In this document: positions 1 through 64,000 of the stretch, piece after piece | How positions within the stretch are numbered: the stretch's first letter is position 1 | Layout of the letters: every line of letters begins with the position of its first letter | Source of the DNA: an uncultured bacterium | Lineage (GTDB): Bacteria; Patescibacteriota; Patescibacteriia; CAIQCM01 | Direction: 5' to 3' | DNA: 64,000 nucleotides | Assembly: GCA_963708045.1 (NCBI GenBank) | Contig: OY970181.1 | Coordinates: 1,061,443-1,125,442 of the forward strand | The notes under the pieces: model-generated | Database searches by the model: none | What the model was told of the DNA's origin: nothing | What the model saw: the letters and a program-made list of their open reading frames with translations, nothing else | Translations under genes and position numbers: made by a program

Positions 1-1621
1 ACGAAGCGGCGCTTGACATTGAATTGGCAAAAATAAGCGGCGACCAAACAAACCCCGGCGTGCCGCGATACCAATTGGGCGGATTTTTATCCAATCCTTC
101 AAAAACCTTTGCCCATTTGTCGGCGACGCCAAAAATCATCGCGTACGGAAGATAGTCGGAAAAAATATTTTCTTTTTCCTGCCACTTGGCGCGATATTTT
201 TCCGCTTTGCCGATAAATTCCTTAAAGCCGAGCATTTTCATATAGGCCACGTTTCCAGCCACGGTTCTGGAAGGCATAAAGTAACCAAAAATCGCAATCA
301 AAATCGCCGGCGCAAAAAGCGCGACATAACCGGTTGGACCAAAATTTAAATCTGTCCACACCTTAAGAAGAACAAACGCGACAATGGCATAAGACGCCGC
401 CGCACCAAAATACCCTCCCCGGATCCGCGCAGGCGACCCCTTATACCAGCCACGCGCAACCACCGCGTCCGCCATCGCCAACTTGATTGACGGCAGGGCT
501 GTATAAAATTTGTTTTCTAGATCGCTAAGCTTAACCCGCTCCCCGACCTTACCAACGAAAATGCCGTCCAGAATTTTAATCTCAAAATCTTTTAGCGTTT
601 GATCGGAGGCGAATTCTTTTTTAAGCTCAAAAATATAACTATGCGATGAGCCAAAAATATTTTTCTTTTCCGTTTCCTCAATCACCAAACAACCTTTTAC
701 AGCTAAGTGCACGATGGTCGCCGACACTTCAGACATTCCAACTTGTCCTTTTTCCAAAACCGAAAGCTCGGCCGGCGCCGCGCCTTCGTATGGCTCGTAT
801 TCCACAACCATTGTCTTTGTCATCAAGGGATCGCGACCATATTTCCACCAGCGCCAAAAAAGAAAAGCAAAAATGATAAACGGCCACAAAATTATCCAGT
901 TGTCGCCAAGCCAAGCCCAAATATTTTCAAAAACCGTCGGCGGCTGAACAATTCCCTTTGGCCAACCAACGACAATCGTGAGGACGGTTGTTTGATAAGG
1001 AATTACTTTTAATGTACTCCTACTGCTTTTAAAGGTTACGCCACTCGCCGACTTGGAAATATCACAGATTTCCGATGCATTCTGACCAAGTTCGGTAAAA
1101 CATTTTGTTTTAATACTATCCGCACCAACCGAGGCAGGAAGCGTTACGCTTGCGCTCACCGCGTCTGGCCAACCAAGGTCACCCCAGGGCTCGGAAGATA
1201 CGTTCCAATAAAGCTCGTCGTGGTCAAGAAGAAACAAAAGCGCCCGCGACACGTTATACGAAATCACATACTCTTGTTTGCCGGTTATAAGTTTATCAGC
1301 ATCCCCGATTTGAATTCGCAGACGATCGCCGTTTCGCGAAAGCGCGTACGTAAGCGGCGCGCCGTTTTTATCGGTAACCGAATTAACCGTTATTTTTGTT
1401 GAAAAAGGATTGCCGGTATCGGTTTTGTATTTAACGGGAAGATCGCGAAAAATTCCGTGCTTCATTACGTCAAAATCAACCACCGCCGTTTCTGTAATAT
1501 GAAACGTCCCGTCGGCATTAATTTTAATCTGCTGATCCAATGAATTAAAAGTAGAAGCCAGCGCTGGTGTAGCCGCCGCGATCATTAATGCCGCGATTGC
1601 GATAATAAAACTTTTCCGCAT
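1..1621 (-). CDS. DUF2207-family membrane protein (partial; 3' end runs off left edge, so absent from ORF track)
   Basis: Hand translation of minus strand from ATG at ~1621 gives MRKSFIIAIAALMIAAATPALAS (signal peptide). A long extracytoplasmic region follows, then TM helices and a KWAKVFEGLDKNPPNWY-type C-terminal motif recalled for DUF2207. Confidence 0.5.
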   Translation of the reverse strand, partial: MRKSFIIAIAALMIAAATPALASTFNSLDQQIKINADGTFHITETAVVDFDVMKHGIFRDLPVKYKTDTGNPFSTKITVNSVTDKNGAPLTYALSRNGDRLRIQIGDADKLITGKQEYVISYNVSRALLFLLDHDELYWNVSSEPWGDLGWPDAVSASVTLPASVGADSIKTKCFTELGQNASEICDISKSASGVTFKSSRSTLKVIPYQTTVLTIVVGWPKGIVQPPTVFENIWAWLGDNWIILWPFIIFAFLFWRWWKYGRDPLMTKTMVVEYEPYEGAAPAELSVLEKGQVGMSEVSATIVHLAVKGCLVIEETEKKNIFGSSHSYIFELKKEFASDQTLKDFEIKILDGIFVGKVGERVKLSDLENKFYTALPSIKLAMADAVVARGWYKGSPARIRGGYFGAAASYAIVAFVLLKVWTDLNFGPTGYVALFAPAILIAIFGYFMPSRTVAGNVAYMKMLGFKEFIGKAEKYRAKWQEKENIFSDYLPYAMIFGVADKWAKVFEGLDKNPPNWYRGTPGFVWSPLIFANSMSSAAS

Positions 1622-1687
1622 AAAGATATAGGGTCTAGGGTCTAGGGTTTAGTGATTTTCTATACCCTATACGCTATACCCTTGACC

Positions 1688-2677
1688 CTACTTAAGGTAC
1701 TTCGCCTTCATCTCATTATGTTCGTCCAGCGTCCGCGAATATATGACGACACCGTCTTTGGTTGTAAGAAAATACCAAAACGAATTGGTTTTCGGTTTTA
1801 AAACGGCGTTAATCGCCGAAAGGCCAGGGTTGGCAATCGGCCCTGGCGGCAAGCTGGCATTTTTATAAGTGTTATACGCCGAGGCAACAGCCAAATCGTT
1901 CGCGTTTAGTTTAAGTTCGCTTTTATGAAGCGCATAATTTACTGTGGAGTCGGCCTGGAGCGGCATTCCGCTTTTAAGCCGGCGCAAGAAAAGATCGGCA
2001 ATAAGGGCGCGATCGTCGGCGGTTGGCACTTCTTTTTCCACAATTGAGGCCAAAATGAGCGCGTCAAATTTTGGACTAAGCGCCGTTGTTTTGACTTTAA
2101 ATTCATCCAGCATTTTTATAATGACATCAAGCGCTGGACTGTTTTCGTAAAAACGGTATGTGTCGGGAAAAAGAAAACCTTCTAAATTTGGTGCGCTTGT
2201 GAGAAACGGATAATTCTTAAGCAAGTCGGTTGCTAATGATATTTTTTCTCCTGGTTTTCCGGCGACCGCATAAAAATCATCAACATTTTTTATAACCTTT
2301 AGAGAAACGAGACGCTCAGCGATTTCAGTCAGGTTATAACCTTCCGGAATCGTCACGCTCACTTCTTTTTTGCCAACATAACTTAAGGTCGCGAGAATAT
2401 CGGAAATAGACATTCCTTTTTTAAACACAAAACTGCCAGGATGAATTTTTTTCGCTTCGCCGTATAGTTCGGCAGCAACGGCAAAAAGCGTTTTTGAAGA
2501 AATCACCCCCGCCGCTTTAAGCTGAACCGCGATTTCGTCAAGGGTTTCTCCGTTCGCAATGGAAACGGTTTTTTCCGGAGCGCCCACGGAAGGCGAACGC
2601 AGATACATTTCGTAAGCCCCAGCACCCACGCAAATAAGAATAAAGAGCGCAACCAGTTTGCCGAACAATTTTGTCAT
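1688..2677 (-). CDS. mltG: endolytic murein transglycosylase MltG (YceG family)
   Basis: 329 aa with N-terminal TM. Motifs TIPEGYNLTEIAERL, ASIVEKE, QADSTVNYAL, YNTYKN..LPPGPIANPG are typical of YceG/MltG. Confidence 0.85.
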   Translation of the reverse strand: MTKLFGKLVALFILICVGAGAYEMYLRSPSVGAPEKTVSIANGETLDEIAVQLKAAGVISSKTLFAVAAELYGEAKKIHPGSFVFKKGMSISDILATLSYVGKKEVSVTIPEGYNLTEIAERLVSLKVIKNVDDFYAVAGKPGEKISLATDLLKNYPFLTSAPNLEGFLFPDTYRFYENSPALDVIIKMLDEFKVKTTALSPKFDALILASIVEKEVPTADDRALIADLFLRRLKSGMPLQADSTVNYALHKSELKLNANDLAVASAYNTYKNASLPPGPIANPGLSAINAVLKPKTNSFWYFLTTKDGVVIYSRTLDEHNEMKAKYLK

Positions 2678-3228
2678 AGGGTTATTTCTTTAATCTTGTT
2701 TTTCAAAATAAAATGTGTTAGCCGATGGAGGGCAAGCGCGCTTGCCGCTCCGAGCACCATACCAAAAATAATGTCGCTCGGGTAGTGGACGCCGACTGCG
2801 ACCCGGCCAAGCGAAACCAAAGCGGCCATTGCCAAAAACACCGTTCCCCATTTACGATTCCACAAAAAAAGACCAAAAGCGAGACCAAAAACAGCCGAAG
2901 CATGGCTAGAGGGAAAAGATTTTGAAAAATCAGAAACATTAATAAGCAAATTACTGCCGGCGATTTCCAAAAACGGGCGCGGGCGATAATAAAAAACGCC
3001 GACAAGATAATTGATTCCCAAAGCGACAAACGACGAAGCAAGGGATGAAAAAAATGGAATCAAGCGAATTTTTTTATTTTCCCAAAAGTAAACGCCGAGC
3101 GCGGCAAACATAAAAAAAACAAGAACCGTAGAAAAGAAAACCAAGACGCCATCAAGAATACTGAATCGTCCAGCAAGCGCATTTATCGCTTTAAAAAGCG
3201 TGATATCTATTTTTAACAAATACGCCAT
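2674..3228 (-). CDS. PAP2-family membrane phosphatase (PgpB/undecaprenyl-diphosphatase-like)
   Basis: PAP2 motifs YRPRP ... PSSHAS ... SLGRVAVGVHYPSDI, multi-TM. Start moved from track ORF (3435) to internal Met (MAYLLK...) so that it abuts the stop of the upstream ABC gene. Confidence 0.65.
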   Translation of the reverse strand: MAYLLKIDITLFKAINALAGRFSILDGVLVFFSTVLVFFMFAALGVYFWENKKIRLIPFFSSLASSFVALGINYLVGVFYYRPRPFLEIAGSNLLINVSDFSKSFPSSHASAVFGLAFGLFLWNRKWGTVFLAMAALVSLGRVAVGVHYPSDIIFGMVLGAASALALHRLTHFILKNKIKEITL

Positions 3229-3229
3229 G

Positions 3230-4072
3230 CTAATGCTTATGGTTATGTTCGTGGTGATGATGCCCGCTATGGTCGTTTGTCGGCAAAAAACTAATCCCCT
3301 GCCGGGCGGCGAGCGTGAGTGCTTCGCCTTCCAAAAATTTTTTTGGGTCGGTCGGCGAACCAACCGCGCAATGCAGACACATAAGCTTATTGACTTTGTG
3401 TCCGATAATATCCAGGTCATGCGTAACGATGACAATCGTCATTTTCTTTTTTTCATTCAAATACTGAAGCAGGTCATAAAATTCTTTTTCCGTCGCCACG
3501 TCAACGCCCAGCGTCGGCTCGTCAAAAAACAAAAGCTCAGGCTCGGAAACAATTGCGCGGCTGATTAGAACGCGTTGTTGTTGGCCGGTGGAAAGTTCGC
3601 CGATTTTCCTGGTAGCGAATTTTTCCATTCCAACTTCGCCAAGCGCTGTCGCAACCATAGCGCGATCGCTTTGACGGCGACTTGCGGACGCAGCACGTTT
3701 TCCAGCCAAGCCCGAAAGCACGACTTCAAAAACCGTGGCTGGAAAATTTCGGTCAAAATGAGTAGCGCGCTGAGCCAAATAGCCGATACGCCCGCCCAAA
3801 ACCGCCGCCGCTGGTTTTTTTCCCCAAAAAGAAACGTGGCCGGCGCGCGGTTCAATAAGACCGAGCATAATTTGCACGAGCGTTGTTTTGCCCGAACCAT
3901 TCGGCCCGACGATTCCAAAAAAATCACCGGCATTAATTTCAAAATTAACATTTTTCAGAATCGGTTCGTTCGCACGATAATAAAAACTAACATCTTCCGC
4001 CTTAACGACAGGTTCAATCACATTTACTGGACTAGCGATTACTTTTGGTTCTATTTTTGACTTTTTTCTCAT
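3230..4072 (-). CDS. metal-type (Zn/Mn, ZnuC-like) ABC transporter ATP-binding protein with His-rich C-terminus
   Basis: Walker A GPNGSGKTT, ABC signature LSTGQQQRV, Walker B LLFFDEPTLGVD. C-terminal HSGHHHHEHNHKH tail. Confidence 0.8.
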   Translation of the reverse strand: MRKKSKIEPKVIASPVNVIEPVVKAEDVSFYYRANEPILKNVNFEINAGDFFGIVGPNGSGKTTLVQIMLGLIEPRAGHVSFWGKKPAAAVLGGRIGYLAQRATHFDRNFPATVFEVVLSGLAGKRAASASRRQSDRAMVATALGEVGMEKFATRKIGELSTGQQQRVLISRAIVSEPELLFFDEPTLGVDVATEKEFYDLLQYLNEKKKMTIVIVTHDLDIIGHKVNKLMCLHCAVGSPTDPKKFLEGEALTLAARQGISFLPTNDHSGHHHHEHNHKH

Positions 4073-4083
4073 AAGTACGCGGG

Positions 4084-5685
4084 TTAAGGACTAACTTGCT
4101 CCGCTTCTGGCGGAACGGTAACCGGCCGAACCGGCAAATCGGCGCTGATAATTTCCGGCTTGGTAACATTACTTAAGTCCAGTGGATATGATTCGGTTTT
4201 CCAATAGCCAGGGTGAGTAACTGTCACATAATATGTATTTTTCCCGACCAAAAAATAATATCGCCCGCGGCGGTCAGAAATTTGCGTTTCCACAAGTTTG
4301 TTATAAGGCAAAGAAAACAAGCGGACAACGGCGTGGGCGATCGGCTTGGATGTAACTTCGTCCGAAACCACGCCCCAGCGGCCGCGATTTTTTACTTTTG
4401 AAAGCCGCTTTAAAAATAAATAAAAAACCAGTTGTAACCCGAGAATCACCCCCATATAAATTCCCGGTTTAGCGGCAAAAGAAAAAGCCGCCAAACAAAA
4501 ACTTGAAAGCGCGACGATGTTCCCAATTTTGTTCTTTAAATATTTTTTAACCAGAACGACATCGCCGACTGCTTCCGCCGCCGCGTCAACGGGAATTGCC
4601 GGGCTAACCGCCGTTTGTTCGCTCGCGCCAAATTCCGAACCAAAATACAGCGCGCCAAAGTCAGGATCGCTTTCGGCGCCCGCCATATTTTTTGACGGAA
4701 AAGAAAACCCCGGCTTGGTAACTTCTAGGCGATATTTTCCTTGTGGCGCCAAAAACATAAAACGACCGCTCGTGTCAGTGACTTTTGTCGCAATAACGCG
4801 ATTGGTCGTGGCGTCAACTAAACGCACGATTGCGAGATCAACCGGCAATCTGGTTCCAGAATTAAACACCACGCCCCAAGCCGCTTGGCGGCGACGGCGG
4901 CGAAAAAATAACGCCGGCTGAGTAAAAAACAGATACAAATAAAATCCGTATTGCGCCGTTGGCACTGAGCTCGCAGCAACGGCGACAACCGCAACCGTGC
5001 TCACTGGCGCCGCCGCTACTTCGGCCGTTGTTTCCACAATCGGATTATCTAAAACAACGCGCTTCGTAAGAATAATGGCGTTTACCGCGGGCATAACCGC
5101 CGTACCAACGGAAACCGCCGCCTCTTGTGTCACTCTTTTTTGCGTCGCGGCGGCGACCGCAGGCGGCGGATCAGCAAAACCCGACGGTGTTTCTATTTGC
5201 GCGCCAGCTTTTTGTCCGGAAAAATCGGTTTCTAAATAAAAACTAACGCGATAATTTAGACACGGCGACGCGTTACAGGCTGTGCCGTCAGAATTTAATG
5301 ATTCGTAAAGATAGTCCGCACCAAACGGTCCGGGGTTTTTGGGAACGTTAGAAAGATACACTTCGTCCTGCGGTGAATCGGTAAAACCGGCGGACGTTAA
5401 ATAATGACTGCCCGTTCCACCAAGAACCAAACCACCATCACCTCTAACGCCATCGGTCGGATACCCACCTGTGTCGTTTACGGAATATTCCAAAGCCTTA
5501 TGGATTGTATCCAAATTTGCAATCCGCGCCACGTCGCGCGACTTAGCACGGACGCTTTCATAAGAAACCGTAGCAATCGTGCTCATCAGTCCAATGATGC
5601 TGATGACGGTTAAAAGCTCAACCAAGGTAAAACCGCGATGATGCTTAGGTTGTAAGTTGTTGGTTGTAAGTTGTTGGGAAAACAT
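4084..5685 (-). CDS. type IV pilin-like protein (prepilin N-terminal methylation motif) with internal TM helices and carboxypeptidase-regulatory-like beta domains
   Basis: N-terminus ...RGFTLVELLTVISIIGLMSTIATVSY is a class III signal/pseudopilin motif. Two GRFMFLAPQGKYRLEVTKPGFSFPS / GRYYFLVGKNTYYVTVTHPGYWKTESYP segments resemble CarboxypepD_reg folds. Confidence 0.65.
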   Translation of the reverse strand: MFSQQLTTNNLQPKHHRGFTLVELLTVISIIGLMSTIATVSYESVRAKSRDVARIANLDTIHKALEYSVNDTGGYPTDGVRGDGGLVLGGTGSHYLTSAGFTDSPQDEVYLSNVPKNPGPFGADYLYESLNSDGTACNASPCLNYRVSFYLETDFSGQKAGAQIETPSGFADPPPAVAAATQKRVTQEAAVSVGTAVMPAVNAIILTKRVVLDNPIVETTAEVAAAPVSTVAVVAVAASSVPTAQYGFYLYLFFTQPALFFRRRRRQAAWGVVFNSGTRLPVDLAIVRLVDATTNRVIATKVTDTSGRFMFLAPQGKYRLEVTKPGFSFPSKNMAGAESDPDFGALYFGSEFGASEQTAVSPAIPVDAAAEAVGDVVLVKKYLKNKIGNIVALSSFCLAAFSFAAKPGIYMGVILGLQLVFYLFLKRLSKVKNRGRWGVVSDEVTSKPIAHAVVRLFSLPYNKLVETQISDRRGRYYFLVGKNTYYVTVTHPGYWKTESYPLDLSNVTKPEIISADLPVRPVTVPPEAEQVSP

Positions 5686-5737
5686 TAATAAATTGTACTA
5701 CAAATATATCCTATTCCCTAGTCCATAATTTTTAACA

Positions 5738-5778
5738 ACAAAAACTGGCCACGCCTAGGCGAAACCAGTTTTTGTTAT
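5738..5778. terminator. bidirectional intrinsic terminator hairpin
   Basis: aaaactgg-ccacgcctaggcgaa-ccagtttt hairpin flanked by A-run and T-run, between two minus-strand genes. Confidence 0.45.
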
Positions 5779-5793
5779 CGTGTCAAAATAAAC

Positions 5794-6300
5794 TCAGGAA
5801 ACCAGAACCGGTCCAAGCGCCATTACTTCTTCAGCGTCTTTTTTAGTTATAACTTTTTTATCAGCCAATTTAACCGCCAGCAGATCAACTTTATCGTTGG
5901 TATTCATAAAACCATCGCGCATCTCTGACCGAAGCGAGCCGATCTCGGTTCTAACCGAAGAAATCTCAGAATGGAGTTCGTTACGAAGCCCGGATATCTC
6001 CGACTTAAGCTCAGTGCGTACAGCCGATATCTCCGACTTAAGTTCAAGACGAACCGAGGACAGTCTAGCATCGACCCCGGCAATATCATTCTTAAGCTCA
6101 GTGCGCAAGATATCAACCTTTTGATTAACATCAACAATATCTTTACCCACCTGATCAAATCCAGCCTTAACGATCGTCACCAAATCATCAATAGCCGCGG
6201 CATTTTCTTTAATGGCGACAGAGTTTTCTTTGATAGCCAAAGCGCTTTCTTTAACTAGAGCGGCCAATTCGTCAATTTTTTCGTTTGTTCTCTTTTCCAT
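5794..6300 (-). CDS. coiled-coil protein with tandem 11-residue repeats
   Basis: 168 aa. Repeats RLELKSEISAVRTELKSEISGLRNELHSEISSVRTEIGSLRSEM are mirrored by ~33-bp tandem DNA repeats at ~5985-6100. Confidence 0.5.
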   Translation of the reverse strand: MEKRTNEKIDELAALVKESALAIKENSVAIKENAAAIDDLVTIVKAGFDQVGKDIVDVNQKVDILRTELKNDIAGVDARLSSVRLELKSEISAVRTELKSEISGLRNELHSEISSVRTEIGSLRSEMRDGFMNTNDKVDLLAVKLADKKVITKKDAEEVMALGPVLVS

Positions 6301-6322
6301 ACAAAAACCATTCTACACCTTT

Positions 6323-7324
6323 TTAAGTCCTGTCAAAAGCCTCGTTGTTTAATATCATATTTTGCAAACTTTGTGTGTCCCCGTGGCTCAAAAGTCCCAG
6401 ATATGACTTGATTGTCGCTTTGCTCGGATGCTCGGCAATGCGCTTAAACATTCGCCGTTCAGTCGTCTTTCGCAAAACGCGATGATCGGAGAAATGCGTC
6501 CACCCCAAAAAATCAACGCCTGAGCCAAAGGTCTTGAGAATTATCTTGTCCGGATGCATCGTTAGCCGTAAATTGTTTTGGAGATAATCGGATACAATCG
6601 GCAAAATCGCCAGCAACTCATTTTTATACGGTGACAAGAAAACAAAATCATCAGCATAGCGAATGTAATGTGAAAATCGTAAATACTGTTTCACAAATAA
6701 ATCCAGTTCATTCAAATACACATTGGCAAAAAGTTGCGAAGTCAAATTTCCGAGCGGTATACCAACACCCGATCGTCCGGAATTAAAACTACCAACAATA
6801 TTAACGAGGAGCAAACAAATATCGTCATCAGGTATTCGTTCAAAAAGAAGTTTTAATAATATCGTCTGATTGACGCTCGCAAAGAACTTGCGAATGTCGC
6901 ACTTCAAAACCCAAACTGTGCGCGTATGATTTTTGCCAACTTTCAAAGCAAGATCGCGAAACCGGTTCAAGGCCGCGTGCGTGCCTTTGTCTATTCGGCA
7001 AGAAAAGGAATCCGCTACGAAAATTCTATCAAAGAATGGGTATAGTAAACGGTGTACGGCATGGTGCAAAAGGCGGTCGCGCACCGAGGCTTTATGAATC
7101 TGCCGCGGCTTGGGGTCGGAAATGCGAAAGGCGCGGTAGCCGCCATGACGATATTTATGCGTAGTCAAATCTTTGTGAAGTTGTAAAATATTATCCATCA
7201 GGTTATCGGAGAACTCTTGCACATCGGTCTTGCCTCGTTTTCCGGCGGCGAATTCTTCCCAAGCGGCACATAAATTTTCAAGTGATGTAACTTCATCAAA
7301 GCTATGGATCAAAATCTTTTTCAT
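6323..7324 (-). CDS. diversity-generating retroelement (DGR) reverse transcriptase
   Basis: 333 aa RT with YADDFV catalytic motif. DGR-specific motif 4 IPLGNLTSQLFANVYLNELD (I/LGxxxSQ replaces the QG of group II/retron RTs). A TR/VR pair lies immediately adjacent. Confidence 0.85.
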   Translation of the reverse strand: MKKILIHSFDEVTSLENLCAAWEEFAAGKRGKTDVQEFSDNLMDNILQLHKDLTTHKYRHGGYRAFRISDPKPRQIHKASVRDRLLHHAVHRLLYPFFDRIFVADSFSCRIDKGTHAALNRFRDLALKVGKNHTRTVWVLKCDIRKFFASVNQTILLKLLFERIPDDDICLLLVNIVGSFNSGRSGVGIPLGNLTSQLFANVYLNELDLFVKQYLRFSHYIRYADDFVFLSPYKNELLAILPIVSDYLQNNLRLTMHPDKIILKTFGSGVDFLGWTHFSDHRVLRKTTERRMFKRIAEHPSKATIKSYLGLLSHGDTQSLQNMILNNEAFDRT

Positions 7325-7333
7325 AATTCTAGT

Positions 7334-7697
7334 ATGTTACCCCCCCCCGACGGATTTCAAGGAAATTCCAATTTTGCGACGAGCGATAGACGCATACAAA
7401 CTTTGGCACAGCTTTCTTAATGCCATGCCACGAATGACAAAGTACACTTTGGGATCGCGAATTGACGGCCTTTTTGGCGACTTGATTGAAAACTTATCAG
7501 CTGCAGGATATGCGATAAAAGAAAACAAGATATCATTTCTCAATTCCGCAAGCGTAAACCTTGATCTAGTCAAATTATTTCTGCGTCTTGCTTGGGAAAT
7601 AAAAGCTCTTGACCATAAAAAATACGCCGCAGTCTCGGAACCAATAAACGACATTGGGCGAATGCTTGGTGGTTGGCGAAAACACCTTATTACTTAA
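7334..7697 (+). CDS. avd: Avd-like four-helix-bundle accessory protein (start uncertain; ATG at 7334 is out of frame unless the C9 tract at 7340-7348 is one C shorter)
   Basis: Region ...FKEIPILRRAIDAYKLWHSFLNAMPRMTKYTLGSRIDGLFGDLIENLSAAGYA...FLNSASVNLDLVKLFLRLAWEIKALDHKKYAAVSEPINDIGRMLGGWRK matches the four-helix-bundle (bAvd / 23S IVS protein) family pattern. Alternative in-frame start TTG ~7374. Confidence 0.55.
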
Positions 7698-7735
7698 CAC
7701 CCTTGAACGTTGTCAAGGGTGTTAACTGAAAAGAG

Positions 7736-7873
7736 TTGCTGACGGCGAGGAAGAACCAGTTCGCGTTCCACTGATTGCTGGGGTCGTCGTAGTTGAGGTT
7801 GAGGTTCCGTTCGCGATCGTTCTCGTTCAAGTACGCAACGTGGAGATGATCACCGAAGCGAGCGACCGAGCCG
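7736..7873 (-). repeat. DGR template repeat (TR), 138 bp
   Basis: Near-identical to VR at 8210-8347. All 11 mismatches are plus-strand T (= minus-strand A) in this copy versus C (10) or A (1) in VR. Noncoding copy, rich in AAC codons when read in target frame. Confidence 0.8.
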
Positions 7874-8127
7874 TCTGAATATGTTCAAAACCGTCCGCAC
7901 CACCACCCCTTGAATTCTCTTGGGGTTGAATTTTATACCGAGCCCTTGCTCGCTGATTTTGAACACCAAGTATTTTCAGTTTCGCACGACGATGATGCTC
8001 TAATCAGCGGCTTGCCGCTAGATTATTCTGACCCGTCGTTCGCGCGCAGATTCGGCCGCCTGAAACCTTAGTCGCAAGCAGATTTGCCTAATCCAATTAT
8101 AATTATACACCAAAAATAAAAATCACC

Positions 8128-8156
8128 CCGCACAACACGAATGTTGTGCGGGGCCG
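8128..8156 (-). terminator. hairpin/terminator downstream of DGR target gene
   Basis: ccccgcacaac-acgaat-gttgtgcgggg stem-loop followed on minus strand by TGATTTTTATTTTT, ~50 nt after target stop. Confidence 0.4.
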
Positions 8157-8205
8157 AATGATCCAAGGGTACCGACCAAGCACCAAGTACCAAGAACCCA
8201 AGTGG

Positions 8206-8865
8206 TTACTTGCTGACGGCGAGGAAGAACCAGTTCGCGTCCCACTGAATGCTGGGGTCGCCGTAGCTGAGGCTGAGGTCCCGCTCGCGATCGTCCCCGC
8301 TCAAGTACGCAACGTGGAGATGACCACCGAAGCGAGCGACCGAGCCGAGGGCAGCAATCAGATGCCTCCTTTGCTCATCTGGATACTTACTCGCAAAAGC
8401 GAGTAGTTCCTCGTAGAGCGCAGGGCGCAAACCAACTGCGTCCATAGCTTCAAGAATTTTCTTGGTCGTCATTTGACGGTCAATCCTGAAGTATTGGAAT
8501 ACTACGTCGCCAGCCGTCCGAACAATGCTCTTACATCGCTCAATTGGCTCGAACCGAGCCTTGGCGTAATCGGGGTTCACCCAATCAAACACCTTACTGA
8601 GTTCTTCGAACGACGGCTGAAGGTATTTCACGAGGGCTGTGAATACTTCAACTACCTTTTCGTTTACAGCCGCGAGTGCAGCCAGTGCCGCCGTAACCAT
8701 AACTTTGCCAAGAGCTGGTTTCTCGCCCACCGCCACAAATAGTTCTTCGGTCATACCTCCACCATTAAGCGAGGCCAGAAATGGACCCAATCCGCCGAGT
8801 TCTGTTTTGAATAGGTTTGCCATTTTAGCTACCCTACCCTTTCTTAACCGTCCCGGTACATTCAA
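8206..8865 (-). CDS. DGR variable (target) protein; VR encodes the C-terminal 46 residues
   Basis: 219 aa (alternative start MANLFK at ~8823 has a GGGTAGG-like RBS). C-terminus ...GGHLHVAYLSGDDRERDLSLSYGDPSIQWDANWFFLAVSK. Variable positions correspond to AAC/GAC/AAT codons of TR. Confidence 0.75.
   Translation of the reverse strand: MNVPGRLRKGRVAKMANLFKTELGGLGPFLASLNGGGMTEELFVAVGEKPALGKVMVTAALAALAAVNEKVVEVFTALVKYLQPSFEELSKVFDWVNPDYAKARFEPIERCKSIVRTAGDVVFQYFRIDRQMTTKKILEAMDAVGLRPALYEELLAFASKYPDEQRRHLIAALGSVARFGGHLHVAYLSGDDRERDLSLSYGDPSIQWDANWFFLAVSK
8210..8347 (-). repeat. DGR variable repeat (VR)
   Basis: 138 bp matching TR, lying at the 3' end of the target ORF (stop at 8206-8208). Substitutions N to S/D/G/I relative to the TR-encoded peptide. 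Confidence 0.8.
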
Positions 8866-9029
8866 ACAAACGCACCACGCGCTGGTTTAAATTTCCCTGA
8901 TTTAAAAGGACGCACTTAATTTCATCATTTTAGAGACAAAAACAAATGCGTACTTTTTAAGCTCTCAACAAATGAAGATACCACAAAACAACGATTTTGT
9001 CAAGATTTCGCTTTGATAAATGTATATAT

Positions 9030-9057
9030 TTGACAAAAATGTATAGTTTTGTATAAT
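9030..9057 (+). promoter_or_regulatory. sigma70-like promoter TTGACA-N16-TATAAT
   Basis: tTTGACAaaaatgtatagttttgTATAATttagttaaatATG. The -10 element ends ~10 nt before the ATG of the HTH-GHKL gene, so the mRNA is near-leaderless. Confidence 0.5.
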
Positions 9058-9067
9058 TTAGTTAAAT

Positions 9068-9805
9068 ATGAGTAGATTAGACAAAAAACTATATACTATT
9101 AGCGAGGCGGCCAAATATCTTGGCGTTTCAATGGTCACACTCCGTCGCTGGCACAAAGACGAGTCTTTTAAGGCGTCTTTTGTTTCCCCTGGGGGTCACC
9201 GATATTATTCCTTGGCCGATCTTGAAAAAAAGACTCGCGGTATTTTTCAAATTGCCCGCGAATGGGCCGCTTCGGAAACGCCATTTGAACAAGCAAGCGA
9301 ATTTTACGCATCAACGAGCGACCGTTTTAAAACAAGACAAGGAAGAATGGACACGGAAATGAACGCCGCGCCAAAACCGGAAAAAAATATTTCTTTGATA
9401 TCCGCGTCCGTTGGAGAAATCGGAAATAATTCTTTTGACCACAACCTCGGTAATTGGCCAGATATTCCCGGAGTATTTTTTGCTTATGATCTTGGTAAAC
9501 GAGTCATCGTCCTTGCCGACCGAGGTGTCGGAGTCTTGGAAACATTAAGACGGATTAGACCCGGATTAAAAGATCACAACAGTGCGCTACTTGCCGCATT
9601 TACGGAGATACTTACCGCTCGCGCGCCGGAACATCGCGGCAACGGATTAAAATTCGTTAAAGAAGCACTAACGATTGCCGGAGCAAATTTATCTTTTCAA
9701 TCCGGCAATGCTATTGCCGAAATAAAAGGATCAAAACCCGAGTTAATAATTAAAAACGCGGACTCGTTCATTCGCGGCTCTCTCGCATTAATTGAATATC
9801 AATAA
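9068..9805 (+). CDS. MerR-type HTH fused to GHKL (anti-sigma-factor-like Ser kinase/ATPase) domain
   Basis: N-terminus YTISEAAKYLGVSMVTLRRWHKD is a MerR-like HTH. C-terminal half carries N-box EIGNNSFDHN, G1 ADRGVGV and G2 HRGNGLKF. Paralogous to the 62159-62671 protein. Confidence 0.7.
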   Translation: MSRLDKKLYTISEAAKYLGVSMVTLRRWHKDESFKASFVSPGGHRYYSLADLEKKTRGIFQIAREWAASETPFEQASEFYASTSDRFKTRQGRMDTEMNAAPKPEKNISLISASVGEIGNNSFDHNLGNWPDIPGVFFAYDLGKRVIVLADRGVGVLETLRRIRPGLKDHNSALLAAFTEILTARAPEHRGNGLKFVKEALTIAGANLSFQSGNAIAEIKGSKPELIIKNADSFIRGSLALIEYQ

Positions 9806-10097
9806 TATGATTATTGAAATAAAAAAATTTGGCACTGTGCTTACCTCTCGCCAATCAGGCAAAGAGGCCTATTCGGCTTTTTTGCCAATCTTAACAACAA
9901 CCAAAAAAAACGAAGAAATCATCGTTGATTTCGCTGGCGTTAGTGTTTTTTCCCCATCATGGGGCGACGAATTTTTAACGCCACTCCAAACGACTTTTGG
10001 AAAATACTTGACGCTAAAAAATACAGACAATCCTTCGGTTGCGCTAACAATTTTAACTTTGGAAAAAATCAACGAAGAAAAATTTAAAATCGTTTAA
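9792..10097 (+). CDS. DUF4325 (STAS-like) domain protein, partner of the GHKL protein
   Basis: 101 aa. FGTVLTSRQSGKEAY ... IVDFAGVSVFSPSWGDEFLTPL matches the DUF4325 pattern (DF.GV...SSF.DEF). Overlaps the upstream gene by 14 nt. Paralog at 61804-62082. Confidence 0.7.
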   Translation: MNINNMIIEIKKFGTVLTSRQSGKEAYSAFLPILTTTKKNEEIIVDFAGVSVFSPSWGDEFLTPLQTTFGKYLTLKNTDNPSVALTILTLEKINEEKFKIV

Positions 10098-10179
10098 TCG
10101 CGGACACAATCTAGTTTACGGTTCCGTAGATTGGATGTGAGCAAGTCCAACCCAAGTACAAACTACAACACAACCAAAG

Positions 10180-10252
10180 ATCTCAATGTCTCAAGCAAAC
10201 TCCAAGATTCCTCGCCTTAGACAAAACGACCAGACAGGCTCGGAATGACGCC
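10180..10252. repeat. intergenic repeat, Y-module copy
   Basis: agattcctcgccttagacaaaacgaccagacaggctcggaatgacgcc is similar to the Y module at 62941-63003 and, in reverse complement, to 11169-11231. Confidence 0.45.
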
Positions 10253-10275
10253 GTGGTAAAAGTTATTGATAATGT

Positions 10276-11103
10276 TTATTTCTGGCACACGGGACACCAA
10301 AAAGTGCCGCGGCTGGCGAGTTTGGTTTTTTTAATGACTCCCCCGTCGCGACGCAAACACGGCTCGCCTTCGCGGCCGTAAACTTTTAAATTTTTAACAT
10401 TGGTTCCCGCTACACCGCGCGCATCAACATAAGCATCGGCCGAAGTGCCGCGATTTTTGATGGATTCAGAAAGAACTTTTCTTATCCCCTTCCACAATTC
10501 TTTTTGCTCAGAAGGCGCTAGTTTTCCAGCCGGACGGTCGGGACGAATGCGCGCGAAGTAGAGCGCTTCGGCGGCATAAATATTTCCAATACCAGCGACG
10601 ACCTTTGGGTCCATAAGCAGTTGTTTTATTTTAACGCGCGGCCTTTTGTCCAAACGCGCCTGAAGCGCCGCGACGTCAAAATCCGCATACAGTGGTTCGG
10701 GGCCGAATTTTTGCGATTCAAGATAATCGGCGAGCTCGGCTGCGGTAAATAATTTTAAAAAACCAAAACGACGATAATCTTCCCACATTATTTGCTGGCC
10801 GCCCGTGAGATGAAAAATTACAAAAGTATGTTTGGCTGGTGGTTCATTTTTATCTTTTATAAGTACGCGCCCGGTCATTTTAAGGTGAATCACAAGTGCG
10901 TGATCGCCCGCAAGATCAATCATTAATAATTTGGCACGCCGACGCACCGCAACAATTTTTTTGCCGACGGTGGCGTTTATTAAAACACCGGCAGATACAT
11001 TCAGCCGCTTGGTTGATAAAACTTCGGTCGCAACAATTTTTTTACCGCGTACCACACTTTCAAGCTGACGGCGGATTGTTTCTACTTCTGGCAACTCTGG
11101 CAT
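10276..11103 (-). CDS. mutM: formamidopyrimidine-DNA glycosylase
   Basis: N-terminal MPELPEVETIRRQL (catalytic Pro2/Glu3), H2TH region, C-terminal zinc finger CPVCQK. Confidence 0.9.
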   Translation of the reverse strand: MPELPEVETIRRQLESVVRGKKIVATEVLSTKRLNVSAGVLINATVGKKIVAVRRRAKLLMIDLAGDHALVIHLKMTGRVLIKDKNEPPAKHTFVIFHLTGGQQIMWEDYRRFGFLKLFTAAELADYLESQKFGPEPLYADFDVAALQARLDKRPRVKIKQLLMDPKVVAGIGNIYAAEALYFARIRPDRPAGKLAPSEQKELWKGIRKVLSESIKNRGTSADAYVDARGVAGTNVKNLKVYGREGEPCLRRDGGVIKKTKLASRGTFWCPVCQK

Positions 11104-11119
11104 ATGTTTATAAACACTT

Positions 11120-11277
11120 AGAGACTTTGAGTTCCCTCATCGCTTCGGCTCTTCGGGATGACGCCACCCTTGCCGTCATTCCGAGTCCGTGCTGTCGGTG
11201 CGTCTAGGACGAGAAATCTCGGAGCATATTAAGAGACTTTGAGTTCCCTCATCGCTTCGGCTCTTCGGGATGACGCC
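11120..11277. repeat. composite intergenic repeat element (X-Y-X modules, inverted relative to 62895-63003)
   Basis: Two direct 46-bp copies of agagactttgagttccctcatcgcttcggctcttcgggatgacgcc flank a Y-like module. The X 3' end and Y 5' end can pair (cgggatgacg / cgtcattccg). Confidence 0.55.
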
Positions 11278-11312
11278 AACGGATTAGATATTAGAAATTA
11301 GATATTAGGTAT

Positions 11313-12902
11313 TCAAATCAACGCCCTTCCCGTCATCTCAGGCGGCTGAGCAAGACCCATTACTTTTAAAATTGTCGGGGCGACGTCGCCCAAAACGCCG
11401 ACCGGCGGAATAAGCGACAAGTCGGCGCCGACACCTTCGGGAAGCCCTAGCGCTTGACCTTCAAAGCTTTGTGCAACGATAATAAAGGGTACGCCGTTTG
11501 TGGAATGTTCTTTGTCCATACCGCCGGTTTGCAAATTACTAACCTCTTCGGCATTGCCGTGGTCCGCTGTTATAAAAACCACGCCACTTCGCGCAAGGGT
11601 CGCGTCCACGATTTTTCCCACGCACTCATCGGTCGCCTCAACCGCTTTTATTGTCGCCTCAAGATTTCCCGTGTGCCCAACCATATCCGGCGCCGCCAGA
11701 TTAACAACGACAAAATCGTAATTTTCGTTTTGAAGCGCCTTAACCACCTTGTCCGTTACTTCGTACTCCGACATTTCCGGTTTTTGGTCATAACTGGAAA
11801 CGCGCGGCGACAAAACCAGAACACGATCTTCGTTTGAAAAAGGCGCTTCGCGCTGACCGTTAATAAAAAACGTGACATGTGCGTATTTTTCTGTTTCCGC
11901 CGCGTGCAGTTGACGAAGTCCGGCGTCGGAAACGACTTTGGCCAAACAGTCATTAATCAAATCTGGCTCATAGGCAACATTCACGGGCAGTCCCTTTTCG
12001 TATTCGGTCATCGTCGCAAAATATAAATTCTGAATTTGTTCGCGGGCAAAGCCCTTAAAATCAGGAAGAACAAACGCTTGGGTAAGTTCGCGCGCGCGGT
12101 CTTCGCGAAAATTAAAATAAATCACCGCGTCCCCGTTTTCAACTTTTGCGAGCGGCTTTCCGTTCTTGCCGACGATCGCAACCGGTTCAAATTCTTCGTC
12201 AAAAACTTTTTTTTCATAAGACTCACGCACTGCTTCGGCCGGATCTTTGGCCAGCATCCCCACGCCTTCGGTCATTAACCGATACGCTTTTTCCACCCGA
12301 TCCCAGCGATTGTCGCGATCCATTGCGTAGTAGCGTCCGATAAGCGTGGCGATTTTTCCAACTTTAAATTTTTTAAGCACCGCCGCGGTTTGATTTATAA
12401 AATCAACACCCGAATTCATCAGCGTGTCGCGGCCGTCCAAAATACAATGGACATAAACATCCGTGACTTGGTTTTGAGCGCACATTTCTAAAAGCTTCCA
12501 CAGGTGCTCCATATGCGAGTGAACGCCGCCTGGGGAAACTAAACCCACCAAATGAATTTTTGATTTATTTGTTTTTACGTGTTCAAAGGCGTCTAAAAAT
12601 ATTTTATTCTTGGAAAAGCTTCCTTCGGAAATAGCTTTGTTGATTCTCGGCATCGCCTGATAATAAACGCGGCCAGCACCAATATTTAGGTGGCCAACTT
12701 CGGAGTTACCCATTTCTCCCCAATTCTGACCGACTTCAATAGAGGCGGCCGAAAGCACCATTGCCGGATAATTGGCAATATAACGATTGATATTCGGTGT
12801 TTTGGCGAGAGTTATGGCATTGCCATCCCCGGGCGGCGCTACCCCCCACCCATCCATAATCACGAGAACCGCCGGCTTGATGCCAGTTTTTTCATTGAGC
12901 AT
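11313..12902 (-). CDS. gpmI: 2,3-bisphosphoglycerate-independent phosphoglycerate mutase
   Basis: 529 aa. VLVIMDGWG, metal-binding DGRD/HGN motifs and overall iPGM architecture. Confidence 0.9.
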   Translation of the reverse strand: MLNEKTGIKPAVLVIMDGWGVAPPGDGNAITLAKTPNINRYIANYPAMVLSAASIEVGQNWGEMGNSEVGHLNIGAGRVYYQAMPRINKAISEGSFSKNKIFLDAFEHVKTNKSKIHLVGLVSPGGVHSHMEHLWKLLEMCAQNQVTDVYVHCILDGRDTLMNSGVDFINQTAAVLKKFKVGKIATLIGRYYAMDRDNRWDRVEKAYRLMTEGVGMLAKDPAEAVRESYEKKVFDEEFEPVAIVGKNGKPLAKVENGDAVIYFNFREDRARELTQAFVLPDFKGFAREQIQNLYFATMTEYEKGLPVNVAYEPDLINDCLAKVVSDAGLRQLHAAETEKYAHVTFFINGQREAPFSNEDRVLVLSPRVSSYDQKPEMSEYEVTDKVVKALQNENYDFVVVNLAAPDMVGHTGNLEATIKAVEATDECVGKIVDATLARSGVVFITADHGNAEEVSNLQTGGMDKEHSTNGVPFIIVAQSFEGQALGLPEGVGADLSLIPPVGVLGDVAPTILKVMGLAQPPEMTGRALI

Positions 12903-12926
12903 ATTGTGTTAGTATATATAAAAAAT

Positions 12927-13121
12927 ATGTCCCAGCCAATTGATCCTCAAATTTTAGCACAAGCTAGCGATGCCTATAAGGTTTTTATGAGTGAGATCAA
13001 GTCTATCCGACTTGATCTGGATCAGCTTTTGCGCGACATTGTCGCCCGCGTTGACCGCGAGCGTTTGAACGAATTATATAAAAAAATTGAAACAATTAAA
13101 TATGGAGACACCAAGCAGTGA
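12927..13121 (+). CDS. small hypothetical ORF (64 aa) overlapping start of the giant gene
   Basis: ATG at ~12927 in frame with track ORF 12690-13121. Helical-looking MSQPIDPQILAQASDAYKVFMSEIKSIRLDLDQLLRDIVARVDRERLNELYKK. No homology recognised. Confidence 0.25.
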   Translation: MSQPIDPQILAQASDAYKVFMSEIKSIRLDLDQLLRDIVARVDRERLNELYKKIETIKYGDTKQ

Positions 13122-16100
13122 AGAACGACCCGGAGTAGATCGCGTTGAATTACCACCAACCGAACGAGATGGCGACGAACCCGATTATGACGCAATGGAA
13201 GCTCGCGCCGACGAAGCAACAGCCGAAGCAGAAGCGGCAGCAAGAACTGTTAGCGAACTAAAAGTTGACGGCAATGCCGTAGAACTAACTGACGAAGAAA
13301 AAGCGCGTCGCGAAAAAAGCACCGGCGCGATTGAAGAAAAAACCGGCTGGTTTAGACGACACTTCCCTAAAAAAGAAAAAGTCTTTAACGAGGGACCAGA
13401 TTTTAAAATTGACGCGCCAGTGGTCGCCGGCGAATTTACCGCGACGGAAAAAGAATTTTTTGGCAAAACCAATGAAGTTAGCGCTGCCAACGCCGAGGAA
13501 GTTGAAAACATCGGCCAAGAAGAAAAACCCGCCGAAATAATGGCGACGAGTGGCCTTACCGGAAACGAAACGCAGGTGAGACGAAAATTAGAAGCGCTTT
13601 ACGAAGAATTTGCGCGCCGCCGCGACGAAAGTTCGGCCGAAGCAGACGAACGACACCCCCTTTCCAAAAAAGAGGCGGCAGCTTTACTTAGTTTGGTAAA
13701 AAAAGGCGACGAGAAAAAACTTTCCAAATCAAAACGCGCCACTTTAGGAAAAATGAGCGAGCAGGAAGATTTTAGCGCCGCGGAATACAATCAAATGAAA
13801 ACCGGCGAAATACCTTGGAAAATGAACGCCGTTTGGCAAGCGCTTCAAGAATTAAATTCCAGCAAACTAACTTGGCCAAACCAAGAGGAAGGAAAAAGAT
13901 CAACTTCGGGCACGATTGACACCACGACAAAAGCCGCCCTCGGCGCGGCCGCGATTGGCGGCGGCGCTGCTGCGATTCACAGCCTTGGCAAAACAGCCGA
14001 AACCGGCGCATACAACGAGTACGAACTTAGCGTTAACGCCGACCCGACCATTGAACGCAATCTAAAAGAACTCATGACCAGTTACGAACAAGAACTCGCG
14101 AAAACAGATGCGCCCAAAGAAGAAATTATGCAAACGATGAGGGACAACCTAGCTGCCTACAAAAATAATTTTGTAGAGGCGGTTTGTAAAAACCTTCCCC
14201 CAAACGAAGCCGCAGAAGTGCGACGCGCCACGATTTCTCCAATTGAACAACAAAAATTTATTGTGACTTTGGAGCTTGCTTTGGGTGATGCCGAAACAAG
14301 TTATGTTGCGGAGTCGGAAGCCATGATCGCGGGGATAAAAAAGGAACTAAGCGAATACCAAACAATGCTAAGTCAACTCAACGATGATGTTGATATTTTT
14401 AATAGCATCAGCAACGATCCCACGAAACGCCCAGCAGAACTAATGAACAATTTGGCAATGCTTGTAGAATATGATCAATCGTATTCTATTGGCTTATCCC
14501 CCGCCGAGTATCAAGACAAACTTTTAGAGCAACTCGCGGCAATCCCCGACGAAGCGCAAAAAACGGAATTTTTGGAAGAAAAATTTAAAAGCGCAAGACG
14601 AGCCATTGATCAATTGGAGGATACCGTAAAAACCGATATTGCATACAGAGAAGAATCTATCGCCAAACAAGAAGCTTTGCTGGCCGCGGAAAAAACCAAA
14701 ATGATCCGTCCGCCAGAAGGCGCCGCGACGAGCGGCGACGAATACGACAGTATTGAGATAGACGGCGGAGGGGCCGAGCCAACACCTACCACATCATCTC
14801 CCGACGCGGGTGCGGACGACGAGCACTTGTTGGAAGCGGTGGAATATGTCAAAGACAGGGCAGAAATTAGCGCCAAGGGAATCCAGAAGCGATACGGAAT
14901 CGGTCACGACCGCGCCGCAAAAATTATTACTCGTTTGGAAGAAATGGGGCTCATTGGTCCGCAGGACGGCACTAATCCGCGCCTTGTTCTTGGCAAAAAA
15001 CCAACCAGTATACCCAAACCTGCTTTGGCAACGCCGGACAGCGCCAAACCAGTCACAACAATAGAAAAAAGAACACCTGACGAAATAATGAAAACCGCCG
15101 CCGATTATCTCCTTCAAGCCCAAGCAAAAACATTTAATAATATAGATTCTATTTCTCTTGATGATCTTGAGCAAAAACTTAGAGCCGTAAAAGCAATCAA
15201 CAACCCAAAACAAATCCGCGAACAGCTAAAAGCTGATCCTGAATTGTTCGGTCTAAAAAAAGAAGATGATATTGATGCGCTAAGTGACAACCAAGCGACA
15301 AATTTTAGAAAACGCTTGGAGCAATTTATTGAAGCGCAAATTCAATTTAAAAAAGATCGTCTTGCTAAAAAAACAACTGAACCAAAAACGCCCGACGTTA
15401 TTAGAAAAACTCCGGCCGAATTATTGAGAGAAATAGAGGCGGCGCTTCACGAAAAACAAAACAGGGAAATGGGAAATATATCCCCTGTTGATCTTAGGGT
15501 TCTTGAGGCAAGAGCAAAAGCTATCCAAGCACTTCCCGACAACGCAAAACAAGCCAGAGAAACAATTAGCGCAAATCCGGAAGTTTTCGGCCTTGATCCA
15601 AACTTTGACCTTGCGACGTTTGATGATAAACAACTCGGAGTTATTGTGGACAGAATTGAAAATTACACTCAAGCTCTCATTGATAGAAAAAATGCCGAGA
15701 TCATTAAAACAACGCCGAAGGCAAAGCCTGCCGCATCAGCGCCAGTGACCGCCCCAAAACCCCCTGACGTAGTCGCAGCGGTTCTGCCGCCAGTCACGAC
15801 AGAACCAAAACCACCAATTATTGTTAGCGCACCCCTGACACCCCCAGCGGCAAAAAAACCAGTTGAAGTAAAAATAGTTTCTCCCGAAGAAAAATCAGCA
15901 GCGGAAAATTTAAAAAAACGAGTAAAAAAACTTAGCGATATTAATCGTGAGTTAGACACAAACATTAGCGATGCCGAGAAAAAAACAATGAGCGATGAAA
16001 ATTATAGATTGATCGTCATTGCTTATGAAGAATATCAAGCCGAGAAACAAAAGAGACCGCTTGCAAAATTGGAACTTATTAAACGATATAAGGCTGAGAT

Positions 16101-16575
16101 TCAAAAATTACTAAAACCAACAGAATTACCAAAAGCGCCGACGGCTCCAGAAAAACCCGTCGCGGCAAGCGTTGAGACAAACGAAGCACCACCGCCGCCA
16201 AGCGAATTTGCCACAAAAAAACTACCCGACGCGTGGCTTGATTATGCAACTGCTGATGATGGAATACACAAAAATGATCCCGTATTTCTTGAACAATGTC
16301 TTAAAAAACATTTAGGCGATGCACTAGAACGTGTTATTATTTTTGATCGCGAAAACATAGCTATTGCCGTAATCGTTGGACCAGATAAAAAACGTGAAGC
16401 GCTTGGTATACCGATTTTTGACAGCTACAGTACTGTCGTTAAAAACTTTGGTGATAAAAAACATTATCGTTATGGAAAAATAACGCGTGTTAGTCGCGCG
16501 GCAATCTTTAAACCAGAATCAATTGACAGCGCTCTTGGGCCGGAATTGATTACATTAGGAAGTATTATTCAGTAA
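13087..16575 (+). CDS. giant (1162 aa) K/E/A/P-rich low-complexity protein with FtsK-gamma-like winged-helix domain
   Basis: Segment EAVEYVKDRAEISAKGIQKRYGIGHDRAAKIITRLEEMGLIGPQDGTNPRLVLG matches the FtsK gamma (KOPS-binding wHTH) pattern. No P-loop motor. Internal duplicated segments (ADPELFGL.../ANPEVFGL...). Globular C-terminal ~150 aa. Confidence 0.7.
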   Translation: MKQLNMETPSSEERPGVDRVELPPTERDGDEPDYDAMEARADEATAEAEAAARTVSELKVDGNAVELTDEEKARREKSTGAIEEKTGWFRRHFPKKEKVFNEGPDFKIDAPVVAGEFTATEKEFFGKTNEVSAANAEEVENIGQEEKPAEIMATSGLTGNETQVRRKLEALYEEFARRRDESSAEADERHPLSKKEAAALLSLVKKGDEKKLSKSKRATLGKMSEQEDFSAAEYNQMKTGEIPWKMNAVWQALQELNSSKLTWPNQEEGKRSTSGTIDTTTKAALGAAAIGGGAAAIHSLGKTAETGAYNEYELSVNADPTIERNLKELMTSYEQELAKTDAPKEEIMQTMRDNLAAYKNNFVEAVCKNLPPNEAAEVRRATISPIEQQKFIVTLELALGDAETSYVAESEAMIAGIKKELSEYQTMLSQLNDDVDIFNSISNDPTKRPAELMNNLAMLVEYDQSYSIGLSPAEYQDKLLEQLAAIPDEAQKTEFLEEKFKSARRAIDQLEDTVKTDIAYREESIAKQEALLAAEKTKMIRPPEGAATSGDEYDSIEIDGGGAEPTPTTSSPDAGADDEHLLEAVEYVKDRAEISAKGIQKRYGIGHDRAAKIITRLEEMGLIGPQDGTNPRLVLGKKPTSIPKPALATPDSAKPVTTIEKRTPDEIMKTAADYLLQAQAKTFNNIDSISLDDLEQKLRAVKAINNPKQIREQLKADPELFGLKKEDDIDALSDNQATNFRKRLEQFIEAQIQFKKDRLAKKTTEPKTPDVIRKTPAELLREIEAALHEKQNREMGNISPVDLRVLEARAKAIQALPDNAKQARETISANPEVFGLDPNFDLATFDDKQLGVIVDRIENYTQALIDRKNAEIIKTTPKAKPAASAPVTAPKPPDVVAAVLPPVTTEPKPPIIVSAPLTPPAAKKPVEVKIVSPEEKSAAENLKKRVKKLSDINRELDTNISDAEKKTMSDENYRLIVIAYEEYQAEKQKRPLAKLELIKRYKAEIQKLLKPTELPKAPTAPEKPVAASVETNEAPPPPSEFATKKLPDAWLDYATADDGIHKNDPVFLEQCLKKHLGDALERVIIFDRENIAIAVIVGPDKKREALGIPIFDSYSTVVKNFGDKKHYRYGKITRVSRAAIFKPESIDSALGPELITLGSIIQ

Positions 16576-16586
16576 AAATTCTATAA

Positions 16587-17540
16587 ATGGCAAAAGAAAA
16601 ACAAGAAAAACCTAAACTAGAACTTGCACCGACGGTTTTAATAACACCGGAGTCGGCGGAACTTGATTTGGAAAACGAACCAACGGGCGAAGAAACACCC
16701 GAGACAGCTGCGGCTAAATTAGCGCGTATAGAAGCAGCCGCCCTTAAAGCCGACCACGAACTAAGTGCCGCGGTTCTTCAGGTAGAACGCCTTAAAACAA
16801 CCGCCGCCGAAAGCGCGCGTGTGGACGAGATAAAAGAAAAAGAACAAACGCTTTTTTCCGGATTAAAAGACGTTCTCGGAAGAGCTTATTGGAAACTACG
16901 CAGTATCGGCAAAGCACCAGAAACGGTTGAAGCAATAAAACTCATTGCCAAGGCCCAACAAGGCAAGAAAAAACCTAAAGAAATGTCCGAGGTTGAACGT
17001 ACGCAGATGATGCTTAAAAAAATATCACAGCAAACACACGAAGAGTACGGTTTGATAAATCCCAAGGCGAAAAAAATTGAAAGTGGTTCATCGCTTATAA
17101 ACTATATTGAAAATTGGACGCCCGCCTTGTCTGACGACGATGAAGAGGCGGCCGAATGGCTTGCCAATATAATGGTAAAATTTAACTCGGCACGCGATGT
17201 ATATACAAAAAATCCGGATTCGGAAAACGTAAAAAATGAATTAAAAACTATTTTGGAAATTACTGGCGCGGCGCCGGCGACCGAGGAAGTTGTTGAAGAA
17301 ATTTGGGCGTCGGGCAAAGCAGGCGCGATTATCAGAGCCGGCGAAACCAGAATTGACGACTATTTTCACGAAGCCGTACGGGCTTATCCGCAAGTTTTGA
17401 TAGAAATAAATAAAAAAAATATAAATAGAAGTTTTGGAATAGAACAAGACAAAAAAGCAGGCGCCAATAGCGTCGTTACGGTTAGAAAAACTGTACGCAA
17501 AAAGCCACCCGCGTCAAAAGACAACCAACTTGAGGCATAA
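16587..17540 (+). CDS. hypothetical acidic/Lys-rich protein, probably co-transcribed with the giant gene
   Basis: 317 aa. Starts 12 nt after the upstream stop. No recognisable domain. Confidence 0.5.
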   Translation: MAKEKQEKPKLELAPTVLITPESAELDLENEPTGEETPETAAAKLARIEAAALKADHELSAAVLQVERLKTTAAESARVDEIKEKEQTLFSGLKDVLGRAYWKLRSIGKAPETVEAIKLIAKAQQGKKKPKEMSEVERTQMMLKKISQQTHEEYGLINPKAKKIESGSSLINYIENWTPALSDDDEEAAEWLANIMVKFNSARDVYTKNPDSENVKNELKTILEITGAAPATEEVVEEIWASGKAGAIIRAGETRIDDYFHEAVRAYPQVLIEINKKNINRSFGIEQDKKAGANSVVTVRKTVRKKPPASKDNQLEA

Positions 17541-17543
17541 AAA

Positions 17544-17575
17544 CATCCCCCACTTTTAAAGTGGGGGATGTTTTA
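17544..17575. terminator. intrinsic terminator (first of three hairpins between convergent genes)
   Basis: catcccccac-ttttaaa-gtgggggatg followed by TTTTAG. Further hairpins ccctcccttt..aagggaggg and ctctttt..aaagag lie upstream of the eno stop. Confidence 0.5.
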
Positions 17576-17757
17576 GTAAGGAAATAAAAATTGACTAGCC
17601 CCTCCCTTTGGTAAAAGGGAGGGTGGCCGAAGGCCGGGAGGGTTCTGTTTATTACGTTAAATTATTTACGGCGAAACGAACTCCCCCTACCCCCTCTTTT
17701 GCAAAGAGTGGGCTAAGATTTTTCCAGCCACACAATAATTTGGTGTTTTTGTTATTT

Positions 17758-19041
<1,284 letters not shown>

Positions 19042-19127
19042 CTAAAGCATTATAACCGATTCACCCGCAAAGAAGCAAAAAAATACCCCCAGTTTAAAAA
19101 CTGGGGGTATTTTTGTTTAATTTATTT

Positions 19128-19943
19128 TTATTGCATCTCAAAGGTCAGTGTGACGTTGGAGGTGACATCAAGCGATCCAGTTTCAATTGACGGTGCGGCC
19201 GAGGCAGAGCTTCCCATACTATCCTTGGCATAGCTCAAATACGGCATTGGCGCATAACCATTATTTGATTCGCTAAAATTAACGACCTTGGAAAATTTAA
19301 TACCAAGTTCTTTGCTAAGCGTTGCGGCTTTGGCCGTCGCGTCAGCAATCGCTTTTTCCCGAGCGCTAGTTTGAAGCGTTTCCGGATTATCAATCGTGAA
19401 ATTTAAACCCGACACTTGGTTGGCGCCAGCGCTCGCGGCGGCGTCCAAAACCTGGGAGACTGCATCAAGCTTGCGAACCTTAACGGTCACGCCCTGATCA
19501 GCAGTATAACCAATTATGGTTTGTCTGGAACTGGAGTAATCGTAGTTTGGATAAACGTTAAAGCGTGACGTTTTAATGTCAGCCGGCAAAACACCAACCG
19601 TTTTAAGCGTCGCGATAAGCGCGTTCATTTTTTCGTTGTTTTTCTTAAGCGCGTTTTGAACATTGGCGTCCTGAGTCGTCATTCCCATATCAACCGTGGC
19701 GATGTCTGGCGTACCGACGACTTTGCCCGTACCGTTAAACGAAATTACTTGACGCTCGGCCGGCGCTTTGCCGATGACGCCAGTTTTGATGGTTTCGTTT
19801 CTAATGACCACGGTCAAAAAAACCAAACCGTAAACGAGTAAGATGGAAACAAGAAGCGCAAAAAGGCGATTCTCTTTCCAGTGCGGCCAAAAGCTGCAGT
19901 GTTTGCCGCAACTTTCGTCGGATGACTTGCTTGTGAAAGCCAT
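19128..19943 (-). CDS. SIMPL/DUF541-domain (YggE-like) exported protein
   Basis: N-terminal TM anchor. Periplasmic domain with RFNVYPNYDY...TADQGVTVKV typical of SIMPL family. Confidence 0.7.
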   Translation of the reverse strand: MAFTSKSSDESCGKHCSFWPHWKENRLFALLVSILLVYGLVFLTVVIRNETIKTGVIGKAPAERQVISFNGTGKVVGTPDIATVDMGMTTQDANVQNALKKNNEKMNALIATLKTVGVLPADIKTSRFNVYPNYDYSSSRQTIIGYTADQGVTVKVRKLDAVSQVLDAAASAGANQVSGLNFTIDNPETLQTSAREKAIADATAKAATLSKELGIKFSKVVNFSESNNGYAPMPYLSYAKDSMGSSASAAPSIETGSLDVTSNVTLTFEMQ

Positions 19944-19944
19944 A

Positions 19945-20030
19945 TTTTTTAACTTTTAAGTGTTAGCTTTTAACTTTTAGCCGCTAAAAAGCAATGCTAA
20001 AAGTTAAAAGTTAAAAGTTAAAAGTTTTTT
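19945..20030. repeat. (TTAAAAG)n inverted-repeat hairpin element, locus A
   Basis: T6-cttttaacttttagc..loop..gctaaaagttaaaagttaaaagttaaaag-T6. 3' arm ends 2 nt before the ATG of the SIMPL gene on the opposite strand and overlaps the last codons of pgk. Confidence 0.5.
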
Positions 20031-21226
20031 AGCTTGCCGTAGAGCGGCTTAACGCCGGGCAAAATTTTCCCTTCCAAATATTCAAGCATTGCGCCGCCGC
20101 CGGTTGAGATATGATCAACATATTGACTCATTCCCGATTGTTTAACCGCTTCAACCGTTTCGCCGCCGCCAACCACACCCATCGCACGCCCCTTGCTTCG
20201 CGCGGCAATTATTTTTGCGAGCGCCATTGTGCCATGACTGTAACGCGAATCTTCAAACATCCCGACGGGGCCATTCCAAACAATCGTTTTTGCTTTTTTA
20301 AAAAGCATTGCCCAGGCCAAAATTGTCCGCGGACCAATGTCGTAAACCGCTTCATTTTTTAGACAGATGGCAAACGGATCTTTGGTCGCAACGGGAACGA
20401 CGCGAGCGCGTCCAGGGCGCCCGCTCGCCGGACCAACAACAACATCAACTGGCGTTTGGACATTTTTGAAACGCAGAATTTTTTTTGCCGCTTTTTCTTC
20501 GTCAGCGTCCACACCCGATTCGCCAACACCAAAGCCACGCGCCGTAAGCAAAGCGTTTGCGAGTCCGCCGCCAACAAAAACAATTGAAAACTCTTTTGCC
20601 AATTTGCTAATGAGACCAATCTTGGTGTTAATTTTAGCGCCGCCGATCATGGCAATGGACGGCTTTTCCGGTTTTCCGGCAATGTGTCCCAAAACAGCAA
20701 GTTCGCGCTCCATAAGCAGGCCAGCATACGAAGGAAGGTAGCGGGTAATGGCCGAGACCGAGGCGTGTGCCCGATGCGACACGGCAAAACCGTCGTTAAC
20801 GTAGACATCGGCAAACGAGGCGAGAAGTTTGGCAAACGAACCGCTGTTTGATTCTTCGCCGCGGTCAAAGCGCAAATTTTCCAACATAAATATTTGTCCG
20901 GAAACAGCAGAAGAAAGCGCGGTGGGAATTTCTTTGTCAGAAAACGATTGTGGCAAAAAGGTAATTATCTTTCCGGAAATTTGCGCCAAGCGTTTGGCAA
21001 TGGGCGCGAGCGAAAAGTTTTTTTCTCGTCCGGTCGGACGGCCAAGGTGGGAAATAATCACGGTTATTGCGCCGCGGGCAGAAAGATACGAAAGCGTCGG
21101 CAAAATTGCCCACAGACGCTCGGCGTCGGCGACCTCGCCCTTTACAAACGGAACATTGGCGTCAACGCGCAAAAGAACCCGCTTGCCGCGGAGATCCTTA
21201 ATTTCGCGAATCGTGCGAAGGTTCAT
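20018..21226 (-). CDS. pgk: phosphoglycerate kinase
   Basis: 402 aa. N-terminal RVDANVP substrate motif, hinge and C-terminal nucleotide-binding GGGA motifs. Confidence 0.95.
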   Translation of the reverse strand: MNLRTIREIKDLRGKRVLLRVDANVPFVKGEVADAERLWAILPTLSYLSARGAITVIISHLGRPTGREKNFSLAPIAKRLAQISGKIITFLPQSFSDKEIPTALSSAVSGQIFMLENLRFDRGEESNSGSFAKLLASFADVYVNDGFAVSHRAHASVSAITRYLPSYAGLLMERELAVLGHIAGKPEKPSIAMIGGAKINTKIGLISKLAKEFSIVFVGGGLANALLTARGFGVGESGVDADEEKAAKKILRFKNVQTPVDVVVGPASGRPGRARVVPVATKDPFAICLKNEAVYDIGPRTILAWAMLFKKAKTIVWNGPVGMFEDSRYSHGTMALAKIIAARSKGRAMGVVGGGETVEAVKQSGMSQYVDHISTGGGAMLEYLEGKILPGVKPLYGKLKNF

Positions 21227-21301
21227 AGTTTAATATTATATCACAAAAAACAATTGAGTAACGCGCGGTCGCCTTCGTGACGGAACCCGCTAATCCTAAT
21301 T

Positions 21302-21784
21302 CTAGAAATTCAAGAAGCGTCCGACCGCACTAATAAACAAGTCTGGAGTATGACGCAACGCGCCTCGCAACTCCGTCACCGTGAACCATCTTACTTCGGC
21401 GACTTCCTCATATGCGATTCTAAAATTACACGCTGGCTCGTCCATCTTGCCATAGAACCACTGCAAAAAGTACGTTGTGTCACGTTCAACAAGCTCTTTC
21501 ATTCCTGGAACTACTTGTATCGAAACGACGCCAAGTTCCTCCTGGATCTCTCTAAGCATATTTTCCAAATACGACTCGCCTTTTTCCACCGTCCCAGTTA
21601 CTGCCGGTCCCCATTTACCCGCACCCTGTCTTTTTTTCAACGCTCTCTTGGCCAGCAGGACATCTCCCTTTGAGTTGGTAAGCCAGAGGGCGGTGACGCG
21701 GTATATTTCATCGCGGCCAATCGCGGTCCTTTCCTTGCTCCCGACTAACTGGTCATGCCTATCAAACAATGGAATTTCCGACAT
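21302..21784 (-). CDS. NUDIX hydrolase
   Basis: Nudix box GTVEKGESYLENMLREIQEELGV. Confidence 0.8.
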   Translation of the reverse strand: MSEIPLFDRHDQLVGSKERTAIGRDEIYRVTALWLTNSKGDVLLAKRALKKRQGAGKWGPAVTGTVEKGESYLENMLREIQEELGVVSIQVVPGMKELVERDTTYFLQWFYGKMDEPACNFRIAYEEVAEVRWFTVTELRGALRHTPDLFISAVGRFLNF

Positions 21785-21834
21785 ATAATATGCAAATGCA
21801 GATCTGTATTATATCATTGTTACACATGGGATGT

Positions 21835-21869
21835 ACAAAAAGCCGTCCAAGGAGAGCCTTGGACGGCTA
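21835..21869 (-). terminator. intrinsic terminator after the 102-aa gene
   Basis: gccgtccaagg-agag-ccttggacggc hairpin with T-run on minus strand. Confidence 0.4.
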
Positions 21870-21885
21870 CGAGGATTGTCGTGCA

Positions 21886-22194
21886 CTACAGGGTAGCGAT
21901 GTCGACGCCTAGGTCAGCACGAAGTCTTGGCGCAACTCTGCCGAGGACCGCAATCCCATTCTTAGAAGAACAATATCGCGCCGATGTCCCGTTTGACCGG
22001 GTGACTCGTACCCATCCGCGACTCTCCAAGACCTCAAGGACATCCTGGAACCCCAGATTCCAGGGTAAAACAAAAGGTACCTCGGGGTGGGCCTGGCGCA
22101 GGGACATGATTGCTTGGGCGATTTGGTCAATGGTTCGCTCGTCCTTACGGATCGATGCAAGAAGCAGATAAGGCGTTAGCTCTACGTCGCTCAT
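21886..22194 (-). CDS. hypothetical small protein in GC-rich islet
   Basis: Strong RBS (GGAGGGAG N6 ATG). Local GC clearly above flanks. No recognised domain. Confidence 0.45.
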   Translation of the reverse strand: MSDVELTPYLLLASIRKDERTIDQIAQAIMSLRQAHPEVPFVLPWNLGFQDVLEVLESRGWVRVTRSNGTSARYCSSKNGIAVLGRVAPRLRADLGVDIATL

Positions 22195-22365
22195 GTAAGT
22201 CTCCCTCCTACCCGAACATTAGCGCAGTTTTCTCGCAAACACAAATATCCCCCGACACCAACCAAAGTCAATTCTATCACCCCAGAAGTACCGGTTTCTT
22301 CGCTTTAATTTGGCAAAAACGATAGATGCTGCCGAGCCTTGCTCTCAGTACGGGCGAATATTATA

Positions 22366-23583
22366 TCACAAAACCGACCGGTATATTTCCATTATCTTTT
22401 GATAGTGGTCAGCCGGGTCGTAAAGCTTAATCGCGCGCTCGCGGCCAAGATACCCCATCCGGCGAATTAGCGGCTCGTTTTTGGCGAGATCGCGAATGGC
22501 GTCGGCGAGCGCCACGGCATCACCGGGCGGCGTGAGGATGCCGGTTTCGCCGTTTACCACGTTCTCGGGAAGCGCACCAATTGCGCTTGCAATAACCGGC
22601 TTTCCCATTGCCGCCGCTTCAATCGCCGTCAGACCAAAAGTTTCGTACGAAAGCGATGGCACGACAACAAAACGCGAAGCACTAACTGCTGCAAGCACGT
22701 CGTGATGACTCATTGACCCGACCAATTCCACGTTCTTAAGCCCCGCAGTTTTAATATATTCTTTAAGACGTTTTTCCATCGGCCCCGTGCCAACCACCTT
22801 AAGCCGAACTTCAGGTACGCGTTCCATTGCCGCAAAAAGCGTGCCAATTCCTTTTTCTTCAGAAAGACCGCCGACATAAATTATTTCCGCGCCCGGCTCA
22901 AAATTTGGTTCATAAAATTGCGCGTCTATAAAATGCGGGACAACGGAAATTTTTCCACTCCCCCTCCCCCACTCGGCAAATTTCTTTTTTACAAATTCAG
23001 ACGGCGCAATAAGTTTGGTAACCAGCCGCTCGTCCAAACCAGCCATATAATGATAACGATATGCAGCCGCGTCCAGTGCCGAAGCAACAAACGAATTTTT
23101 TACGCAGCGGTGCAAAATCGCCGCCGAATAATGACGAGGTTTTACTCGCTCGCAAGGCGCGCCGTGATCAAAAAGTCCGTAAGACGGCGAAAGATACGCA
23201 TAATCGTGAAGCGTTTGCACAATTGGAATCTTCGCCTCGTTAAGCGCCACGAGCACCGAAGGCGAAAGTTGGTGATAAATATTATGAAGATGAGCAACGT
23301 CCGGCTTATAGACGCGAATAAGATCAGTAAGTTTGCGTTTGGCCTCAAACGAATAAAAAAGCCGCCCCGAGGCCTTGATCGCATTCCAGCCGATTCGCGG
23401 ATGCTCCAATTCCACGCGTGAAACAAAAAACCGATCCGATTCGGCGCGAACATTTTGCGGATCTTTCATCGCAAACGGAACAACGTAGTGGCCGTTCTTT
23501 TCCAACAAATCTTCCAACGCGAACATATATCGCTCGGCACCGCGTTTTTGAAAATAAAATTTATTTATGGAAAGGATCTTCAC
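22366..23583 (-). CDS. GT4-family glycosyltransferase
   Basis: C-terminal EKGIGTLFAAM...VPSLSYETFGLTAIEAAAMGKPVIAS...GETGIL is the glycosyl transferase group 1 signature. Confidence 0.8.
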   Translation of the reverse strand: MKILSINKFYFQKRGAERYMFALEDLLEKNGHYVVPFAMKDPQNVRAESDRFFVSRVELEHPRIGWNAIKASGRLFYSFEAKRKLTDLIRVYKPDVAHLHNIYHQLSPSVLVALNEAKIPIVQTLHDYAYLSPSYGLFDHGAPCERVKPRHYSAAILHRCVKNSFVASALDAAAYRYHYMAGLDERLVTKLIAPSEFVKKKFAEWGRGSGKISVVPHFIDAQFYEPNFEPGAEIIYVGGLSEEKGIGTLFAAMERVPEVRLKVVGTGPMEKRLKEYIKTAGLKNVELVGSMSHHDVLAAVSASRFVVVPSLSYETFGLTAIEAAAMGKPVIASAIGALPENVVNGETGILTPPGDAVALADAIRDLAKNEPLIRRMGYLGRERAIKLYDPADHYQKIMEIYRSVL

Positions 23584-25121
23584 ACGGAAATTTCTTCGCG
23601 TTTAGCGATAACAAAAATTAACGCGGCAAAAAAGAAAAGATAAAGCGCCAGCGTTCGCACCTCTAGGTACGATCCAAGAAACGCCTGGAACATCACGGCT
23701 GAAAACGCGCCAATGTAGCCCAAAGCCAAACCGCGATTAAACGAATCGTCCGAATGTTTGTAAAGCCGCCATGCGGTTCTGACCATAAACGACATAAGGA
23801 GCACGTATACGATAATACCCATTGTGCCGAGTTCACCCCAAAGCGACATCCAGTTTGAATCTATTTGCCCGTCGGTTCCATAAACGCCGAAAGGAAGGCC
23901 GAGCCGGTCATAAGCAGTTGTATTGTGAAGCGCCGCCGCCGCGCCGCCGCCAAACATTCCCGGACCAAGACCAAAAAATGGCGCAGCGGGAACAACAACG
24001 CGCGGCGTTTGAATGAGCCAATAGACCCGGCCAAGACCGTAATATTCGCCTTGCAAACGTTCGGGCGAAAACGCTTCAAAAAATCTTTCGGTAATTGTTT
24101 GTTGCGGCACATCGGTAAGCAGACGAAGAACAACACGATCATACAAATAAAATGAAACAACAATTGCCGCAAAAATTCCAAGCACAGCCGCGACGCGGCG
24201 ATCACGTTTAATAAAGAGGCCAATGACGACAAAGCCGAGCAGAAAACCAAACCACGAAGCGCGCGAATAAGTTAAAACAAGCGCCGAAATTCCGACCAAA
24301 AAGAAAACCCAAAGCCAGCGGTGCTCTTCCCGTTTTTTAAATTCATAGGCAAAACCCAAACCAATAAGCAGAAAAAAACATAAAAACGTTCCCAGCTGAT
24401 CGTAACGACCCATTGTTGCAAAAATACGTTCGCCAGGCGCCCAAAATTGTTCCACGCCGGCGGTTAATTGAATACTTTCATAAAAACGGCTGCCCGAAGG
24501 AAGAAGAAAAGTATCAATCGCGCCGTGAAGTGCCGCCTGAAGTACACCAAGGATTGATTCAAAAAAAGCAACACCAAACAAGATGTAAACCGTTTCGCGA
24601 ATTCGTTTCTTGGGCGGCGCCAAGTAACTAACCGCAAAGAACAAAATCATATAGCGAATAATCTGCCTTACCCCGAGCGCGGCCACGCCCAAAGGAACAA
24701 GATTAACAATAACCGACGCGGCAAGCGTGACAAGCAAAAGAACAAACGGCAAGTTTAACGGCGTATACGGCACGCTGCCATTTTCAATAACGACGTGAAC
24801 AATAACGAGCACAGCAAGAATATAAACCGCGACTTCGGGGAAATACCGCGCAAAAACATAAAGCTCGTTTGGAACAAACTTTAGAAGAAACGGCTCAAAG
24901 ACAGTCCAGATAGCAATGGCCACCGCGAGAAAATACGGACGGCAAACAGCAAGCGCAATAACGCCGATTGTAAGTATGGCCGCAAGAACCGTATATGGCG
25001 AAACAAATCCAACCGAAGCGCAAAGAACAACAGCACAACCAATAACCGCCCAAAAAATACGGCGTTCAAACGGCGTGCGCAAATTGATTGCTCCGGCTAA
25101 TTTTTCTGATAAATTAGGCAT
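23580..25121 (-). CDS. O-antigen ligase/polymerase-like polytopic membrane protein
   Basis: 513 aa, >10 TM helices, Wzy_C-like loop region. Start overlaps the stop of the GT4 gene by 4 nt. Confidence 0.55.
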   Translation of the reverse strand: MPNLSEKLAGAINLRTPFERRIFWAVIGCAVVLCASVGFVSPYTVLAAILTIGVIALAVCRPYFLAVAIAIWTVFEPFLLKFVPNELYVFARYFPEVAVYILAVLVIVHVVIENGSVPYTPLNLPFVLLLVTLAASVIVNLVPLGVAALGVRQIIRYMILFFAVSYLAPPKKRIRETVYILFGVAFFESILGVLQAALHGAIDTFLLPSGSRFYESIQLTAGVEQFWAPGERIFATMGRYDQLGTFLCFFLLIGLGFAYEFKKREEHRWLWVFFLVGISALVLTYSRASWFGFLLGFVVIGLFIKRDRRVAAVLGIFAAIVVSFYLYDRVVLRLLTDVPQQTITERFFEAFSPERLQGEYYGLGRVYWLIQTPRVVVPAAPFFGLGPGMFGGGAAAALHNTTAYDRLGLPFGVYGTDGQIDSNWMSLWGELGTMGIIVYVLLMSFMVRTAWRLYKHSDDSFNRGLALGYIGAFSAVMFQAFLGSYLEVRTLALYLFFFAALIFVIAKREEISV

Positions 25122-25285
25122 TGAATATTATTATAACATGAAAACAGAGATTAGAGATTGGAGATTAGATGTTAGAAGATGGGTGCAGGTTTTCCATTAT
25201 TTAAATAAAAAGGCGGTGAGAGAATCCTTGAAGGACTCTTTCACCGCCCGCCTTGCGCGCGAATCGCCAAGACTACTTGCGACGA

Positions 25286-27568
25286 CTACGGACTAGCAGT
25301 CGCGTCAATGATGCAACCCCACTTTGGGATTTCCCGACAAACCTCACCCGACGCCGTCCGACACATTCCACAACCCGCGCGAACACAACCGTTAATCGTC
25401 CACGACCGCAGGCCAAAATAAATTCTCTGGCCCGCCGCCGTGATCACGTATGGCGTAAACTTGGTCAACTGAAGACCATCGGCCACAAGCGGCGTGTTGT
25501 TATTGGTTAGCGTGAGATTATCACTCCAAACAATTGGCGACACAACCGTTGTCTTGTGGTAACACGACGACACCCAGCACGAATCCAAATCAGCACCAAT
25601 CCCCGCTCCCACGTATGCCTCCGATACTGGCGGCGCTCCAGCAAGCCCATCAGCGAGCAAGCCTGTCACCACGATCGCCACCCTAATGTGCGGACCTTCG
25701 CGCGTGCAGGTAATTGTTCCCTGTGAAGGTGGCGGCTCACCCCATTCCGGCGAAAAAATAATCCCACCATCGGTAACTTCCGCATCGGCGAAAATCGCGA
25801 CGTCGCTTGTGGCAACGGCATCAAAATTCGCATCTGCCACACTCACATCAACACCGGCATCAGTTGACGAACCGCTACTACCACCGATTCCACCAGTACC
25901 ACCAGCGTCCAACGCCGAACCACCACTTCCACCAGAACTACTTGCTCCGCCAACAGAACCAGCACCACCGCTTGTTCCCCCGGAAACACCACCGGTTCCG
26001 CTTGTTCCGCCACTTGATGTACTTCCGCCGGTTGCCGAACTTCCACCAACACCACCAAGGCCACCGTCAGAATTTACAACAACAGCTTCACACCCATCGG
26101 CCGGATTATTGTTTGCGTCCGTCCAACCTGGCACACAGTGAAAGACAGCGCACTTCCCTAGAACGCAAGCGTCAACCGCCGAATGGCGGCTAAACCCCAG
26201 GTTTGGGAATGAACAATCATTTCCACACGCCCCGCAGTTCTTGGTGTCGTTTTCCAAATCCCATTCCAAGTCATCCACAACACCGTTGCAATCGTTATCG
26301 TGATGATCACACACCCTAACGCCATCTGTCGTCGACAAACAAGCGTACTCGCAACCGTCTTTGGGACGGTTGTTCGCATTCCAATAAAGCGGTTCACATT
26401 TCCCTATCTCACAAACCCCAGCAACACAGAGCGCGACGGCGTGATCAAAATCACACACCTTTCCACACTCTCCGCAATTCTTTGGATCATTTTGCTTGTT
26501 CCAAAGATCATCCACAATACCATTGCAATCATCATCCTTGCCGTTGCAAGTTTCAATTGTTGGGAGAACAACTTTGTTGACGACATCTTTGTCACACTCG
26601 GCCGGCCACACACCTTCCTTGCAGGTCATAATCCCAACACGACACTCGCCCAAGGTCAGAAGTTTCCCAGCCATATCGGTTGCGCCGCACGACCGTTGGT
26701 TACCATCGTGACATTCGCAACCATCATCAACGACACCACTGCAGTTGTTGTCAAGGTTGTCGTCACAACGCTCTTCGCTTGCTTTATTATGCGACCCATC
26801 TGGCGCAACCGAACAAATGACGCCGTTTTTTTCTTCGTTGCATTCATACACCCCGCCAACACAAACTCCAAGTCCATTGCAGGCGATCCCGACTGGGAAT
26901 CCTTCATCAGCAAACCCATTGCAGTTGTTGTCTTTGCCGTCGCAAATTTCTTTGGACGGTTTAGTGTCTCCGGCGCAGTCGGTCCACAAACCCTTAACGC
27001 ACACCTTTGTCCCTTCGTGACACGCGCCGATTTTTGATCCGCAAGCTATCTGTTCGCCTGTATGGAAAACGATGCCGTTTTCGTAACAAGGCGCGTCTTC
27101 GGGCGGAAGAACTTGAGTAACATTGATGATAATGACGCCCGGCGCGTCAGCCGCACCAGCATCCGGCGAAAAAGCAGCAGTACACTTCGTGAAACCTTTT
27201 CCGTCAAGCTCGCAATACTGTTTGCCCGACTCCTGATTTGGCTTATCGCCCGGGCGATAGCAGGCGCGGAACGAACCCGGAACGCAGTCAGACGGGTTTG
27301 CACTCGTCGCTGTTTCCGTTCCTGTTCCAATTATCGCAACCGTGTTGGTAACAACATTAGTTACCGTGCTCGCCGTCGCGATCGCGGAACTCGTTCCCGA
27401 TCCCGTCGCGATTGTTGACGACGTTGACGTTGTCGCCACTCCGGTTTCCGTGGTTGTGCAAATGCTTGTTCCCGAGGACGAGTTTGTTCCAGCTTTGCTT
27501 GTCGTTTTGACTTGTCCTCCACAGCCAATTACGAACACCAAAATTCCAAACCAGTACCTTTGCTTCAT
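25286..27568 (-). CDS. Cys-rich lipoprotein with MopE-like (CxxCxGxDxDCDGxxDE) repeats
   Basis: Lipobox LVFVIGC. Repeats ETCNGKDDDCNGIVDDLW, ERCDDNLDNNCSGVVDDGCEC, EICDGKDNNCNGFADEGF, RVCDHHDNDCNGVVDDLEW. GGS/T-rich linker. Confidence 0.65.
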   Translation of the reverse strand: MKQRYWFGILVFVIGCGGQVKTTSKAGTNSSSGTSICTTTETGVATTSTSSTIATGSGTSSAIATASTVTNVVTNTVAIIGTGTETATSANPSDCVPGSFRACYRPGDKPNQESGKQYCELDGKGFTKCTAAFSPDAGAADAPGVIIINVTQVLPPEDAPCYENGIVFHTGEQIACGSKIGACHEGTKVCVKGLWTDCAGDTKPSKEICDGKDNNCNGFADEGFPVGIACNGLGVCVGGVYECNEEKNGVICSVAPDGSHNKASEERCDDNLDNNCSGVVDDGCECHDGNQRSCGATDMAGKLLTLGECRVGIMTCKEGVWPAECDKDVVNKVVLPTIETCNGKDDDCNGIVDDLWNKQNDPKNCGECGKVCDFDHAVALCVAGVCEIGKCEPLYWNANNRPKDGCEYACLSTTDGVRVCDHHDNDCNGVVDDLEWDLENDTKNCGACGNDCSFPNLGFSRHSAVDACVLGKCAVFHCVPGWTDANNNPADGCEAVVVNSDGGLGGVGGSSATGGSTSSGGTSGTGGVSGGTSGGAGSVGGASSSGGSGGSALDAGGTGGIGGSSGSSTDAGVDVSVADANFDAVATSDVAIFADAEVTDGGIIFSPEWGEPPPSQGTITCTREGPHIRVAIVVTGLLADGLAGAPPVSEAYVGAGIGADLDSCWVSSCYHKTTVVSPIVWSDNLTLTNNNTPLVADGLQLTKFTPYVITAAGQRIYFGLRSWTINGCVRAGCGMCRTASGEVCREIPKWGCIIDATASP

Positions 27569-27794
27569 TGGGCTATCCGATCCTTTCTTTTCGTTACGTT
27601 TGTATCTTTACACATTGCGCCAGGCCAAACGCAATATGATTGTCAAAAAACATATTCTGACCTGATGCACATTCTCCTATTCGCACATCAGACCGCAATA
27701 TTCAGCTAAATATATGGATAGCAATAACGTCAAAATTTACCGCTAAAATGCGTTTGTGTCAAATAACAAAAAATAGCCCGTAGGCTATAAGGCT

Positions 27795-27837
27795 ATAAAT
27801 AAAGAGGCGCGGCAAAGGAGTGTTCCTTTGCCGCGCT
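27795..27837 (-). terminator. intrinsic terminator
   Basis: gcgcggcaaagg-agtgtt-cctttgccgcgc 12-bp stem, T-rich on minus strand after the 27858 gene stop. Confidence 0.45.
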
Positions 27838-27857
27838 CTCGAGAAACGATCGCTAGT

Positions 27858-29654
27858 CTATGGCTGGCGGACAAACCCACCGGTCATTGACTTGCAAATC
27901 CCAGTGACCGCCAACCCCTGAACACCTTCCATTGAATTCTGCAACCAGCGGTCAGCAGTTGCAGGACCGACACCGACCAAGTTGAACACTTGGCCGATGT
28001 TCTGTATCGGCATCACCGGAATTTCGTAGCGAGCCAGGGCTCCCCACGTTGCCGTTGCACAGTAGCTACGACTTCCCCACGTTCCCAGCGCGTCACCCTC
28101 AAAACACACCTGCGTCGGTGTACCGAAAGCGCTGTTTATCCCCTGCCCCATCATATTGTCCGTGGTAAGACCTAGACCTGCGACGCCGTAAAGCGTGATG
28201 TAGACGCTGGATCCAACCAACTGACAATCCAGAGCTGCGACTGCGCCAGCCGGAACCGGTGAAGGTGCCGGGCGACCATCTGTCGTCGCGTCGTGTGACA
28301 CGATTGTGTCTGGACTTCCAGCGTCGGGAGTTGTTCCCGTACCAGTGGAAGTTGCCGTCGCGGTCAAAGTGACCGTTACGGCATCAGGCGTGCCGGCGTC
28401 CACGGTGGTCGCTGTACCCGTGCCAGTTCCCGTTCCGGTTCCGGTACTAGTCGGAGTTGACGTTGTCGTCGTCCCCGTACTTGTCGCCGTGACCGTTGCC
28501 GTCGCTGCTGTACCTGTTCCAGTTCCAGTCGCCGTGGACGTTCCCGATGGTTCACAAACCACCTTAAGAACCCCACCCACCAAACGACACACAAACCGTC
28601 CGTTATAGACTCCAGATGATGGCGAGCATTCCTCACCTTTCCTAACCAAATCCCCATCAAACTGACAGAGTGAGATTCCGGCGTCCACAGTGGTCGCCGT
28701 GCCTGTTCCGGTTCCGGTTGAAGTCGGAGTTGACGTTGTTGACGTCGTCCCCGTGCTCGTTGCCGTTACCGTTGCCGTCGCCGTGATACCTGTTCCCGTT
28801 CCTGTTCCTGTCGTCGTGTTTGTTGGAACGCTTGATGGTTCACATACCACCTTGAGGGTTCCACCAATCTGACGACACACATACCGACCGCTATCAACTC
28901 CCGGCGTTGGCGAACAAGTTTCACTCCTCCGAACCAAATCCCCATCCGCCAAACAGGTCGGAACAACAACTTCAATCCCCGTACCGGTGGAGGTTGCCGT
29001 AGCCGTGACGACTATTGCCGTTGCGATCGCGGTTCCCGTCGTGTTTACACCCGACGGTTCGCACTTCATCTGAAGACCAGACGAAGTCGTTCGGCAAACA
29101 AACCTTCCATTGTCCACTCCCGGCGTTGGCGAGCAGGAGACACCCCTACGAACCAACTCCCCCTCGGCCGTGCAGGGATTTTCAACAACCACGTTGATGA
29201 TGACCGTACTGTCTACGTTCGCTGCACTGTCGGCAGTCTGAACGATTCCGCCGTCAGTAGGACACCCTTTGCACTCACCCCAGACATTCTCCCTGGTGCA
29301 AGTCTTGACCCCAAGTCCACTACCATCACAGTCACACTGCAACGTAGTGTTCGTGGAGCACTGCAGCACGATGATCTGCGCGTCCAACTTGGGCGCGATG
29401 ATCACGGTGTCCGGCGTTGGCGCGGGTGCGTCAACGGTGACGATTGGCGCCGCATCAACGGGCGCATCAGGAACGGTGACGACGATTGGAGCTGTGTCAG
29501 CGGACTGAGTGCCCGTATCAACAGCGACCTTCACGTCACTGCGGCCGGCGTCGGCCTTGGTTGCGGGTTTATCACCCGCGATTTCAGCGCCGCAGCCGAT
29601 GGTCAGGAACAACGAAACGATTCCGAAACACGATACAAGACGATTGGACTTCAT
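27858..29654 (-). CDS. Thr/Gly-rich lipoprotein with three tandem ~45-aa Cys domains
   Basis: Revised start MKSNRLVSCFGIVSLFLTIGC (AGGAGG 5 nt upstream). Three copies of C..GDLVRR...CSPTPGVD.GR.VCR...G.LKVVCEPS. Long (TG)n/TGTGTATAT tracts. Confidence 0.65.
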   Translation of the reverse strand: MKSNRLVSCFGIVSLFLTIGCGAEIAGDKPATKADAGRSDVKVAVDTGTQSADTAPIVVTVPDAPVDAAPIVTVDAPAPTPDTVIIAPKLDAQIIVLQCSTNTTLQCDCDGSGLGVKTCTRENVWGECKGCPTDGGIVQTADSAANVDSTVIINVVVENPCTAEGELVRRGVSCSPTPGVDNGRFVCRTTSSGLQMKCEPSGVNTTGTAIATAIVVTATATSTGTGIEVVVPTCLADGDLVRRSETCSPTPGVDSGRYVCRQIGGTLKVVCEPSSVPTNTTTGTGTGTGITATATVTATSTGTTSTTSTPTSTGTGTGTATTVDAGISLCQFDGDLVRKGEECSPSSGVYNGRFVCRLVGGVLKVVCEPSGTSTATGTGTGTAATATVTATSTGTTTTSTPTSTGTGTGTGTGTATTVDAGTPDAVTVTLTATATSTGTGTTPDAGSPDTIVSHDATTDGRPAPSPVPAGAVAALDCQLVGSSVYITLYGVAGLGLTTDNMMGQGINSAFGTPTQVCFEGDALGTWGSRSYCATATWGALARYEIPVMPIQNIGQVFNLVGVGPATADRWLQNSMEGVQGLAVTGICKSMTGGFVRQP

Positions 29655-29857
29655 GACGATCCTCCTTGAAATGGTTGGGGTTGGCATACCGCCCCTTCTA
29701 TACAGATTGTGATCCACGGTATGCCAACCGCGGGAAATACGAGGCATCTTTTTATGCCCTTGGATAGAGTAAAACCCCCTCCAAACGCACAAAATTAGCT
29801 ATTTTTATAACTCACTAATCTATCACAAAATGACGGATTTGTCAACACCCCCCCGAA

Positions 29858-29889
29858 CTAGGGTTTAGGGGCTAGGGTTTAGGGGCTAG
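29858..29889. repeat. TTTAGGG-like tandem repeat (ctagggtttagggg x2)
   Basis: Direct tandem. A related tagggtctagggtctagggtttag lies at 1628-1651. Confidence 0.4.
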
Positions 29890-29996
29890 TTTTGAATTAA
29901 ATCTAGATATTTTTCTTATTCAAATTCAGTTATAAAAGAAAAGAGGCCTTCATACATTTCTGTATAAAGGCCCCCGCGATTCAAGATCCACTTCTC

Positions 29997-31250
29997 CTAC
30001 AACGGATTGAGGGAGAAAAAGAGCTTGAGGGTTTCGTCGTAGCCGCAGTTTCCACTGCGGACGAGCGCGGAGTTGTTACTCCAGCGCTCCTTGCCGTCCA
30101 CTGTCCTAACCCCAACGACAGTGATTCGGTTCTTTGCCGCCGGCATTGGCAGTCCTTGCCAAGTGTACGTCGTCCCGGCGATGTACGGTTTGCAGAGTGT
30201 CCGCAAGCCTTCCCACCCACCAAGCGGATCACCCACCAGGCACACCCGCGAAATGTCGCCGGTCTGATACAGATTTCCGAGAACGTCGCCGCTCACGGTA
30301 ACTGTACCAACATTCGCACTTGTCACCGTACAACTCACGTAAGCACTTCCACCGTTTGATGGCGGAAGTCCACCCGAGCATACGGTCCAACTCGGCACGC
30401 CATTATCCAGAACACACGTCTGCGTGCAACCAACATTGCCATTCGTACACTGACACGCAACTGTCCAATTGATAGGCGTCGTGCCGCACGTATTACAGCT
30501 GTTCGTGCAACTGCAACCACAGCTTGTGCTTGTTGCCGCCGTCGTGCCGCCAGTTGACGTTGAGTTGCCACCAGCGCCGCCGGTTGCCGGAGGATTTGAC
30601 ACCGCCGACCAAGTAAAGGGCGGAGTGCTCTGGTTCTGCACACAGGTCTGCGTGCAACGATTGGTGCCGTCCGAGCAGGTGACGTTTGAAAGTACCCTGC
30701 CCAAATGCGCCGCGTCACACACGAATGGATCAATGACTGATGTCATAGAACCACCCGTCGCCGTCGTGCCGCCAGTTGCCGTCGTTCCACCCGTGGCCGT
30801 ACTGCCACCCTTTGGCGGACAGATACAGTCACTTACCGGACCACCCACGCCCTCACACTTTTGCACACCACTCTTTTGACCGACATCTCCGGCGCAGAAG
30901 CACTGAATGGTTACGCCTTTTGCAGAACAATCGGTCAAGCCGCCGACCGGTGTGGTCGTCGTGGCCGTCGTGCCGCCGGTTGGTGTCGTGCCGCCCGCTG
31001 CCGTGGTCGTGGCGACCGATGAGCTTCCGCCTGTGGCCGGTGTCGTGGTGCTGGTCGCGGTCGTATTTCCGCCGGTCGGTGTTGAGGTTGAACTAGCCGT
31101 TGCCGATGAACCTCCTCCCGATCCAGCCGTTCCAGCATCAGCCGTCACAACTTTCTTGTTGACCGCTTCCTCGGCGCCGCAACCGGTGCCGACAATGACG
31201 GGGCCGCTGCCCAAGAGAACTGCGAGAACCAAATACCGATACGTGTTCAT
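29997..31250 (-). CDS. Thr/Gly/Cys-rich lipoprotein
   Basis: Revised start MNTYRYLVLAVLLGSGPVIVGTGC. T/G/A-rich linker, many Cys. C-terminal domain weakly similar to the C-terminus of the 27858 protein. Confidence 0.6.
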   Translation of the reverse strand: MNTYRYLVLAVLLGSGPVIVGTGCGAEEAVNKKVVTADAGTAGSGGGSSATASSTSTPTGGNTTATSTTTPATGGSSSVATTTAAGGTTPTGGTTATTTTPVGGLTDCSAKGVTIQCFCAGDVGQKSGVQKCEGVGGPVSDCICPPKGGSTATGGTTATGGTTATGGSMTSVIDPFVCDAAHLGRVLSNVTCSDGTNRCTQTCVQNQSTPPFTWSAVSNPPATGGAGGNSTSTGGTTAATSTSCGCSCTNSCNTCGTTPINWTVACQCTNGNVGCTQTCVLDNGVPSWTVCSGGLPPSNGGSAYVSCTVTSANVGTVTVSGDVLGNLYQTGDISRVCLVGDPLGGWEGLRTLCKPYIAGTTYTWQGLPMPAAKNRITVVGVRTVDGKERWSNNSALVRSGNCGYDETLKLFFSLNPL

Positions 31251-31472
31251 GATGGTACCCTCTTCTTTCTGGACTGTGTCTAGAATCATACCGCCACTAT
31301 GACGGTTTCTTGTCTAGCTGTTTGGTTGTTGGTTGACTGTTTTAGTTTGGATTTTTACAAGGTACGTATGCGCTGGCATTTTTTAATCCCAGAGCGTATG
31401 TATCTTGAAAATTGAGGCGAGGGATGGATAAGTGCGAACCACCTATCCATCCCTCCCTGACGACGTTGGAAT

Positions 31473-32903
31473 CTAGAAGATTCCGCGACCGTCTGCCCGT
31501 GCTCCCTTTGGAGCGGGCTTTTCGTCTTCGTATGGGTCTATATCTTCTTCATCATCTACCGATTCAGCAACAGCCGCTGACGTTGTCTTGACGTTGTTGT
31601 TGTTGTTGAAGAAGCTCGCGCCGATGAAGCCCATGGCTCCGTAAGCGCTTTCAGTGCTAGACCCGCCACTCTTTAGGTGACCTCCCACAAACACTTGCAC
31701 GCCGGGGATGAGCACTACTTTTCCAACACGGATTCGGAAGTCCACACCCGCCACTCCGCCGATTTCCGCGTGAAGGAACTTGAGTCCCTCCGTAATTCCG
31801 ATCGGGATGTACGCCACTCCGAACCGAAGTCCAGCATAGTCGTTCATCCAGTAGCGCAAGCCGCCTTCAACGAGTCCGGAAAAGTACTTCTTTTGTCCGT
31901 TCCCGTTCTCGTCAATGACGAGCTCACCGTTTGCGTCGGTCTTCCTCACGCCAGGAACGCCGATCCCCACTTGTGTGTAGAGATCAAAGTTCTGGGTGAG
32001 TTCAAATGCCCCACCGACTGCCAGAACTGCACCGGAATACTTGAAGCTATTAGACATCATCCCCAAGAACTTGAGCTCCAAGGTGAAATGCGCAACAACT
32101 CCACTCCGTCCGTCCCGACCATCTCTACCATCCTTTCCAACCACTGCAGCAACCGGCTTCACGACGACCGTGGGCTTTGGCACACATTGCCATTTGCCAT
32201 CTATCTGTCCCTCCATCATTCCCGCAACACCGGAACAGTCGCAGCGATCAGCTGGCAGATTTTGCCCTCTGGTGTTTTCGCAGACTGTCTTCGGAACAAT
32301 TGCCGGATCCCAACCCATCTTGGCCAAAACCGAAGGTTGATCAACGCCGCCAACAGTCACGGTTACGGTCACCGTACCCTCGCCACCCTTCTTGTCAAAG
32401 GCAGTGAGCTTTATTGCCTTCTGAGCAACGCCATCAGTGATGAAGTTGCTAAGAATCGCGGTGTCACGAATGGTTTTGCCTTCCGTCAAGCACCCGACAC
32501 AAGACTCGTGAACCATAATGTCCGGATACTTCTTCGCGCCCTTGCCAAGTTTCTGCTTGGCAATGCCGGTCACTCTGAGCTTGAGCTCAACGGTTTTCTC
32601 GTTCGCCACGTTTGACGTAAACTGCGGATCCAGTTGGATCATGATTTCCTCGGGCGGCGGGACAACGACTGGCGCTGCCTTTGGCGCGCGAGGTGCTCGG
32701 GGCTTCACGGCGCGACAAGTGTTCCCGTCTTCGCTGGCTTTAAACCCAGCCGGACATTGACAGTGCGGGCAACCGTTTGGTTGCCACTCCGCGCCGGTTG
32801 CCGATTCCCGACACCTTTGCGAATTGCTCTTTTCGGCACGAGCTGAAGAAACCATCCCCAAAATCACGAACAAAATCACGGACGATAGCGTTGTCTTCCT
32901 CAT
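31473..32903 (-). CDS. secreted Cys-rich protein with collagen-like GKDGRDGRDGRSG segment and beta-rich C-terminal domain
   Basis: Signal peptide MRKTTLSSVILFVILGMVSSARA. C-terminal ~200 aa show an alternating hydrophobic pattern consistent with beta strands. Confidence 0.55.
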   Translation of the reverse strand: MRKTTLSSVILFVILGMVSSARAEKSNSQRCRESATGAEWQPNGCPHCQCPAGFKASEDGNTCRAVKPRAPRAPKAAPVVVPPPEEIMIQLDPQFTSNVANEKTVELKLRVTGIAKQKLGKGAKKYPDIMVHESCVGCLTEGKTIRDTAILSNFITDGVAQKAIKLTAFDKKGGEGTVTVTVTVGGVDQPSVLAKMGWDPAIVPKTVCENTRGQNLPADRCDCSGVAGMMEGQIDGKWQCVPKPTVVVKPVAAVVGKDGRDGRDGRSGVVAHFTLELKFLGMMSNSFKYSGAVLAVGGAFELTQNFDLYTQVGIGVPGVRKTDANGELVIDENGNGQKKYFSGLVEGGLRYWMNDYAGLRFGVAYIPIGITEGLKFLHAEIGGVAGVDFRIRVGKVVLIPGVQVFVGGHLKSGGSSTESAYGAMGFIGASFFNNNNNVKTTSAAVAESVDDEEDIDPYEDEKPAPKGARADGRGIF

Positions 32904-33144
32904 CTTGGTACCCTCTCCTTCTTCTTTTCTCTTTTTGAAGTTGCTCAGCCGACGACGGCTGATTTTTTATTCAGCCGTTTCAGCTGCGAAGTGGCGCGAC
33001 AGGCGACACAGAGAAAAGGAGGGATTTCTAAGATCGTTTGTCACGCCGCTTCAAAGCTGAATTGATAATTTAATTTTCAAAGATTGGATCCGATCGGAAG
33101 AAAGGCAAGATGCACCTTTCTTCCGATCAGTTTTGCGTGCCAAA

Positions 33145-33774
33145 CTACTTTGGCTTGTAACACTTCCCGCAGGTGGGAAGATCGCCGGTGCCGCTACAGT
33201 CAACAATGCATTCGTCTTCGCACTCTTTAGACCCCGTACAACGGACCCCCGTCCAAACATTATCTTTCTTCGAGGCCGCGTCTTCGGTGTTCACCGTACA
33301 AGCTCCGCAGTTAAAAGCTGGTTCTTCGGCCAACCCTGATGTCTGACGATCTGAGTCGTCGGATTCGTCTTCTCCTTGCTCTTGAGTTGCTTGCTTCAGA
33401 GCAAAGTCTAATCTGCTTATTGCCTCTTCCAGCTTGGCAATATCAGCCTTGATTCCTTTCTTCCCAAGCAGGGCGTCCAGAATGTCGTCCTGTTTTTGAG
33501 CAGTCCTCAATCCAACTATCCCCACCGCGGCCAACGTCGTCGCTCCAATGAATAAGCCGACCATCAACAGGCCAAAAAAGTGGCGGACTGCGCTTTCTCC
33601 GACAACTTCTTCGTGGCCTTGTTGCGTCGCTGACACATTTTGTTGATATCTGGCCTTTCGCGCCACGAGCCACTCTTTGAACAGTCGCTTCAGAACGGTT
33701 GTCCAAAGAATGAGAAACATTGTGAGCAACACCAATCCGACCAAAATTTCTTTCCAGTACTTCAACATGAACAT
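33145..33774 (-). CDS. membrane-anchored protein with coiled-coil and Cys-rich C-terminus
   Basis: Two TM helices. C-terminus FNCGACTVNTED...CTGSKECEDECIVDCSGTGDLPTCGKCYKPK. Confidence 0.5.
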   Translation of the reverse strand: MFMLKYWKEILVGLVLLTMFLILWTTVLKRLFKEWLVARKARYQQNVSATQQGHEEVVGESAVRHFFGLLMVGLFIGATTLAAVGIVGLRTAQKQDDILDALLGKKGIKADIAKLEEAISRLDFALKQATQEQGEDESDDSDRQTSGLAEEPAFNCGACTVNTEDAASKKDNVWTGVRCTGSKECEDECIVDCSGTGDLPTCGKCYKPK

Positions 33775-34082
33775 GATATCCCTCCTTGCAAACGTTGTAC
33801 GAACGAAAAATTGTTATCTTAGACGACCAATGCCGTCTTGCGCGTTGGTTTCGGACACATTATCCGAGCAAGCGCTTGCCGCGTTGTTGGTTAAGCCATC
33901 AACAGCTTGGCAAATCCTTGCTTTACGCGCGTTTTTTTAATTTATTCTTAGCTAATTTAGACCAAAACAGAATAGAGCAACTTAGCATAAAATGTCTAAA
34001 GTGTCAAGATTAATTAAGCATCACGCTAAAAACAACAAAAAATACGGCTTTTTGCCGTATTTTATCTTCCTCTTCAAAACAA

Positions 34083-34730
34083 TTATACAAAACTCGGTGG
34101 ATGTTCAACCAAATATTTGCGCGACTTGTCGGTAAGGAGAACGTAGGCAATGCTCAAAAATATACCAACGACAAAACCGATAAAGCCATTCGCAAGTACG
34201 TTGGGCTTAACCGGAAAACGCGAGACCAGCGGCGCGTCAACAAGTTTGATTTGCAAACCCGAGCCGCCAACGTAATTACTTCCGTAAGTGGTCATTACGT
34301 AGGCAATCGCATTGGCAATTTCCGTGGCCTGATCTTTGTCAGTGTGATAAACGGTGATGTTGAGCAAGCCCGAGCCTTGTTCCACGCGCACCGAAACCAT
34401 CTGATTCCACTTTTTGCGACGGCGCGCATCGTCGGTTGGAAAGTATGACGAGTCAATATTATATTTTGACGAGAGCACGCGATTATAAAAATCGGTCGTG
34501 TAAACAATCTGCGCCAAATTTCCACCAACGCTTGCCGAAGCACGAATGGCAGTGTAAGGATCGTAATTAAGCGCCGCCGGCTGAATGATAAGCAGGCGAA
34601 TAGAAGAAGAATACTGGAGCGGCTCAACAAACGATATCCCGCAAGCCAAAACCAAAAGCACGGCGGAAATAACGGTGATCAATTTCCACTTTTTTAAAAT
34701 TATTTTTCCGTAATGCGGGTTGGCCGACAT
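34083..34730 (-). CDS. Wzz-like polysaccharide chain-length determinant (bitopic)
   Basis: N- and C-terminal TM helices flank a periplasmic domain. Resembles short Wzz/CapA N-terminal proteins. Confidence 0.5.
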   Translation of the reverse strand: MSANPHYGKIILKKWKLITVISAVLLVLACGISFVEPLQYSSSIRLLIIQPAALNYDPYTAIRASASVGGNLAQIVYTTDFYNRVLSSKYNIDSSYFPTDDARRRKKWNQMVSVRVEQGSGLLNITVYHTDKDQATEIANAIAYVMTTYGSNYVGGSGLQIKLVDAPLVSRFPVKPNVLANGFIGFVVGIFLSIAYVLLTDKSRKYLVEHPPSFV

Positions 34731-34731
34731 A

Positions 34732-35811
34732 TTATTTTAGCGTTACCGATAATTTGATTTGTTTGCCCGCGCGCATTACCGAGAGTTCAACTTTGGCGCC
34801 CGAAGCATATTCCGCGACCACTTCGGAAAGCGGCGCGTCTTTAGTTATTCTATCACGTTCAACCGCCAGAATCACGTCGCCATCACGAAGGCCGCCAAGC
34901 TCAGCCGCACTTCCAACATTAACGGCTTTGATTTTACCAAGGCCAATAAGTAATGCACCCTCCGACGGAAAACCAGCGGACGGCAAGGCCTTAACATCAG
35001 CAACCGAAACATAGTGAACGCCAAGCGTCGGCCTGATTATTTTTTTGCCCAGAAAAACATCTTTCATCGCTTCGGTAAAATACGCCGCCGGTACGGCGCT
35101 GTTTTCGCTAGTGGCAACGGCGACAATTTTTCCCGAAGCGTCAATAACCGGCGCCCCCAACCCAAGGCCGACGCCCGCGAGAATCAGCCGCCGTGAAAAC
35201 TTTTCCGAAGATTCAATTAGGTCAGCACGCGTCGTTACTGGTGTTTCGCGAACGGCAAAAACCGAAAAAACATTTAACCCGCCGCTTTTTGGCGCGTAAA
35301 CGTTTTCTCCAGGGAGCAACGTTGTATCATCGCCAAACGGCGCAACATTTAAGTGGTCCGATTCAACGCGAACAAAAGCAAGACCGGTCGCCTCGTCTTT
35401 AATCGCCTTTCCCGCCGGCACGGTTATGGAAACTCCGTCAGCAAAAACGGCAACCAACTGATCGCGTCCCAAAAGAACATCCGCACTGCTCGCGATCCAA
35501 CCGTCGGAAGTAAGAACGACGCCTTCGCCAACAATGTCAGTCGGAAGAAAAGCACCATCAATTCTGCTTCCAGAATGATAACGGTAAAAAACTACCGAAC
35601 CGCGAACCGCCGAAGAAACCGCGTCCATATTTGCGACCGAACCAGCTCGGGAAACAGCTGGCGGGCGCATTTCGTTGGTCAAAATAATTTCCGAAACGTT
35701 GGTCGCTGACCTAATCGCCAAGGCCGCGCCAAGCGCACCCGAAGCCAACGAAAGTCCGATCACAACCAAAAGATTTATAATTTTTGTCCAAATTTTTTTA
35801 TCCATATTCAT
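34732..35811 (-). CDS. trypsin-like (HtrA-family) peptidase homologue with C-terminal PDZ, possibly catalytically inactive
   Basis: N-terminal TM. Protease-fold region where the expected GxSGGP is GLGLGAPV (no Ser). Clear PDZ (GALLIGL...GLRDGDVILAV). Confidence 0.6.
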   Translation of the reverse strand: MNMDKKIWTKIINLLVVIGLSLASGALGAALAIRSATNVSEIILTNEMRPPAVSRAGSVANMDAVSSAVRGSVVFYRYHSGSRIDGAFLPTDIVGEGVVLTSDGWIASSADVLLGRDQLVAVFADGVSITVPAGKAIKDEATGLAFVRVESDHLNVAPFGDDTTLLPGENVYAPKSGGLNVFSVFAVRETPVTTRADLIESSEKFSRRLILAGVGLGLGAPVIDASGKIVAVATSENSAVPAAYFTEAMKDVFLGKKIIRPTLGVHYVSVADVKALPSAGFPSEGALLIGLGKIKAVNVGSAAELGGLRDGDVILAVERDRITKDAPLSEVVAEYASGAKVELSVMRAGKQIKLSVTLK

Positions 35812-35885
35812 TAAGCTGTTAACTGTTAACTTTTAACTGTTAGGAAAAACCTAAAAGTTAAAAGTTAAAAGTTAAAAGTTTTTTA
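35812..35885. repeat. (TTAAAAG)n inverted-repeat hairpin element, locus B
   Basis: ttaactgttaacttttaactgttag..ctaaaagttaaaagttaaaagttaaaag-T6, same family as 19945-20030. Confidence 0.5.
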
Positions 35886-36617
35886 ACGCCAGCGCGCTGT
35901 TGCCGTTAGTAAAATTACGGCCGCGGCGGCGGTTAATGCCGAACGCTTTAGTTCGCGCGAAGCGGCGTTTCTGGTAATTCCAATTAATGTATAAGCAATC
36001 GCCGCAAGCAGTCCCGCGCTTACCCAATAAGAAAAAGGAAACAGGTAGATTATAAGATAACTTTCAGCGATGACAACGGCAAAAGCGGCGGCCGCAGGAA
36101 GCGATGGTGCTGGCGAAAGCGTGAAAAGAACAAAGGCGAGAATAACGGAAATTCCGGCAAAAATCAAGAAGGATGAATATTGATTAAAATTAAGAAAAAC
36201 CGTCGCCGCAAACAAGCCAGCACTCGTAAAAAAGATTATAAGGAGCACGCTCCACTCGGAAATAGCGCGAAGTAGGTCGGTGTAATAATTTCTCGCCACC
36301 GCGAACGGCAACTGCTTGATAAGCACAAAAAATAAAAATGAGGCCAACAAAGAAACCGCCAAACGCAAAGAAATTTCTTCAACAAAAAGCATTGCAAAAA
36401 AAGAGCTGGTCGCGAGCAGCGCCGGCAAAACCTCGGGGGCAACTGGTTCGCGCTTTTTAAATGCGAAGACTATAAGCACACCGCTCGTTGCTATAGAAAG
36501 CGCGATGATGCCAAAAAAACTCCACTGAAGCATTGTTGGATAAAACGCCGCCAAAAGCAGCATCGCAAAAAATGCAAGCGAGGCGAAATACGCGATTATT
36601 TTTCTAAAAAATTTCAT
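35883..36617 (-). CDS. polytopic membrane protein, hypothetical
   Basis: 244 aa, ~7 TM helices. Confidence 0.45.
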   Translation of the reverse strand: MKFFRKIIAYFASLAFFAMLLLAAFYPTMLQWSFFGIIALSIATSGVLIVFAFKKREPVAPEVLPALLATSSFFAMLFVEEISLRLAVSLLASFLFFVLIKQLPFAVARNYYTDLLRAISEWSVLLIIFFTSAGLFAATVFLNFNQYSSFLIFAGISVILAFVLFTLSPAPSLPAAAAFAVVIAESYLIIYLFPFSYWVSAGLLAAIAYTLIGITRNAASRELKRSALTAAAAVILLTATARWR

Positions 36618-36621
36618 TGGT

Positions 36622-37026
36622 TTAAAAAGGCCGAACAGCCTTAAGCCACTCGTTCTTATCAGCTAAAGCAATCAACTTATTATATATTTTATCTGACCCC
36701 TTTCCCGACTTAAGAGCCTCGCTATAAGAAGTAAGCTTGGTAACCAAAGCAAAATGGGTTTCTTTTTCTTCGGCCGGAACCACAAGTTCAAGCAAATGAT
36801 CGCGAATAGCCTTGACCGACACTAAATCATCTTTTTTAAAAGACGAAAAAGCGGCAAGCACAGCAATGCGATAGTCAGCATCTGTTAAAACCATTCGTGA
36901 TGGCTTAACCACAACATTTGATGATCCATTCTTAACCACCAAGGTTCGCAAGACAAAAAATCCTCCAGACAAAACAGCGATCGCGAGTCCAACAAAAACA
37001 ATCTTGCGAATATTTTTTTGAAGCAT
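36622..37026 (-). CDS. membrane-anchored hypothetical protein
   Basis: 134 aa, single N-terminal TM. Confidence 0.4.
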   Translation of the reverse strand: MLQKNIRKIVFVGLAIAVLSGGFFVLRTLVVKNGSSNVVVKPSRMVLTDADYRIAVLAAFSSFKKDDLVSVKAIRDHLLELVVPAEEKETHFALVTKLTSYSEALKSGKGSDKIYNKLIALADKNEWLKAVRPF

Positions 37027-37031
37027 AATGC

Positions 37032-38060
37032 TTACCGGTTTGTCCGTTCCAAATACTCGGAAAGAATAACGTTGCCCGCCGTCGCAACCGGAATTGCCAA
37101 AAGCGCGCCAAAAATTCCGCCAACCGTATACCCAATCACAAGCGACAAAATCGCAACAATCGGATTAAGGCCGGTTGTTTTTTGCATCACTTTAGGAACA
37201 AGGATCATATTCTCTAGACGCTGAATAAGGAAGAAGAGAACAAGAACTAATATTGCCTTGGTCGGCGAGGTGGAAGCGGCGAAAATAACCGCCGGAACCG
37301 TTGCCGCGACCGGTCCAACATAAGGAACAACCTCCAAAACGCCCGCTAAAACCGAAAGCAGCAAGGCATACTTAACCCCCAAAATTGATAACCCGGCATA
37401 GGTTACGATGCCGACCGCGAACATAAGAATGAGCTGACCCAAAAGCCATTGCCCGACTTTCTTTTGCATCTTTCCAGCAATATCCAAAACCAGTTGGTGA
37501 TATTTTTTTGGCGCGATCGCAACCGCCATATCGCGAATACTGTTTCGCTCCACCACCATAAAAAATGAGAGCACGAGCACAATGAAGAAAGAAACGATTC
37601 CCGAAAAAACACCAGAAACGGTTGAATATAGTCCACTAAACCAATTAGCGACTCCCGAATTAAACGCGTCCACGCTTTGATTAAAGCTATTTTCAAAACC
37701 ATAATGCGCGCTCGCCGACTGCAAACTATTAAATCCGGAAAGCGCTTTTGTCCATACCGCGCTAAAACCGGCAATGAGATCACTCCATTCTCTTGCAATT
37801 AACGGAACTAGCAACCAGACTAAAGCGCCGAGTAGTGTAAAGAAAACAATATAAACAACGAGCACGGTGAGTGACCGAGGAATTTTCTTTTTTTCTAACG
37901 CATCGGCAATCGGGCTAATCGCAAAGGCAAACAGAATAGAAACCAAAATCGTGCCGACAAGATCGCGAAATAGGTATATTAAAAAAACACCGAGGAGCAC
38001 CAAAACAAAACGAACCATTGTTCCGGTGGACACAGAAATTACGCGTTTTTCTTCAGACAT
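37032..38060 (-). CDS. AI-2E family transporter (PerM/UPF0118)
   Basis: 342 aa, 8 TM. Conserved VLEVVPYVGP and LSILGVKYALLL regions. Confidence 0.8.
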   Translation of the reverse strand: MSEEKRVISVSTGTMVRFVLVLLGVFLIYLFRDLVGTILVSILFAFAISPIADALEKKKIPRSLTVLVVYIVFFTLLGALVWLLVPLIAREWSDLIAGFSAVWTKALSGFNSLQSASAHYGFENSFNQSVDAFNSGVANWFSGLYSTVSGVFSGIVSFFIVLVLSFFMVVERNSIRDMAVAIAPKKYHQLVLDIAGKMQKKVGQWLLGQLILMFAVGIVTYAGLSILGVKYALLLSVLAGVLEVVPYVGPVAATVPAVIFAASTSPTKAILVLVLFFLIQRLENMILVPKVMQKTTGLNPIVAILSLVIGYTVGGIFGALLAIPVATAGNVILSEYLERTNR

Positions 38061-38094
38061 ATTACTTATAATATATAAAAAACTAGGCGTTTGG

Positions 38095-39348
38095 TCAACG
38101 GACGACGAAAAAAGCTACCGAAGCCGCAAACATAACCACGGTTGCACCCCAACCAAAAACTTTTACCCACGAACCATTAACATAACGCCCCATCACCTGT
38201 TTGTTACCAGCAATAAGCAAAATAAGAACCATCAAAACCGGCGCAATCAGCCCATTTAGCGCCGCGGCATAATATAGCAAACGGAACGGCGGCACGCCCA
38301 AAAAATTTATTAATATTCCGATTAAGGTGGCAATGGTAATGATGCTATAAAATCCGTGAGCGTCTTTTAGCTTGCGATAAAGCCCCGAGCGCCAACCCAA
38401 AGTTTCGGCCAAAGCATATGACGCCGATCCGGCAAGAACCGGTATGGCAAGCAGACCCGTACCAACAACACCAAGCGCGAAAATAATTGAAGTAAACGGT
38501 CCAGCCAAAGGCCTGAGCGCCGCCGCCGCTTCGGTTGCCGTTCCGACATTCATAATTCCCGCCCGTCCAAGCGTGGAAGCTGTTGTGGCAATAATAAAGA
38601 ACGCGACCAAATTAGAAAAAATCATGCCCGAAACGGTATCAAAGCGCATTTTTTTAATATCGGTCTTAGTCACTTTGGGCAACCCTTCCCCCATTGCCTT
38701 AAGTTTTCCGCAAACAATTTGCTCTTCATTTTCCTCACTGGTTTGCCAGAAAAATAAGTAGGGCGAAATAGTCGTACCAAGAATGGCCACCAGATTGAAA
38801 AAATATTCTTTGCTTAAAACAATGGTTGGAATAAAAACCGAACGCAAAATTTGCGACCAATCTTGCTTAACGACAAAAGCGGCGGCAACATAAGCCAAAA
38901 GCGACAAAGCGAAATATTTTAAATACCGCGAATATGTTTTGTAGGAAATAAAAATTTCCAAAATTAAAATTACAATCACCATCCCGACAAGCCAAACCAT
39001 AAAATTGCCGCCAAATACTAACTCGGCCGACGAGGCCATCGCGCCGAGGTCGGCGCCGATATTTACCGTGTTTGCGACAAGTAGCAAACCAACCGCAAAA
39101 AACAAAATTGTTTTTCCAAACCGATCTTTAATTACCGCCGCAAGCCCGCGACCAGTTACAAGTCCGATCCGCCCGCACATTTCCTGAATCGCGATCATAA
39201 ACGGCGTCGCAAAAAGCGCGATCCAAAGTTGCGAGTATCCAAACTGCGCGCCGGTTTGCGAGTAGGTGGCAATACCCGACGGATCATCGTCGGCCGCGCC
39301 GGTAATAAAGCCCGGCCCAAATTTTTTCAAAAATTTTTTAAATTTCAT
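38095..39348 (-). CDS. mntH: NRAMP-family divalent metal (Mn2+/Fe2+) transporter
   Basis: GPGFITGAADDDPSGIATYSQTGAQFGY is the Nramp consensus. Revised start MKFKKFLKK (the upstream 43 codons of the track ORF lack RBS support and overlap a promoter/hairpin). Confidence 0.8.
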   Translation of the reverse strand: MKFKKFLKKFGPGFITGAADDDPSGIATYSQTGAQFGYSQLWIALFATPFMIAIQEMCGRIGLVTGRGLAAVIKDRFGKTILFFAVGLLLVANTVNIGADLGAMASSAELVFGGNFMVWLVGMVIVILILEIFISYKTYSRYLKYFALSLLAYVAAAFVVKQDWSQILRSVFIPTIVLSKEYFFNLVAILGTTISPYLFFWQTSEENEEQIVCGKLKAMGEGLPKVTKTDIKKMRFDTVSGMIFSNLVAFFIIATTASTLGRAGIMNVGTATEAAAALRPLAGPFTSIIFALGVVGTGLLAIPVLAGSASYALAETLGWRSGLYRKLKDAHGFYSIITIATLIGILINFLGVPPFRLLYYAAALNGLIAPVLMVLILLIAGNKQVMGRYVNGSWVKVFGWGATVVMFAASVAFFVVR

Positions 39349-39380
39349 TTGTATATTATACCAGAAACGTAAAATTAAAT

Positions 39381-39407
39381 CGCCGGAAAGGTTGTCCCTT
39401 TCCGGCG
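39381..39407 (-). terminator. hairpin terminator between the YkgJ-like gene and the Nramp promoter
   Basis: cgccggaaagg-ttgtcc-ctttccggcg perfect 11-bp stem, followed on minus strand by ATTTAATTTTACG and then TGGTATAAT (extended -10) 6 nt before the Nramp ATG. Confidence 0.4.
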
Positions 39408-39430
39408 ATGGTGCGTTCGCGTTTTTCGGT

Positions 39431-40372
39431 CTAGCGCTCACGAGTGAGCGAATACAAGACCCTTGGATCAAATTCACGCATAAACTGACTTTGCCATTCC
39501 CTAATCTTTCCGGAAAATAACTGCTCTAGCGCACCAGGCTTTTCTAGTCCCGAAAGAAGCGCAAAGGCGTTGTCGCGCAGTTTTGGTTCAAAGCGCTCAC
39601 TCATGAACTTACGGACGGCCGAGGCAAAAACTTGTTTTTTGCCACCCGCGAGTCCAAGCGCTTGCGTATGATCACGGCCGACAAGCAAATCATCATCTTC
39701 CGCCTTTGTCCCAAGCTTCAGAATAACCGCAAGATAACCGCTAACGTCAATTTGAAACGGGGTTCGTCCGAAAAAAAACAAATCGGAAATAGCCGCATCA
39801 ATCGCCATTATCCGATTTACTTGCGGAAATAGTCCGCCGACTACCGAAGATGAAGAACGATTGTCGTCTGTTGCGCAAATAAAACTCCTTGTCGTGAGGC
39901 GCAATCGCAGATCATACGTTTCCGCTCCTCCGCGATGGCCAGCCGCAAAAAACATTTCCGGGAAATTGCGACAAGCGAACGGTTTTTCGTCATGAACTGT
40001 GCAACGACCTTGTTGAAGAAAACGACACGGACGATTTAGTTTCCAACTAAGCTGCCAAGTGTTTGGCACGGGAAACATACCGTCTCGCCAAACTGCATCC
40101 ACGCCAAGACTAACGCTCTGGCCGAAAAACTCTGTCGTCGTTTCGTCGGCAAGCGCCGCCAAAGCCAGAATCTCAAACAAGTTGACGGTGATTTGTGGGA
40201 ACTTGCCAGTACAGCACGGACGAGAACATGAATCCGGACAGGCATTGCGCGAAAACAGAACTTTTTGTGAATTTCGCGCGAACAAAAAAGAGCCAACGCT
40301 CTTCCCAAACTGTTGAATCCACCAATGTTTTTCCATTACGTACTTCCTTTCCGTTGTTATGGCGAACATCAA
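39431..40372 (-). CDS. YkgJ-family (CxxCxxCC, putative Zn/Fe-chelating) protein
   Basis: CPDSCSRPCC plus QGRCTVHDEKPFACRNFP resemble UPF0153/YkgJ motifs. Confidence 0.5.
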   Translation of the reverse strand: MMFAITTERKYVMEKHWWIQQFGKSVGSFLFARNSQKVLFSRNACPDSCSRPCCTGKFPQITVNLFEILALAALADETTTEFFGQSVSLGVDAVWRDGMFPVPNTWQLSWKLNRPCRFLQQGRCTVHDEKPFACRNFPEMFFAAGHRGGAETYDLRLRLTTRSFICATDDNRSSSSVVGGLFPQVNRIMAIDAAISDLFFFGRTPFQIDVSGYLAVILKLGTKAEDDDLLVGRDHTQALGLAGGKKQVFASAVRKFMSERFEPKLRDNAFALLSGLEKPGALEQLFSGKIREWQSQFMREFDPRVLYSLTRER

Positions 40373-40401
40373 AAACTACCACCCCTCCTCAAAAAAGTCA
40401 A

Positions 40402-40437
40402 CCTCCCATCTTTCCACGATCGCGGAAAGATGGGAGG
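40402..40437. repeat. 36-bp palindrome (bidirectional terminator-like), copy 1
   Basis: cctcccatctttccacgatcgcggaaagatgggagg flanked by A6 and T6. A near-identical perfect copy lies at 43391-43426. Confidence 0.5.
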
Positions 40438-40576
40438 GGTAATATTTTTTACAAAACAAACAGCCGTGCCCACGAATGGACACGGCGTCGAGCAGGATTC
40501 TCTCCACGATTCCCGTCGGCAAAATTCAAACGACGAGTATTCCGCAAATGAGCTACCTTTCTTTCCTTTAAGGGCG

Positions 40577-41032
40577 CTACTTCTGCGACGCCCAAAAGGT
40601 TTGCTCCTCGGACAATTTACTGAGATCGAGTCCGAGACGTCCAGCGATCACGCGCGCAAATTCCATCCGAAATCCGTTACACCAACCCACGTGAACAATC
40701 GTGTTCGGCGGCAACTCGCCGCTTGGGGTCGTTTGGTGGTTCGCCCGATACAAGGTGCCTGTCTTCAAGAGCATCAAAGAGATTCCGCAGACCACGTCCC
40801 GAATGTTATAGCCCGAACTTAACACCTCATGCATCGCAGAAAGAGCTTGAAGCAGCCCTCTGTTCACAAAGACGACTTCAGACAAAATTTGACCAGCAAC
40901 TTTGCTTCTGTGGTGCGCCACGACAACAAACAAACTCTGTCCGTTTTTGGGCGTCCTTCGTCCTGTTTTCTTCACGATGTCCTCCTTTGTTAAAACCAAA
41001 CATTTACTGCAACTGCCACCAGATTGGCACAC
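40577..41032 (-). CDS. hypothetical Cys-containing protein
   Basis: 151 aa. N-terminal CQSGGSCSKC, conserved-looking HVGWCNGFRMEFARVIAG. No family recognised. Confidence 0.4.
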   Translation of the reverse strand: MCQSGGSCSKCLVLTKEDIVKKTGRRTPKNGQSLFVVVAHHRSKVAGQILSEVVFVNRGLLQALSAMHEVLSSGYNIRDVVCGISLMLLKTGTLYRANHQTTPSGELPPNTIVHVGWCNGFRMEFARVIAGRLGLDLSKLSEEQTFWASQK

Positions 41033-41123
41033 GTTTTTTTGCTTGTCAATCCATCATTAGCACGATCTCAAAACAAACAGCCGTGCCCACGAATGGACAC
41101 GGCGCCGAGAATTTTTCCTCCTT

Positions 41124-41381
41124 CTACTTGGCTTCGCTCTTTTCGGACGCACCCGCTGTTTTGCAGGGCAGATGCCAACCGCCCAAACCAACGGCATACT
41201 CCCACGTTTCAGGATTTAACTCGCTGAACAAAATTTTATGAGCAACCGTGGTTGGCACAAATCTTGCCGCGAAAATTGCGAGAATCGCAGGCACTGCAAG
41301 GAGCAGAGGATACTCTTCCGCAAGCGGCCCGAGACGAGTCCAGATCAGACGAAACGGCAGACAATGCGGCGTTTTTTTCAT
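41124..41381 (-). CDS. small hydrophobic hypothetical protein
   Basis: 85 aa, one TM. Confidence 0.3.
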   Translation of the reverse strand: MKKTPHCLPFRLIWTRLGPLAEEYPLLLAVPAILAIFAARFVPTTVAHKILFSELNPETWEYAVGLGGWHLPCKTAGASEKSEAK

Positions 41382-41391
41382 TTTATCTCCC

Positions 41392-41925
41392 TCAACGACG
41401 ATTTTTTCCGTGCAACCTATGAGTATGAACCATTACTCGTAGACAAAAATATGCAATTGCCGACAAACTTTGCCCTTGCCGCTCAGCTTCCCCACGAAGA
41501 GTCCAAGCCTCTTTGAAATCGGTGAACGGCGCTGCTCTTTGTGTTATAAGAGCACCTGAATCAAATTGGTTGTTTGGCGTCGTGCCTCGCTTGAACTCGC
41601 CAAGCAGTTGGGTTACTTCCTTTTTATAAGCATAGATAACAATGAACGACGGCTCGCGTTTCTTTTGCAAGAGCTTGAGATCCTCTTTGCTCTCAGCAAT
41701 CTCCAAACAAACTCGCCCAACATTCACTGTCGCCTTTGCAAGATCGTTCCGACCGTCTTTGATGCGCGAGGCAACCAAACGAGCCTCGGTAAGAGTTTCA
41801 AACGGCGTGTGGTCATTTGTTTCAAAACTCTCAGAGTCACTATTTGGATCGTTTACTGAAAGTCCAAAGAGCAAAATCAGCCCATCAACTTCGCAAACAA
41901 TCAAGTATCCTTTGATTTTTCGCAT
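41392..41925 (-). CDS. hypothetical protein
   Basis: 177 aa. Start overlaps the stop of the upstream wHTH gene (ATGA). Confidence 0.4.
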   Translation of the reverse strand: MRKIKGYLIVCEVDGLILLFGLSVNDPNSDSESFETNDHTPFETLTEARLVASRIKDGRNDLAKATVNVGRVCLEIAESKEDLKLLQKKREPSFIVIYAYKKEVTQLLGEFKRGTTPNNQFDSGALITQRAAPFTDFKEAWTLRGEAERQGQSLSAIAYFCLRVMVHTHRLHGKNRR

Positions 41926-42164
41926 TACTTAATTCCTCCCAAAGTAAGTTGTGCGTTTTGTTCCGGCAACACCGTTGGTTGGTCATAGTGCCAACGTGTG
42001 TCAGCACCTTCGTACATTCCAACCTCTTTTACCCCCTCTATCCATCCCATACTTTGCGACACGCCGTTCGTATTAAGACCGGCCTGCTTAGCAATTTCGC
42101 GAGTCGTGGCGGTACCACCAAGATCAAGCAACGCTTGAACAATCTTTCTATGACGTGGTTTCAT
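41925..42164 (-). CDS. small winged-helix DNA-binding protein
   Basis: 79 aa. KIVQALLDLGGTATTREIAKQAGLNTNGVSQSM is an HTH-like helix-turn-helix. Confidence 0.5.
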   Translation of the reverse strand: MKPRHRKIVQALLDLGGTATTREIAKQAGLNTNGVSQSMGWIEGVKEVGMYEGADTRWHYDQPTVLPEQNAQLTLGGIK

Positions 42165-42254
42165 CTTCCCCTCCTTGCGCTCAAGATTATATCACTAATC
42201 TTTTGCCGTCAAACCAATTTTTTGTCGAGGTTTCGCCTCGACAGAAATAACAGA

Positions 42255-43055
42255 TTAGTCGTTTAAAGACAAATATTTATTTTTCTCTTCGGCGTATATT
42301 TTTTCAATGCGCGAGGCGCTGATAGCCGTCCCATAAACTCGGAGATTATCAATATAACCAATGAGCGGAATTCCGTCCCCTGCACAAGATGATCCAATGT
42401 TTGAAACTAAATCGTTTAAATTTAAATTGAAACTGTTGGTAAGCGTCAAATGTCCGTTAAGATAATAGCTAGCCTTAGTTCCTGAACCGCTCCTTGCAAT
42501 AGCCAAATGATTCCATTTGCCATATTGAATATCGCCGATCGCATCTTCCGGACCGGCGTTATAAACGCGCAAATGATTCCCTGGTGTATTCAGATAAACT
42601 GCACTGCTATAACAGCCGGGCGAGCGTTTGCCAATTAGTGTGTTAGAGGCGCCGCTCAATTTATTGAACCAAAAAGAAACCGTACCATCGCCAACGCCGG
42701 AAATGGCGGTTGTTACATACCCCGTACCATTAAGGTTAAGAGCGCAGCCTTGTCCCGATGGCGTATAGTTTTTATTAGTCGTCGCACAAATCCAAGTTGT
42801 GCCGCCGTACAAGGTTGCGACGTTTCCATTACCACTTGCGTCCATGGCCGAAGTTCCGCTACCATCTTCAAAATCAAAAACAGCAACCGCTTCAGATCCA
42901 GCAAGATGCTGGACGCTTGCTTCAAACTGCAGACCAGAAGCAACGGCGGCTTTTTCACGCAAGCCAGAAGTTGCGACAACAGCAATGGTTGAGAGGAGGC
43001 CAATGATAGCGATTGTCACAAGAACTTCTATCAAGGTAAAAGCACGGCGTTTCAT
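42255..43055 (-). CDS. type IV pilin-like protein with LamG/concanavalin-A-like lectin domain
   Basis: MKRRAFTLIEVLVTIAIIGLLSTIAVVA prepilin motif, then a beta-rich ~200-aa domain (TVSFWFN...NHLAIARSG...YLNG) typical of LamG-like folds. Confidence 0.75.
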   Translation of the reverse strand: MKRRAFTLIEVLVTIAIIGLLSTIAVVATSGLREKAAVASGLQFEASVQHLAGSEAVAVFDFEDGSGTSAMDASGNGNVATLYGGTTWICATTNKNYTPSGQGCALNLNGTGYVTTAISGVGDGTVSFWFNKLSGASNTLIGKRSPGCYSSAVYLNTPGNHLRVYNAGPEDAIGDIQYGKWNHLAIARSGSGTKASYYLNGHLTLTNSFNLNLNDLVSNIGSSCAGDGIPLIGYIDNLRVYGTAISASRIEKIYAEEKNKYLSLND

Positions 43056-43077
43056 AAATGATTTATACCATTTATCA

Positions 43078-43338
43078 TCAAGATGTGTAATTACCGCACT
43101 TGACTAAAAATTCTTTTTGCGGCCGAGAAAGTTTTTTTATCTGCGCTTCGCGTTTGCGAGCAACGGACTCGGACACGGCTGATTTTTTCCAAACCAATTT
43201 TACCGGCCGACGCGAACGCGTGTATTTAGCACCCTTTCCCAAATTATGAATTTTAATTCTTGTCGCAACATCGGTTGTAATTCCCGTATATAAACTACCG
43301 TCGCGACATTTTACAATATAGACGAACCATTTTTTCAT
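43078..43338 (-). CDS. stand-alone GIY-YIG nuclease-domain protein
   Basis: WFVYIVKCRDGSLYTGITTDVATRIKIHN (GIY...YTG) plus conserved R/E/N downstream. 86 aa. Confidence 0.8.
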   Translation of the reverse strand: MKKWFVYIVKCRDGSLYTGITTDVATRIKIHNLGKGAKYTRSRRPVKLVWKKSAVSESVARKREAQIKKLSRPQKEFLVKCGNYTS

Positions 43339-43390
43339 ATTTATTCAGTATAACAAATATTCACCAACAATGTTTTCGCATTTTTTAAAA

Positions 43391-43426
43391 CCTCCCATCT
43401 TTCCGCGATCGCGGAAAGATGGGAGG
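43391..43426. repeat. 36-bp perfect palindrome, copy 2
   Basis: cctcccatctttccgcgatcgcggaaagatgggagg flanked by T6AAAA and T-rich sequence. Confidence 0.5.
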
Positions 43427-43460
43427 GGTGTTGTTTTTTAAATTTTTATTAAAATAAAAT

Positions 43461-43482
43461 CGCCCCGATGACCGTCGGGGCG
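43461..43482 (-). terminator. intrinsic terminator after hisI
   Basis: cgccccga-tgaccg-tcggggcg followed on minus strand by ATTTTATTTTAAT. Confidence 0.45.
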
Positions 43483-43517
43483 ACTGAAGACGCCAATTCG
43501 CGTCTTATTGTTGTGCG

Positions 43518-43958
43518 CTAGCTCGCGGGACGTAACGTCATCACGTCACCTTCTAACACAAGCTCGCGATAGTAGCACGATGGCCGGGACTTACCGTCAG
43601 CACCCGGGGTGTGGCAAGCACCGTTGCCCTGCGGGGTCACGAGTATGAGCAACGAATTCTGCTCGCAGTTAACATATACCGCTACAACGGCGAGCGTGTC
43701 GCCCGAGGTAGCACCCTTGACCCAAAGTTTGTTCTTTGATGTTGACCAAAACGTCGCGACGTGTGTTCGCAACGTTTGAAGAAGCGCAGCTTCGTTCATA
43801 TATGCCACGATCAACACTTTTTGTGTGACCGCGTCCTGAACTGCGACCGGGATGACGTTCGTTGTGCCGATCGTCTCAAAGATTGCCCGCAACTTCCCAA
43901 AGTCTATCGCCAGGACATTTCCTTCTTCCAAGGACGTATGCGTGTTGGACATTACCAC
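43518..43958 (-). CDS. hisI: phosphoribosyl-AMP cyclohydrolase
   Basis: IPVAVQD..VLIVAYMNEAAL..T..ATFWSTSKNKLWVKGATSGDT..VV.VYVNCE...LLILV...G.ACHTG..SCYYR matches the HisI/PRA-CH fold motif set. Confidence 0.8.
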   Translation of the reverse strand: MVMSNTHTSLEEGNVLAIDFGKLRAIFETIGTTNVIPVAVQDAVTQKVLIVAYMNEAALLQTLRTHVATFWSTSKNKLWVKGATSGDTLAVVAVYVNCEQNSLLILVTPQGNGACHTPGADGKSRPSCYYRELVLEGDVMTLRPAS

Positions 43959-43961
43959 TCC

Positions 43962-44390
43962 TTATGTGTCCGCGTTGGACAAAATTTGGTGCATTGACGC
44001 TCTGACCCTTTCCGCAAAAGCGTCTACATCGTCAAAGGTTTCCATTGTTGTCTGTACAATTCTCTGCGATTCGGTCATTTGAAGATGGATCAAAGATCCA
44101 TCTTCAAAGCGGACTCTCAAATCCAAAACCGCGCTCGTAAGCAGTCTGAGTATTCCGTCGGTCGTCCTCGTCGGCAAACGATGATTGTCTACGGGTTCAA
44201 GCCGCAAACTAAAACAAGCCGATTCCAAAGAAATCGCGCCGGCTTGAAAGACGACCGTGTAGCTCGGCCACTCCATTTTTAGAAGCAGACGCTCAATCAA
44301 TGCAAGTGCACGATGCGCCCCACTTGAAACAGTCAGAAACCAACGTTCTTTTTCCATTTGCGATCCCTCCAATGTAAAACGAACAATCAT
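43962..44390 (-). CDS. hypothetical protein, translationally coupled upstream of hisI
   Basis: 142 aa. Stop 4 nt from hisI start. No family recognised. Confidence 0.4.
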   Translation of the reverse strand: MIVRFTLEGSQMEKERWFLTVSSGAHRALALIERLLLKMEWPSYTVVFQAGAISLESACFSLRLEPVDNHRLPTRTTDGILRLLTSAVLDLRVRFEDGSLIHLQMTESQRIVQTTMETFDDVDAFAERVRASMHQILSNADT

Positions 44391-44508
44391 TCCACTCTCA
44401 GAACTTGCCCATCTTTACATACGTTAAAATAAAAATCAATCCCGGTCTCTCTCCCAAAAATGGAAAGCGGCCAGGATGATTAATTAACGCTAATTTTAAA
44501 AATATTTT

Positions 44509-45249
44509 TTACCGCAATATCCAACCACCATCAACGACAATGACCTGCCCAGTAATGTAGCTAGATTTTTCCGAAGCCAAAAAGGCGACGGCGTTTGCAA
44601 TGTCCTCGGGTTCGCCCATTCTGGCGAGCGGAATCAGCGCCAAAGTTTGTTTTTGCGATTCTTCGTTCATTCCCGACGACGCGCCTGGCGTCTTAATCGC
44701 GCCTGGCGCAACCGCGTTTACGGTAATTTTTTTATGCGCGAGCTCTAGCGCGAGGGCGCGCGTAAATCCGTTAATGCCGCCCTTTGACGCGCAATAATGG
44801 GTAAGCCCTTCAAAACCAATGATTGACGCGACTGAGGAAATAGTCACAATCCGACCGCCTGGCGGCAATATTTTTGCTGCTTCTTTGGAACACAGAAAAA
44901 CGCTTTTCAAATTTACATCCATAACTTTTTCCCAATCCGCTTCGGTCATTTTTTCAAACGGAACAAACGGATAGATGCCGGCGTTATTAATAAGCGCATC
45001 CAACCGACCAAACTTATCCATTGTCTGTTTAAAAAGTGCCGAGACAGCGGCGGCATTAGAAACGTCGCATTGAACACCAATCGCTTCAACCCCTAACGCT
45101 TGCAAATCTTTTGCCGTCGCGTCGCATTCCGTTTGTTTTAAATCGGCGACAACGATATTAAAACCGTCTTTAGCCAAGGCCACAGCAATTCCCTTGCCAA
45201 TCCCCTTTGCCGCGCCGGTCACGATCGCGATTTTTTTATTTGCCGACAT
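44509..45249 (-). CDS. fabG: SDR-family oxidoreductase (3-oxoacyl-ACP reductase-like)
   Basis: TGAAKGIG Rossmann motif, NNAG, catalytic S...YCASK. Confidence 0.85.
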
Positions 45250-45260
45250 ATTAGTAAAAA

Positions 45261-45869
45261 TTAATTGTTAAATTCTTCTTTAATAATTATTTTTGCTTTT
45301 CTAAGCGCGATGCCGCGATGGCTAATTAAATTTTTTTCTTCTTTGGTCATTTCGGCGTTGGTTTTGTTTAACTCAAGATTATAAAAAATCGGATCATAAC
45401 CAAAACCATTTACTCCTTTTGGTTCTTTGGCGATCACGCCGCGATATATGCCTTCGCACGTCCGCACTTTTTCGGTCGCCGGATCATAAAGCGCGACCAC
45501 CGCGCGAAATTGCGCGCCACGTTTTTCCTCGGAAAAATTTTTAAGTTCATTAAGCAATTTTTTATAACGATCTTCATCGGTTCCTGCGGCATAACGCGCC
45601 GAAAACACGCCCGGACGACCGAAAAGTGCGTCAACTTCCAACCCCGCGTCTTCCGCAAGCGTGAGAAGTCCGGTTTTTCGCCCGTACGCGAAGGCTTTAA
45701 TAAGGGCGTTGCCTTCCATTGTCATTGCCGGTTCTTCAACTTCAAAATCTTTTGAAACATCAGCTTCGTCCAAGCCGATCGTTTCAAAAGAAAGATCATT
45801 CAATTCCAAACTAATCTCGGCGATTTTCCCTTTGTTGCGCGTAGCGATAAGCAGTTTTCTTTTTGACAT
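45261..45869 (-). CDS. rdgB: non-canonical purine NTP pyrophosphatase (RdgB/HAM1)
   Basis: [14 protein letters not shown] ... FGYDPIF ... SHRGIALRK motifs. Confidence 0.9.
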
Positions 45870-45954
45870 ATAATTTATAAATATACTATACCACTTGGTT
45901 TGTTCAAATTGAACTAAACTTGCTATAATTTAACAAGTTTCAATCGCAATCTTT

Positions 45955-46563
45955 ATGACCGAAACAACGCCTTCAACTATTCCAGCCGTAATTGAATACA
46001 TCGCAATTCATCCCAAAACCGAACTTTTGGGATCGTTAACCGAAAAAGAAATCGCCGATTTTAAACGCGACGTTATTCTTCAAGCGCAAGGCGATCCGGT
46101 TATGCTTTCCGACGACACGCCGGCGATTGTTGCCGCGCTTATGTTTGCCGCGGTCTATAATGTTGCAACCGAGGTCGTCCTTTGCCAAAGCAACAAGGCA
46201 ATGGTATTACTCTTTGACCATCAAGCCGTAAAACCTCTGCGCCCAAAAAATGTCAACGAAAAAATTTGGACGCAAATTTTATTAGAAAAAGAAAAAGATA
46301 TCAGCACGAACGATGCTAACCGCGAAAGTACTATTGATCTCCAAAAAATCTGGCAACGCGCCGCGGAAGAAAACGATTTAATAAGTTGCGTTAATTATTT
46401 TATCAAATCTCTTGCCGACCATCTCCAACCTTGTGCAACGCTCCGCCTCCGCGGCACGATCCCTTGTCTGCCCCTCATGGCCGCAATCTACGTTACCCGA
46501 CCATACGGCCAAAATATTATCTACACCGACGCCGATCTAAGAAGCGTCACGCTATTTTCTTAA
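45955..46563 (+). CDS. hypothetical protein
   Basis: 202 aa. Preceded by TTGTTC-N18-TGcTATAAT promoter-like sequence at ~45895-45930. Confidence 0.45.
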   Translation: MTETTPSTIPAVIEYIAIHPKTELLGSLTEKEIADFKRDVILQAQGDPVMLSDDTPAIVAALMFAAVYNVATEVVLCQSNKAMVLLFDHQAVKPLRPKNVNEKIWTQILLEKEKDISTNDANRESTIDLQKIWQRAAEENDLISCVNYFIKSLADHLQPCATLRLRGTIPCLPLMAAIYVTRPYGQNIIYTDADLRSVTLFS

Positions 46564-46572
46564 ACATTTTTT

Positions 46573-48870
46573 ATGGACGGAAGAAGACACGGCGAACCAA
46601 TCCCTGCACCAAATGAAGAACTGTCGCCACGAGATGAACAAAATCGCGCCGACCTTAAGCCGGATTATCCGACCGTGCCAATGGACGAATACCGCGGCGA
46701 AGTTGTGGAATGTATTCGGAGCCACGAAGACGCGGTCATCATTGGCGAAACCGGTTCGGGAAAAACAACGCGCATTCCTGATTTTTTACTTGATGCCTTT
46801 CCCGAGGCAAAAATTGCCATTACCCAACCGCGCCGCGTTGCCGCGCGTTCGGTTTCCAATTTTGTCGCCAAACGCCGCGGCGGCGAAATTGGCGATGAGG
46901 TCGGCTATCAAGTGCGCTTTGAAGACAAAACAACCGAGGGAACGCGCGCTAATTTTATGACCGATGGCATCTTGCTCCGCAAGTTGCAATACGACCCCCT
47001 GCTTCGGGAATACGATATTATTATGGTTGACGAAGCCCACGAACGCAGTTTAAATATAGACTTTGTTCTCGGACTTTTAAAACGTGCCCAAGCTGGACGA
47101 AAACAAAAAGGCCTAAACGAACTTAAGGTTATTGTCACCTCAGCGACAATAGAAAAAGAAAAATTCGCCAATTTTTTTGGCGATGCGCCAACCGTTGAAG
47201 TGCCAGGACGAATGCATCCGGTAAACGTGGAATACGCCGAGCGGAGCGTGGACGACTATCCAAAAGCCGCAGCCACCAAAGTCCAACAAATTGTAATGGC
47301 GAACGAACCAGGCGACGTGCTTATTTTTATGCCCGGCGAAGAAGACATTCGCCGCACAATTTCTGAAATAGAAGAAATGGGTTTGTCGGGAATAGAAGTC
47401 CTCCCCCTCTATGGCGCGATGGCCCCCGAAGACCAAGATCGTATTTTTGAAAAATCGCCAAAACGTAAAGTAATCATTTCCACCAATATCGCCGAAACAT
47501 CGGTAACGATTGACGGCGTTCGTTTTGTTGTTGACACCGGCCTTATTAAGAAAAAAGAATTTAATCCCGCGACCGGCATTGAAGCGCTTGGAACGCAAGA
47601 ACATGCCAAAAGCGGTTGTGAACAAAGAAAAGGCCGCGCCGGACGCACCGCGCCGGGCACTTGTTATCGCTTGTACACCGAAGACGAATATGCCAACCGC
47701 GCCGACTATCAAACGCCAGAAATTTCACGGACAAATCTTGACCATGTTATTTTGCTAATGAAAAAAATCGGCATTGATGATGTCCGTAATTTTGAATTTA
47801 TTGACCGACCAAAAGAACAAGCTGTTGTCCAGGCCATTGAAACTTTAAAAATATTGGGCGCGCTTGATGACAAAGAAAATCTTACGGAAATAGGAAAAAT
47901 AATGGCCGAACTGCCACTGCGTCCAGAAATCAGCCGCATGGTAATTGAAGCGGAAAAATATCATTGCGTTGGAAAAATTTGCACCATTGCCGCAATGATG
48001 GGCGAAAAATCGGTTTTTGTTCGGCCAAAAGGAAAAGAGGCTGAAGCCGACGCCGCTCACGCCAAATTTACCCAAGGCGGCTCGGACTTTTTAAGACTTT
48101 TGGAAGTCGGCAACCAATGGTTGACTTCCGGCTTTTCCGAAAGCTGGGCGCGCGAAAATTTTTTAAACGTTCGCCAACTTTTTGAAGTCCGCGAGGTAAG
48201 AGCCCAACTGATGCGCGACCTAAAAAATCAAGGCATTGCCGCTGATGACGTAAACGGCAACGATCCCGAAGCGATCCAAAAATGCGTTGCCTCCGGTATG
48301 ATTCAATCTTTAATGATTGCCTCGGGCGACCATTCATACAAGCGTGTCGCGACAAATGCCGGCACGACCAAAGTTGATAATATTTATATTCATCCTTCCT
48401 CGGCCGCTTTTCACCGAGCAACCGAAATAATGATCGGCGCCAAAATCGTTGCCACGACAAAAACATTTGCGCGCCAATGTCAGCCAGTGCCACCGGAGTG
48501 GCTTCCCGAAATTGCGCCGCAACTTTTGGATGTTTACCGTGAAACCGCGAGCTATGACCAATTTGAAGATGTTACAACCAAAGAATTGCCTACTCTCTTA
48601 AAGGCAGTAAGAAGACTTTGTTTGAAAAAACACTACCCATTACCGACCGCGCTCGCGCCGAGGAGGTCTTTGCTCACGCCTTGGCTGACGGATTCATCCT
48701 CACTCCAGCCACCGAACGCAACAATGCTATTACTCGCGACCTTCAAACACTACGCCTTCGCTCTGGCGGGCGTGTTCAAGTGCCAAATCTTTTTACTTGG
48801 TACAAAAAACAGGCCGCGGGCGCGGCAAGCAGAAAAGACGCAATGGCGATTGACGAACGCTTGCGCTTAA
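46573..48870 (+). CDS. hrpA: DEAH-box ATP-dependent helicase HrpA-like (helicase core + HA2/OB). The last ~80 codons look like out-of-frame read-through.
   Basis: GETGSGKTTRIPDFLL, DEAHERS, SAT, TNIAETSVTI, QRKGRAGRTAPGTCYRLYTEDEY. Sequence after ...KAVRRLCLKK is low-complexity junk. Confidence 0.8.
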   Translation: MDGRRHGEPIPAPNEELSPRDEQNRADLKPDYPTVPMDEYRGEVVECIRSHEDAVIIGETGSGKTTRIPDFLLDAFPEAKIAITQPRRVAARSVSNFVAKRRGGEIGDEVGYQVRFEDKTTEGTRANFMTDGILLRKLQYDPLLREYDIIMVDEAHERSLNIDFVLGLLKRAQAGRKQKGLNELKVIVTSATIEKEKFANFFGDAPTVEVPGRMHPVNVEYAERSVDDYPKAAATKVQQIVMANEPGDVLIFMPGEEDIRRTISEIEEMGLSGIEVLPLYGAMAPEDQDRIFEKSPKRKVIISTNIAETSVTIDGVRFVVDTGLIKKKEFNPATGIEALGTQEHAKSGCEQRKGRAGRTAPGTCYRLYTEDEYANRADYQTPEISRTNLDHVILLMKKIGIDDVRNFEFIDRPKEQAVVQAIETLKILGALDDKENLTEIGKIMAELPLRPEISRMVIEAEKYHCVGKICTIAAMMGEKSVFVRPKGKEAEADAAHAKFTQGGSDFLRLLEVGNQWLTSGFSESWARENFLNVRQLFEVREVRAQLMRDLKNQGIAADDVNGNDPEAIQKCVASGMIQSLMIASGDHSYKRVATNAGTTKVDNIYIHPSSAAFHRATEIMIGAKIVATTKTFARQCQPVPPEWLPEIAPQLLDVYRETASYDQFEDVTTKELPTLLKAVRRLCLKKHYPLPTALAPRRSLLTPWLTDSSSLQPPNATMLLLATFKHYAFALAGVFKCQIFLLGTKNRPRARQAEKTQWRLTNACA

Positions 48871-50222
48871 ACTCCGACGAATATTGTTCACCAGAAACAA
48901 GAAGGGAAATTGACCAGCTTTATCCCGAAACTATTCAAGTACAAGGACGCGCTTTGTCCGTGGAATATAGTTTCCGTCCGGCCAATGCCGACGAATGGGC
49001 ATCAGAAAATCGTGAAGAATTTAACGCGACAATTACAATCCCACCCGACCTTCTTTTTAGAATTAAAACCAGCGATATTCCAAAAATCGGCGCGAGCGGG
49101 CGACCACAAGTTCTTTGTCGCGCCGAAGGCTTTAGACGATTATACGGTCTTAACGAAAACGCGTTTATAAAAGAAAATTTGGACGACCTTCAAGCCTTTG
49201 CCGACAACGAGCGTCTTAAAAGTGTTTGGTATCGATTTGAAGCGCCAAAAATTTCAACCGAAAAACCGCTTCCCAAGGAACCGCTCCCCCCACTTGAAAG
49301 CTTGGGCGTGTTTCCGATCGCTTATGCAAAAAACTTTAAAGGCGATGACGTTTTTGCCTATCCAGCTTATGATGCTAATAAAACTTATAATTACGACCGA
49401 GGAGAGTACACCTACTTTTATGAGATTAAATATTTCCGCACCAAAGACGAAGCTGATGAAAGCAACAATCACGCTTTAGAACTTAAAGAACAAGAAATCA
49501 CTCTGGCTCAAGCCAATGAAACCGTAGCAAAAAAAATTATTGCTCCCGCGACAACAACCAGCGAAGATTATGGATACGAAACCGAAACCGAAACCAAAAC
49601 CAAAACCAGATCGTTTTACTCTGACCCCGGCGCAACAAGCGGGTTTGGTTCTATTTTAGACCGCCACTTTAGCAAACAAAAAACACCATCAACAAAAGCA
49701 GAAAAACCAGCCACGCCTGTGACCGAAGCCAAACCAAAAGAAAAAGAAAAAATAACCACAGAACTTCGTGCGACCCTGGAAAATGACATTGCTAATGCTA
49801 ATTTCTTTTTAAACGCCGTTCGTGCCATTCCCGAGCCTGATCCTAAAATGAAAAATGCCGACAAAATATCAAAAGTCCGCGCGCGCGCCATTGAAATACG
49901 ACGCAGTTTAAATATTGCCGAACAAGATCTTGGTGTTACCGATAACGCCGAGCAAGCGCGCGATCGCATCACTGGCATTATGCGTAATGCCGAACGCGCC
50001 GCCGCGGAAATGGCCAAACTTCAAAACAGCCGTGAAGATTGGCCAAGCCGTTTTAAAGATTTTATGGCAACACTCGCGACAATGGCCAAAACTTTGGAAA
50101 CGAACTTAGATAGTACAACGTTAGAAAAAATGAAACCCAAAGTCGCCGCGCTCGCGCAAAATAAACGTGACCCTGCTGACTTAAATGCCGAGCTGGAAAA
50201 AATAATTTTTGATTCTTTATAA
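48618..50222 (+). CDS. hrpA: probable C-terminal portion of HrpA (different frame; TTG-initiated in track)
   Basis: Protein-like sequence begins exactly where the upstream frame degenerates. Adding one A to the A6 run at ~48625-48630 fuses both into a ~1215-aa HrpA-sized protein. Confidence 0.5.
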   Translation: MFEKTLPITDRARAEEVFAHALADGFILTPATERNNAITRDLQTLRLRSGGRVQVPNLFTWYKKQAAGAASRKDAMAIDERLRLNSDEYCSPETRREIDQLYPETIQVQGRALSVEYSFRPANADEWASENREEFNATITIPPDLLFRIKTSDIPKIGASGRPQVLCRAEGFRRLYGLNENAFIKENLDDLQAFADNERLKSVWYRFEAPKISTEKPLPKEPLPPLESLGVFPIAYAKNFKGDDVFAYPAYDANKTYNYDRGEYTYFYEIKYFRTKDEADESNNHALELKEQEITLAQANETVAKKIIAPATTTSEDYGYETETETKTKTRSFYSDPGATSGFGSILDRHFSKQKTPSTKAEKPATPVTEAKPKEKEKITTELRATLENDIANANFFLNAVRAIPEPDPKMKNADKISKVRARAIEIRRSLNIAEQDLGVTDNAEQARDRITGIMRNAERAAAEMAKLQNSREDWPSRFKDFMATLATMAKTLETNLDSTTLEKMKPKVAALAQNKRDPADLNAELEKIIFDSL

Positions 50223-50293
50223 TTTTTTAAATTAAAAACGAGCCTCCCCCAAAAAGGAGAAGCTCGTCAATGTGCTCGCGTCCGTTACCAAAC

Positions 50294-50683
50294 CTAATTG
50301 GTGTTGGACACGATTCCGACAGGCGGTGCGATGTCGTCGCATCCAGGGACGCCGCTCACGGTAAGAACCGTAAAGGCGTCTTCAGTAACGACGACTTGAA
50401 AGTCCTTGCGAACCTCCGCACCAAGATCGGTTTGAAGCGTCACGCTAATGCGACGCGGCTCGCTTGAGGCGAGCAGACCGAAATACGGAGCGCTTTCACC
50501 TGGTGCAATGACTTCCTCGCACTTGGGATATTCCGACATTCCGGTCGCAACATCGGTGATGCCGCAAGTGGTTTGATTGACCACCCGCAGATTGCCGACG
50601 GGGCTTGTTTCAAAAACGTTGTTTTCGTACTCGCAGGCCGGAGCCAGAACGAGTAAAAACATAATAAAAAAGATCTTGTTCAT
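50294..50683 (-). CDS. small lipoprotein
   Basis: Lipobox LVLAPAC. 129 aa, four Cys. Confidence 0.5.
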   Translation of the reverse strand: MNKIFFIMFLLVLAPACEYENNVFETSPVGNLRVVNQTTCGITDVATGMSEYPKCEEVIAPGESAPYFGLLASSEPRRISVTLQTDLGAEVRKDFQVVVTEDAFTVLTVSGVPGCDDIAPPVGIVSNTN

Positions 50684-50734
50684 GGCTCCCCTCGCTTTCT
50701 TTGTTTGTAACCAAAAACATCAGCTATAAAAAAG

Positions 50735-51073
50735 CTACACGTTTTCGCGGTTTTTGTCAATAACCGCGGAAGACGCTTTCATCAAAAAAGCATTTAACCT
50801 GTCTTGAACAACTTGCCGATCTTCTGGCGTTCCAATCTTCATCTCATCCATAAAACGAAGCACCGCTTCGTGATCCCCTTTTTCTTCCATTCTTTCCACC
50901 TCTTTTAAACCAAAACGCTGAATGATTATTTCAGGAATGCCAATAAGGCGCGCTTTTTGAATCGTGATGATCGGTACGTTTTCACTTTTAAGCGTTTCCC
51001 ACGCTTCGCGATCATACCCGACTTCTAGCTGAATATCAATTTCTTCTTCTGGTAGTCCATCATCTTGAAACAT
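50735..51073 (-). CDS. hypothetical acidic protein
   Basis: 112 aa. No family recognised. Confidence 0.45.
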   Translation of the reverse strand: MFQDDGLPEEEIDIQLEVGYDREAWETLKSENVPIITIQKARLIGIPEIIIQRFGLKEVERMEEKGDHEAVLRFMDEMKIGTPEDRQVVQDRLNAFLMKASSAVIDKNRENV

Positions 51074-51163
51074 AGATTGCTGATTAGTATTTTAATATTA
51101 TTGCAAAATGTTTATTAAAGTTTAACATAAAACCCGCGCCTTTCACTAGCGCGGCGCACATAG

Positions 51164-51191
51164 TTGACAAATCTTTTCGTTACTGTATGAT
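51164..51191 (+). promoter_or_regulatory. sigma70-like promoter TTGACA-N16-TATGAT
   Basis: tagTTGACAaatcttttcgttactgTATGATg ~110 nt upstream of the 51304 ORF. Leader contains aaggggg...ccccctt hairpin and an AGGAG RBS. Confidence 0.4.
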
Positions 51192-51303
51192 GTTTCGTTC
51201 AGATGGATCAAGCGACAAAAGGGGGTTGTTGCTTAATCCAAGCACATTCCACCCCCTTCGCAATCAGCCGAAAGCTGGTAGATCCATTTCCTAGGAGATT
51301 CGA

Positions 51304-51690
51304 ATGCACCCACAGTTTCAGTTTCGCCCGATGAACGAAATGGTCATAGTCGTCTGCGCGCCTCATGCCGACCAAGCCGCGGTTGATACACTACTTCACG
51401 AAATCAACCAAGCGGGTTTTGACGCCACCTACGGCGACAGCACGATCAGCACGCCCGCGATGGTTATGAGGACGAAACCAATCGGCGCCGTCTTTGTTGG
51501 TTCGCCAGGATTTCTGATCACGCAGTTCCACGCGCAAAACCCGCAAGTCGCGGTCGTTGCCTTTGGGACGCGCCGCTCGGACGTTCCCGGCAAGATTTGC
51601 TGCCTTAGCAGTCCAAAAGCGATCGCTATGAACCTTGAGAGAAATATCCGTCGCGCAACACCCAGAACAACGTTGCACGCCGCGGCATAA
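51304..51690 (+). CDS. hypothetical protein in GC-rich islet
   Basis: 128 aa. Good RBS (AGGAG N7 ATG), own promoter and terminator. Confidence 0.45.
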   Translation: MHPQFQFRPMNEMVIVVCAPHADQAAVDTLLHEINQAGFDATYGDSTISTPAMVMRTKPIGAVFVGSPGFLITQFHAQNPQVAVVAFGTRRSDVPGKICCLSSPKAIAMNLERNIRRATPRTTLHAAA

Positions 51691-51713
51691 AAGTCCCGCT
51701 CTTCTGCAAATTA

Positions 51714-51748
51714 GCGTCCACACTCCCTTGGGAGCGTGGACGTTTTTA
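51714..51748 (+). terminator. intrinsic terminator
   Basis: gcgtccac-actcccttgggagc-gtggacg followed by TTTTTAATTT. Confidence 0.45.
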
Positions 51749-51850
51749 ATTTACACAAACAACGAACAAGATAAGAATATTGTTTATAAAAAAATGACGC
51801 CACCCCGAGAAATTCTCAGGATGGCGTTAGGAAGTGTGGTCGTTGGCGTT

Positions 51851-52690
51851 CTATGGTGCCGAGCGTACCGATATGATGCTTGGTGCGCCACAGGAATTAA
51901 TCGTTCCGCAGCCGGAACAATTTCCATTGTCGCACTTCAGACAACCGTCAAAGACGGTGGTCGTTTCGGCCTGCGTGCAATCCGGATTGATCACCATTGT
52001 TGTCGTAATCAGCTTGTGAGAACAGGTCGTCGTGTCGGCGGGAAGGGTGATCACAAACAGCCCGTTCGCGTACGTCGTTGACGCACTCGCCTGACTCATC
52101 GTGTTACACGTCTGTCCCGTAAGCGGATCATTCTTAAGGTATGGACCCATCACCGATGTAACGACATATTGTCCTGGAAGAGACTCCGTAACCACCATTT
52201 TCGCAGCGGTTCGTGCACCACTCGGACAACCCGAAGGCCCCAGATCCGCAATCCATGTTCCAAGCGGGCAAGCCAAACCGGTCGTAGTCGTCGTTCCTGT
52301 GCCGGTACCAGTATTTCCGCCACCGGAGTTTCCAGTCTTGCACGCCACGCCGCATGATGCCGCATTCATACAACTGTTGAGCGCATCAAACGCGGTCGCG
52401 CAGTTCGCGCCGTCTTGCCCAGCACAGGTACTCATGCCGCCGTTAGTGCTGCCCGTGGCGCACGAGCAGGTCATCAGATTTGGGCATTGTCCCCCATTGT
52501 AGTTGCCGGTTGCGTAGCCCGAACCAAAAGCCGCCACTGCCTGACTATTGCACGACCCTGCAACACAGGCAACGCACGCCGCCGAAGGCAAACATTGTTG
52601 CTCTGTCGTATTGCCGGGTGCTGGGTTGCTGTTCCCTGAACCGCAACCAATAACGAGCGTCGCTAAAACGTACAAGAACCCTTTTCGCAT
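51851..52690 (-). CDS. Cys/Gly/Thr-rich lipoprotein
   Basis: Revised start MRKGFLYVLATLVIGC with GGAGG RBS. Numerous Cys, GNTGTGTGTTTTTG linker. Confidence 0.6.
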   Translation of the reverse strand: MRKGFLYVLATLVIGCGSGNSNPAPGNTTEQQCLPSAACVACVAGSCNSQAVAAFGSGYATGNYNGGQCPNLMTCSCATGSTNGGMSTCAGQDGANCATAFDALNSCMNAASCGVACKTGNSGGGNTGTGTGTTTTTGLACPLGTWIADLGPSGCPSGARTAAKMVVTESLPGQYVVTSVMGPYLKNDPLTGQTCNTMSQASASTTYANGLFVITLPADTTTCSHKLITTTMVINPDCTQAETTTVFDGCLKCDNGNCSGCGTINSCGAPSIISVRSAP

Positions 52691-52937
52691 TAGAGAACCT
52701 CCAATTGACGACAAGCCGAGACAGCAAAGCTATCCCCAAGTTTATTCACTTGCCGCTATCTCTGAAAAATCAGAAACAGGCGCAAACAAAGAAAATTAGA
52801 ACGGTTAAAAAATACAACCTTTCTTGCAAAATGTCAAGATTGAATGAAGCAGAGGGATGGCGGTGTATGTCGTAAGTTAAACCTATGACATTAAAAAAGC
52901 GCCACCCCGAGAGGCCGGGGCGGCGTTGAATTGATCC

Positions 52938-54056
52938 CTAGTTACGTTTCACCACGCAAAAGACCACCCTATCGCCGACCATAACAGCTACAACACTATA
53001 CAGCTTGCCGGAAGCATCAATAACGAGGGAGGCGTAATCCATACCAGGGCGGCCGATTTCGCTCCAGGTGGAGCCGTTCCATTCGGCCACAAAGAAATGT
53101 CTGTCAGCGTCGGTAGATTCTCCCATGACATAGATGTTGCCGCTCATAGGATCAATGGCAATACTCTCAATTCCACTATTCGCATTCATGATGCCAACTT
53201 CGCTCCAGGCCATGCCATCCCATTTTGCCAAGTATCTTGATCCACTCCACGAATTGACCCCATTAGTGAAGCTACCACCAGCATATATATTGCCACCGGC
53301 ATCAATAGCGAGGACATCGATGTCGTTATTTGCATTAAGGTTGCCAAGTGCACTGACAGCGTTGCCATCCCACCGAGCCACATACTTGTATCCACCCTCA
53401 TCAGTGGCGCCATTGGAAAATTCTCCTGCGGCATATTGGATACTGCCCGACGCATTGGTTACGTAAGTTTTGATACGGCTGTTCGGCGCGAATCCGGTAA
53501 AGATGGTGCTCCATGCGGTCCCGTTCCATTTTTTGTTGCCGTTATAAACATTGCCGACGGCATCGGCGATAATATACAAGGTGCTGTCGCCGCCCCTGAT
53601 TTCGCTCCAGGCCGTGCCATCCCACTTTGCCATAAATTTGTATCCATCAAAATCATAAAAATCTCCGACGGCATAGACATTGCCAGCAACATCGGTAGCA
53701 ATGGAGAAGATGGTGCCATTTGCATTAAGGCTGCCGAGCTCACTCCATGAAGTGCCGTTCCATTTGGCTACATACTGGTATCCGCCGGCATTGGTGAAGG
53801 ATCCTGCGGCATAGACATTGCCAGCAGCATCAGTCGCGAGTTTCCAAATCGCGCCATTAAACGAAGTACCCAACTTGGCCCATCCAGTGGGGATGCATTC
53901 CCCATTGCCACTGTCATAGGAACCACTGCTGCAGAATTCGCCGTCGCCAACACCTACTCCACCACCGCCATATCCAGGATCGTCGTTCGGCGTCTTAGTC
54001 AAACTGCAACCTATGGTCAACATAACGGCAATAATCAAACATACCCAGTTTCGCAT
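52938..54056 (-). CDS. lipoprotein with SBBP-like beta-propeller repeats
   Basis: Revised start MRNWVCLIIAVMLTIGC. Repeats of ~50 aa: AGNVYAAGSFTNAGGYQYVAKWNGTSWSELG (x6-7). Confidence 0.65.
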   Translation of the reverse strand: MRNWVCLIIAVMLTIGCSLTKTPNDDPGYGGGGVGVGDGEFCSSGSYDSGNGECIPTGWAKLGTSFNGAIWKLATDAAGNVYAAGSFTNAGGYQYVAKWNGTSWSELGSLNANGTIFSIATDVAGNVYAVGDFYDFDGYKFMAKWDGTAWSEIRGGDSTLYIIADAVGNVYNGNKKWNGTAWSTIFTGFAPNSRIKTYVTNASGSIQYAAGEFSNGATDEGGYKYVARWDGNAVSALGNLNANNDIDVLAIDAGGNIYAGGSFTNGVNSWSGSRYLAKWDGMAWSEVGIMNANSGIESIAIDPMSGNIYVMGESTDADRHFFVAEWNGSTWSEIGRPGMDYASLVIDASGKLYSVVAVMVGDRVVFCVVKRN

Positions 54057-54377
54057 CTTGGTATCCTCCAATTGTCAACAAGCCGAGACAGCTAAGCTAT
54101 CCCCAAGTTTTTTACGCTTGCCGCTATCTCTGAAAAAACAGAAACAGGCGCAAACAGAAAAAATTAGAACGGTTAAAAAATACAACCTTTTAAGTAAAAT
54201 GTCAAGATTGGCTAATATAAAAAATCCTACTTTGATCAGCAGTATTTTGTACAAAACACCCAAGGTTCAAGTTGTAACAACGGTGCTATTTTATAATATT
54301 TAAAAAAGGTCGGGTAAGCGCTATAAGGCGCAGACCCGACCTTGGTAGAATCGATAACCCCGATTTAGGGTTCTTCT

Positions 54378-55076
54378 TTATCCAGGTACACGAACGAGCT
54401 CGCGATAGCGCTGAACGATCTTGAGACCCTCCAAGTCTGGACAAAAACTCGCAGCATGGTCAATGGCACCAACATTGACAAGTGTGTCATCGTCAAGTGC
54501 GAGCGCTGGGATTGCGTCGGTCTCACCATGCTCCAGCTGGCGGACTAATCCTGCTCTGATTTTGTCCATCTCGTCAAGCCAGTCGCCGCTCGTGGAGTAT
54601 AGATTGCGAAAGATGACAATGACATCATCGCTGTGCACGACCTCCTTGGGCTTGGGTAATTCTTCGGCCCACAACCAAGTCAGGTAGTCGCGGAAGTCTT
54701 CGTCGGTGCCCTCGCCTGGTGAGAACTCATCAAAGAGCCGCACCAAGGTGATCGCCTGAACGGTCGTGGCAACCTTGGAGAACGCTTCAAAAAGGTCGTT
54801 GAAGTTGATCATGGGGTGAGTGAAAACAAACTCCATGCCAAGCTCGGAAGTGAGAACCAAAACCGCGAAGTCAGTGAACTTGTTCTCCTTTTTGAATCTA
54901 TCCACGAGCCGCTGCCAACCCCACACTGGAACCATCGAACGGTACTCCTGGTTTTGAAAGGCCCTAAACCTCTCAAACAGATACTCCCTGTCTCTCTCGT
55001 TTAGTTGCATCTCTCTGCCTCCTTTTCTAAACTCTTGATGCTTTTTCTTTTCACACCAAGCCGTAAAAATTAACAA
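54378..55076 (-). CDS. hypothetical protein
   Basis: 232 aa. Probable true start MQLNERDREY. No family recognised. Confidence 0.45.
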   Translation of the reverse strand: MLIFTAWCEKKKHQEFRKGGREMQLNERDREYLFERFRAFQNQEYRSMVPVWGWQRLVDRFKKENKFTDFAVLVLTSELGMEFVFTHPMINFNDLFEAFSKVATTVQAITLVRLFDEFSPGEGTDEDFRDYLTWLWAEELPKPKEVVHSDDVIVIFRNLYSTSGDWLDEMDKIRAGLVRQLEHGETDAIPALALDDDTLVNVGAIDHAASFCPDLEGLKIVQRYRELVRVPG

Positions 55077-55188
55077 AAAACAACACCTATGTCAAGTCAC
55101 GACGCCAACCATTTTTGGAGTGACTTAATTACAAAAACACCAGTCCAAAAGGACTAGTGTTTTTGTAGCGGTTATTAATATTAGAATA

Positions 55189-55635
55189 TTACTTCTCGAG
55201 CGCCTTTTTTAATTCACCGATGACTGCTTTTTCCCAGTACTTCATTGAATACCAGCGGATAAGCGGCGTTGCGACTATGCGTAGCCATGCCTTATGAATT
55301 GAAACGCGATAGGTGTAATCAATTAAAGTTCCTTCGAGAGCTTTGGAAAGTCGCACCTCTTCGTGTCCGGAAGTTCCAAATTTTAAACTGTCGTTGTCCG
55401 AAATAAATCCTTCCCCGGGAAGAATGTTTGTTTTCATTTGTACTGGAAATTTTTTGCCGAACGATCTGACCATTGCTTCCATTTCTAAATAATTTCCTTC
55501 TCGTTTCTTCACCTGTACCGATTCGGCAACCTTTGGGAAATACTTAGGAAATTTCTCAAAGCCTGTCATCATCTTAAACACATCTTCAATAGGCGCTTTA
55601 ACAAGCCACTGATCGTGAAGTGTAATTTCTTTCAT
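55189..55635 (-). CDS. SRPBCC (START/Bet v1/polyketide-cyclase-like) family protein
   Basis: 148 aa. VKAPIEDVFKMMTGFEKFPKYFP pattern typical of SRPBCC ligand-binding fold. Confidence 0.6.
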   Translation of the reverse strand: MKEITLHDQWLVKAPIEDVFKMMTGFEKFPKYFPKVAESVQVKKREGNYLEMEAMVRSFGKKFPVQMKTNILPGEGFISDNDSLKFGTSGHEEVRLSKALEGTLIDYTYRVSIHKAWLRIVATPLIRWYSMKYWEKAVIGELKKALEK

Positions 55636-55644
55636 ATTTATATA

Positions 55645-57018
55645 TTAATATCTTGCCGGGCAACCCTTAAGGCGCGACGCGAATTCTTCCAAGTATTTCG
55701 GGTTTATGTCGTAAGATGTGAAAGAACCGCCTATATGCGCTTTATTTCCAAGACCTTCGATATCAACCGCATGCAGCAATTCATGAATAATGGTGTTCTC
55801 ACGCCACACGCTGGGATCAGTTTTTGACATATTGGATGCGTTAATACTGTGACAGGCGTAGATTTGCCGTTCCGGCGAGAACTCACAAACATCCGCTGGA
55901 TTATTCCGGCATTCGCCCTTCGTAGGCTTATCACTTACTCTTTCGTTTCCCGGAAAAACCATAAAATTGTAGCCGCAGGCACCGACCAGATGATCCCAGT
56001 CAACGAGAGCAATGGTCGCATGACGCTGAGCTTCGGAGTTGGGCATCCAAAACCCAAATTCATTGCAATACGCAGTATCGGCCGGCGCCGGCACCCATTG
56101 CGAACCTCCGCCCATGCTCCAGCCGGAGCCCATCTTAGAAAAGACAATGAACGCCTCCGGAGGATCAGACGTGCGCAAGTATGCGGATGCCCAATTCACC
56201 ATATTTAAATATCCTTCGTCGGCGGTGATCTCCGTTCCGAACGAAACGCGGATTATTTTCTGCAGTTTCAATTTCACGCTCGCCCTCTGAGACAACGAAA
56301 GCTGCACACCGCTCATGACTTTAAGTACATCATCGTCGGAAAGGTAACCAAAACCACCCCACCGATGGTTGTCCTGCAGATAGGTTGAAGTATCGATGAC
56401 CACGAGGGCATCCAGAGCGTGATCGTTCTGGGCACAGACCACGTCCGCGGATCCACAAGGAGGTTTCGCAGGCTGAATGGCAGGAGCGGAGGTTGGGGTG
56501 TTAGGACGTGGTATGACATCTAAGACGCCAAGGTCGGCCAATCTCCCTTCTTCAATTTTGTTGAGGTCGCTCGCGTTTATGCCCAAACCCAAGAGTCGCA
56601 TTGCATGGTAAGCCACCACTCCATCCTTAAGATACATCGCGCGGCATTTGGTCGGATCGACATACCAGGCTTCGCCATGCTGTTGCACCTGCAGGAGAAT
56701 GCGACCCTTCTGCCGGTTGGCGAACGGATTAGCCGCGCAGGCCGAAGACGAGGCGTTCATGGCCGCCGCGTCGGCAACAACAGAGATCTTTGAAAGGTCG
56801 GCGTCGGTGATGCCGAGCCCGGATGAACGCATCAGCTCAAATGCGACTGAACCATCCTTGAGGTAATAACGCCGCGAATCCACCGGATTAACATACCAGG
56901 CTTCGCCATGTTGTTGCACCTGCAGGAGGATACGGCCACGTAAACGTGCCGCCAAAACGGAATCATAAGCACTCACGCCGGTTATGGGAACAAGCGATAA
57001 TCCCATGGCTGTTATCAA
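55645..57018 (-). CDS. secreted protein with two ~50-aa repeats (GRILLQVQQHGEAWYV...YLKDG...GLGI) and C-terminal HExxH (zincin-like) domain
   Basis: Repeats shared with the 59281-60726 protein. TIIHELLHAVDIEG motif near C-terminus. Confidence 0.6.
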   Translation of the reverse strand: MITAMGLSLVPITGVSAYDSVLAARLRGRILLQVQQHGEAWYVNPVDSRRYYLKDGSVAFELMRSSGLGITDADLSKISVVADAAAMNASSSACAANPFANRQKGRILLQVQQHGEAWYVDPTKCRAMYLKDGVVAYHAMRLLGLGINASDLNKIEEGRLADLGVLDVIPRPNTPTSAPAIQPAKPPCGSADVVCAQNDHALDALVVIDTSTYLQDNHRWGGFGYLSDDDVLKVMSGVQLSLSQRASVKLKLQKIIRVSFGTEITADEGYLNMVNWASAYLRTSDPPEAFIVFSKMGSGWSMGGGSQWVPAPADTAYCNEFGFWMPNSEAQRHATIALVDWDHLVGACGYNFMVFPGNERVSDKPTKGECRNNPADVCEFSPERQIYACHSINASNMSKTDPSVWRENTIIHELLHAVDIEGLGNKAHIGGSFTSYDINPKYLEEFASRLKGCPARY

Positions 57019-57067
57019 AATAAATAACCGTGCGACTTTTTTTAGAGATTCAGTAAGTAAGTGCGTA

Positions 57068-57514
57068 TTATTGGATTAACAATTTTCTTTGAACCATTTC
57101 GTTGAACAATTTAAAATTTTTGCCGGATAATTTCAGCCTGACAATCCCCGCTTCCGACCATGACTTTTCTTTACCGTTGGGAAAAACGATCGTGCCTCCA
57201 ATGATCCCTTTCTTTATTTGTATTTGTGCAAGCGTGTTTTTTGAAAAAACAAAATGCTGCATTGAACCATTCAAGACAGCATCAAGGTTTTGTTTCACCG
57301 CCTGTTTTGAATCATGCGACGCGACAATGTCGCTAACCACGCTCGCCACTACCAAAAGACCACTGCCTACGCCCACCCCCACCGCCGATCCAGTTTGGAC
57401 AAAATAAATACTGTCGCCTGTTTCCAGAATCGACCAATAGGCCATGGTTACAATTCCGGAAACTTTTATATTCGCGATCGTTGAAAGAATAGCTTGCTGA
57501 TTAGTTTCTATCAT
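57068..57514 (-). CDS. hypothetical protein
   Basis: 148 aa, one hydrophobic segment. No family recognised. Confidence 0.4.
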   Translation of the reverse strand: MIETNQQAILSTIANIKVSGIVTMAYWSILETGDSIYFVQTGSAVGVGVGSGLLVVASVVSDIVASHDSKQAVKQNLDAVLNGSMQHFVFSKNTLAQIQIKKGIIGGTIVFPNGKEKSWSEAGIVRLKLSGKNFKLFNEMVQRKLLIQ

Positions 57515-57557
57515 GTTGAGTAATAAAATAATAACCTCTTAAAGACTCGCGTGTGAT

Positions 57558-58061
57558 TTATTTTTTCTTCAGACCCCAATTGGCCGTAAACGGAACCCAA
57601 GCTCTGCTTACCAATTGATATTTAGCATAAAATACGACTCTCACAAAAGCTAATCCGACCAAAATCGTTAAAATTATGACCAAGCAGATGGTTGCGACAG
57701 TATCGGTGCGAGCGTTTTCCGGATTTTTTTTATCATAGACAACCTTCTTTGTATCTCCGACAACCGGTCTAGTTAATGGGAACGGAGAACTTTGGATGTA
57801 GTATTGTTTCCCGTCAGCCGCAACAAAACTGATACCCATGAGGATATCGCTTCCCTTGGTAGAAGCGCGCTTCTCTATACCAATGATCGTCCCCTGCGCC
57901 GTCGCGCCATTCGCATCAAATAAATAAAGTTGGCTAGCCCAATATCCACCCCCAACAATGCTTATGATACCTAATATTCCAAAACCTATTCTTACAAACA
58001 ATCTGACTGGTTTGTAGCCGTACAGAGGCTTGTTGGAAGTGCGTAAGGTCAAATTTGACAT
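57558..58061 (-). CDS. DUF3592-like membrane protein
   Basis: Two TM helices flank a beta-rich domain (GTIIGIEKR...YYIQSS...VYDKKNP), the architecture of DUF3592. Confidence 0.5.
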   Translation of the reverse strand: MSNLTLRTSNKPLYGYKPVRLFVRIGFGILGIISIVGGGYWASQLYLFDANGATAQGTIIGIEKRASTKGSDILMGISFVAADGKQYYIQSSPFPLTRPVVGDTKKVVYDKKNPENARTDTVATICLVIILTILVGLAFVRVVFYAKYQLVSRAWVPFTANWGLKKK

Positions 58062-58317
58062 GTTCGTATTATACCAAATTTACAAACCATGTCTCGTACC
58101 GATGAACGAGTAGAGACAAAAAATCACCCTTTTGCGGAATACGCAGTGGCCAATATTGACAAAAAGCTAATTTTATAGTATCCTACTCGGTTATCGGTGC
58201 CCTGCTGAATTACGAGAGAACCCTCTCTTAATTCAGAAGGTCATCGCCAAATTTGTTATCACCCGGCTTAACGGGCGACAGAGGCGGCATGATTCTTCGC
58301 CGAACAGGAGAACGGAA

Positions 58318-58728
58318 ATGGAAAACAGATATCTGCGCGCCGGACTAGCGACCAGCGGACAACTGTATGGTGAAAAAGTCGTGCCCGAACATCGCGACAT
58401 CACCATTGGGTGTTCGGCAAAAGCCGACTACGTAATCCCTGTCGGTCAAGACACACCGCTCGCGGCACAACACGTACTTTTCAGGCACACGAGCGAAGGA
58501 TATTTTCTGCAGACCACAGAAGAAATGACCGGTTCACTTGCCAGTGACTCCGAAACGCCCCGACAAATCACTGACCTTTCCAAGACAGCTGACCGCAAGA
58601 ACGGTTTCTACCAGATTCCGCTCGGCGACAACGCACGAGGCATGATCAAGATCGGTCAGGTCAAAATTCTCTTCCAGGTTTTAGAGTACACGCCACCCGC
58701 GGAGAGGGCGAAGAGAGCGCACAGTTAG
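58318..58728 (+). CDS. small FHA-like protein
   Basis: 136 aa. ITIGCSAKADYVIP...AAQHVLFRHTSEGYFLQ resembles an FHA core. Long structured 5' leader. Confidence 0.4.
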   Translation: MENRYLRAGLATSGQLYGEKVVPEHRDITIGCSAKADYVIPVGQDTPLAAQHVLFRHTSEGYFLQTTEEMTGSLASDSETPRQITDLSKTADRKNGFYQIPLGDNARGMIKIGQVKILFQVLEYTPPAERAKRAHS

Positions 58729-58908
58729 AACAACACAATAACAATCTCGCAACCCTGCACACGGTGCAGGCAACACTCCTTTGTGATGAATTCATAGAGG
58801 AGTGTTTTAATTTATCAAACTTTTTACCAAACCAAAAAACACACAGAGCAATGACAGCCCATTTTTTAGAATGACTTGATTACAAACGATTTGAATTTAT
58901 TAGGGTCA

Positions 58909-59154
58909 TTATTTTGGCTCAAGATACAAATACAAGATGCCGTTACCATCAATACCGCCCATAGACGCGGACCGAATCGGGAAGTAGCCGTCGGGCGGCA
59001 TGACGCCAACATTATGGAAACCTTTCGCAACTTCCGTGCAGATATCTCCATTATAATTAACCGTGTAGGGTATAATGCGCCCGCTGTCGAGCTCTTCAAT
59101 TGTCACGAAGACCGGTTTTTTTGTGATTTTATCCCTCACGCAAACTAGATTCAT
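58909..59154 (-). CDS. small beta-rich ORF, possibly a detached C-terminal fragment of the upstream gene
   Basis: 81 aa. Lies 126 nt downstream of the 59281 gene stop. Confidence 0.25.
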   Translation of the reverse strand: MNLVCVRDKITKKPVFVTIEELDSGRIIPYTVNYNGDICTEVAKGFHNVGVMPPDGYFPIRSASMGGIDGNGILYLYLEPK

Positions 59155-59280
59155 ACCGCGTTCTTGAAAGGTTTTACCTGCGACCGCGGTCGATTCGTCT
59201 AGGGTGCTATAATCTATCGTTAGGCTGGCCGTATATCCGCTCGGGGCTTCGAATTGGAAAAGGTCCTGACCGAGCGAAAT

Positions 59281-60726
59281 TCAATACGATCCATTGACCG
59301 GCAGAACGATAGTCACTTGGCCAGCGCTATCTGTCGCGGCAAATGCCGTTTCTCGGTTTGTATTTGTTACGATCGGCCCTGTGGCGTAGATCACCGTGTC
59401 GGCCTTTGGTAACCCAGACGCATCTTTATATGTAACGGCTGATTGCGTCTTGTTGGCGGAATTTTTTGCATAAGTAACTGCCGGGAAATACAATTTTTGC
59501 TCGGAGTTAACCGGCTGTGGATCTACTTGGACGATAATATTATCGCCCGGCTTAATGTTCATTACCGGATCGTAATTTAGCCAATCAATCCTTTGCGCGC
59601 TGAACGTAGCTGTTTCGCCGTCCGCGATTTCCAAAGTTATCTCACCGTTTATACTACTCTCTAGCACATCGCCGTTGGAGCAGCCACCACATCGGATATT
59701 GTGCCCGGGAATCACCAAGCCGGTCTTTTTATTTATTAATTTTACAGTTGCCGTACCGGTCTGCGGTTCGGGCAACGGATCAATCCTAATATCCCTTATC
59801 AAAAACTTCTGTTCCCCTCGGCCGCCATCACTCTTATTCCACGCGAGGGTGATGTAATTTGTTTTTGCGTCAGGCAAGCACTTGGCGTAACCATATAAGA
59901 TTATTTCTTTCTGGCTTAAGCTAGTGCCGAATCCTTCCTCGGGATTATAAGTCTTGCACTTACTATTCTCAATATTTTTGCTCGTAATACTCAATAAATT
60001 GGAGCCTTTAATGGTTATGGCGACACCTTCGGTATACACCAGATTAACCGCAAATGGAGATCCACTACCCGAAGATACATTGCCCGAAGATCCGTCATTT
60101 GAAGACGCATTCACTCTGGGTATTCTGGCTAAATCCGTGTTGGTAATACCGAGTCCCTGATAACGCATAATCGTGTAAGCCGCAGCGCCATCTTTCAGGT
60201 AATAACGACGGAGGGTAACTGGGTTCACATACCAGGCCTGGCCGCTCCTTTCCACATCCAGCAGAATCCGTCCGGAAAGGCGGCGCGTCTGGGCGCTGTC
60301 TGTCGCAATCTTGGTCTTTTTGGAAGACATCGGGTCGTAGCCGCCCCGTACCTCAACGCCGTCGGGGAATCCGTCATTGTCGCTATCAGCATTGTTCGGG
60401 TTGATTCCGATTGCGCGCTCAAACGAGTCGGACAAACCATCGCCATCGGTATCAGTGTCAACAAAACGGTCTTCAATTCCGATCGGTATTAAGGAGAGGT
60501 CGCGACCGGTTATTCCAAGACCATCCGACCTTAATAAGGAAAAAGCGGCATCGCCATTTTTAAGATATACCCGTTCCTGCGTGACCGGACTGACGTACCA
60601 AGCCTCGCCGGCAGATTGAACCTGCAGCAAAATACGGCCGATCGTATTGGTCGGCGCCGCGGCCGAGGACAGGGCGGGCGTCGCGATCATGGCACATAAC
60701 ATTATTAAAAAAATCGCTTTTCGCAT
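59281..60726 (-). CDS. secreted protein: two GRILL-type repeats separated by a TSP3-like Ca-binding D-rich linker, then Ig/CarboxypepD_reg-like C-terminal domains
   Basis: Signal peptide MRKAIFLIMLCAMIATPALSSAAA. DTDGDGLSDSFERAIGINPNNADSDNDGFPDGVEVRGGYDP. Repeats match those in the 55645 protein. Confidence 0.65.
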   Translation of the reverse strand: MRKAIFLIMLCAMIATPALSSAAAPTNTIGRILLQVQSAGEAWYVSPVTQERVYLKNGDAAFSLLRSDGLGITGRDLSLIPIGIEDRFVDTDTDGDGLSDSFERAIGINPNNADSDNDGFPDGVEVRGGYDPMSSKKTKIATDSAQTRRLSGRILLDVERSGQAWYVNPVTLRRYYLKDGAAAYTIMRYQGLGITNTDLARIPRVNASSNDGSSGNVSSGSGSPFAVNLVYTEGVAITIKGSNLLSITSKNIENSKCKTYNPEEGFGTSLSQKEIILYGYAKCLPDAKTNYITLAWNKSDGGRGEQKFLIRDIRIDPLPEPQTGTATVKLINKKTGLVIPGHNIRCGGCSNGDVLESSINGEITLEIADGETATFSAQRIDWLNYDPVMNIKPGDNIIVQVDPQPVNSEQKLYFPAVTYAKNSANKTQSAVTYKDASGLPKADTVIYATGPIVTNTNRETAFAATDSAGQVTIVLPVNGSY

Positions 60727-60784
60727 ATAAAACCGATACGTTAATAATATGATTATATTATTGCAAAGATGCCAGATGGTGTGT

Positions 60785-61249
60785 TTACAGCATGCACTTA
60801 GCGGACAGACCCATCACCTTTCCATCATTCAACTCCCAACCAGATTCGCAATTTGCCATTTCCATTTTTTGACATTGCCCGATCGGCTTAAGCGCGGCGC
60901 AATCAAAGCCCTTGTCCAGTTTGACGCATTGATTAAGGATCCCGTAGTTGCCAAGGATGATGTCAGGAGTATTGGGCATAGCCGGAGAAGCGACGAGACA
61001 ATGCCCGCTGCAGTCAGAAGTTCTAACGCAACTCTTTCCCCCGTCTCGATACGGCACGACGCATTTATATGAACAGCCGCCGATACCGCAGCCGGCTTCA
61101 ATCGTTGTTCCGTGGCGAGCTTTGCAGGTGGTTTCTGAAACGAAATTAAAAACAGGTTCAACTGTTGTGCGCGGCAGGCTGAACAACACCACCGCCCCCA
61201 CAACAACAACGGCGATAACGATAATTAATGGGATAATTTTAGTTTTCAT
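60785..61249 (-). CDS. small secreted Cys-rich protein
   Basis: Revised start MKTKIIPLIIVIAVVVVGAVVLF (TM anchor). The upstream 50 codons of the track ORF overlap a terminator and candidate RNA. 10+ Cys. Confidence 0.5.
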   Translation of the reverse strand: MKTKIIPLIIVIAVVVVGAVVLFSLPRTTVEPVFNFVSETTCKARHGTTIEAGCGIGGCSYKCVVPYRDGGKSCVRTSDCSGHCLVASPAMPNTPDIILGNYGILNQCVKLDKGFDCAALKPIGQCQKMEMANCESGWELNDGKVMGLSAKCML

Positions 61250-61340
61250 AATTGATCCATTATATAACCCTTCTATCAAAAAAGAAACGCGAATAGCAGG
61301 ACATCTCTGCCACCATTGCAACAAATTAATTCCAAAGATA

Positions 61341-61638
61341 AAAAAAGACCCGCGGCTCGATAGCTTTGGGTCTCGGCGGTTGGCAAAGTGACTTACCAAC
61401 GTCGTTTGTGAGTTCGGTACCTTTGTACCAAATCTCTTTGCCTGATGGCTGAGCTGGATTCAGATATCACTGTCTGATCGGCTCGTTTTGCCGCACGCTT
61501 TGGGATAGGTACCAAAGAGTCGGCTTCAATTGTGGCTTTTGCCACTGCACGATAAGCTACTGCCTATCATCTTATCGCGCAACTAACGGTTGTTCGTCCA
61601 GGATCCCCTGCGACGATCAAGACGCGATTGCATCCTGA
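61341..61638 (-). ncRNA. candidate ~300-nt structured RNA or long 5' leader (class not identified)
   Basis: Near-consensus promoter TTGACA-N17-TATGAT on minus strand at 61645-61673. No ORF. Nested inverted repeats (ctctttg/caaagag, tcaga/tctga, gagc/gctc). Terminator hairpin + T7 at ~61341-61372. Confidence 0.35.
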
Positions 61639-61730
61639 CAAAGAATCATAGCATGAATCTATGAAAATGTCAAGACTGCCAGGACACCCCCGCGTTCCAC
61701 AACCAATGCACCATAAACAAATTTAGAAAT

Positions 61731-61763
61731 CAAAAAGCCAGCCGTGAGGCTGACTTTTTAAGC
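61731..61763. terminator. bidirectional intrinsic terminator
   Basis: A5-gccagcc-gtga-ggctgac-T5, downstream of the minus-strand STAS gene and upstream of the ncRNA promoter. Confidence 0.45.
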
Positions 61764-61803
61764 GGGGCATCTGGGAGGCGGTTAGAATTATTTGTAAAAA
61801 ACT

Positions 61804-62082
61804 CTATACAGTGGCCGATGCATTAATCGTTTGAAAAGTCGTTTTTACGCTAAGGTTATCGCCTTCGATGATCTTTATCTTTGATGCGCCAAAATCGTTT
61901 TTTAGACCGGTAACGAATTCATCGGCCCATGACGGAGTAAGGACATTAACTTTGGAAAAATCCAATTCAATCGGCTCGTCGCCGTCTTTGGGAATATTAT
62001 AAGCGCGCGCACTTAAATACGCTTCGCGTCCGGCGGGGCGGGAAATAAGAGTTGTACCAAATTTGCTAATGTCGATTCTCAT
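61804..62082 (-). CDS. DUF4325 (STAS-like) domain protein, paralog of 9792-10097
   Basis: FGTTLISRPAGREAY ... LDFSKVNVLTPSWADEFVTGL. Confidence 0.7.
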   Translation of the reverse strand: MRIDISKFGTTLISRPAGREAYLSARAYNIPKDGDEPIELDFSKVNVLTPSWADEFVTGLKNDFGASKIKIIEGDNLSVKTTFQTINASATV

Positions 62083-62158
62083 ATATTTTTCTTAACCGAT
62101 AATTCTATATAGGTTCCATTGACCGATGTTTCCGATTCCGCAATATACCTAAACATGT

Positions 62159-62671
62159 CTATATTGTCCATATATGGCCAGTCAGTTTTAGTTCTGCATT
62201 GCCTGATATAAATATGAACGATTCCATTCCACGAAGAAGATCAAGCGAGCGAACCACGAATTTTAATCCGTTACCGCGCTGTTCCGGCGCGCGGCCGGTG
62301 ATGGTTTCGGTAAAGGCGACTTTGATCGCCTCGCTGTCATCTTTAAGACCGGGTCGCACCTGCCTAAGGGTCGTTAAAACCCCGCGACCCCGATCGGCGA
62401 TCTTCATTCGAAAAACATTTCCTTTAATTTCATATTCAAACCAGCAACCAGGGACATCGGGCCAATTTCCAAAATTGTGGTCAAAACAATTTCCCGTCAA
62501 TTCGCCGGCCATCGCCGCAAGCAACCCTGACTCATCATCCGACCAATTATGAGCAATAAATTCAGGCCGCATCTTTTCAACCCGCGCCTGCGCCACATCA
62601 CGCGCCTCGCAATAAAATTCCGACGCAGGACGAACTCCCTCTTTGGATTTTGCCCAATCTAATGCTTTCAT
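62159..62671 (-). CDS. GHKL (anti-sigma-factor-like Ser kinase/ATPase) domain protein, paralog of the C-terminal half of 9068-9805
   Basis: ELTGNCFDHNFGNWPD, ADRGRGVL, QRGNGLKFV. About 55-60% identical by eye over the ATPase domain. No HTH. Confidence 0.7.
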   Translation of the reverse strand: MKALDWAKSKEGVRPASEFYCEARDVAQARVEKMRPEFIAHNWSDDESGLLAAMAGELTGNCFDHNFGNWPDVPGCWFEYEIKGNVFRMKIADRGRGVLTTLRQVRPGLKDDSEAIKVAFTETITGRAPEQRGNGLKFVVRSLDLLRGMESFIFISGNAELKLTGHIWTI

Positions 62672-62734
62672 ACGGGTATATTGATACTACTTCAAAATAC
62701 ATAAAAACTCCAGTCTTTTTGACAGGAGTTTTTA

Positions 62735-62813
62735 TGGCGGGTGCGATGGGATTTGAACCCACGATCTTCTCCGTGACAGGGAGACGCGTTGAGCCGGGCT
62801 ACGCTACGCACCC
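62735..62813 (-). tRNA. tRNA-Asp (anticodon GTC)
   Basis: Hand-folded cloverleaf: acceptor GGGTGCG/CGCACCC, D-stem GCGT/ACGC, anticodon stem TCTCC/GGAGA with loop CTGTCAC, T-stem GTGGG/CCCAT with loop TTCAAAT, discriminator G, encoded CCA. Confidence 0.85.
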
Positions 62814-62894
62814 CCGCGAATTTTTTCTAACGCCTCTTTAAAATACACGAACTTACGATTTAAGTAAAGAGGGTGAGGTGAGCAGAAATCCGCT

Positions 62895-63003
62895 GGCGTC
62901 ATCCCGAAGAGCCAAAGCGATGAGGGAACTCAAAGTCTCTAAATAATCTCAGCGATTCCTCGTCCTAGACAAAACGACTAGACGGACTCGGAATGACGGC
63001 AAG
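62895..63003. repeat. intergenic X-Y repeat element (inverted relative to 11120-11277)
   Basis: ggcgtcatcccgaagagccaaagcgatgagggaactcaaagtctct + aaataatctcagcgattcctcgtcctagacaaaacgactagacggactcggaatgacggcaag. Confidence 0.55.
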
Positions 63004-63053
63004 GAGAAACTAAAAATCACCCCAATTGCTCGGGGCGATTTTTAAATTTTGAT

Positions 63054-63401
63054 TTACTTTTTTACTTCAGCAAAGATTTTGGCAAAAACAGCTGGATGTT
63101 CCAAAGCGATATTCGCGAGAATTTTGCGATCCAATTCAACATTCGCTTTTTTAAGAGCGTCAATAAATTTGGAATAGCTCATCCCCTGTTCGCGGGCGGC
63201 AGCATTAAGGCGGATCGTCCAAAGCGAACGGAAGTCGCGCTTCTTTTGCTTGCGACCAGAAAATGCGTTAACGCCAGCTTTAAGAACGGCGGTTCGCGCA
63301 AGTTTGATTTTTGATTTGCGTCCCCACTTGTAGCTCTTGGTTCGGGCGAGCAGGTAGCGGCGGCGTTTGGCATGCATGATGCCACGTTTGACTCTGGACA
63401 T
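63054..63401 (-). CDS. rplT: 50S ribosomal protein L20
   Basis: MSRVKRGIMHAKRRRYLLARTKSY... is the canonical L20 N-terminus. Confidence 0.95.
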   Translation of the reverse strand: MSRVKRGIMHAKRRRYLLARTKSYKWGRKSKIKLARTAVLKAGVNAFSGRKQKKRDFRSLWTIRLNAAAREQGMSYSKFIDALKKANVELDRKILANIALEHPAVFAKIFAEVKK

Positions 63402-63402
63402 A

Positions 63403-63597
63403 TTAGTTTGGCATTAAATCAATAAGCGACCGGCGCACCGTGCTGGTCATTTGTCTTTGTAAGCGTTTAGCGCGAGTCACCTTTCCGGTTTCGCGAGAAT
63501 TAAAGTGATCCTGTCCGGCAACCTTTTTCATAAACTTGCCGGTCTTGGTCTTATTAAACCGTTTCGCGGTTGCTTTGTGGGTTTTTAGTTTGGCCAT
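63403..63597 (-). CDS. rpmI: 50S ribosomal protein L35
   Basis: MAKLKTHKATAKRFNKTKTGKFMKK... is the canonical L35. Confidence 0.9.
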   Translation of the reverse strand: MAKLKTHKATAKRFNKTKTGKFMKKVAGQDHFNSRETGKVTRAKRLQRQMTSTVRRSLIDLMPN

Positions 63598-63720
63598 ATT
63601 TAAACTTTTAGCTTTTAACTTTTAACTGTTAGATACAACAATTGCTGATTAAAAAATAGGCTTTCGCCTCATTTCTTAAAAGTTAACAGTTAATAGTTAA
63701 CAGTTAAAGCTTTGATTATA
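63598..63720. repeat. (TTAAAAG)n inverted-repeat element, locus C
   Basis: aacttttagcttttaacttttaactgttag ... ttaaaagttaacagttaatagttaacagttaaag between infC and rpmI. Confidence 0.45.
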
Positions 63721-64000
63721 TTACTTCTTTGCGACCACTACTGTCAAGCGTCCGCCTTGGCGCGAGAACGGCTGGTCAATTTTAACGCCAACGGCTTCAT
63801 CTAGCCCTTTTATAAAGCCATCCATCACTTGGCGAGCCAAATCCATAAATTGCCGCTCCCGACCGCGCAAAATAACCTCAACCTGAACGCGATCGCCGCC
63901 ATCCAAAAACTCTTTGGCTTTGTCTAAACGTACATCGCGATCGTGGGCGCCAATTCTAAGAGAAAGACGAATTCCCTTAACTTCCACCTTATGGGCGTGG
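63721..64000 (-). CDS. infC: translation initiation factor IF-3 (partial; N-terminus beyond right edge)
   Basis: C-terminal domain ...RGRERQFMDLARQVMDGFIKGLDEAVGVKIDQPFSRQGGRLTVVVAKK. The reading frame stays open to position 64000. Confidence 0.85.
   Translation of the reverse strand, partial: HAHKVEVKGIRLSLRIGAHDRDVRLDKAKEFLDGGDRVQVEVILRGRERQFMDLARQVMDGFIKGLDEAVGVKIDQPFSRQGGRLTVVVAKK

Follow-up and report, generated by a model that had tools for sequence, protein, structure and literature searches.

Rapidly diversifying families of anchored, repeat-built surface proteins are found in host-dependent organisms, as exemplified by the Vlp and Vsp proteins of Mycoplasma and the Cys-rich VSPs of Giardia. 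To our knowledge, type IV pili and a few adhesins of the oral Saccharibacteria account for nearly everything that has been learned about host attachment by the Patescibacteria, and we know of no host-recognition molecules from the Parcubacteria-type radiation. Proteins with PF11617 repeats, which are named after MopE from Methylococcus capsulatus, occur in the Myxococcota, Bradymonadia, and Planctomycetota. In the CPR Peribacteria, Cys-rich extracellular proteins of large size that vary among strains and weakly resemble the Cys-rich repeats of Myxococcus have been described, and a function in attachment was proposed (Anantharaman et al. 2016, PMC4736985). The recognition and binding of hosts by episymbionts have been described as largely unknown (PMC11623550).

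The locus presented here, from an uncultured patescibacterium, consists of five genes whose products fall within the descriptive class of CPR Cys-rich extracellular proteins (PMC4736985), a class that has no formal definition.

Organization of the Locus

The window is the entire 64,000-nucleotide stretch of DNA that was analyzed. Between positions 25286 and 33774, an ORF scan combined with pattern and hydropathy rules identified five minus-strand genes in a row (A-E, hereafter the island), the products of which are all predicted to be extracytoplasmic. The coordinates of the genes, their domains, and their neighbors are presented in Table 1. The start of gene B was taken at 29654, and the exact 598-residue product is found as record P0246. 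The start of gene C at 31250 agrees with a 417-residue product at the matching position of a Logan contig. Using a consensus scan, A and B were each found to possess their own pair of terminator-like and promoter-like elements, with the total of such sites in the region being no greater than the shuffled expectation. All of the named best matches to the enolase were from Patescibacteria (Ca. Buchananbacteria, Uhrbacteria, and Parcubacteria), with sequence identities of 66-70%, and it is from this one marker protein, together with context, that the genome, recorded as a contig of 1.19 Mb, was assigned to that phylum. Type IV pseudopilins are encoded in the same window.

Table 1. Positions of the Island Genes, Their Predicted Domains, Intergenic Elements, and Neighbors in the Window
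Feature	Residues	Nucleotides	Strand	Remark
GT4 glycosyltransferase, downstream neighbor		22366-23583	(-)	Pfam
Wzy_C/O-antigen-ligase-like membrane protein, downstream neighbor		23580-25121	(-)	Pfam
Conserved downstream block (Wzy_C-like and GT4)		22366-25121	(-)	
Gene A, 760-aa predicted lipoprotein		25286-27568	(-)	ORF scan
A, lipobox VIGC	Cys16	27521-27568		Thr/Ser/Gly linker follows
A, Cys-rich region	161-500			
A, MopE-type core 1	209-222	26903-26944	(-)	
A, MopE-type core 2	268-282	26723-26767	(-)	
A, MopE-type core 3	341-354	26507-26548	(-)	
A, MopE-type core 4	420-433	26270-26311	(-)	
A, Gly/Ser linker	501-612			
A, C-terminal β-sandwich (modeled)	613-760	25289-25732		
B-A spacer		27734-27836	(-)	
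Promoter-like site upstream of A		27762-27734	(-)	perfect TTGACA -35
Terminator-like hairpin directly past B stop		27836-27807	(-)	13-bp stem, 9 GC pairs, then T run
Gene B, 598-aa predicted lipoprotein		27858-29654	(-)	ORF open up to 29792 (27858-29792)
B, lipobox TIGC	Cys21			
B, 6-Cys N-terminal module	99-131			
B, 4-Cys module 1	161-201	29052-29174		Thr/Gly linkers between modules
B, 4-Cys module 2	234-274	28833-28955		
B, 4-Cys module 3	330-370	28545-28667		
B, C-terminal domain	466-598	27861-28259		
C-B spacer		29817-29975	(-)	
Promoter-like site upstream of B		29845-29817	(-)	TTGACA-17-TAGATT, extended TG
14-nt tandem repeat		29858-29889		CTAGGGTTTAGGGG x2.3
Terminator-like hairpin directly past C stop		29975-29942	(-)	15-bp stem
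Gene C, 417-aa predicted lipoprotein		29997-31250	(-)	full ORF 29997-31289
C, lipobox GTGC	Cys24			Thr/Gly linkers follow
C, 6-Cys module	108-144			
C, 4-Cys module	178-203			
C, Cys cluster	244-291			
C, B-type C-terminal domain	300-417	30000-30353		
Gene D, 476-aa predicted secreted protein		31473-32903	(-)	
D, signal	1-23			
D, EGF-like Cys motif	31-63			
D, Ig-like sandwich	83-200	32304-32657		
D, second EGF-like module	208-240			
D, four G-X-Y triplets	256-268			
D, OmpA/NspA-like eight-stranded barrel candidate	269-434	31602-32099		acidic tail follows
Gene E, 209-aa predicted membrane protein		33145-33774	(-)	
E, hydrophobic helices	9-28, 66-89			charged or coiled segment follows
E, C-terminal 8-Cys tail	154-209	33148-33315		
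CpsC/MPA1-type (Wzz-like) polysaccharide chain-length determinant, upstream neighbor		34083-34730	(-)	
HtrA-like serine protease with PDZ domain, upstream neighbor		34732-35811	(-)	
Conserved upstream block (Wzz-like and HtrA-like)		34083-35811	(-)	

Export Signals and Cysteine Content

Signal peptides and lipidation sites were assigned with pattern rules that follow the logic of PROSITE PS51257, in which a lipobox of the form [LVI..][ASTVI..][GAS]C is located at residues 15-35, behind a positively charged n-region and a hydrophobic h-region. The preliminary description had listed five consecutive minus-strand genes for secreted or lipid-anchored proteins, with three lipoboxes (VIGC, TIGC, and GTGC). 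The row of genes was confirmed and a lipobox was located in A, B, and C, as well as in the orthologs of these three proteins from the related contigs L002, L003, and L005, but not in D or E. D has a SPase-I type signal (..SSARA/EK), and in E a hydropathy scan revealed a pair of hydrophobic helices but not a cleavable signal. By these patterns, A, B, and C are the only predicted lipoproteins of the five, in keeping with the three lipoboxes of the preliminary description, and the signal peptides that had been anticipated are predicted for these three and for D.

The cysteine contents of A, B, C, D, and E were determined to be 6.8, 4.0, 6.0, 2.3, and 3.8%, respectively, relative to 0-1.3% for most of the other genes in the window. 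The abundance of cysteine and the Thr/Gly-rich linkers noted at the outset were thus substantiated for A-C (4-7% Cys, 23-33% Thr plus Gly); D and E are less extreme in Cys. The number of cysteines in the mature proteins is even in nearly all cases (22 in B, 24 in C, and 8 in E; 50, 38, 110, 28, 24, 22, and 8 in orthologs), a pattern that would be expected of disulfide pairing outside of the cell rather than of free thiolates. Among the scanned ORFs of the window, no genes for Lgt, LspA, or a Dsb or VKOR system were detected.

Domain Architecture of A, B, and C

The three predicted lipoproteins are built on a common plan that consists of a lipid anchor, a long Thr/Gly/Ser-rich spacer, small Cys-knot modules, a further spacer, and a distal C-terminal β-rich domain. 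The Cys modules are repeats of the MopE/CPL1 type in A and 4-Cys repeats in B and C, and a 6-Cys module is common to the families of all three proteins. The three genes are also connected by the DNA repeat families D1, D3, D4, and D7 within the linkers.

At least four MopE-like motifs had been claimed for A, and a Pfam scan identified PF11617 (Cu-binding_MopE) in four stretches of this protein (E = 1.3e-14, 54.6 bits versus a cutoff of 27), with no match in B, C, D, or E. The C-terminus of A was modeled as a β-sandwich of generic fold, and this domain was present in just 6 of the 247 sequences compared. The three tandem Cys domains previously noticed in B were recovered as 41-residue copies of the pattern C..G[DE]LVR[RK]...CSP..GV..GR[FY]VCR....L..[VM].CEPS, and they are visible in the DNA as 113-nt repeats and a 288-nt tandem period. 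No Pfam family was matched by B. The two proteins said to share related C-terminal domains proved to be B and C, and the relationship is real but distant. A profile constructed from the C-termini of B orthologs, taken from other loci only, matched 2 of the 423 six-frame ORF segments of the window, namely, C (E = 1.8e-6) and B (E = 8e-6); the third-best match had an E-value of 0.47.

Genes D and E

The candidate barrel of D was modeled with low confidence (pLDDT of about 40-60). The score of D against PF01389 was 22.5-22.9 bits, relative to a cutoff of 21, and the match covers just 75 of the 180 profile positions, while the homolog P0242 scored 18.1 bits, which is below the cutoff. PF13505 matched 4 of the 11 members of the D family, all below the cutoff. 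A profile of the D family matched no OMP in the PDB and retrieved just 12 relatives among 1.84 billion representatives.

The 8-Cys tail of E is predicted to face the outside of the cell. Family searches returned no significant match for E, and its positional orthologs in L005 and L008 have the same architecture with a sequence identity of only 23-29%.

Conservation of Gene Order and Divergence of the Proteins

The order CpsC/Wzz-like, E, D, C, B, A, Wzy-like, GT4, and PGK was found to recur in related metagenomic contigs, down to a Wzy identity of 64%. The full order was observed in L005, and in L008 combined with L002 and L003, where the last three originate from a single metagenome, in which they may stand for two or three populations. 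The Wzy_C-like and GT4 genes adjoin gene A in L002, L003, L005, and the P0139 contig, and the Wzz-like and HtrA-like genes adjoin gene E in L005 and L008. In the P0139 contig, three unannotated genes (354, 490, and 571 residues) precede Wzy.

The flanking proteins of the window are 68-93% identical to those of the closest relatives (Wzz, 93% for the L008 copy; Wzy, 84-86%; GT4, 86-88%; PGK, 85-86%), whereas the island proteins are about 29-61% identical (A, 49-61%; B, 31-42%, values that are inflated and noisy owing to low-complexity sequence; D, 39-47%; E, about 29%). Relative to the neighboring proteins, the divergence of the island proteins is two- to three-fold faster, and the suggestion of rapid evolution is strongly supported. 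The divergence involves point changes, gain or loss of repeat modules, changes in linker length, and the exchange of terminal domains. The length of A varies between 695 and 1139 residues, with differing numbers of repeats, and the orthologs of C in L002, L003, and L005 terminate in a different domain, to which nothing in the window corresponds. In contrast, close relatives are 67-82% identical in the C-terminal domain of A; this domain is relatively conserved, and for this reason a structural role is as consistent with the data as a role in binding.

Variation from lineage to lineage is seen in the island proteins. Neither simple-sequence switches for phase variation nor invertible promoters were detected in repeat scans of the locus. 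A DGR is present in the window (RT at 6323-7324, TR at about 7736-7873, and a sole VR copy at 8210-8347); the island genes were considered as targets and rejected since there is no TR or VR copy within 25-34 kb.

Discussion

We conclude, with a probability of roughly 0.55, that the island is an ancestral, chromosomally fixed CPR envelope locus and that its five disulfide-rich extracytoplasmic proteins most likely form an outward-facing layer for attachment or recognition. The surface-protein or adhesin cluster that had been proposed fits every line of evidence, with adhesion itself being a function that we infer for A-E. The lipoproteins would be anchored to the single cell membrane by its outer leaflet and would extend through the wall by means of the spacers. 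The linkers are possibly O-glycosylated by the neighboring sugar machinery, as suggested purely by the gene neighborhood. The disulfide- and probably Ca2+-stabilized modules could serve as rigid stalks, from which the putative ligand-binding β-sandwich domains at the distal ends may contact the host cell or another surface. The fast turnover would reflect a diversifying pressure that host specificity, phages, or antagonists exert, and the low-complexity linker DNA of A, B, and C may act as the recombination substrate for the shuffling of modules.

Among the alternatives, a structural envelope coat survives best, and we consider it somewhat unlikely. The mucin-like, possibly glycosylated, disulfide-cross-linked lipoproteins would form a protective layer or glycocalyx together with the product of the CpsC/Wzz, Wzy, and GT4 proteins, without binding a specific ligand, and the fast evolution would allow evasion of phages or predators for which the coat is a receptor. 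The conservative placement of the five genes between chain-length, polymerase/ligase-like, and GT4 genes, beside an HtrA-like quality-control protease, is consistent with such a coat, as are the large share of Thr/Gly/Ser linkers in A, B, and C and the fairly conserved, generic sandwich at the distal end of A. However, divergence in B and C is greatest in their terminal domains, which are also swapped between paralogs, as would be more usual for recognition modules than for scaffolds, and family searches found no S-layer, SLH, or cell-wall-binding domain in the island proteins. The two readings overlap, since a coat can also mediate adhesion.

It is rather doubtful that D and its dozen relatives are genuine membrane β-barrels in a presumed single-membrane phylum, with A, B, C, and E constituting the rest of a fast-evolving organelle for attachment or feeding. 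The Patescibacteria have been proposed to lack an outer membrane (PMC12102498), and the barrel-like domain, modeled at low confidence, would be unexpected for that reason. D differs from the small eight-stranded outer-membrane barrels (the N-domain of OmpA, NspA, OmpW, OmpX/Ail, and TtoA) in the phylum that encodes it, thought to be devoid of that membrane (PMC12102498), in the location of the candidate barrel C-terminal to Ig-like and EGF-like modules, and in the 40-residue acidic tail that follows it in the window. If the barrel is real, then either the lineage has an unrecognized outer lipid layer or the barrel is inserted into the envelope of the host cell, where it could function as an anchor or conduit that is tied to the epibiont by the Ig-like, EGF-like, and short collagen-like stalk. 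Such a domain would be relevant to the question of whether a second membrane exists in, or is exploited by, any CPR lineage.

A metal-handling system comparable to methanotroph MopE, in which copper or another metal is bound at the cell surface by the motifs of A and by the Cys-rich modules in general, is highly improbable. The match of A to PF11617, annotated as a putative metal-binding motif, and an Nramp metal transporter identified with Pfam 4 kb upstream are in its favor. However, A is the only one of the five proteins with the motif, which is found by the dozen in the MopE-related proteins of Myxococcota, Planctomycetota, and Bradymonadia, often fused to domains of the FGE-sulfatase type, and which looks like a structural repeat that is probably stabilized by Ca2+ or disulfides. 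The copper site of MopE*, which is composed of two histidines and a kynurenine, is outside of the PF11617 motif; a sequence search against PDB chains matched A to no solved structure, MopE* included, and the even cysteine counts favor disulfides over free thiolates. As read from the sequence, the MopE label denotes a short Cys/Asp motif and carries no implication of copper binding for A.

Horizontal acquisition had also been suggested as a possibility, and if recent, a foreign, GC-richer block would have been inserted into the chromosome. The GC content is indeed higher over 25-33 kb (0.50-0.56) than in most of the window (0.44-0.48), two-fold synonymous codons end in G or C more often in the island (47-61%) than in housekeeping genes (25-36%), and the nearest remote homologs of A are from the high-GC Myxococcota and Planctomycetota. 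However, the GC contents expected from amino acid composition were 0.526, 0.560, and 0.559 for A, B, and C, relative to observed values of 0.530, 0.576, and 0.591, respectively. The GC deviation is thus real, but as a sign of foreign origin it fails, since composition explains almost the entire excess in A and the greater part of that in B and C. The residual rise in GC3 relative to the flanks is also present in the orthologous clusters of genomes with about 55 and 65% GC, and is therefore a property of this class of genes. The synteny comparison likewise argues against acquisition, because the same five genes occupy the interval from Wzz to Wzy, with unchanged order and neighbors, both in L005 and in L008 combined with L002 and L003. 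The borders have no tRNA gene in the tRNA scan, which located the sole tRNA gene of the window at 62735-62813, and no large bracketing repeat pair in the window repeat scan. Pfam identified polysaccharide and protease genes, rather than an integrase, as immediate neighbors. Recent acquisition of the island, unsupported by a GC excess that is mostly protein composition plus a recurring GC3 shift, is very improbable and has already been largely refuted. Allelic replacement through recombination with related lineages may occur at this fixed locus. For genome scans, a bump in GC content over Thr/Gly/Cys-rich genes can originate mainly from protein composition and not from foreign DNA.

As an attachment or recognition layer, the locus provides a concrete candidate with a fixed address, where small, modular exported proteins outpace the rest of the genome in change. 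The conserved flanking genes are possible anchors for PCR or metagenomic recovery, and the locus would be a natural metagenomic marker of variation in strain and host range.

The island resembles the Vlp/Vsp proteins of Mycoplasma and the VSPs of Giardia, by analogy, in lipid or membrane anchoring, in construction from repeats, and in rapid diversification within an organism that depends on a host. No homology to these proteins was found, and the island varies between lineages, with no phase-variation switches or invertible promoters found. A is similar to the MopE-related proteins in having above-threshold PF11617 motifs (CxGxDNDCxGxxDD), which alternate with CPL1-like Cys modules, and, as in many of them, a lipoprotein signal at the start. 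It is shorter, with 4 motifs rather than 10-20, and is devoid of the FGE-sulfatase, BNR, or sialidase-type domains that are often fused to those proteins. A terminates in the β-sandwich domain present in 6 of the 247 sequences and belongs to a conserved five-gene cluster of the Patescibacteria.

The Cys-rich proteins of the Peribacteria have in common with the island their occurrence in the CPR, a signal peptide, a high cysteine content, weak similarity to Myxococcus repeats, and a proposed function in attachment (PMC4736985). In both, variation from strain to strain is a main source of genotypic difference (PMC4736985). The Peribacteria proteins average about 1655 residues, versus 209-760 in the island, and their description included neither lipoproteins nor a conserved cluster of fixed gene order (PMC4736985). 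Unlike them, the island combines three predicted lipoproteins with flanking polysaccharide genes and a companion that carries a candidate barrel domain.

Gene Set and Export Signals

The five consecutive minus-strand genes that the preliminary description had placed at 25286–33774 were recovered as open reading frames and are denoted A to E. By a PROSITE-type rule, lipoboxes were found in A (..FVIGC, Cys16), B (..LTIGC, Cys21), and C (..VGTGC, Cys24), and the orthologues of these three proteins at other loci also pass this rule. The product of gene D has an SPase-I type signal (SSARA|EK), and that of gene E has two hydrophobic helices and an 8-Cys tail at the C-terminus, an architecture that is kept in two related metagenomic loci (L005 and L008) at 23–29% identity. 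The tail of E is predicted to face the outside. The earlier picture of a cluster of exported proteins therefore stands, with three lipoproteins rather than five. Cysteine makes up 6.8% of A, 4.0% of B, and 6.0% of C, relative to 0–1.3% for most other genes in the window, and Thr plus Gly account for 23–33% of the residues of the three proteins, in line with the Cys-rich, Thr/Gly-rich character that had been described. After subtraction of the lipid-anchor cysteine, nearly all of these proteins, orthologues included, have an even number of cysteines, which is expected for extracellular disulfides.

In a consensus scan, the stop codons of B and C are each followed by a strong hairpin with a T-run, and A and B are preceded by perfect TTGACA boxes; these signals suggest separate transcription units. 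In the C–B spacer, a short tandem repeat also separates the terminator-like hairpin from the B promoter-like site.

Coordinates of the five genes and of other elements in the window
Feature	Position	Strand	Remarks
Gene A	25286–27568	-	760 aa
Gene B	27858–29654	-	598 aa; ORF open to 29792; exact 598-aa product recorded as P0246
Gene C	29997–31250	-	417 aa; 417-aa product called at the corresponding Logan contig position
Gene D	31473–32903	-	476 aa
Gene E	33145–33774	-	209 aa
C–B spacer repeat	29858–29889		14-nt tandem CTAGGGTTTAGGGG x2.3
Diversity-generating retroelement (DGR)	6323–8865	-	complete
DGR reverse transcriptase	6323–7324	-	PF00078, E = 3e-18
DGR template repeat	about 7736–7873	-
DGR variable repeat	about 8210–8347	-	3' end of target ORF
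DGR target ORF	8206–8865	-	219 aa; no family match
DGR and MerR cassette	about 5.8–9.8 kb
Lipoprotein gene	51851–52714		8% Cys, Thr/Gly linkers, VIGC lipobox
Lipoprotein gene	52938–54071		beta-propeller-like, TIGC lipobox
Near-duplicate 5' ends and upstream DNA of these two genes	52698–52842, 54065–54210		88–92% identical
Raised GC and GC3	51851–54210
Intergenic multi-copy element	11118–11285, 62887–63009, also 10197–10261		roughly 50–118 nt
Exact direct copies in this element	11120–11166, 11232–11278		47 nt
tRNA-Asp	62735–62813
TTAAC(T/A)GTTAAC-type motif	5645–5684, 19948–19987, 35811–35850, 63600–63639		AT-rich repeat
Duplicated GC-rich hairpin cassettes	40400–40492, 41069–41109, 43389–43440		intergenic, 92–98% identical
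ORF with FtsK gamma domain	13087–16575	+	1162 aa
Pseudopilin-like proteins (two) and TSP3-repeat protein	4084–5685, 42255–43055, 59281–60726
ORF sharing a repeat with the TSP3-repeat protein	55645–57018

Modular Architecture

From the N- to the C-terminus, A consists of the lipobox, a Thr/Ser/Gly spacer, a degenerate Cys module, a 340-aa Cys-rich region, a Gly/Ser spacer, and a 148-aa C-terminal domain. At least four MopE-like motifs had been proposed for this protein, and the PF11617 search matched four cores (E = 1.3e-14), all inside the Cys-rich region. MopE-related repeat proteins from Myxococcota, Bradymonadia, and Planctomycetota are the remote homologues of A; fusions to FGE-sulfatase-type domains are frequent among them. 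The C-terminal domain of A was present in only 6 of the 247 sequences retrieved for the analysis.

The three tandem Cys domains reported for B correspond to three 41-aa four-Cys modules that are also seen as DNA repeats. The window has 423 six-frame ORF segments, of which a profile of the C-termini of B orthologues, constructed from other loci only, selected just two, C (E = 1.8e-6) and B (E = 8e-6); B and C are thus the two proteins with the related C-terminal domains that had been noted. A small six-Cys module after the first linker is common to the A, B, and C families, which indicates that the N-terminal ends of the three lipoproteins are paralogous. The idea that the three C-terminal domains also share an origin was dropped, the profile–profile probability between the domain of A and the B/C-type domain being 11%. 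The motif VC.VGD...W in the latter gave a first impression of a CBM20/48-like starch-binding module, which is not claimed; no family matched. No family assignment was obtained for B or C from Pfam, NCBIfam, or the PDB, and NCBIfam returned nothing useful for any of the five proteins. In the PDB, sequence searches matched nothing, whether the query was A, the profile of the B/C C-termini, or that of the D barrel.

After its signal peptide, D contains an EGF-like Cys motif, an Ig-like sandwich (modeled at pLDDT 70–80), a second EGF-like module, and four G-X-Y triplets. These are followed by eight long amphipathic strands in a region of 165 aa, for which the model pLDDT is low (about 40–60). The Pfam OmpA_membrane family matched D marginally above threshold (22.5 bits, cut-off 21), and the weak matches across 11 members of the D family are almost exclusively to outer-membrane barrel families. 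The last strand of this region has aromatic residues at its end and in some members forms the extreme C-terminus. The D-family profile found no outer-membrane protein in the PDB, and only 12 members of the family occur in 1.84 billion representatives. The 165-aa region is probably a beta-barrel, a candidate of the OmpA-like kind. The phylum Patescibacteria has been proposed to be without an outer membrane (PMC12102498), and such a candidate is notable in a phylum presumed to have a single membrane.

A Divergence Hot Spot

The genes flanking the locus encode a CpsC-type chain-length determinant (Wzz), a Wzy_C/O-antigen-ligase-like protein (Wzy), a glycosyltransferase (GT4), PGK, SIMPL, and an HtrA-like protease (HtrA). 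Proteins A, B, D, and E are about 29–61% identical to those of close relatives, as opposed to 68–93% for the flanks, which together with the accompanying modular changes supports the rapid evolution initially suggested.

Protein identity to close relatives, and GC content predicted from amino-acid composition and the codon usage of the other 40 window genes
Protein or gene	Identity	Predicted GC	Observed GC
Wzz	93%
Wzy	84–86%
GT4	86–88%
PGK	85–86%
SIMPL	79%
HtrA	68%
A	49–61%	0.526	0.530
B	31–42%, inflated by low-complexity linkers	0.560	0.576
C		0.559	0.591
D	39–47%	0.502	0.546
E	about 29%	0.476	0.504

The A-type proteins are between 695 and 1139 aa long and differ in the number of MopE/CPL1 repeats, and the B-type proteins have two or three four-Cys modules that look unrelated. 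The C orthologues of three related loci (L002, L003, and L005) have a terminal domain with the motif DCWAQYGG, for which the window has no equivalent; the window C has a B-type terminal domain in its place. At the level of DNA, families of 40–80-nt linker repeats join the three lipoprotein genes and are plausible recombination substrates. Phase variation by simple repeats was considered and set aside; only imperfect periods of 18 and 288 nt are present. The conserved five-gene organization and the sharp boundary of divergence are notable properties of this locus.

Chromosomal Place and Base Composition

The window is chromosomal, with enolase, PGK, iPGM, Fpg, YceG, and HrpA. Relatives of the enolase reach 81–87% identity, and every named match (66–70%) is from Patescibacteria (Ca. 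Buchananbacteria, Uhrbacteria, Parcubacteria group). Identical proteins are recorded as P0001 and P0241, and the exact window proteins are carried by an NCBI contig of 1,188,223 bp. A scan of the GTDB species representatives with Wzy gave one 38% match in an unrelated MAG, and a close genome is absent from these representatives. Type IV pseudopilins and an active-looking DGR also occur within the window, consistent with a bacterium of the ultra-small, episymbiont type.

The proteins most closely related to A (P0002 and P0003) and to D (P0244) are all on JGI contigs (L002, L003, and L008), where the order is HtrA, Wzz-like, E', D', C' ... C', B', A', Wzy-like, GT4, PGK, SIMPL, enolase. In the more distant L005 (65% GC, Wzy 64% identical), the full series Wzz, E', D', C', B', A', Wzy, GT4, PGK, SIMPL, enolase is found on a single contig. 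On one further contig, the genes immediately 5' of Wzy, GT4, and PGK are three unannotated ones (354, 490, and 571 aa). No tRNA genes were found at the borders of the locus and no large repeat pair brackets it; the directly flanking genes are polysaccharide and protease genes, with no integrase.

The GC content of the locus is indeed above that of the flanking DNA (0.50–0.56 versus 0.44–0.48 for most of the window); the preliminary description had named horizontal acquisition as a possibility. The elevation is mainly compositional. For A, B, and C the excess is mostly in GC2 (0.54–0.65 versus 0.41), due to Thr, Gly, Ala, and Cys codons. There is also a real synonymous shift, with 47–61% of two-fold codons ending in G or C, relative to 25–36% in housekeeping genes. 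The same upward shift relative to the flanks is seen in the orthologous clusters of L002, L003, and L008 (about 55% GC) and L005 (65% GC), and several further window genes for putative surface proteins have it as well. The shift thus belongs to this class of genes as such and is not a signature of recent foreign origin; its candidate causes are expression-linked codon choice and biased gene conversion at a recombination-prone locus. With the same gene order and neighbors in relatives, recent horizontal transfer of the locus is unlikely.

Three relatives reached via enolase (L009, L010, and L011; enolase 84–87% identical) yielded no further copies of the locus. Their PGK-GT4-Wzy-island block is not beside enolase, and the upstream position is occupied by a restriction-modification system, a Fic protein, a Y1 transposase, and other genes. 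The region 5' of enolase is rearranged, and the enolase–PGK junction is thus a rearrangement point in this lineage.

Other Elements in the Window

The reverse transcriptase of the DGR adjoins a 138-nt repeat pair, whose 11 mismatches all affect adenines in the copy nearer to the RT (A to G 10 times, A to T once). Targeting of the A–E locus by this element was considered and rejected. In L009 and L011 a pseudopilin gene directly follows Fpg, and the DGR and MerR cassette therefore looks inserted in the window genome. Two lipoprotein genes outside the locus have near-duplicate 5' ends and upstream DNA. The intergenic multi-copy element has inverted copies 51 kb away, 88–98% complementary and beside tRNA-Asp; it is a candidate small RNA, REP-like element, or MITE-like element. 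The TTAAC(T/A)GTTAAC-type motif lies directly 5' of minus-strand gene starts (pseudopilin, SIMPL, HtrA) and could be a 5' leader or a promoter element common to these genes, and the duplicated GC-rich hairpin cassettes look like shared terminators. The FtsK gamma domain is the sole recognizable part of its 1162-aa ORF, the positional counterparts of which in relatives are 1247, 1033, and 655 aa. The two type IV pseudopilin-like proteins combine N_methyl with CarboxypepD_reg or LamG domains, and the secreted TSP3-repeat protein has bacterial TSP3 (Ca-binding) repeats and an N-terminal repeat in common with a second ORF.

Proposed Function

The export signals and the conserved neighborhood support the surface-protein cluster of the preliminary description; its adhesive role, as with every functional statement on A to E, is a computational inference. 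The lipid anchors of A, B, and C would hold these proteins on the outside of the single membrane, and the Thr/Gly/Ser spacers would carry them through the wall. The conserved CpsC/Wzz, Wzy_C-like, and GT4 neighbors suggest that the spacers may be O-glycosylated. The disulfide- and probably Ca2+-stabilized modules would serve as stiff stalks, and the distal beta-rich domains would touch the surface of a host or substrate. D and E would contribute further anchored Cys-rich elements, and diversifying pressure would be behind the fast turnover. The main rival reading, with which the data are also compatible, is a non-specific protective coat of glycoprotein. MopE-like metal handling is unlikely.

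Strain-variable Cys-rich extracellular proteins with weak similarity to Myxococcus repeats and a proposed role in attachment have been described in CPR Peribacteria (PMC4736985). The locus matches these in cysteine richness and variability, and it belongs with the known CPR Cys-rich surface proteins and the MopE-repeat proteins.

Follow-up and report, generated by a model that had tools for sequence, protein, structure and literature searches.

A paired repeat of about 56 residues on secreted proteins of Patescibacteria, a candidate surface-anchoring module

Introduction

Short, repeated, non-catalytic units such as SLH, CW_binding_1/2, LysM, SH3b and PG_binding_1 are found at either end of many secreted enzymes, with several paralogues per genome. 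LysM adopts a βααβ fold, and SLH and PG_binding_1 are helical. Type I dockerins of cellulosomes are internally duplicated small modules that are also borne by many secreted enzymes and contain calcium-binding segments. PlyCB, which assembles into octamers, and the wall-binding domains of LysIME-EF1, which assemble into tetramers, and of Lys170 are ring-forming oligomers (PMC7098653).

Patescibacteria account for a large share of bacterial diversity, and the surface organisation and host interaction of these tiny cells are almost unknown. They are widely inferred to be episymbionts. Here we analysed a stretch of 64,000 nucleotides (the window) from an uncultured member of this group, in which two genes for secreted proteins, A and B, carry a repeat pair with the same traits as the SLH-type families: short non-catalytic units at either end of many secreted enzymes, with paralogues within a genome. 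Unlike in those families, the copy number of the repeat is fixed at two, and its predicted β-β-β-α-β-α fold differs from those of LysM, SLH and PG_binding_1.

Results

Genes A (55645..57018, 457 aa) and B (59281..60726, 481 aa) were taken from the list of open reading frames and, like all features below, lie on the minus strand. A previous sequence-only reading had noticed a motif twice in each of the two proteins, and this proved exact: the repeat of about 56 residues occupies residues 25-80 and 102-157 of A, and residues 27-82 and 149-204 of B. The four copies are pairwise 50-64% identical over 56 residues, and A and B match each other in BLASTP with E=2e-31. Beyond these four, a search of the six-frame translation of the window revealed no further copies.

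That reading could not assign the repeat to a family, and we likewise obtained no significant match to Pfam-A models, NCBIfam models or PDB sequences, nor a confident match of the repeat to SLH or CW_binding. Wall-binding families (SLH, CW_binding_1/2, LysM, SH3b, PG_binding_1 and choline-binding) did not match A or B at E≤1, and neither Pfam Dockerin_1 nor a duplicated F-hand was detected in the repeat. When 45 modules were scanned at E≤10, sub-threshold matches to SH3_15 appeared in 13 (best E 0.006) and to Choline_bind_4 in two (0.66). Weak Pfam matches also recurred to DUF4785_2nd (35 of the 45 modules), SH3_15, GtfA_EBD and the alpha-lytic protease prodomain, all of which we discarded because they were either sub-threshold or short and at the level of a hairpin. 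The literature searched for the motif and for surface or wall-binding domains of Patescibacteria contained no description of the repeat.

A word-indexed homologue search with a single 56-aa query returned only two matches, which reflects how poorly this tool handles short queries; how large the family really is emerged from a full-length search and an exhaustive profile search. The latter extended the motif far beyond the window and far beyond chance, to at least 3,503 protein clusters at 50% identity (1,972 of them at E≤1e-30), and almost all of the 3,503 representatives contain two stretches. Source names of the carriers are mostly those of Patescibacteria. What had been described as a feature of two proteins is thus a very large family of Patescibacteria, a scale that the earlier reading missed.

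It had also missed that the repeats function as an obligate pair, of which A and B represent the two main linker variants. Exactly two copies were present in 249 of 252 fetched repeat proteins and in all 83 ORFs of the genome loci. Across proteins, first repeats are about 0.70 identical to first repeats, and second to second, compared with 0.59 between first and second; the two have therefore been inherited and shuffled together as one unit. It is N-terminal in 111 proteins, C-terminal in 119 and internal in 20. Fusion partners are diverse and include Trypsin_2/Trypsin, Peptidase_S8, C25, CAP, SH3_3/4, Amidohydro_2, arylsulfotransferase, NAGPA, GH6, SNase, DsbA-like, CARDB, PKD and fn3 domains. 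No peptidoglycan hydrolase is prominent among them, unlike in many classical wall-binding modules. Because some members already bear SH3 or PG_binding_1 domains, the module may bind something else. Two of the carriers, P0134 and P0124, are small proteins with little more than the module.

A signal-like N-terminus was scored by a hydrophobicity heuristic in 212 of the 242 carriers that start with Met. Paralogues are common: there are two in the 64-kb window and at least four loci in the metagenome-assembled genome JAPLYC01, and adjacent gene pairs occur at loci L018, L019 and L044. Conservation is very strong (Neff 2.6): some 20 positions are nearly invariant, G, W and several Y among them, and this speaks for a single conserved ligand. 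The conserved residues comprise G, E, A, W and Y of 'GEAWYV' as well as R-Y-Y, D-G, A-Y and G-L-G-I.

Two main types of linker separate the repeats. The first, 21 aa long as in A, was found in 131 of 250 family members and goes with a covarying pair of cysteines, one in the linker and one in repeat 2: both are present in 132 members and neither in 109, with nine that have only the linker cysteine and none that has only the other (n=250). The two residues probably form a disulfide. The second type, present in about 81 of the 250, is a homologous insert of 63-67 aa with the pattern DxDxDGLxDxxE…DxDGDG, which contains two TSP3 repeats and would be expected to bind Ca2+; TSP3_bac was also matched by 37 of 96 other family members. 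The cysteine pair and the calcium-binding insert are both hallmarks of extracellular proteins. In B, the PF18884 TSP3 pair takes the place of the linker, as a conserved insert of the 64-aa type that separates the two repeats of a different domain; no description of this arrangement was found in the literature searched.

The fold of the pair was predicted confidently. An AF2 model of A residues 18-160, built from a 45-sequence alignment, reached a pLDDT of 90.6 and a pTM of 0.83 and depicts one compact two-repeat, pseudo-dimeric unit. According to DSSP, each repeat of the model is a small β-rich α/β domain of the order E-E-E-H-E-H (β-β-β-α-β-α) with one main helix. The same make-up, a four-stranded β-sheet plus two helices within about 50-70 aa, typifies PlyCB and the EccB repeats (EccB1 repeat domain as described in PMC4769845). 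[quoted passage not shown] The latter two form homotetramers with subunits made from an internal start site, whereas the present module is an intramolecular tandem pair and has no sequence similarity to them.

All of these fold matches are weak. With a 499-sequence profile of the repeat, hhalign gave a probability of 1% against PlyCB, and a PDB profile search produced nothing below E=1.9. Foldseek against the viral structure predictions of BFVD yielded nothing significant (best E 1.1) and a scan of IMG/VR for the module found no relative, so that neither a phage origin nor a connection with phage lysins is supported.

Protein A, which is identical to P0003 encoded on a public contig of 1.19 Mb, comprises a signal-like N-terminus, a type I repeat pair, a Pro/Thr linker and a zincin-like domain. 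Its signal-peptide region was placed at 56968..57045 from the sequence, from a by-eye alignment with the P0009 and P0004 signal peptides and from the hydrophobicity heuristic. The listed TTG at 57018 has the h- and c-regions (…GVSA followed by YDS) on its downstream side and the in-frame n-region 'KKVAR', which includes no ATG, GTG or TTG, on its upstream side; a CTA at 57043-57045 occupies the position of the start Met of the homologues. As judged from these letters, the signal peptide of A lacks a canonical start codon, which had been overlooked, and neither a frameshift nor an alternative start that would restore the full signal peptide was found in the sequence.

Repeat 1 of A (aa 25-80; 56779..56946) was delimited by an HMM domain match of 1.9e-35 and by the β-β-β-α-β-α order of the AF2 model. 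The 21-aa type I linker with Cys94 (56716..56778), recognised from its length and from cysteine co-occurrence in the family, joins it to repeat 2 (aa 102-157; 56548..56715; HMM match 3e-34), which contains Cys125; in alignment A3, neither C77 nor C108 varies. A Pro/Thr-rich interdomain linker (aa 158-196; 56431..56547), read from the sequence, leads to the C-terminal domain (aa 197-457; 55648..56430). Residues 1-16 of the model of the C-terminal part, equivalent to A 185-200 and overlapping the end of the Pro/Thr linker, have a pLDDT below 50.

The C-terminal domain is zincin-like, with a putative metzincin fold. The TIIHELLHAVD reported before is indeed present, with H412, E413 and H416 forming an HExxH at 55771-55785. 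These three residues are invariant across all three family clusters of the domain, as are D419, G424 and E445, and the motif lies inside a predicted helix (residues 218-233 of the C-terminal model), so that it is both conserved and helical as in zincins. The motif of the family is HExxHxxD…G, with the invariant D419 at the position of the metzincin Gly. In the three aligned sequences the extended metzincin motif HExxHxxGxxH/D, which holds the third zinc ligand, was not found: the +6 His/Asp ligand position is not kept, being G in A, H in P0254 and E in P0074. E445 could instead be a zinc ligand of the gluzincin type. Where P0254 and P0074 have the Met-turn-like 'TMCP' and 'SMCP', A reads 'DINP', in a region for which the model is unreliable. 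Curated Pfam peptidase families did not match the C-terminus of A, P0255 or P0074 even at E≤10, sequence and profile searches of the PDB with the domain returned nothing significant, and a metagenome scan added no relatives, so the family remains at three clusters.

Protein B, identical to P0123 in public data, consists of a signal peptide, a type II pair with a TSP3 insert, a Ser/Gly linker and a C-terminal region. The signal peptide MRKAIFLIMLCAMIATPALSSAA (60658..60726) was recognised from the sequence, with a value of 2.97 in the hydrophobicity heuristic and a basic n-region. Repeats 1 (aa 27-82; 60481..60648) and 2 (aa 149-204; 60115..60282) gave HMM domain matches of 6.8e-32 and 5.1e-34. 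As the sequence-only reading had supposed, they flank a TSP3-like segment: the type II linker of B measures 66 aa (60283..60480) and comprises two bacterial TSP3 repeats, in which DTDGDGLSD and DSDNDGFPD match Pfam TSP3_bac with E=6.6e-13. The match to PF18884 covers residues ~92-128 in two stretches and scores 48.7 bits, above the gathering cut-off of 25, with the Asp-rich calcium-binding motif DxDxDGxxDxxE. The Ser/Gly linker (aa 205-223) and the C-terminal region (aa 224-481), together at 59284..60114, have no family match: at gathering score the C-terminal region matched nothing in Pfam or NCBIfam (only DUF4537 in Pfam, at E 0.18), and it had neither a homologue among 256 fetched proteins nor an internal repeat. 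The putative Ig-like domains that the sequence-only reading had placed here thus found no counterpart in these searches.

Discussion

The reading that we favour, on which our own judgement is evenly balanced, is that the pair is a non-catalytic extracellular anchoring module that holds exoproteins at the surface of the producing cell through an envelope polymer. A binding function, with an envelope polymer as the probable ligand, would fit both the domain architectures and the weak matches to wall-binding folds; the sequence-only reading had likewise thought of a possible cell-wall or ligand-binding module. The pair would fold as one compact pseudo-dimeric unit, mobile, non-catalytic and extracytoplasmic, with its repeats kept in register either by a disulfide-stapled 21-aa linker, as in A, or by a 64-aa Ca2+-binding TSP3 insert, as in B. 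In the Parcubacteria group of Patescibacteria (Uhr-, Falkow-, Magasanik-, Buchanan- and Komeilibacteria) it is attached to either end of Sec-exported passengers, among them proteases, CAP/SH3 proteins, amidohydrolases, sulfotransferases, a GH6, nucleases and thioredoxins. It would tether these non-covalently to a conserved polymer, which could be peptidoglycan or a glycopolymer of the wall, in parallel to the SLH, LysM, SH3b and endolysin wall-binding domains of other monoderm bacteria. Protein A may then be a zinc metallopeptidase that is tethered to the surface and belongs to an orphan metzincin-like family, and B may tether its uncharacterised C-terminal region.

The same architectures suit docking of the dockerin kind, in which the pair would plug exoenzymes onto one surface scaffold protein (an S-layer, a pilus or a cohesin-like receptor) and not onto a glycan. 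A small duplicated module that many otherwise unrelated secreted enzymes, a GH6 and proteases included, bear at one end or the other, with several paralogues per genome, extreme sequence conservation and calcium-binding segments in one subclass (type II only), is what such a system would show. However, the β3-α-β-α fold is not an F-hand pair and Dockerin_1 does not match, the calcium-binding TSP3 part is optional and, being inserted between the repeats, does not belong to them, no candidate receptor family was identified, and the nearest folds, weak as the matches are, belong to wall-binding domains and not to cohesin partners. We know of no cohesin-like partner of the pair, and consider docking rather unlikely. 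The ligand could also lie on another cell, with the pair acting as an adhesin that binds the host of the episymbiont and brings proteases and other enzymes to the host envelope. The presumed episymbiotic lifestyle and the degradative or scavenging nature of the passengers agree with this, as do the weak fold matches to domains by which phage lysins recognise the wall of a target cell. Against it, the module keeps about 60-70% identity from one candidate phylum to another although their hosts presumably differ, whereas an adhesin for particular hosts should have diversified; since no relative was found in viral contigs or viral structure predictions either, we regard a host-directed role as improbable.

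Two further explanations do without an envelope ligand. The pair might multimerise the attached enzymes, given that PlyCB, LysIME-EF1 and Lys170 form rings, that EccB1 repeats pack together and that near-module-only proteins exist. In the PlyCB and LysIME-EF1 precedents, however, the multimers serve wall binding, dozens of unrelated monomeric enzyme families have no obvious need for the same oligomeriser, and the intramolecular pair of the AF2 model already fills the pairing interface, which makes mere oligomerisation very unlikely. The pair might also be a pro-domain that inhibits the attached peptidase or serves as its intramolecular chaperone. This is suggested by the position of the pair before the putative metallopeptidase in A and by the alpha-lytic protease prodomain matches, which appeared in 10 of the 45 modules with E 0.003 at best, but these are far under the gathering score, and the idea can hardly be right: it is largely refuted by the domain architectures, in which the module is equally often C-terminal and many partners (CAP, thioredoxin, nuclease, GH6, amidohydrolase) are not peptidases.

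Returning to surface anchoring, one highly conserved and uncurated module on thousands of secreted enzymes marks enzymes that are probably held at the surface, and predicts a conserved envelope ligand that could be identifiable biochemically. It could also serve as a probe for uncultivated cells of Patescibacteria. A curated family model is merited, as carriers are now annotated by their passenger domain only or as hypothetical. With somewhat less conviction, and leaning slightly to doubt, we propose that the pair serves Patescibacteria of the Parcubacteria group as their general system of surface display, the counterpart in this lineage of SLH or dockerin, and places much of the exoproteome on one conserved envelope polymer or scaffold. 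The pair itself would be clamped in either of two interchangeable ways, by a disulfide staple or by a Ca2+-loaded TSP3 insert. If so, the module would define the set of surface-exposed enzymes of these uncultivated cells and provide a specific affinity handle for labelling or capturing them.

For the C-terminal domain of A, the closest known systems are the adamalysin/reprolysin-type metzincins (atrolysin C, ADAMs and ADAMTS) and archaemetzincin, a comparison made with a model of low confidence in this half of the protein. Metzincins have a Gly after HExxHxx, where the domain of A has an invariant Asp. Peptidase activity is probable, and this orphan HExxH domain represents a small new candidate family of metallopeptidases.

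Paired repeats in proteins A and B

Genes A (55645-57018, minus strand, 457 aa) and B (59281-60726, minus strand, 481 aa) each encode two copies of a repeat of about 56 residues, with the consensus R-L-x-G-R-I-L-L-Q-V-x-x-x-G-E-A-W-Y-V-x-P-x-x-x-x-R-Y-Y-L-K-D-G-x-x-A-Y-x-x-M-R-x-x-G-L-G-I-T-x-x-D-L-x-K-I. The copies span residues 25-80 and 102-157 of protein A and residues 27-82 and 149-204 of protein B. Identity among the four was 50-64%, and the two proteins aligned by BLASTP at 2e-31. A four-copy profile run against the six-frame translation of the window detected no further copies. The double occurrence noticed in the sequence-only reading was confirmed as exactly two copies per protein. 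The genes are neighbouring paralogues with no evident operon, being 2.2 kb apart with genes for small membrane or hypothetical proteins between them, one on the opposite strand.

Neither Pfam-A nor NCBIfam yielded a curated family for the repeat in A or B. The sole significant match touching their modules (the two repeats plus the joining linker) was TSP3_bac on the linker of B (6.6e-13), as anticipated from its TSP3-like calcium-binding repeats. Sequence and profile searches of PDB gave nothing for the repeat, in keeping with the first reading, which could place it in no known family; 45 modules scanned at E≤10 produced short, sub-threshold matches only. No published description of the repeat was found in the searchable literature.

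Distribution of the repeat pair

The initial observation was real and its interpretation largely right, with a scope that extends far beyond A and B: the paired repeat constitutes a major extracellular module that is lineage-restricted and uncurated. Among 1.84 billion cluster representatives, an exhaustive HMMER search retrieved 3,503 carriers at E≤1e-3, of which 1,972 also passed E≤1e-30, with two matched stretches in nearly every protein. Full-length A as query gave at least 1,376 matches; almost every match listed aligned via the repeat pair alone, and the named sources of those listed were almost always Patescibacteria, Parcubacteria, Uhrbacteria or Buchananbacteria. GTDB species genomes contained at least 587 loci with the module, 80 of which include Uhr-, Falkow-, Magasanik-, Buchanan- and Komeilibacteria, all of the Parcubacteria group in NCBI taxonomy, as well as unclassified Patescibacteria. 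About 24 of these 80 loci, among them the 1.0-Mb chromosome OZ246408.1, are titled 'uncultured Gammaproteobacteria bacterium' and come from a single co-assembly project (binchicken/SRP MAGs), and a few of the rest bear the titles Kapaibacterium, Syntrophales, Muribaculaceae, Rhizobiaceae or Tepidanaerobacteraceae. Such off-lineage titles probably reflect mislabelled or mis-binned Patescibacteria contigs. IMG/VR and BFVD held no relative of the module.

Architecture of the module

Pairing of the repeats is obligate: exactly two were present in 249 of 252 fetched repeat proteins and in all 83 ORFs of the genome loci. Repeat 1 was 0.70 identical to repeat 1 of other proteins and 0.59-0.60 identical to repeat 2, whether within one protein or between proteins; repeat 2 was likewise closer to its counterpart elsewhere than to repeat 1. 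This like-with-like similarity argues that the duplication is old and that the pair shuffles as one unit. The module was found at the N-terminus directly behind the signal peptide (n = 111), at the C-terminus (n = 119) or internally (n = 20), and a crude hydrophobicity test assigned a signal-like N-terminus to about 88% of Met-starting carriers. In each of three loci (L018, L019 and L044) two module genes adjoin on the same strand, which suggests local tandem expansion.

Three linker classes were distinguished. In type I, with a 21-aa linker, the linker cysteine covaries with a cysteine of repeat 2 (both present, 132; both absent, 109; linker cysteine alone, 9; repeat-2 cysteine alone, 0), a pattern that implies a disulfide staple. 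Type II has a well-conserved insert of 63-67 aa with two TSP3 calcium-binding repeats, and type III a linker of 12-13 aa. Since A carries a type I module (C94 and C125) and B a type II module, the window proteins exemplify both major variants. In B, the module follows a clear Sec signal peptide and precedes a Ser/Gly linker and a 258-aa C-terminal region, the site of the putative Ig-like domains of the first reading. This region matched no family of Pfam or NCBIfam, had no internal repeat and found no homologue in the set of fetched proteins.

Predicted fold, fusion partners and proposed function

Modelled by AlphaFold2 from an alignment of 45 sequences, residues 18-160 of A gave a pLDDT of 90.6 and a pTM of 0.83, with β-β-β-α-β plus a short α in each repeat; this pTM indicates that the two repeats are packed in a fixed arrangement in the predicted structure. 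Fold resemblances were to EccB1 (3x3m, 4.7), the LysIME-EF1 endolysin wall-binding domain (6ist, 4.5 and 4.4), which is a tetrameric ring (PMC7098653), an S. mutans C-terminal domain (3l9a, 3.9), the TagH C-terminal domain (5bnd, 2.9), the Lys170 wall-binding domain (7d55, 2.9) and PlyCB (4f87, 2.5), whose ligand is the polyrhamnose backbone of a streptococcal wall polysaccharide (bioRxiv 10.1101/2021.03.19.436156). Hhalign found no sequence link between the repeat and PlyCB (1% probability). Resemblance in fold to wall-binding domains is weak, and we take it as a lead in line with the architecture rather than as proof of homology.

Fusion partners were surveyed through the Pfam annotation of 120 matches and by scanning another 96 representatives. 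They comprised peptidases (Trypsin_2/Trypsin, Peptidase_S8, Peptidase_C25), CAP with SH3_3/SH3_4, Amidohydro_2, arylsulfotransferase, NAGPA, GH6, SNase, DsbA/thioredoxin, LTD, Calx-beta, CARDB, PKD, fn3, LVIVD, PG_binding_1 and numerous partners of no family, and some small proteins are hardly more than the module alone. This range fits a general-purpose non-catalytic module of extracytoplasmic proteins, and such diverse domain architectures largely exclude a pro-domain, including that of a peptidase.

In general terms, we consider the module likely to be a non-catalytic extracellular binding or targeting module; for the specific version, an anchor to an envelope polymer, we judge the chances to be even. 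As such an anchor, it would hold exoproteins at the cell surface non-covalently via a conserved envelope component, a role suggested by the signal peptides, the disulfide and Ca2+ features, the mobility between termini, the diverse enzyme passengers, the several paralogues per genome, the very strong conservation (Neff 2.6) and the wall-binding fold neighbours. Architecture and weak fold likeness agree with the wall- or ligand-binding module proposed at the outset, a function that we only infer. Alternatively, the module might dock, dockerin-like, onto a scaffold protein, be an oligomeriser and nothing more, or act as a host adhesin. As to the last, its conservation across candidate phyla with presumably different hosts suggests a ligand of the producer itself, or a universal one such as peptidoglycan, rather than a host-specific receptor.

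C-terminal domain and start codon of A

The HExxH domain of A (55648-56430, minus strand, residues ~197-457) is an orphan family. Among 5.8 billion proteins, relatives formed only two other clusters (P0254/P0255/P0256 and P0074), three in total with A; the domain is also noted at locus L081 (6001-7374), and a metagenome pattern scan added no more. The regions ahead of the domain differ in these relatives: in place of the repeat pair, P0255 has a lipoprotein signal together with Cys-rich repeats and an acidic linker, which makes the domain a module in its own right. Conserved without exception are H412-E413-x-x-H416, D419, G424, E445 and seven cysteines. No Pfam peptidase family matched even at E≤10, and the AlphaFold model, built from three sequences only, reached a pLDDT of 54 and a pTM of 0.64, with a good N-terminal α/β half (72-91) and a poor remainder. 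The domain departs from the extended metzincin motif, with Asp in place of Gly and the +6 ligand not conserved, and the Met-turn-like 'xMCP' of its relatives is 'DINP' in A. We regard it as a likely zincin of metzincin-like fold, with D419 and E445 as candidates for the third ligand.

The signal peptide of close homologues, MKHRLFFTLVVLAVCSFPVAAGASA followed by YDSALAARL, aligns residue for residue with the in-frame upstream sequence of A, L-KKVARLFILITAMGLSLVPITGVSA followed by YDSVLAARL. At the position of the homologues' Met, A has CTA (57043-57045, minus strand), after which the frame continues with KKVAR and the hydrophobic core, and no ATG, GTG or TTG occurs in this frame upstream of TTG 57018. 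Public annotation begins still later, at ATG 57006 (P0003, 453 aa). Both of these first usable starts leave a signal peptide without the basic n-region (region 57006-57075, minus strand). A may have a non-canonical start, be exported via a truncated signal missing the basic n-region, or have a damaged start.

Other features of the window

Just downstream of A, a 377-aa protein (52938-54071, minus strand) has a hydrophobic segment like that of a lipoprotein at its N-terminus, contains repeats of the form 'W(N/D)G…WS' and gives weak β-propeller matches (Rax2, 8.4e-07, and SBBP); it is probably a further surface protein. At 61804-62671 (minus strand), the gene of a family-less 170-aa protein is followed directly downstream by that of a DUF4325 STAS-like protein (92 aa), and the same gene pair adjoins the homologue of gene B that is present on a Logan contig. 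A 533-aa protein (4084-5685, minus strand), possibly a large surface protein of pilin-like type, has a type IV pilin methylation motif at its N-terminus and, behind it, β-sandwich domains of the SdrD_B and CarboxypepD_reg families. Between 28000 and 32000 the GC content reaches 0.55-0.56, compared with about 0.46 elsewhere, over three large minus-strand ORFs (27858-29792, 29997-31289 and 31473-32903) with no Pfam family except a cEGF-like Cys motif; the adjoining 760-aa ORF (25286-27568) has MopE-type Cys-rich motifs.

Follow-up and report, generated by a model that had tools for sequence, protein, structure and literature searches.

The question raised by this locus is whether a gap of 554 nt between two protein genes on the minus strand encodes a structured non-coding RNA and, if it does, whether the transcript is released as an RNA in its own right or forms the leader of the gene that follows. 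The window, by which we mean the whole stretch of DNA analysed here, comprises 64,000 nt. Patescibacteria have tiny genomes and depend on host cells; to our knowledge, almost nothing is known about their regulatory or structural RNAs, and a literature search on Patescibacteria non-coding RNAs and on DUF4325 found nothing relevant.

The genes on the minus strand run in the order infC, rpmI, rplT, tRNA-Asp (62813–62735), a gene for an ATPase-like protein of 170 aa (62671–62159), a gene for a DUF4325 STAS-like protein of 92 aa (62082–61804), the candidate RNA, a Cys-rich orphan, a gene for a 481-aa TSP3-repeat protein, and further orphans. The names attached to homologues of L20 and of the DUF4325 protein point to a Patescibacteria, Uhrbacteria-like source organism. 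The Cys-rich neighbour (60785–61249, minus strand, ATG at 61249) is a predicted membrane-anchored or secreted protein of 154 aa with an N-terminal hydrophobic anchor and 12 cysteines. It falls only into its own cluster among 5.8 billion protein clusters and has no match in Pfam, NCBIfam, or PADLOC.

Promoter, terminators, and coding potential of the gap

The initial annotation described, just upstream of a Cys-rich protein gene, a near-consensus promoter, ~300 nt without an ORF, a terminal hairpin with a T7 run, and a two-way terminator that insulates the promoter from the upstream operon; all of these, the Cys-rich gene included, are borne out. The promoter is of the sigma-70 type with an extended −10 element, TTGACA-17-TGc-TATGAT (61645–61673, minus strand). 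TTGACA occupies 61673–61668 and is separated by a 17-nt spacer from TATGAT at 61650–61645, which together give 11/12 matches, and the additional TG lies at 61653–61652. Transcription is predicted to start near G61639. Promoter-like sites with at least 11/12 matches number five in the 64-kb window (both strands), compared with 0.87 expected, and the promoter of the candidate RNA is the only one that combines 11/12 matches with the TG, for which 0.07 sites are expected in 128 kb of strand. The remaining strong sites sit 5′ of genes, as exemplified by a perfect site at 9030–9057 before ATG 9068, and the organism thus appears to use this type of promoter.

That perfect site belongs to a second, diverged pair of ATPase-like and DUF4325 genes (9030–10097, plus strand), in which the ATPase-like protein has 245 aa and an extra N-terminal segment. 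Its TTGACA-16-TATAAT promoter ends 10 nt before the ATG, which suggests a leaderless mRNA. The second pair is not followed by an RNA resembling the candidate.

The 3′ end of the predicted transcript is an intrinsic terminator, T1 (61340–61374, minus strand; −13.1 kcal/mol), composed of a GAGACCC / GGGUCUU stem (61374–61368 / 61351–61345), an inner GCU-AUCG-AGC hairpin of 3 bp, and U7 at 61346–61340. T1 accounts for 76% of the ensemble; its absence from an automatic terminator scan is explained by its loop, which exceeds 8 nt. Beyond T1 lies a weak second terminator-like hairpin (61280–61314, minus strand; −10 kcal/mol) with the U-rich tail CGCGUUUCUUUUUUGAU. Its z of −0.8 is not significant alone, and its tail resembles that of T1 (82% over 17 nt). 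On the other side of the promoter, the ATPase-DUF4325 operon ends in the hairpin AAAAAGUCAGCC-UCAC-GGCUGGCUUUUU (61730–61761, minus strand), flanked by A5 and U5. This hairpin has an energy of −19.0 kcal/mol on the minus strand (z −5.0) and −13.1 kcal/mol on the plus strand, which makes termination possible in both directions. As the upstream operon has a strong terminator of its own, the candidate RNA unit is insulated from it. The predicted non-coding transcript is ~300 nt in length (61340–61639, minus strand), an assignment based on promoter, terminator, and folding, with no ORF of more than 50 aa and no Rfam match.

The window is ~87% coding, and none of its non-coding gaps exceeds the 554 nt of this one, which shares first place. 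No credible ORF is present on the minus strand after the promoter, and the largest ORFs of the gap on either strand have 50, 36, and 27 aa. A search of 1.84 billion representative proteins gave the 50-aa ORF no true homologue (one spurious 20-residue match), and none of the stop-free pieces from the six frames matches a Pfam family below E = 0.02, all scores being beneath the family cut-offs. Comparison with relatives by tblastx reveals no decayed gene in the candidate RNA region. A small protein gene or a decayed gene was rejected as an explanation, given that neither homologues nor a domain match was obtained.

In the other large gap of the window (7655–8205, minus strand; 551 nt), the 3′ end of the adjacent gene at 8865–8206 is partly duplicated in decayed form (compare ...DPSIQWDANWFFLAVSK). 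This duplicate follows the strong terminator of that gene at 8154–8125.

Predicted fold of the transcript

The nested inverted repeats noticed at this locus correspond to strong predicted folding into a chain of about ten local hairpins. The minimum free energy of a 307-nt transcript is about −118.6 kcal/mol, with z = −6.8 from the folding tool and z = −7.9 from our own dinucleotide shuffles. None of 36 length-matched random windows (mean z −1.0, sd 1.6, minimum −6.15) reaches the value of the candidate RNA. The random window with z −6.15, the second most extreme value, is a 306-nt segment at 18910–19215 that spans a 116-nt gap between the genes at 17758–19011 and 19128–19943.

Most helices of the candidate RNA have a pair probability of at least 0.9, and the hairpins are joined by A-rich linkers. 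The fold begins with two 5′ hairpins (61594–61638, minus strand; mean pair probabilities 0.89–1.00): H1 (61638–61617), which has 9 bp and the loop AAUC and contains CAGGAUG, and H2 (61616–61594), with the loop GGAU. They are followed by a central block (61403–61588, minus strand) that is predicted to fold into six local hairpins, H3 (61581–61546), H4 (61545–61532), H5 (61524–61490), H6 (61484–61451), H7 (61449–61440), and H8 (61436–61410), connected by the linkers AAUUGAA, AAAAC, and AAA. Hairpin H9, GUUGGUAAG-UCAC-UUUGCCAAC (61379–61400, minus strand; P 0.92), has 9 bp, including 2 G-U, and precedes T1. The sole long-range helix, CGUU/AACG, closes the central block with 4 bp and is weak (P 0.4), and the ends of the RNA are not joined.

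The plus strand folds nearly as well (−115.1 kcal/mol, z −4.5), and only 8 of the ~100 pairs of the candidate RNA are G-U; since both strands fold well, the choice of strand for the candidate RNA rests on promoter and terminator. On a GC-corrected scale of minimum free energy, the candidate region lies ~2.2–2.7 sd from the window mean and is not the most extreme, because several terminator clusters or palindromic terminators elsewhere in the window fold harder. Other intergenic stretches of the window are likewise rich in hairpins.

Further structured or repeated elements were observed in the window. The same 37-nt perfect palindrome (ACCTCCCATCTTTCC-CGATCG-GGAAAGATGGGAGG) occurs at 40401–40437 and at ~43390–43427, followed in each case by a T-run, and constitutes a repeated element of terminator type or REP-like. 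The 256-nt gap between divergent genes at 58062–58317 has z of −4.3 and −5.3 on the two strands and promoter-like sites toward both neighbours, and structured 5′ leaders may be located there. Genes for two different proteins, one of 287 aa and one of 377 aa (Rax2-like), are preceded by stretches of ~70 nt that are nearly identical (AATCTTGACATTTT...AAAGGTTGTATTTTTTAACCGTTCTAATTTT...TGTTTGCGCCTGTTTCT; 52770–52867 and 54140–54235, minus strand) and appear to represent a promoter with its 5′ region that was duplicated.

Within the candidate RNA, the H3 loop GAUAGG and the H5 loop CCUAUC could form a 6-bp loop-loop contact, and AUC is apparently in excess in hairpin loops; both points were seen by eye only and are not claimed here. 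Enrichment of the pentamers GGUAC, UGGUA, and CAAAG is not significant after correction for 1024 tests. Target prediction with RNAduplex against 73 gene starts of the window gave equal or better results for shuffled RNAs.

Homologue searches and the variable locus

Conservation had been set as a test of the candidate, and here the outcome was negative: no homologue was found in any sequence searched, including the same slot in close relatives. Within the window, blastn, nhmmer, and a covariance model, R1, built on the central block (186 nt, 61 pairs), recover only the candidate RNA itself and no paralogue. Over 406 kb (the window plus Patescibacteria loci), R1 again finds only itself. Searches with nhmmer and blastn detected no homologue in 80 L20-anchored loci of GTDB genomes, in which the relatives are at most 65% identical, or in 21 close-relative loci, of which L081–L085, L114, and L115 were obtained from L20 homologues and L086–L099 from DUF4325 homologues. 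Nor was a homologue found in 35 Patescibacteria loci, and blastn of phage and plasmid collections gave no match. A metagenome scan with one 18-mer (H2/H3 junction) and two viral scans (16-mer and 17-mer) returned chance seeds only, none extending, and 14 pattern-derived loci held nothing beyond the search seeds.

The scan patterns were guesses, as no conserved block is known, and required exact words of 16–18 nt; 10–20 kb was searched per relative and ~5% of the source genome (64 kb of 1,188,223 bp). With exact-word scans and so small a searched share, these negatives are weak evidence of absence. The lack of a homologue also means that the candidate RNA has neither covariation support nor evidence of purifying selection. 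In two other assemblies (Logan ERR15459707 and ERR12035931), the genes for identical DUF4325 and Cys-rich proteins are separated by exactly 554 nt. The gene that follows encodes 593 aa instead of 481 aa in one of the two, and the spacing is thus retained in at least one variant strain despite a different next gene. The candidate RNA and the Cys-rich gene appear to occur together in the three assemblies known to carry them.

The surrounding region is variable. A pair of ATPase-like and DUF4325 genes 3′ of tRNA-Asp is conserved in several relatives. In L099, which has 87% DUF4325 identity, nearly every base of the DUF4325 terminator is kept and homology with the window breaks off directly behind it, placing the candidate RNA and its promoter in the variable part. 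Relatives with DUF4325 proteins of 83–89% identity have other genes within 100–200 nt of DUF4325. Relative to L082 (81% L20 identity), synteny resumes only at ~38 kb, at an AI-2E transporter gene, from which the stretch from 38.1 to 62.7 kb is taken to be variable. The cargo found in relatives 3′ of tRNA-Asp or DUF4325 includes His_Phos_1, an IS200-type Y1 transposase, an Ltp lipoprotein, AbiEii, and HicA.

A genomic island with att sites was considered and rejected, since the 3′ end of tRNA-Asp is not duplicated in the window and neither integrase nor phage genes occur between 38 and 62 kb. In L082, the last ~20 nt of tRNA-Asp (AAATCCCATCGGGCCCGCCA) recur at 10296–10315, ~125 nt 3′ of the tRNA gene. 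This copy looks like an att-type scar and would fit the tRNA as an integration hotspot. A non-autonomous transposable element (a MITE or an IS200/IS605-derived element) was likewise rejected for the candidate, which has no bracketing terminal inverted repeats and no second copy in the window; comparison of the candidate RNA with the IS200-bearing loci L089–L097 showed no similarity.

The variability of the locus bears on the possibility that the gap is a non-functional relic, in which recombination or gene loss would have left an orphan promoter, terminator-like palindromes, and filler DNA, and any transcript would be incidental. The absence of the RNA from all relatives and the break in L099 homology after the DUF4325 terminator are what such a relic predicts, and the variability of 38.1–62.7 kb against L082 is consistent with it. 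The decayed gene duplicate at 7655–8205 indicates that junk DNA is retained in this genome, whose intergenic regions commonly contain long perfect hairpins, and the ability of both strands to fold well also fits. However, it is unlikely that an extended −10 promoter this close to perfect and, 300 nt away, a terminator in the correct orientation are remnants, and ten well-defined hairpins with z of about −7 are not expected from decayed coding sequence. The gap bears no trace of a decayed ORF, no similarity to the neighbour genes of relatives, and no MITE-like terminal inverted repeats, tandem repeats, or extra copies; moreover, the length of the slot is kept in a variant strain. On balance, we regard a relic as somewhat unlikely, though it deserves to be taken seriously.

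Proposed release as a discrete RNA and comparison with known systems

The initial annotation left the choice between an sRNA and a riboswitch- or attenuator-type leader. The transcription unit common to both stands, and of the two an sRNA is favoured over a leader. As a cis-acting leader, the RNA would control the Cys-rich and TSP3-repeat genes, with T1 as a conditional attenuator whose effect is lifted by a ligand, a protein, or a tRNA. Promoter, structured RNA, terminator, and ORF do lie on one strand, with 90 nt from the U-tract to the ATG, and RNA and downstream orphan gene appear to occur together in three assemblies. Like riboswitch and attenuator leaders, the candidate is a structured RNA with a terminator shortly 5′ of an ORF; unlike them, it has no known aptamer, no terminator/antiterminator alternative, and no stable junction-closing helix, a helix that is typical of known aptamers. 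A chain of local hairpins of this kind does not resemble any of those aptamers, and no Rfam riboswitch, T-box, or leader was matched at E up to 10.

Folding of transcripts truncated before the 3′ strand of T1 is informative on this point. In these folds GAGACCC is unpaired or forms a weak local 5-bp helix with the adjacent loop (GAGCC), and this freedom of the T1 5′ strand argues that there is no antiterminator of comparable stability. The only terminator alternative that can be drawn by eye is a 6-bp CUUUGG/CCAAAG helix: CCCAAAGC occurs in both the 3′ strand of H5 and the 5′ strand of T1, and CUUUGG of H5 could in principle pair with either.

The Cys-rich gene also appears to have a start signal of its own. 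A TATAAT box (61259–61264, minus strand) lies 9 nt 5′ of its ATG, a spacing that recurs at about ten other gene starts, and it is probably the promoter of this gene, giving a leaderless mRNA. A −10-like hexamer 6–10 nt before the start codon is found at about ten of the ~70 genes in the window (for example at 5685, 6300, 9068, 12902, 21226, 25121, 38060, 45869, 58061, and 61249), a pattern that points to frequent use of leaderless mRNAs in this Patescibacteria genome. In favour of a leader, the downstream box has no recognisable −35 and no TG and may be weak; against it, the box stands at leaderless spacing, and the second U-tailed hairpin after T1 points to insulation, although that hairpin is itself weak. 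With no competing helix, a fold made of local hairpins, and a separate TATAAT for the Cys-rich gene, the sRNA is preferred, and we judge the leader to be unlikely.

The explanation that we favour, tentatively and at somewhat short of an even chance, is that the gap holds a stand-alone, lineage-specific gene for a non-coding RNA. The extended −10 sigma-70 promoter would start transcription near 61639 constitutively, and the ~300-nt transcript would fold co-transcriptionally into about ten local hairpins with short A-rich linkers. T1 (61374–61340) would also act constitutively, such that the RNA is released as a discrete species and not as a leader. We infer that the RNA would act in trans, by regulating through base pairing or by binding protein as a scaffold or sponge; the choice between these, like the target, is a guess. 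Whether acquired or newly formed, the RNA gene probably has a recent origin that it shares with the neighbouring orphan genes for surface proteins. A stand-alone RNA is supported by the rarity of the promoter, the position of T1 ~300 nt further on, the insulation of the unit, the lack of a coding signal, and the folding z; it is weakened by the lack of a homologue, the variable slot, the folding of the plus strand, and the hairpin-rich intergenic stretches elsewhere.

A bolder form of the proposal appears improbable to us, namely that this is the founding example of a new Patescibacteria class of ~300-nt structured, highly expressed RNAs that serve as scaffold or sponge for a protein of these reduced, episymbiotic cells. 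Homologues would then have been missed because the scans used exact 16–18-mers and 10–20 kb per relative. If well expressed, a structured RNA of 300 nt that lies beside surface-protein genes in a variable locus could serve strain-specific host interaction or defence. As an orphan of a single genome, its value is that of a concrete, cheaply testable candidate and not of a discovery.

Comparison with known families began with Rfam 15 (4227 covariance models), the check proposed for this locus, which was run at gathering thresholds on the window and permissively, with E up to 10, on 61200–61850. At gathering thresholds tRNA-Asp is the sole match in the window, and the permissive cmscan returned three noise matches of 12–16 bits (mir-576, a Brucella sRNA, and HOXB13-AS1). 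No known family was thus assigned to the candidate, in agreement with the earlier impression by eye that it is not RNase P, tmRNA, SRP, 6S, or T-box. ARAGORN finds no tmRNA in the window. In relatives the tmRNA gene directly follows smpB, just 5′ of infC (L081 4144–4532, L082 8311–8711, and L084 8639–9037); in the source genome it would therefore fall beyond the window end at 64000, and the candidate RNA is not tmRNA.

Very unlikely, in our estimation, is a highly divergent form of a known RNA that Rfam missed, such as 6S, RNase P, large SRP RNA, a transposon-associated omega RNA, or a type III antitoxin. A strong, constitutive-looking promoter and the size of the transcript would suit a housekeeping RNA, none of these RNAs was found in the 64-kb window, and in some relatives this slot is taken by IS200-type Y1 transposase genes. 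The permissive cmscan nevertheless gave only noise. In sequence and fold the candidate shows neither the GGAAAGUC or ACAGA of an RNase P core nor a GGAA SRP loop, a rod with a central bubble is likewise not seen, and tandem repeats are absent. No transposase, reverse transcriptase, nuclease, or cas gene is nearby, and a housekeeping RNA should appear in relatives with 80–90% identical L20, of which 10–20 kb each was searched. An RNA of a defence system was rejected in turn, PADLOC being negative for the four neighbouring proteins.

The 6S RNA family, with a length of ~180–200 nt, is poorly conserved in sequence, and Rfam can miss its members. The candidate is like 6S RNA in having its own promoter and terminator and in its expected abundance. 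Unlike 6S RNA, it is 300 nt in length, lacks a long irregular rod with a central bubble, and has unpaired ends; with ten local hairpins instead of a rod, this assignment was rejected.

A type III toxin-antitoxin system (ToxIN-like) shares with this locus the order of promoter, RNA, terminator, and ORF on one strand and a variable setting, the same region in relatives carrying AbiEii and HicA genes. Type III antitoxin RNAs are tandem arrays of 34–36-nt repeats, whereas no tandem repeats (TRF, minimum score 30) and no direct-repeat family were found inside the candidate RNA. The downstream protein also differs, being Cys-rich and membrane-anchored or secreted, with no nuclease or PADLOC match, and is not ToxN/AbiQ-like. 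A type III antitoxin RNA was rejected for the lack of repeats and of a downstream endoribonuclease.

In overall architecture, the candidate is reminiscent of the sponge sRNAs CsrB and RsmZ, which are several hundred nucleotides in length, have their own sigma-70 promoter and an intrinsic terminator, and fold into a chain of hairpins with single-stranded linkers. Its 5′ CAGGAUG, present in a single copy, is identical to the CsrB repeat. CsrB has roughly 18–22 GGA triplets, whereas the candidate has three (RNA positions 5, 34, and 41), of which only that at 34 is in a loop. Furthermore, Rfam gives no match to CsrB, RsmX, RsmY, or RsmZ, and no CsrA gene is present in the 64-kb window (of a 1.19-Mb genome). 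As a Csr/Rsm sponge requires many GGA motifs in loops or linkers, the candidate was rejected as one.

LOOT RNA (RF03000) was observed in the related Patescibacteria genome L081 (13482–13604; 76 bits, E 1e-12), which is the nearest relative by L20 (90% identity) and in which it occupies a 366-nt gap 3′ of rplT in a variable stretch. At 121 nt it differs in length from the candidate, and the two are similar neither in sequence nor at the level of the model, the candidate giving no LOOT match even at E up to 10. LOOT RNA is nevertheless like the candidate in being a structured non-coding RNA of unknown function that lies in a similar neighbourhood.
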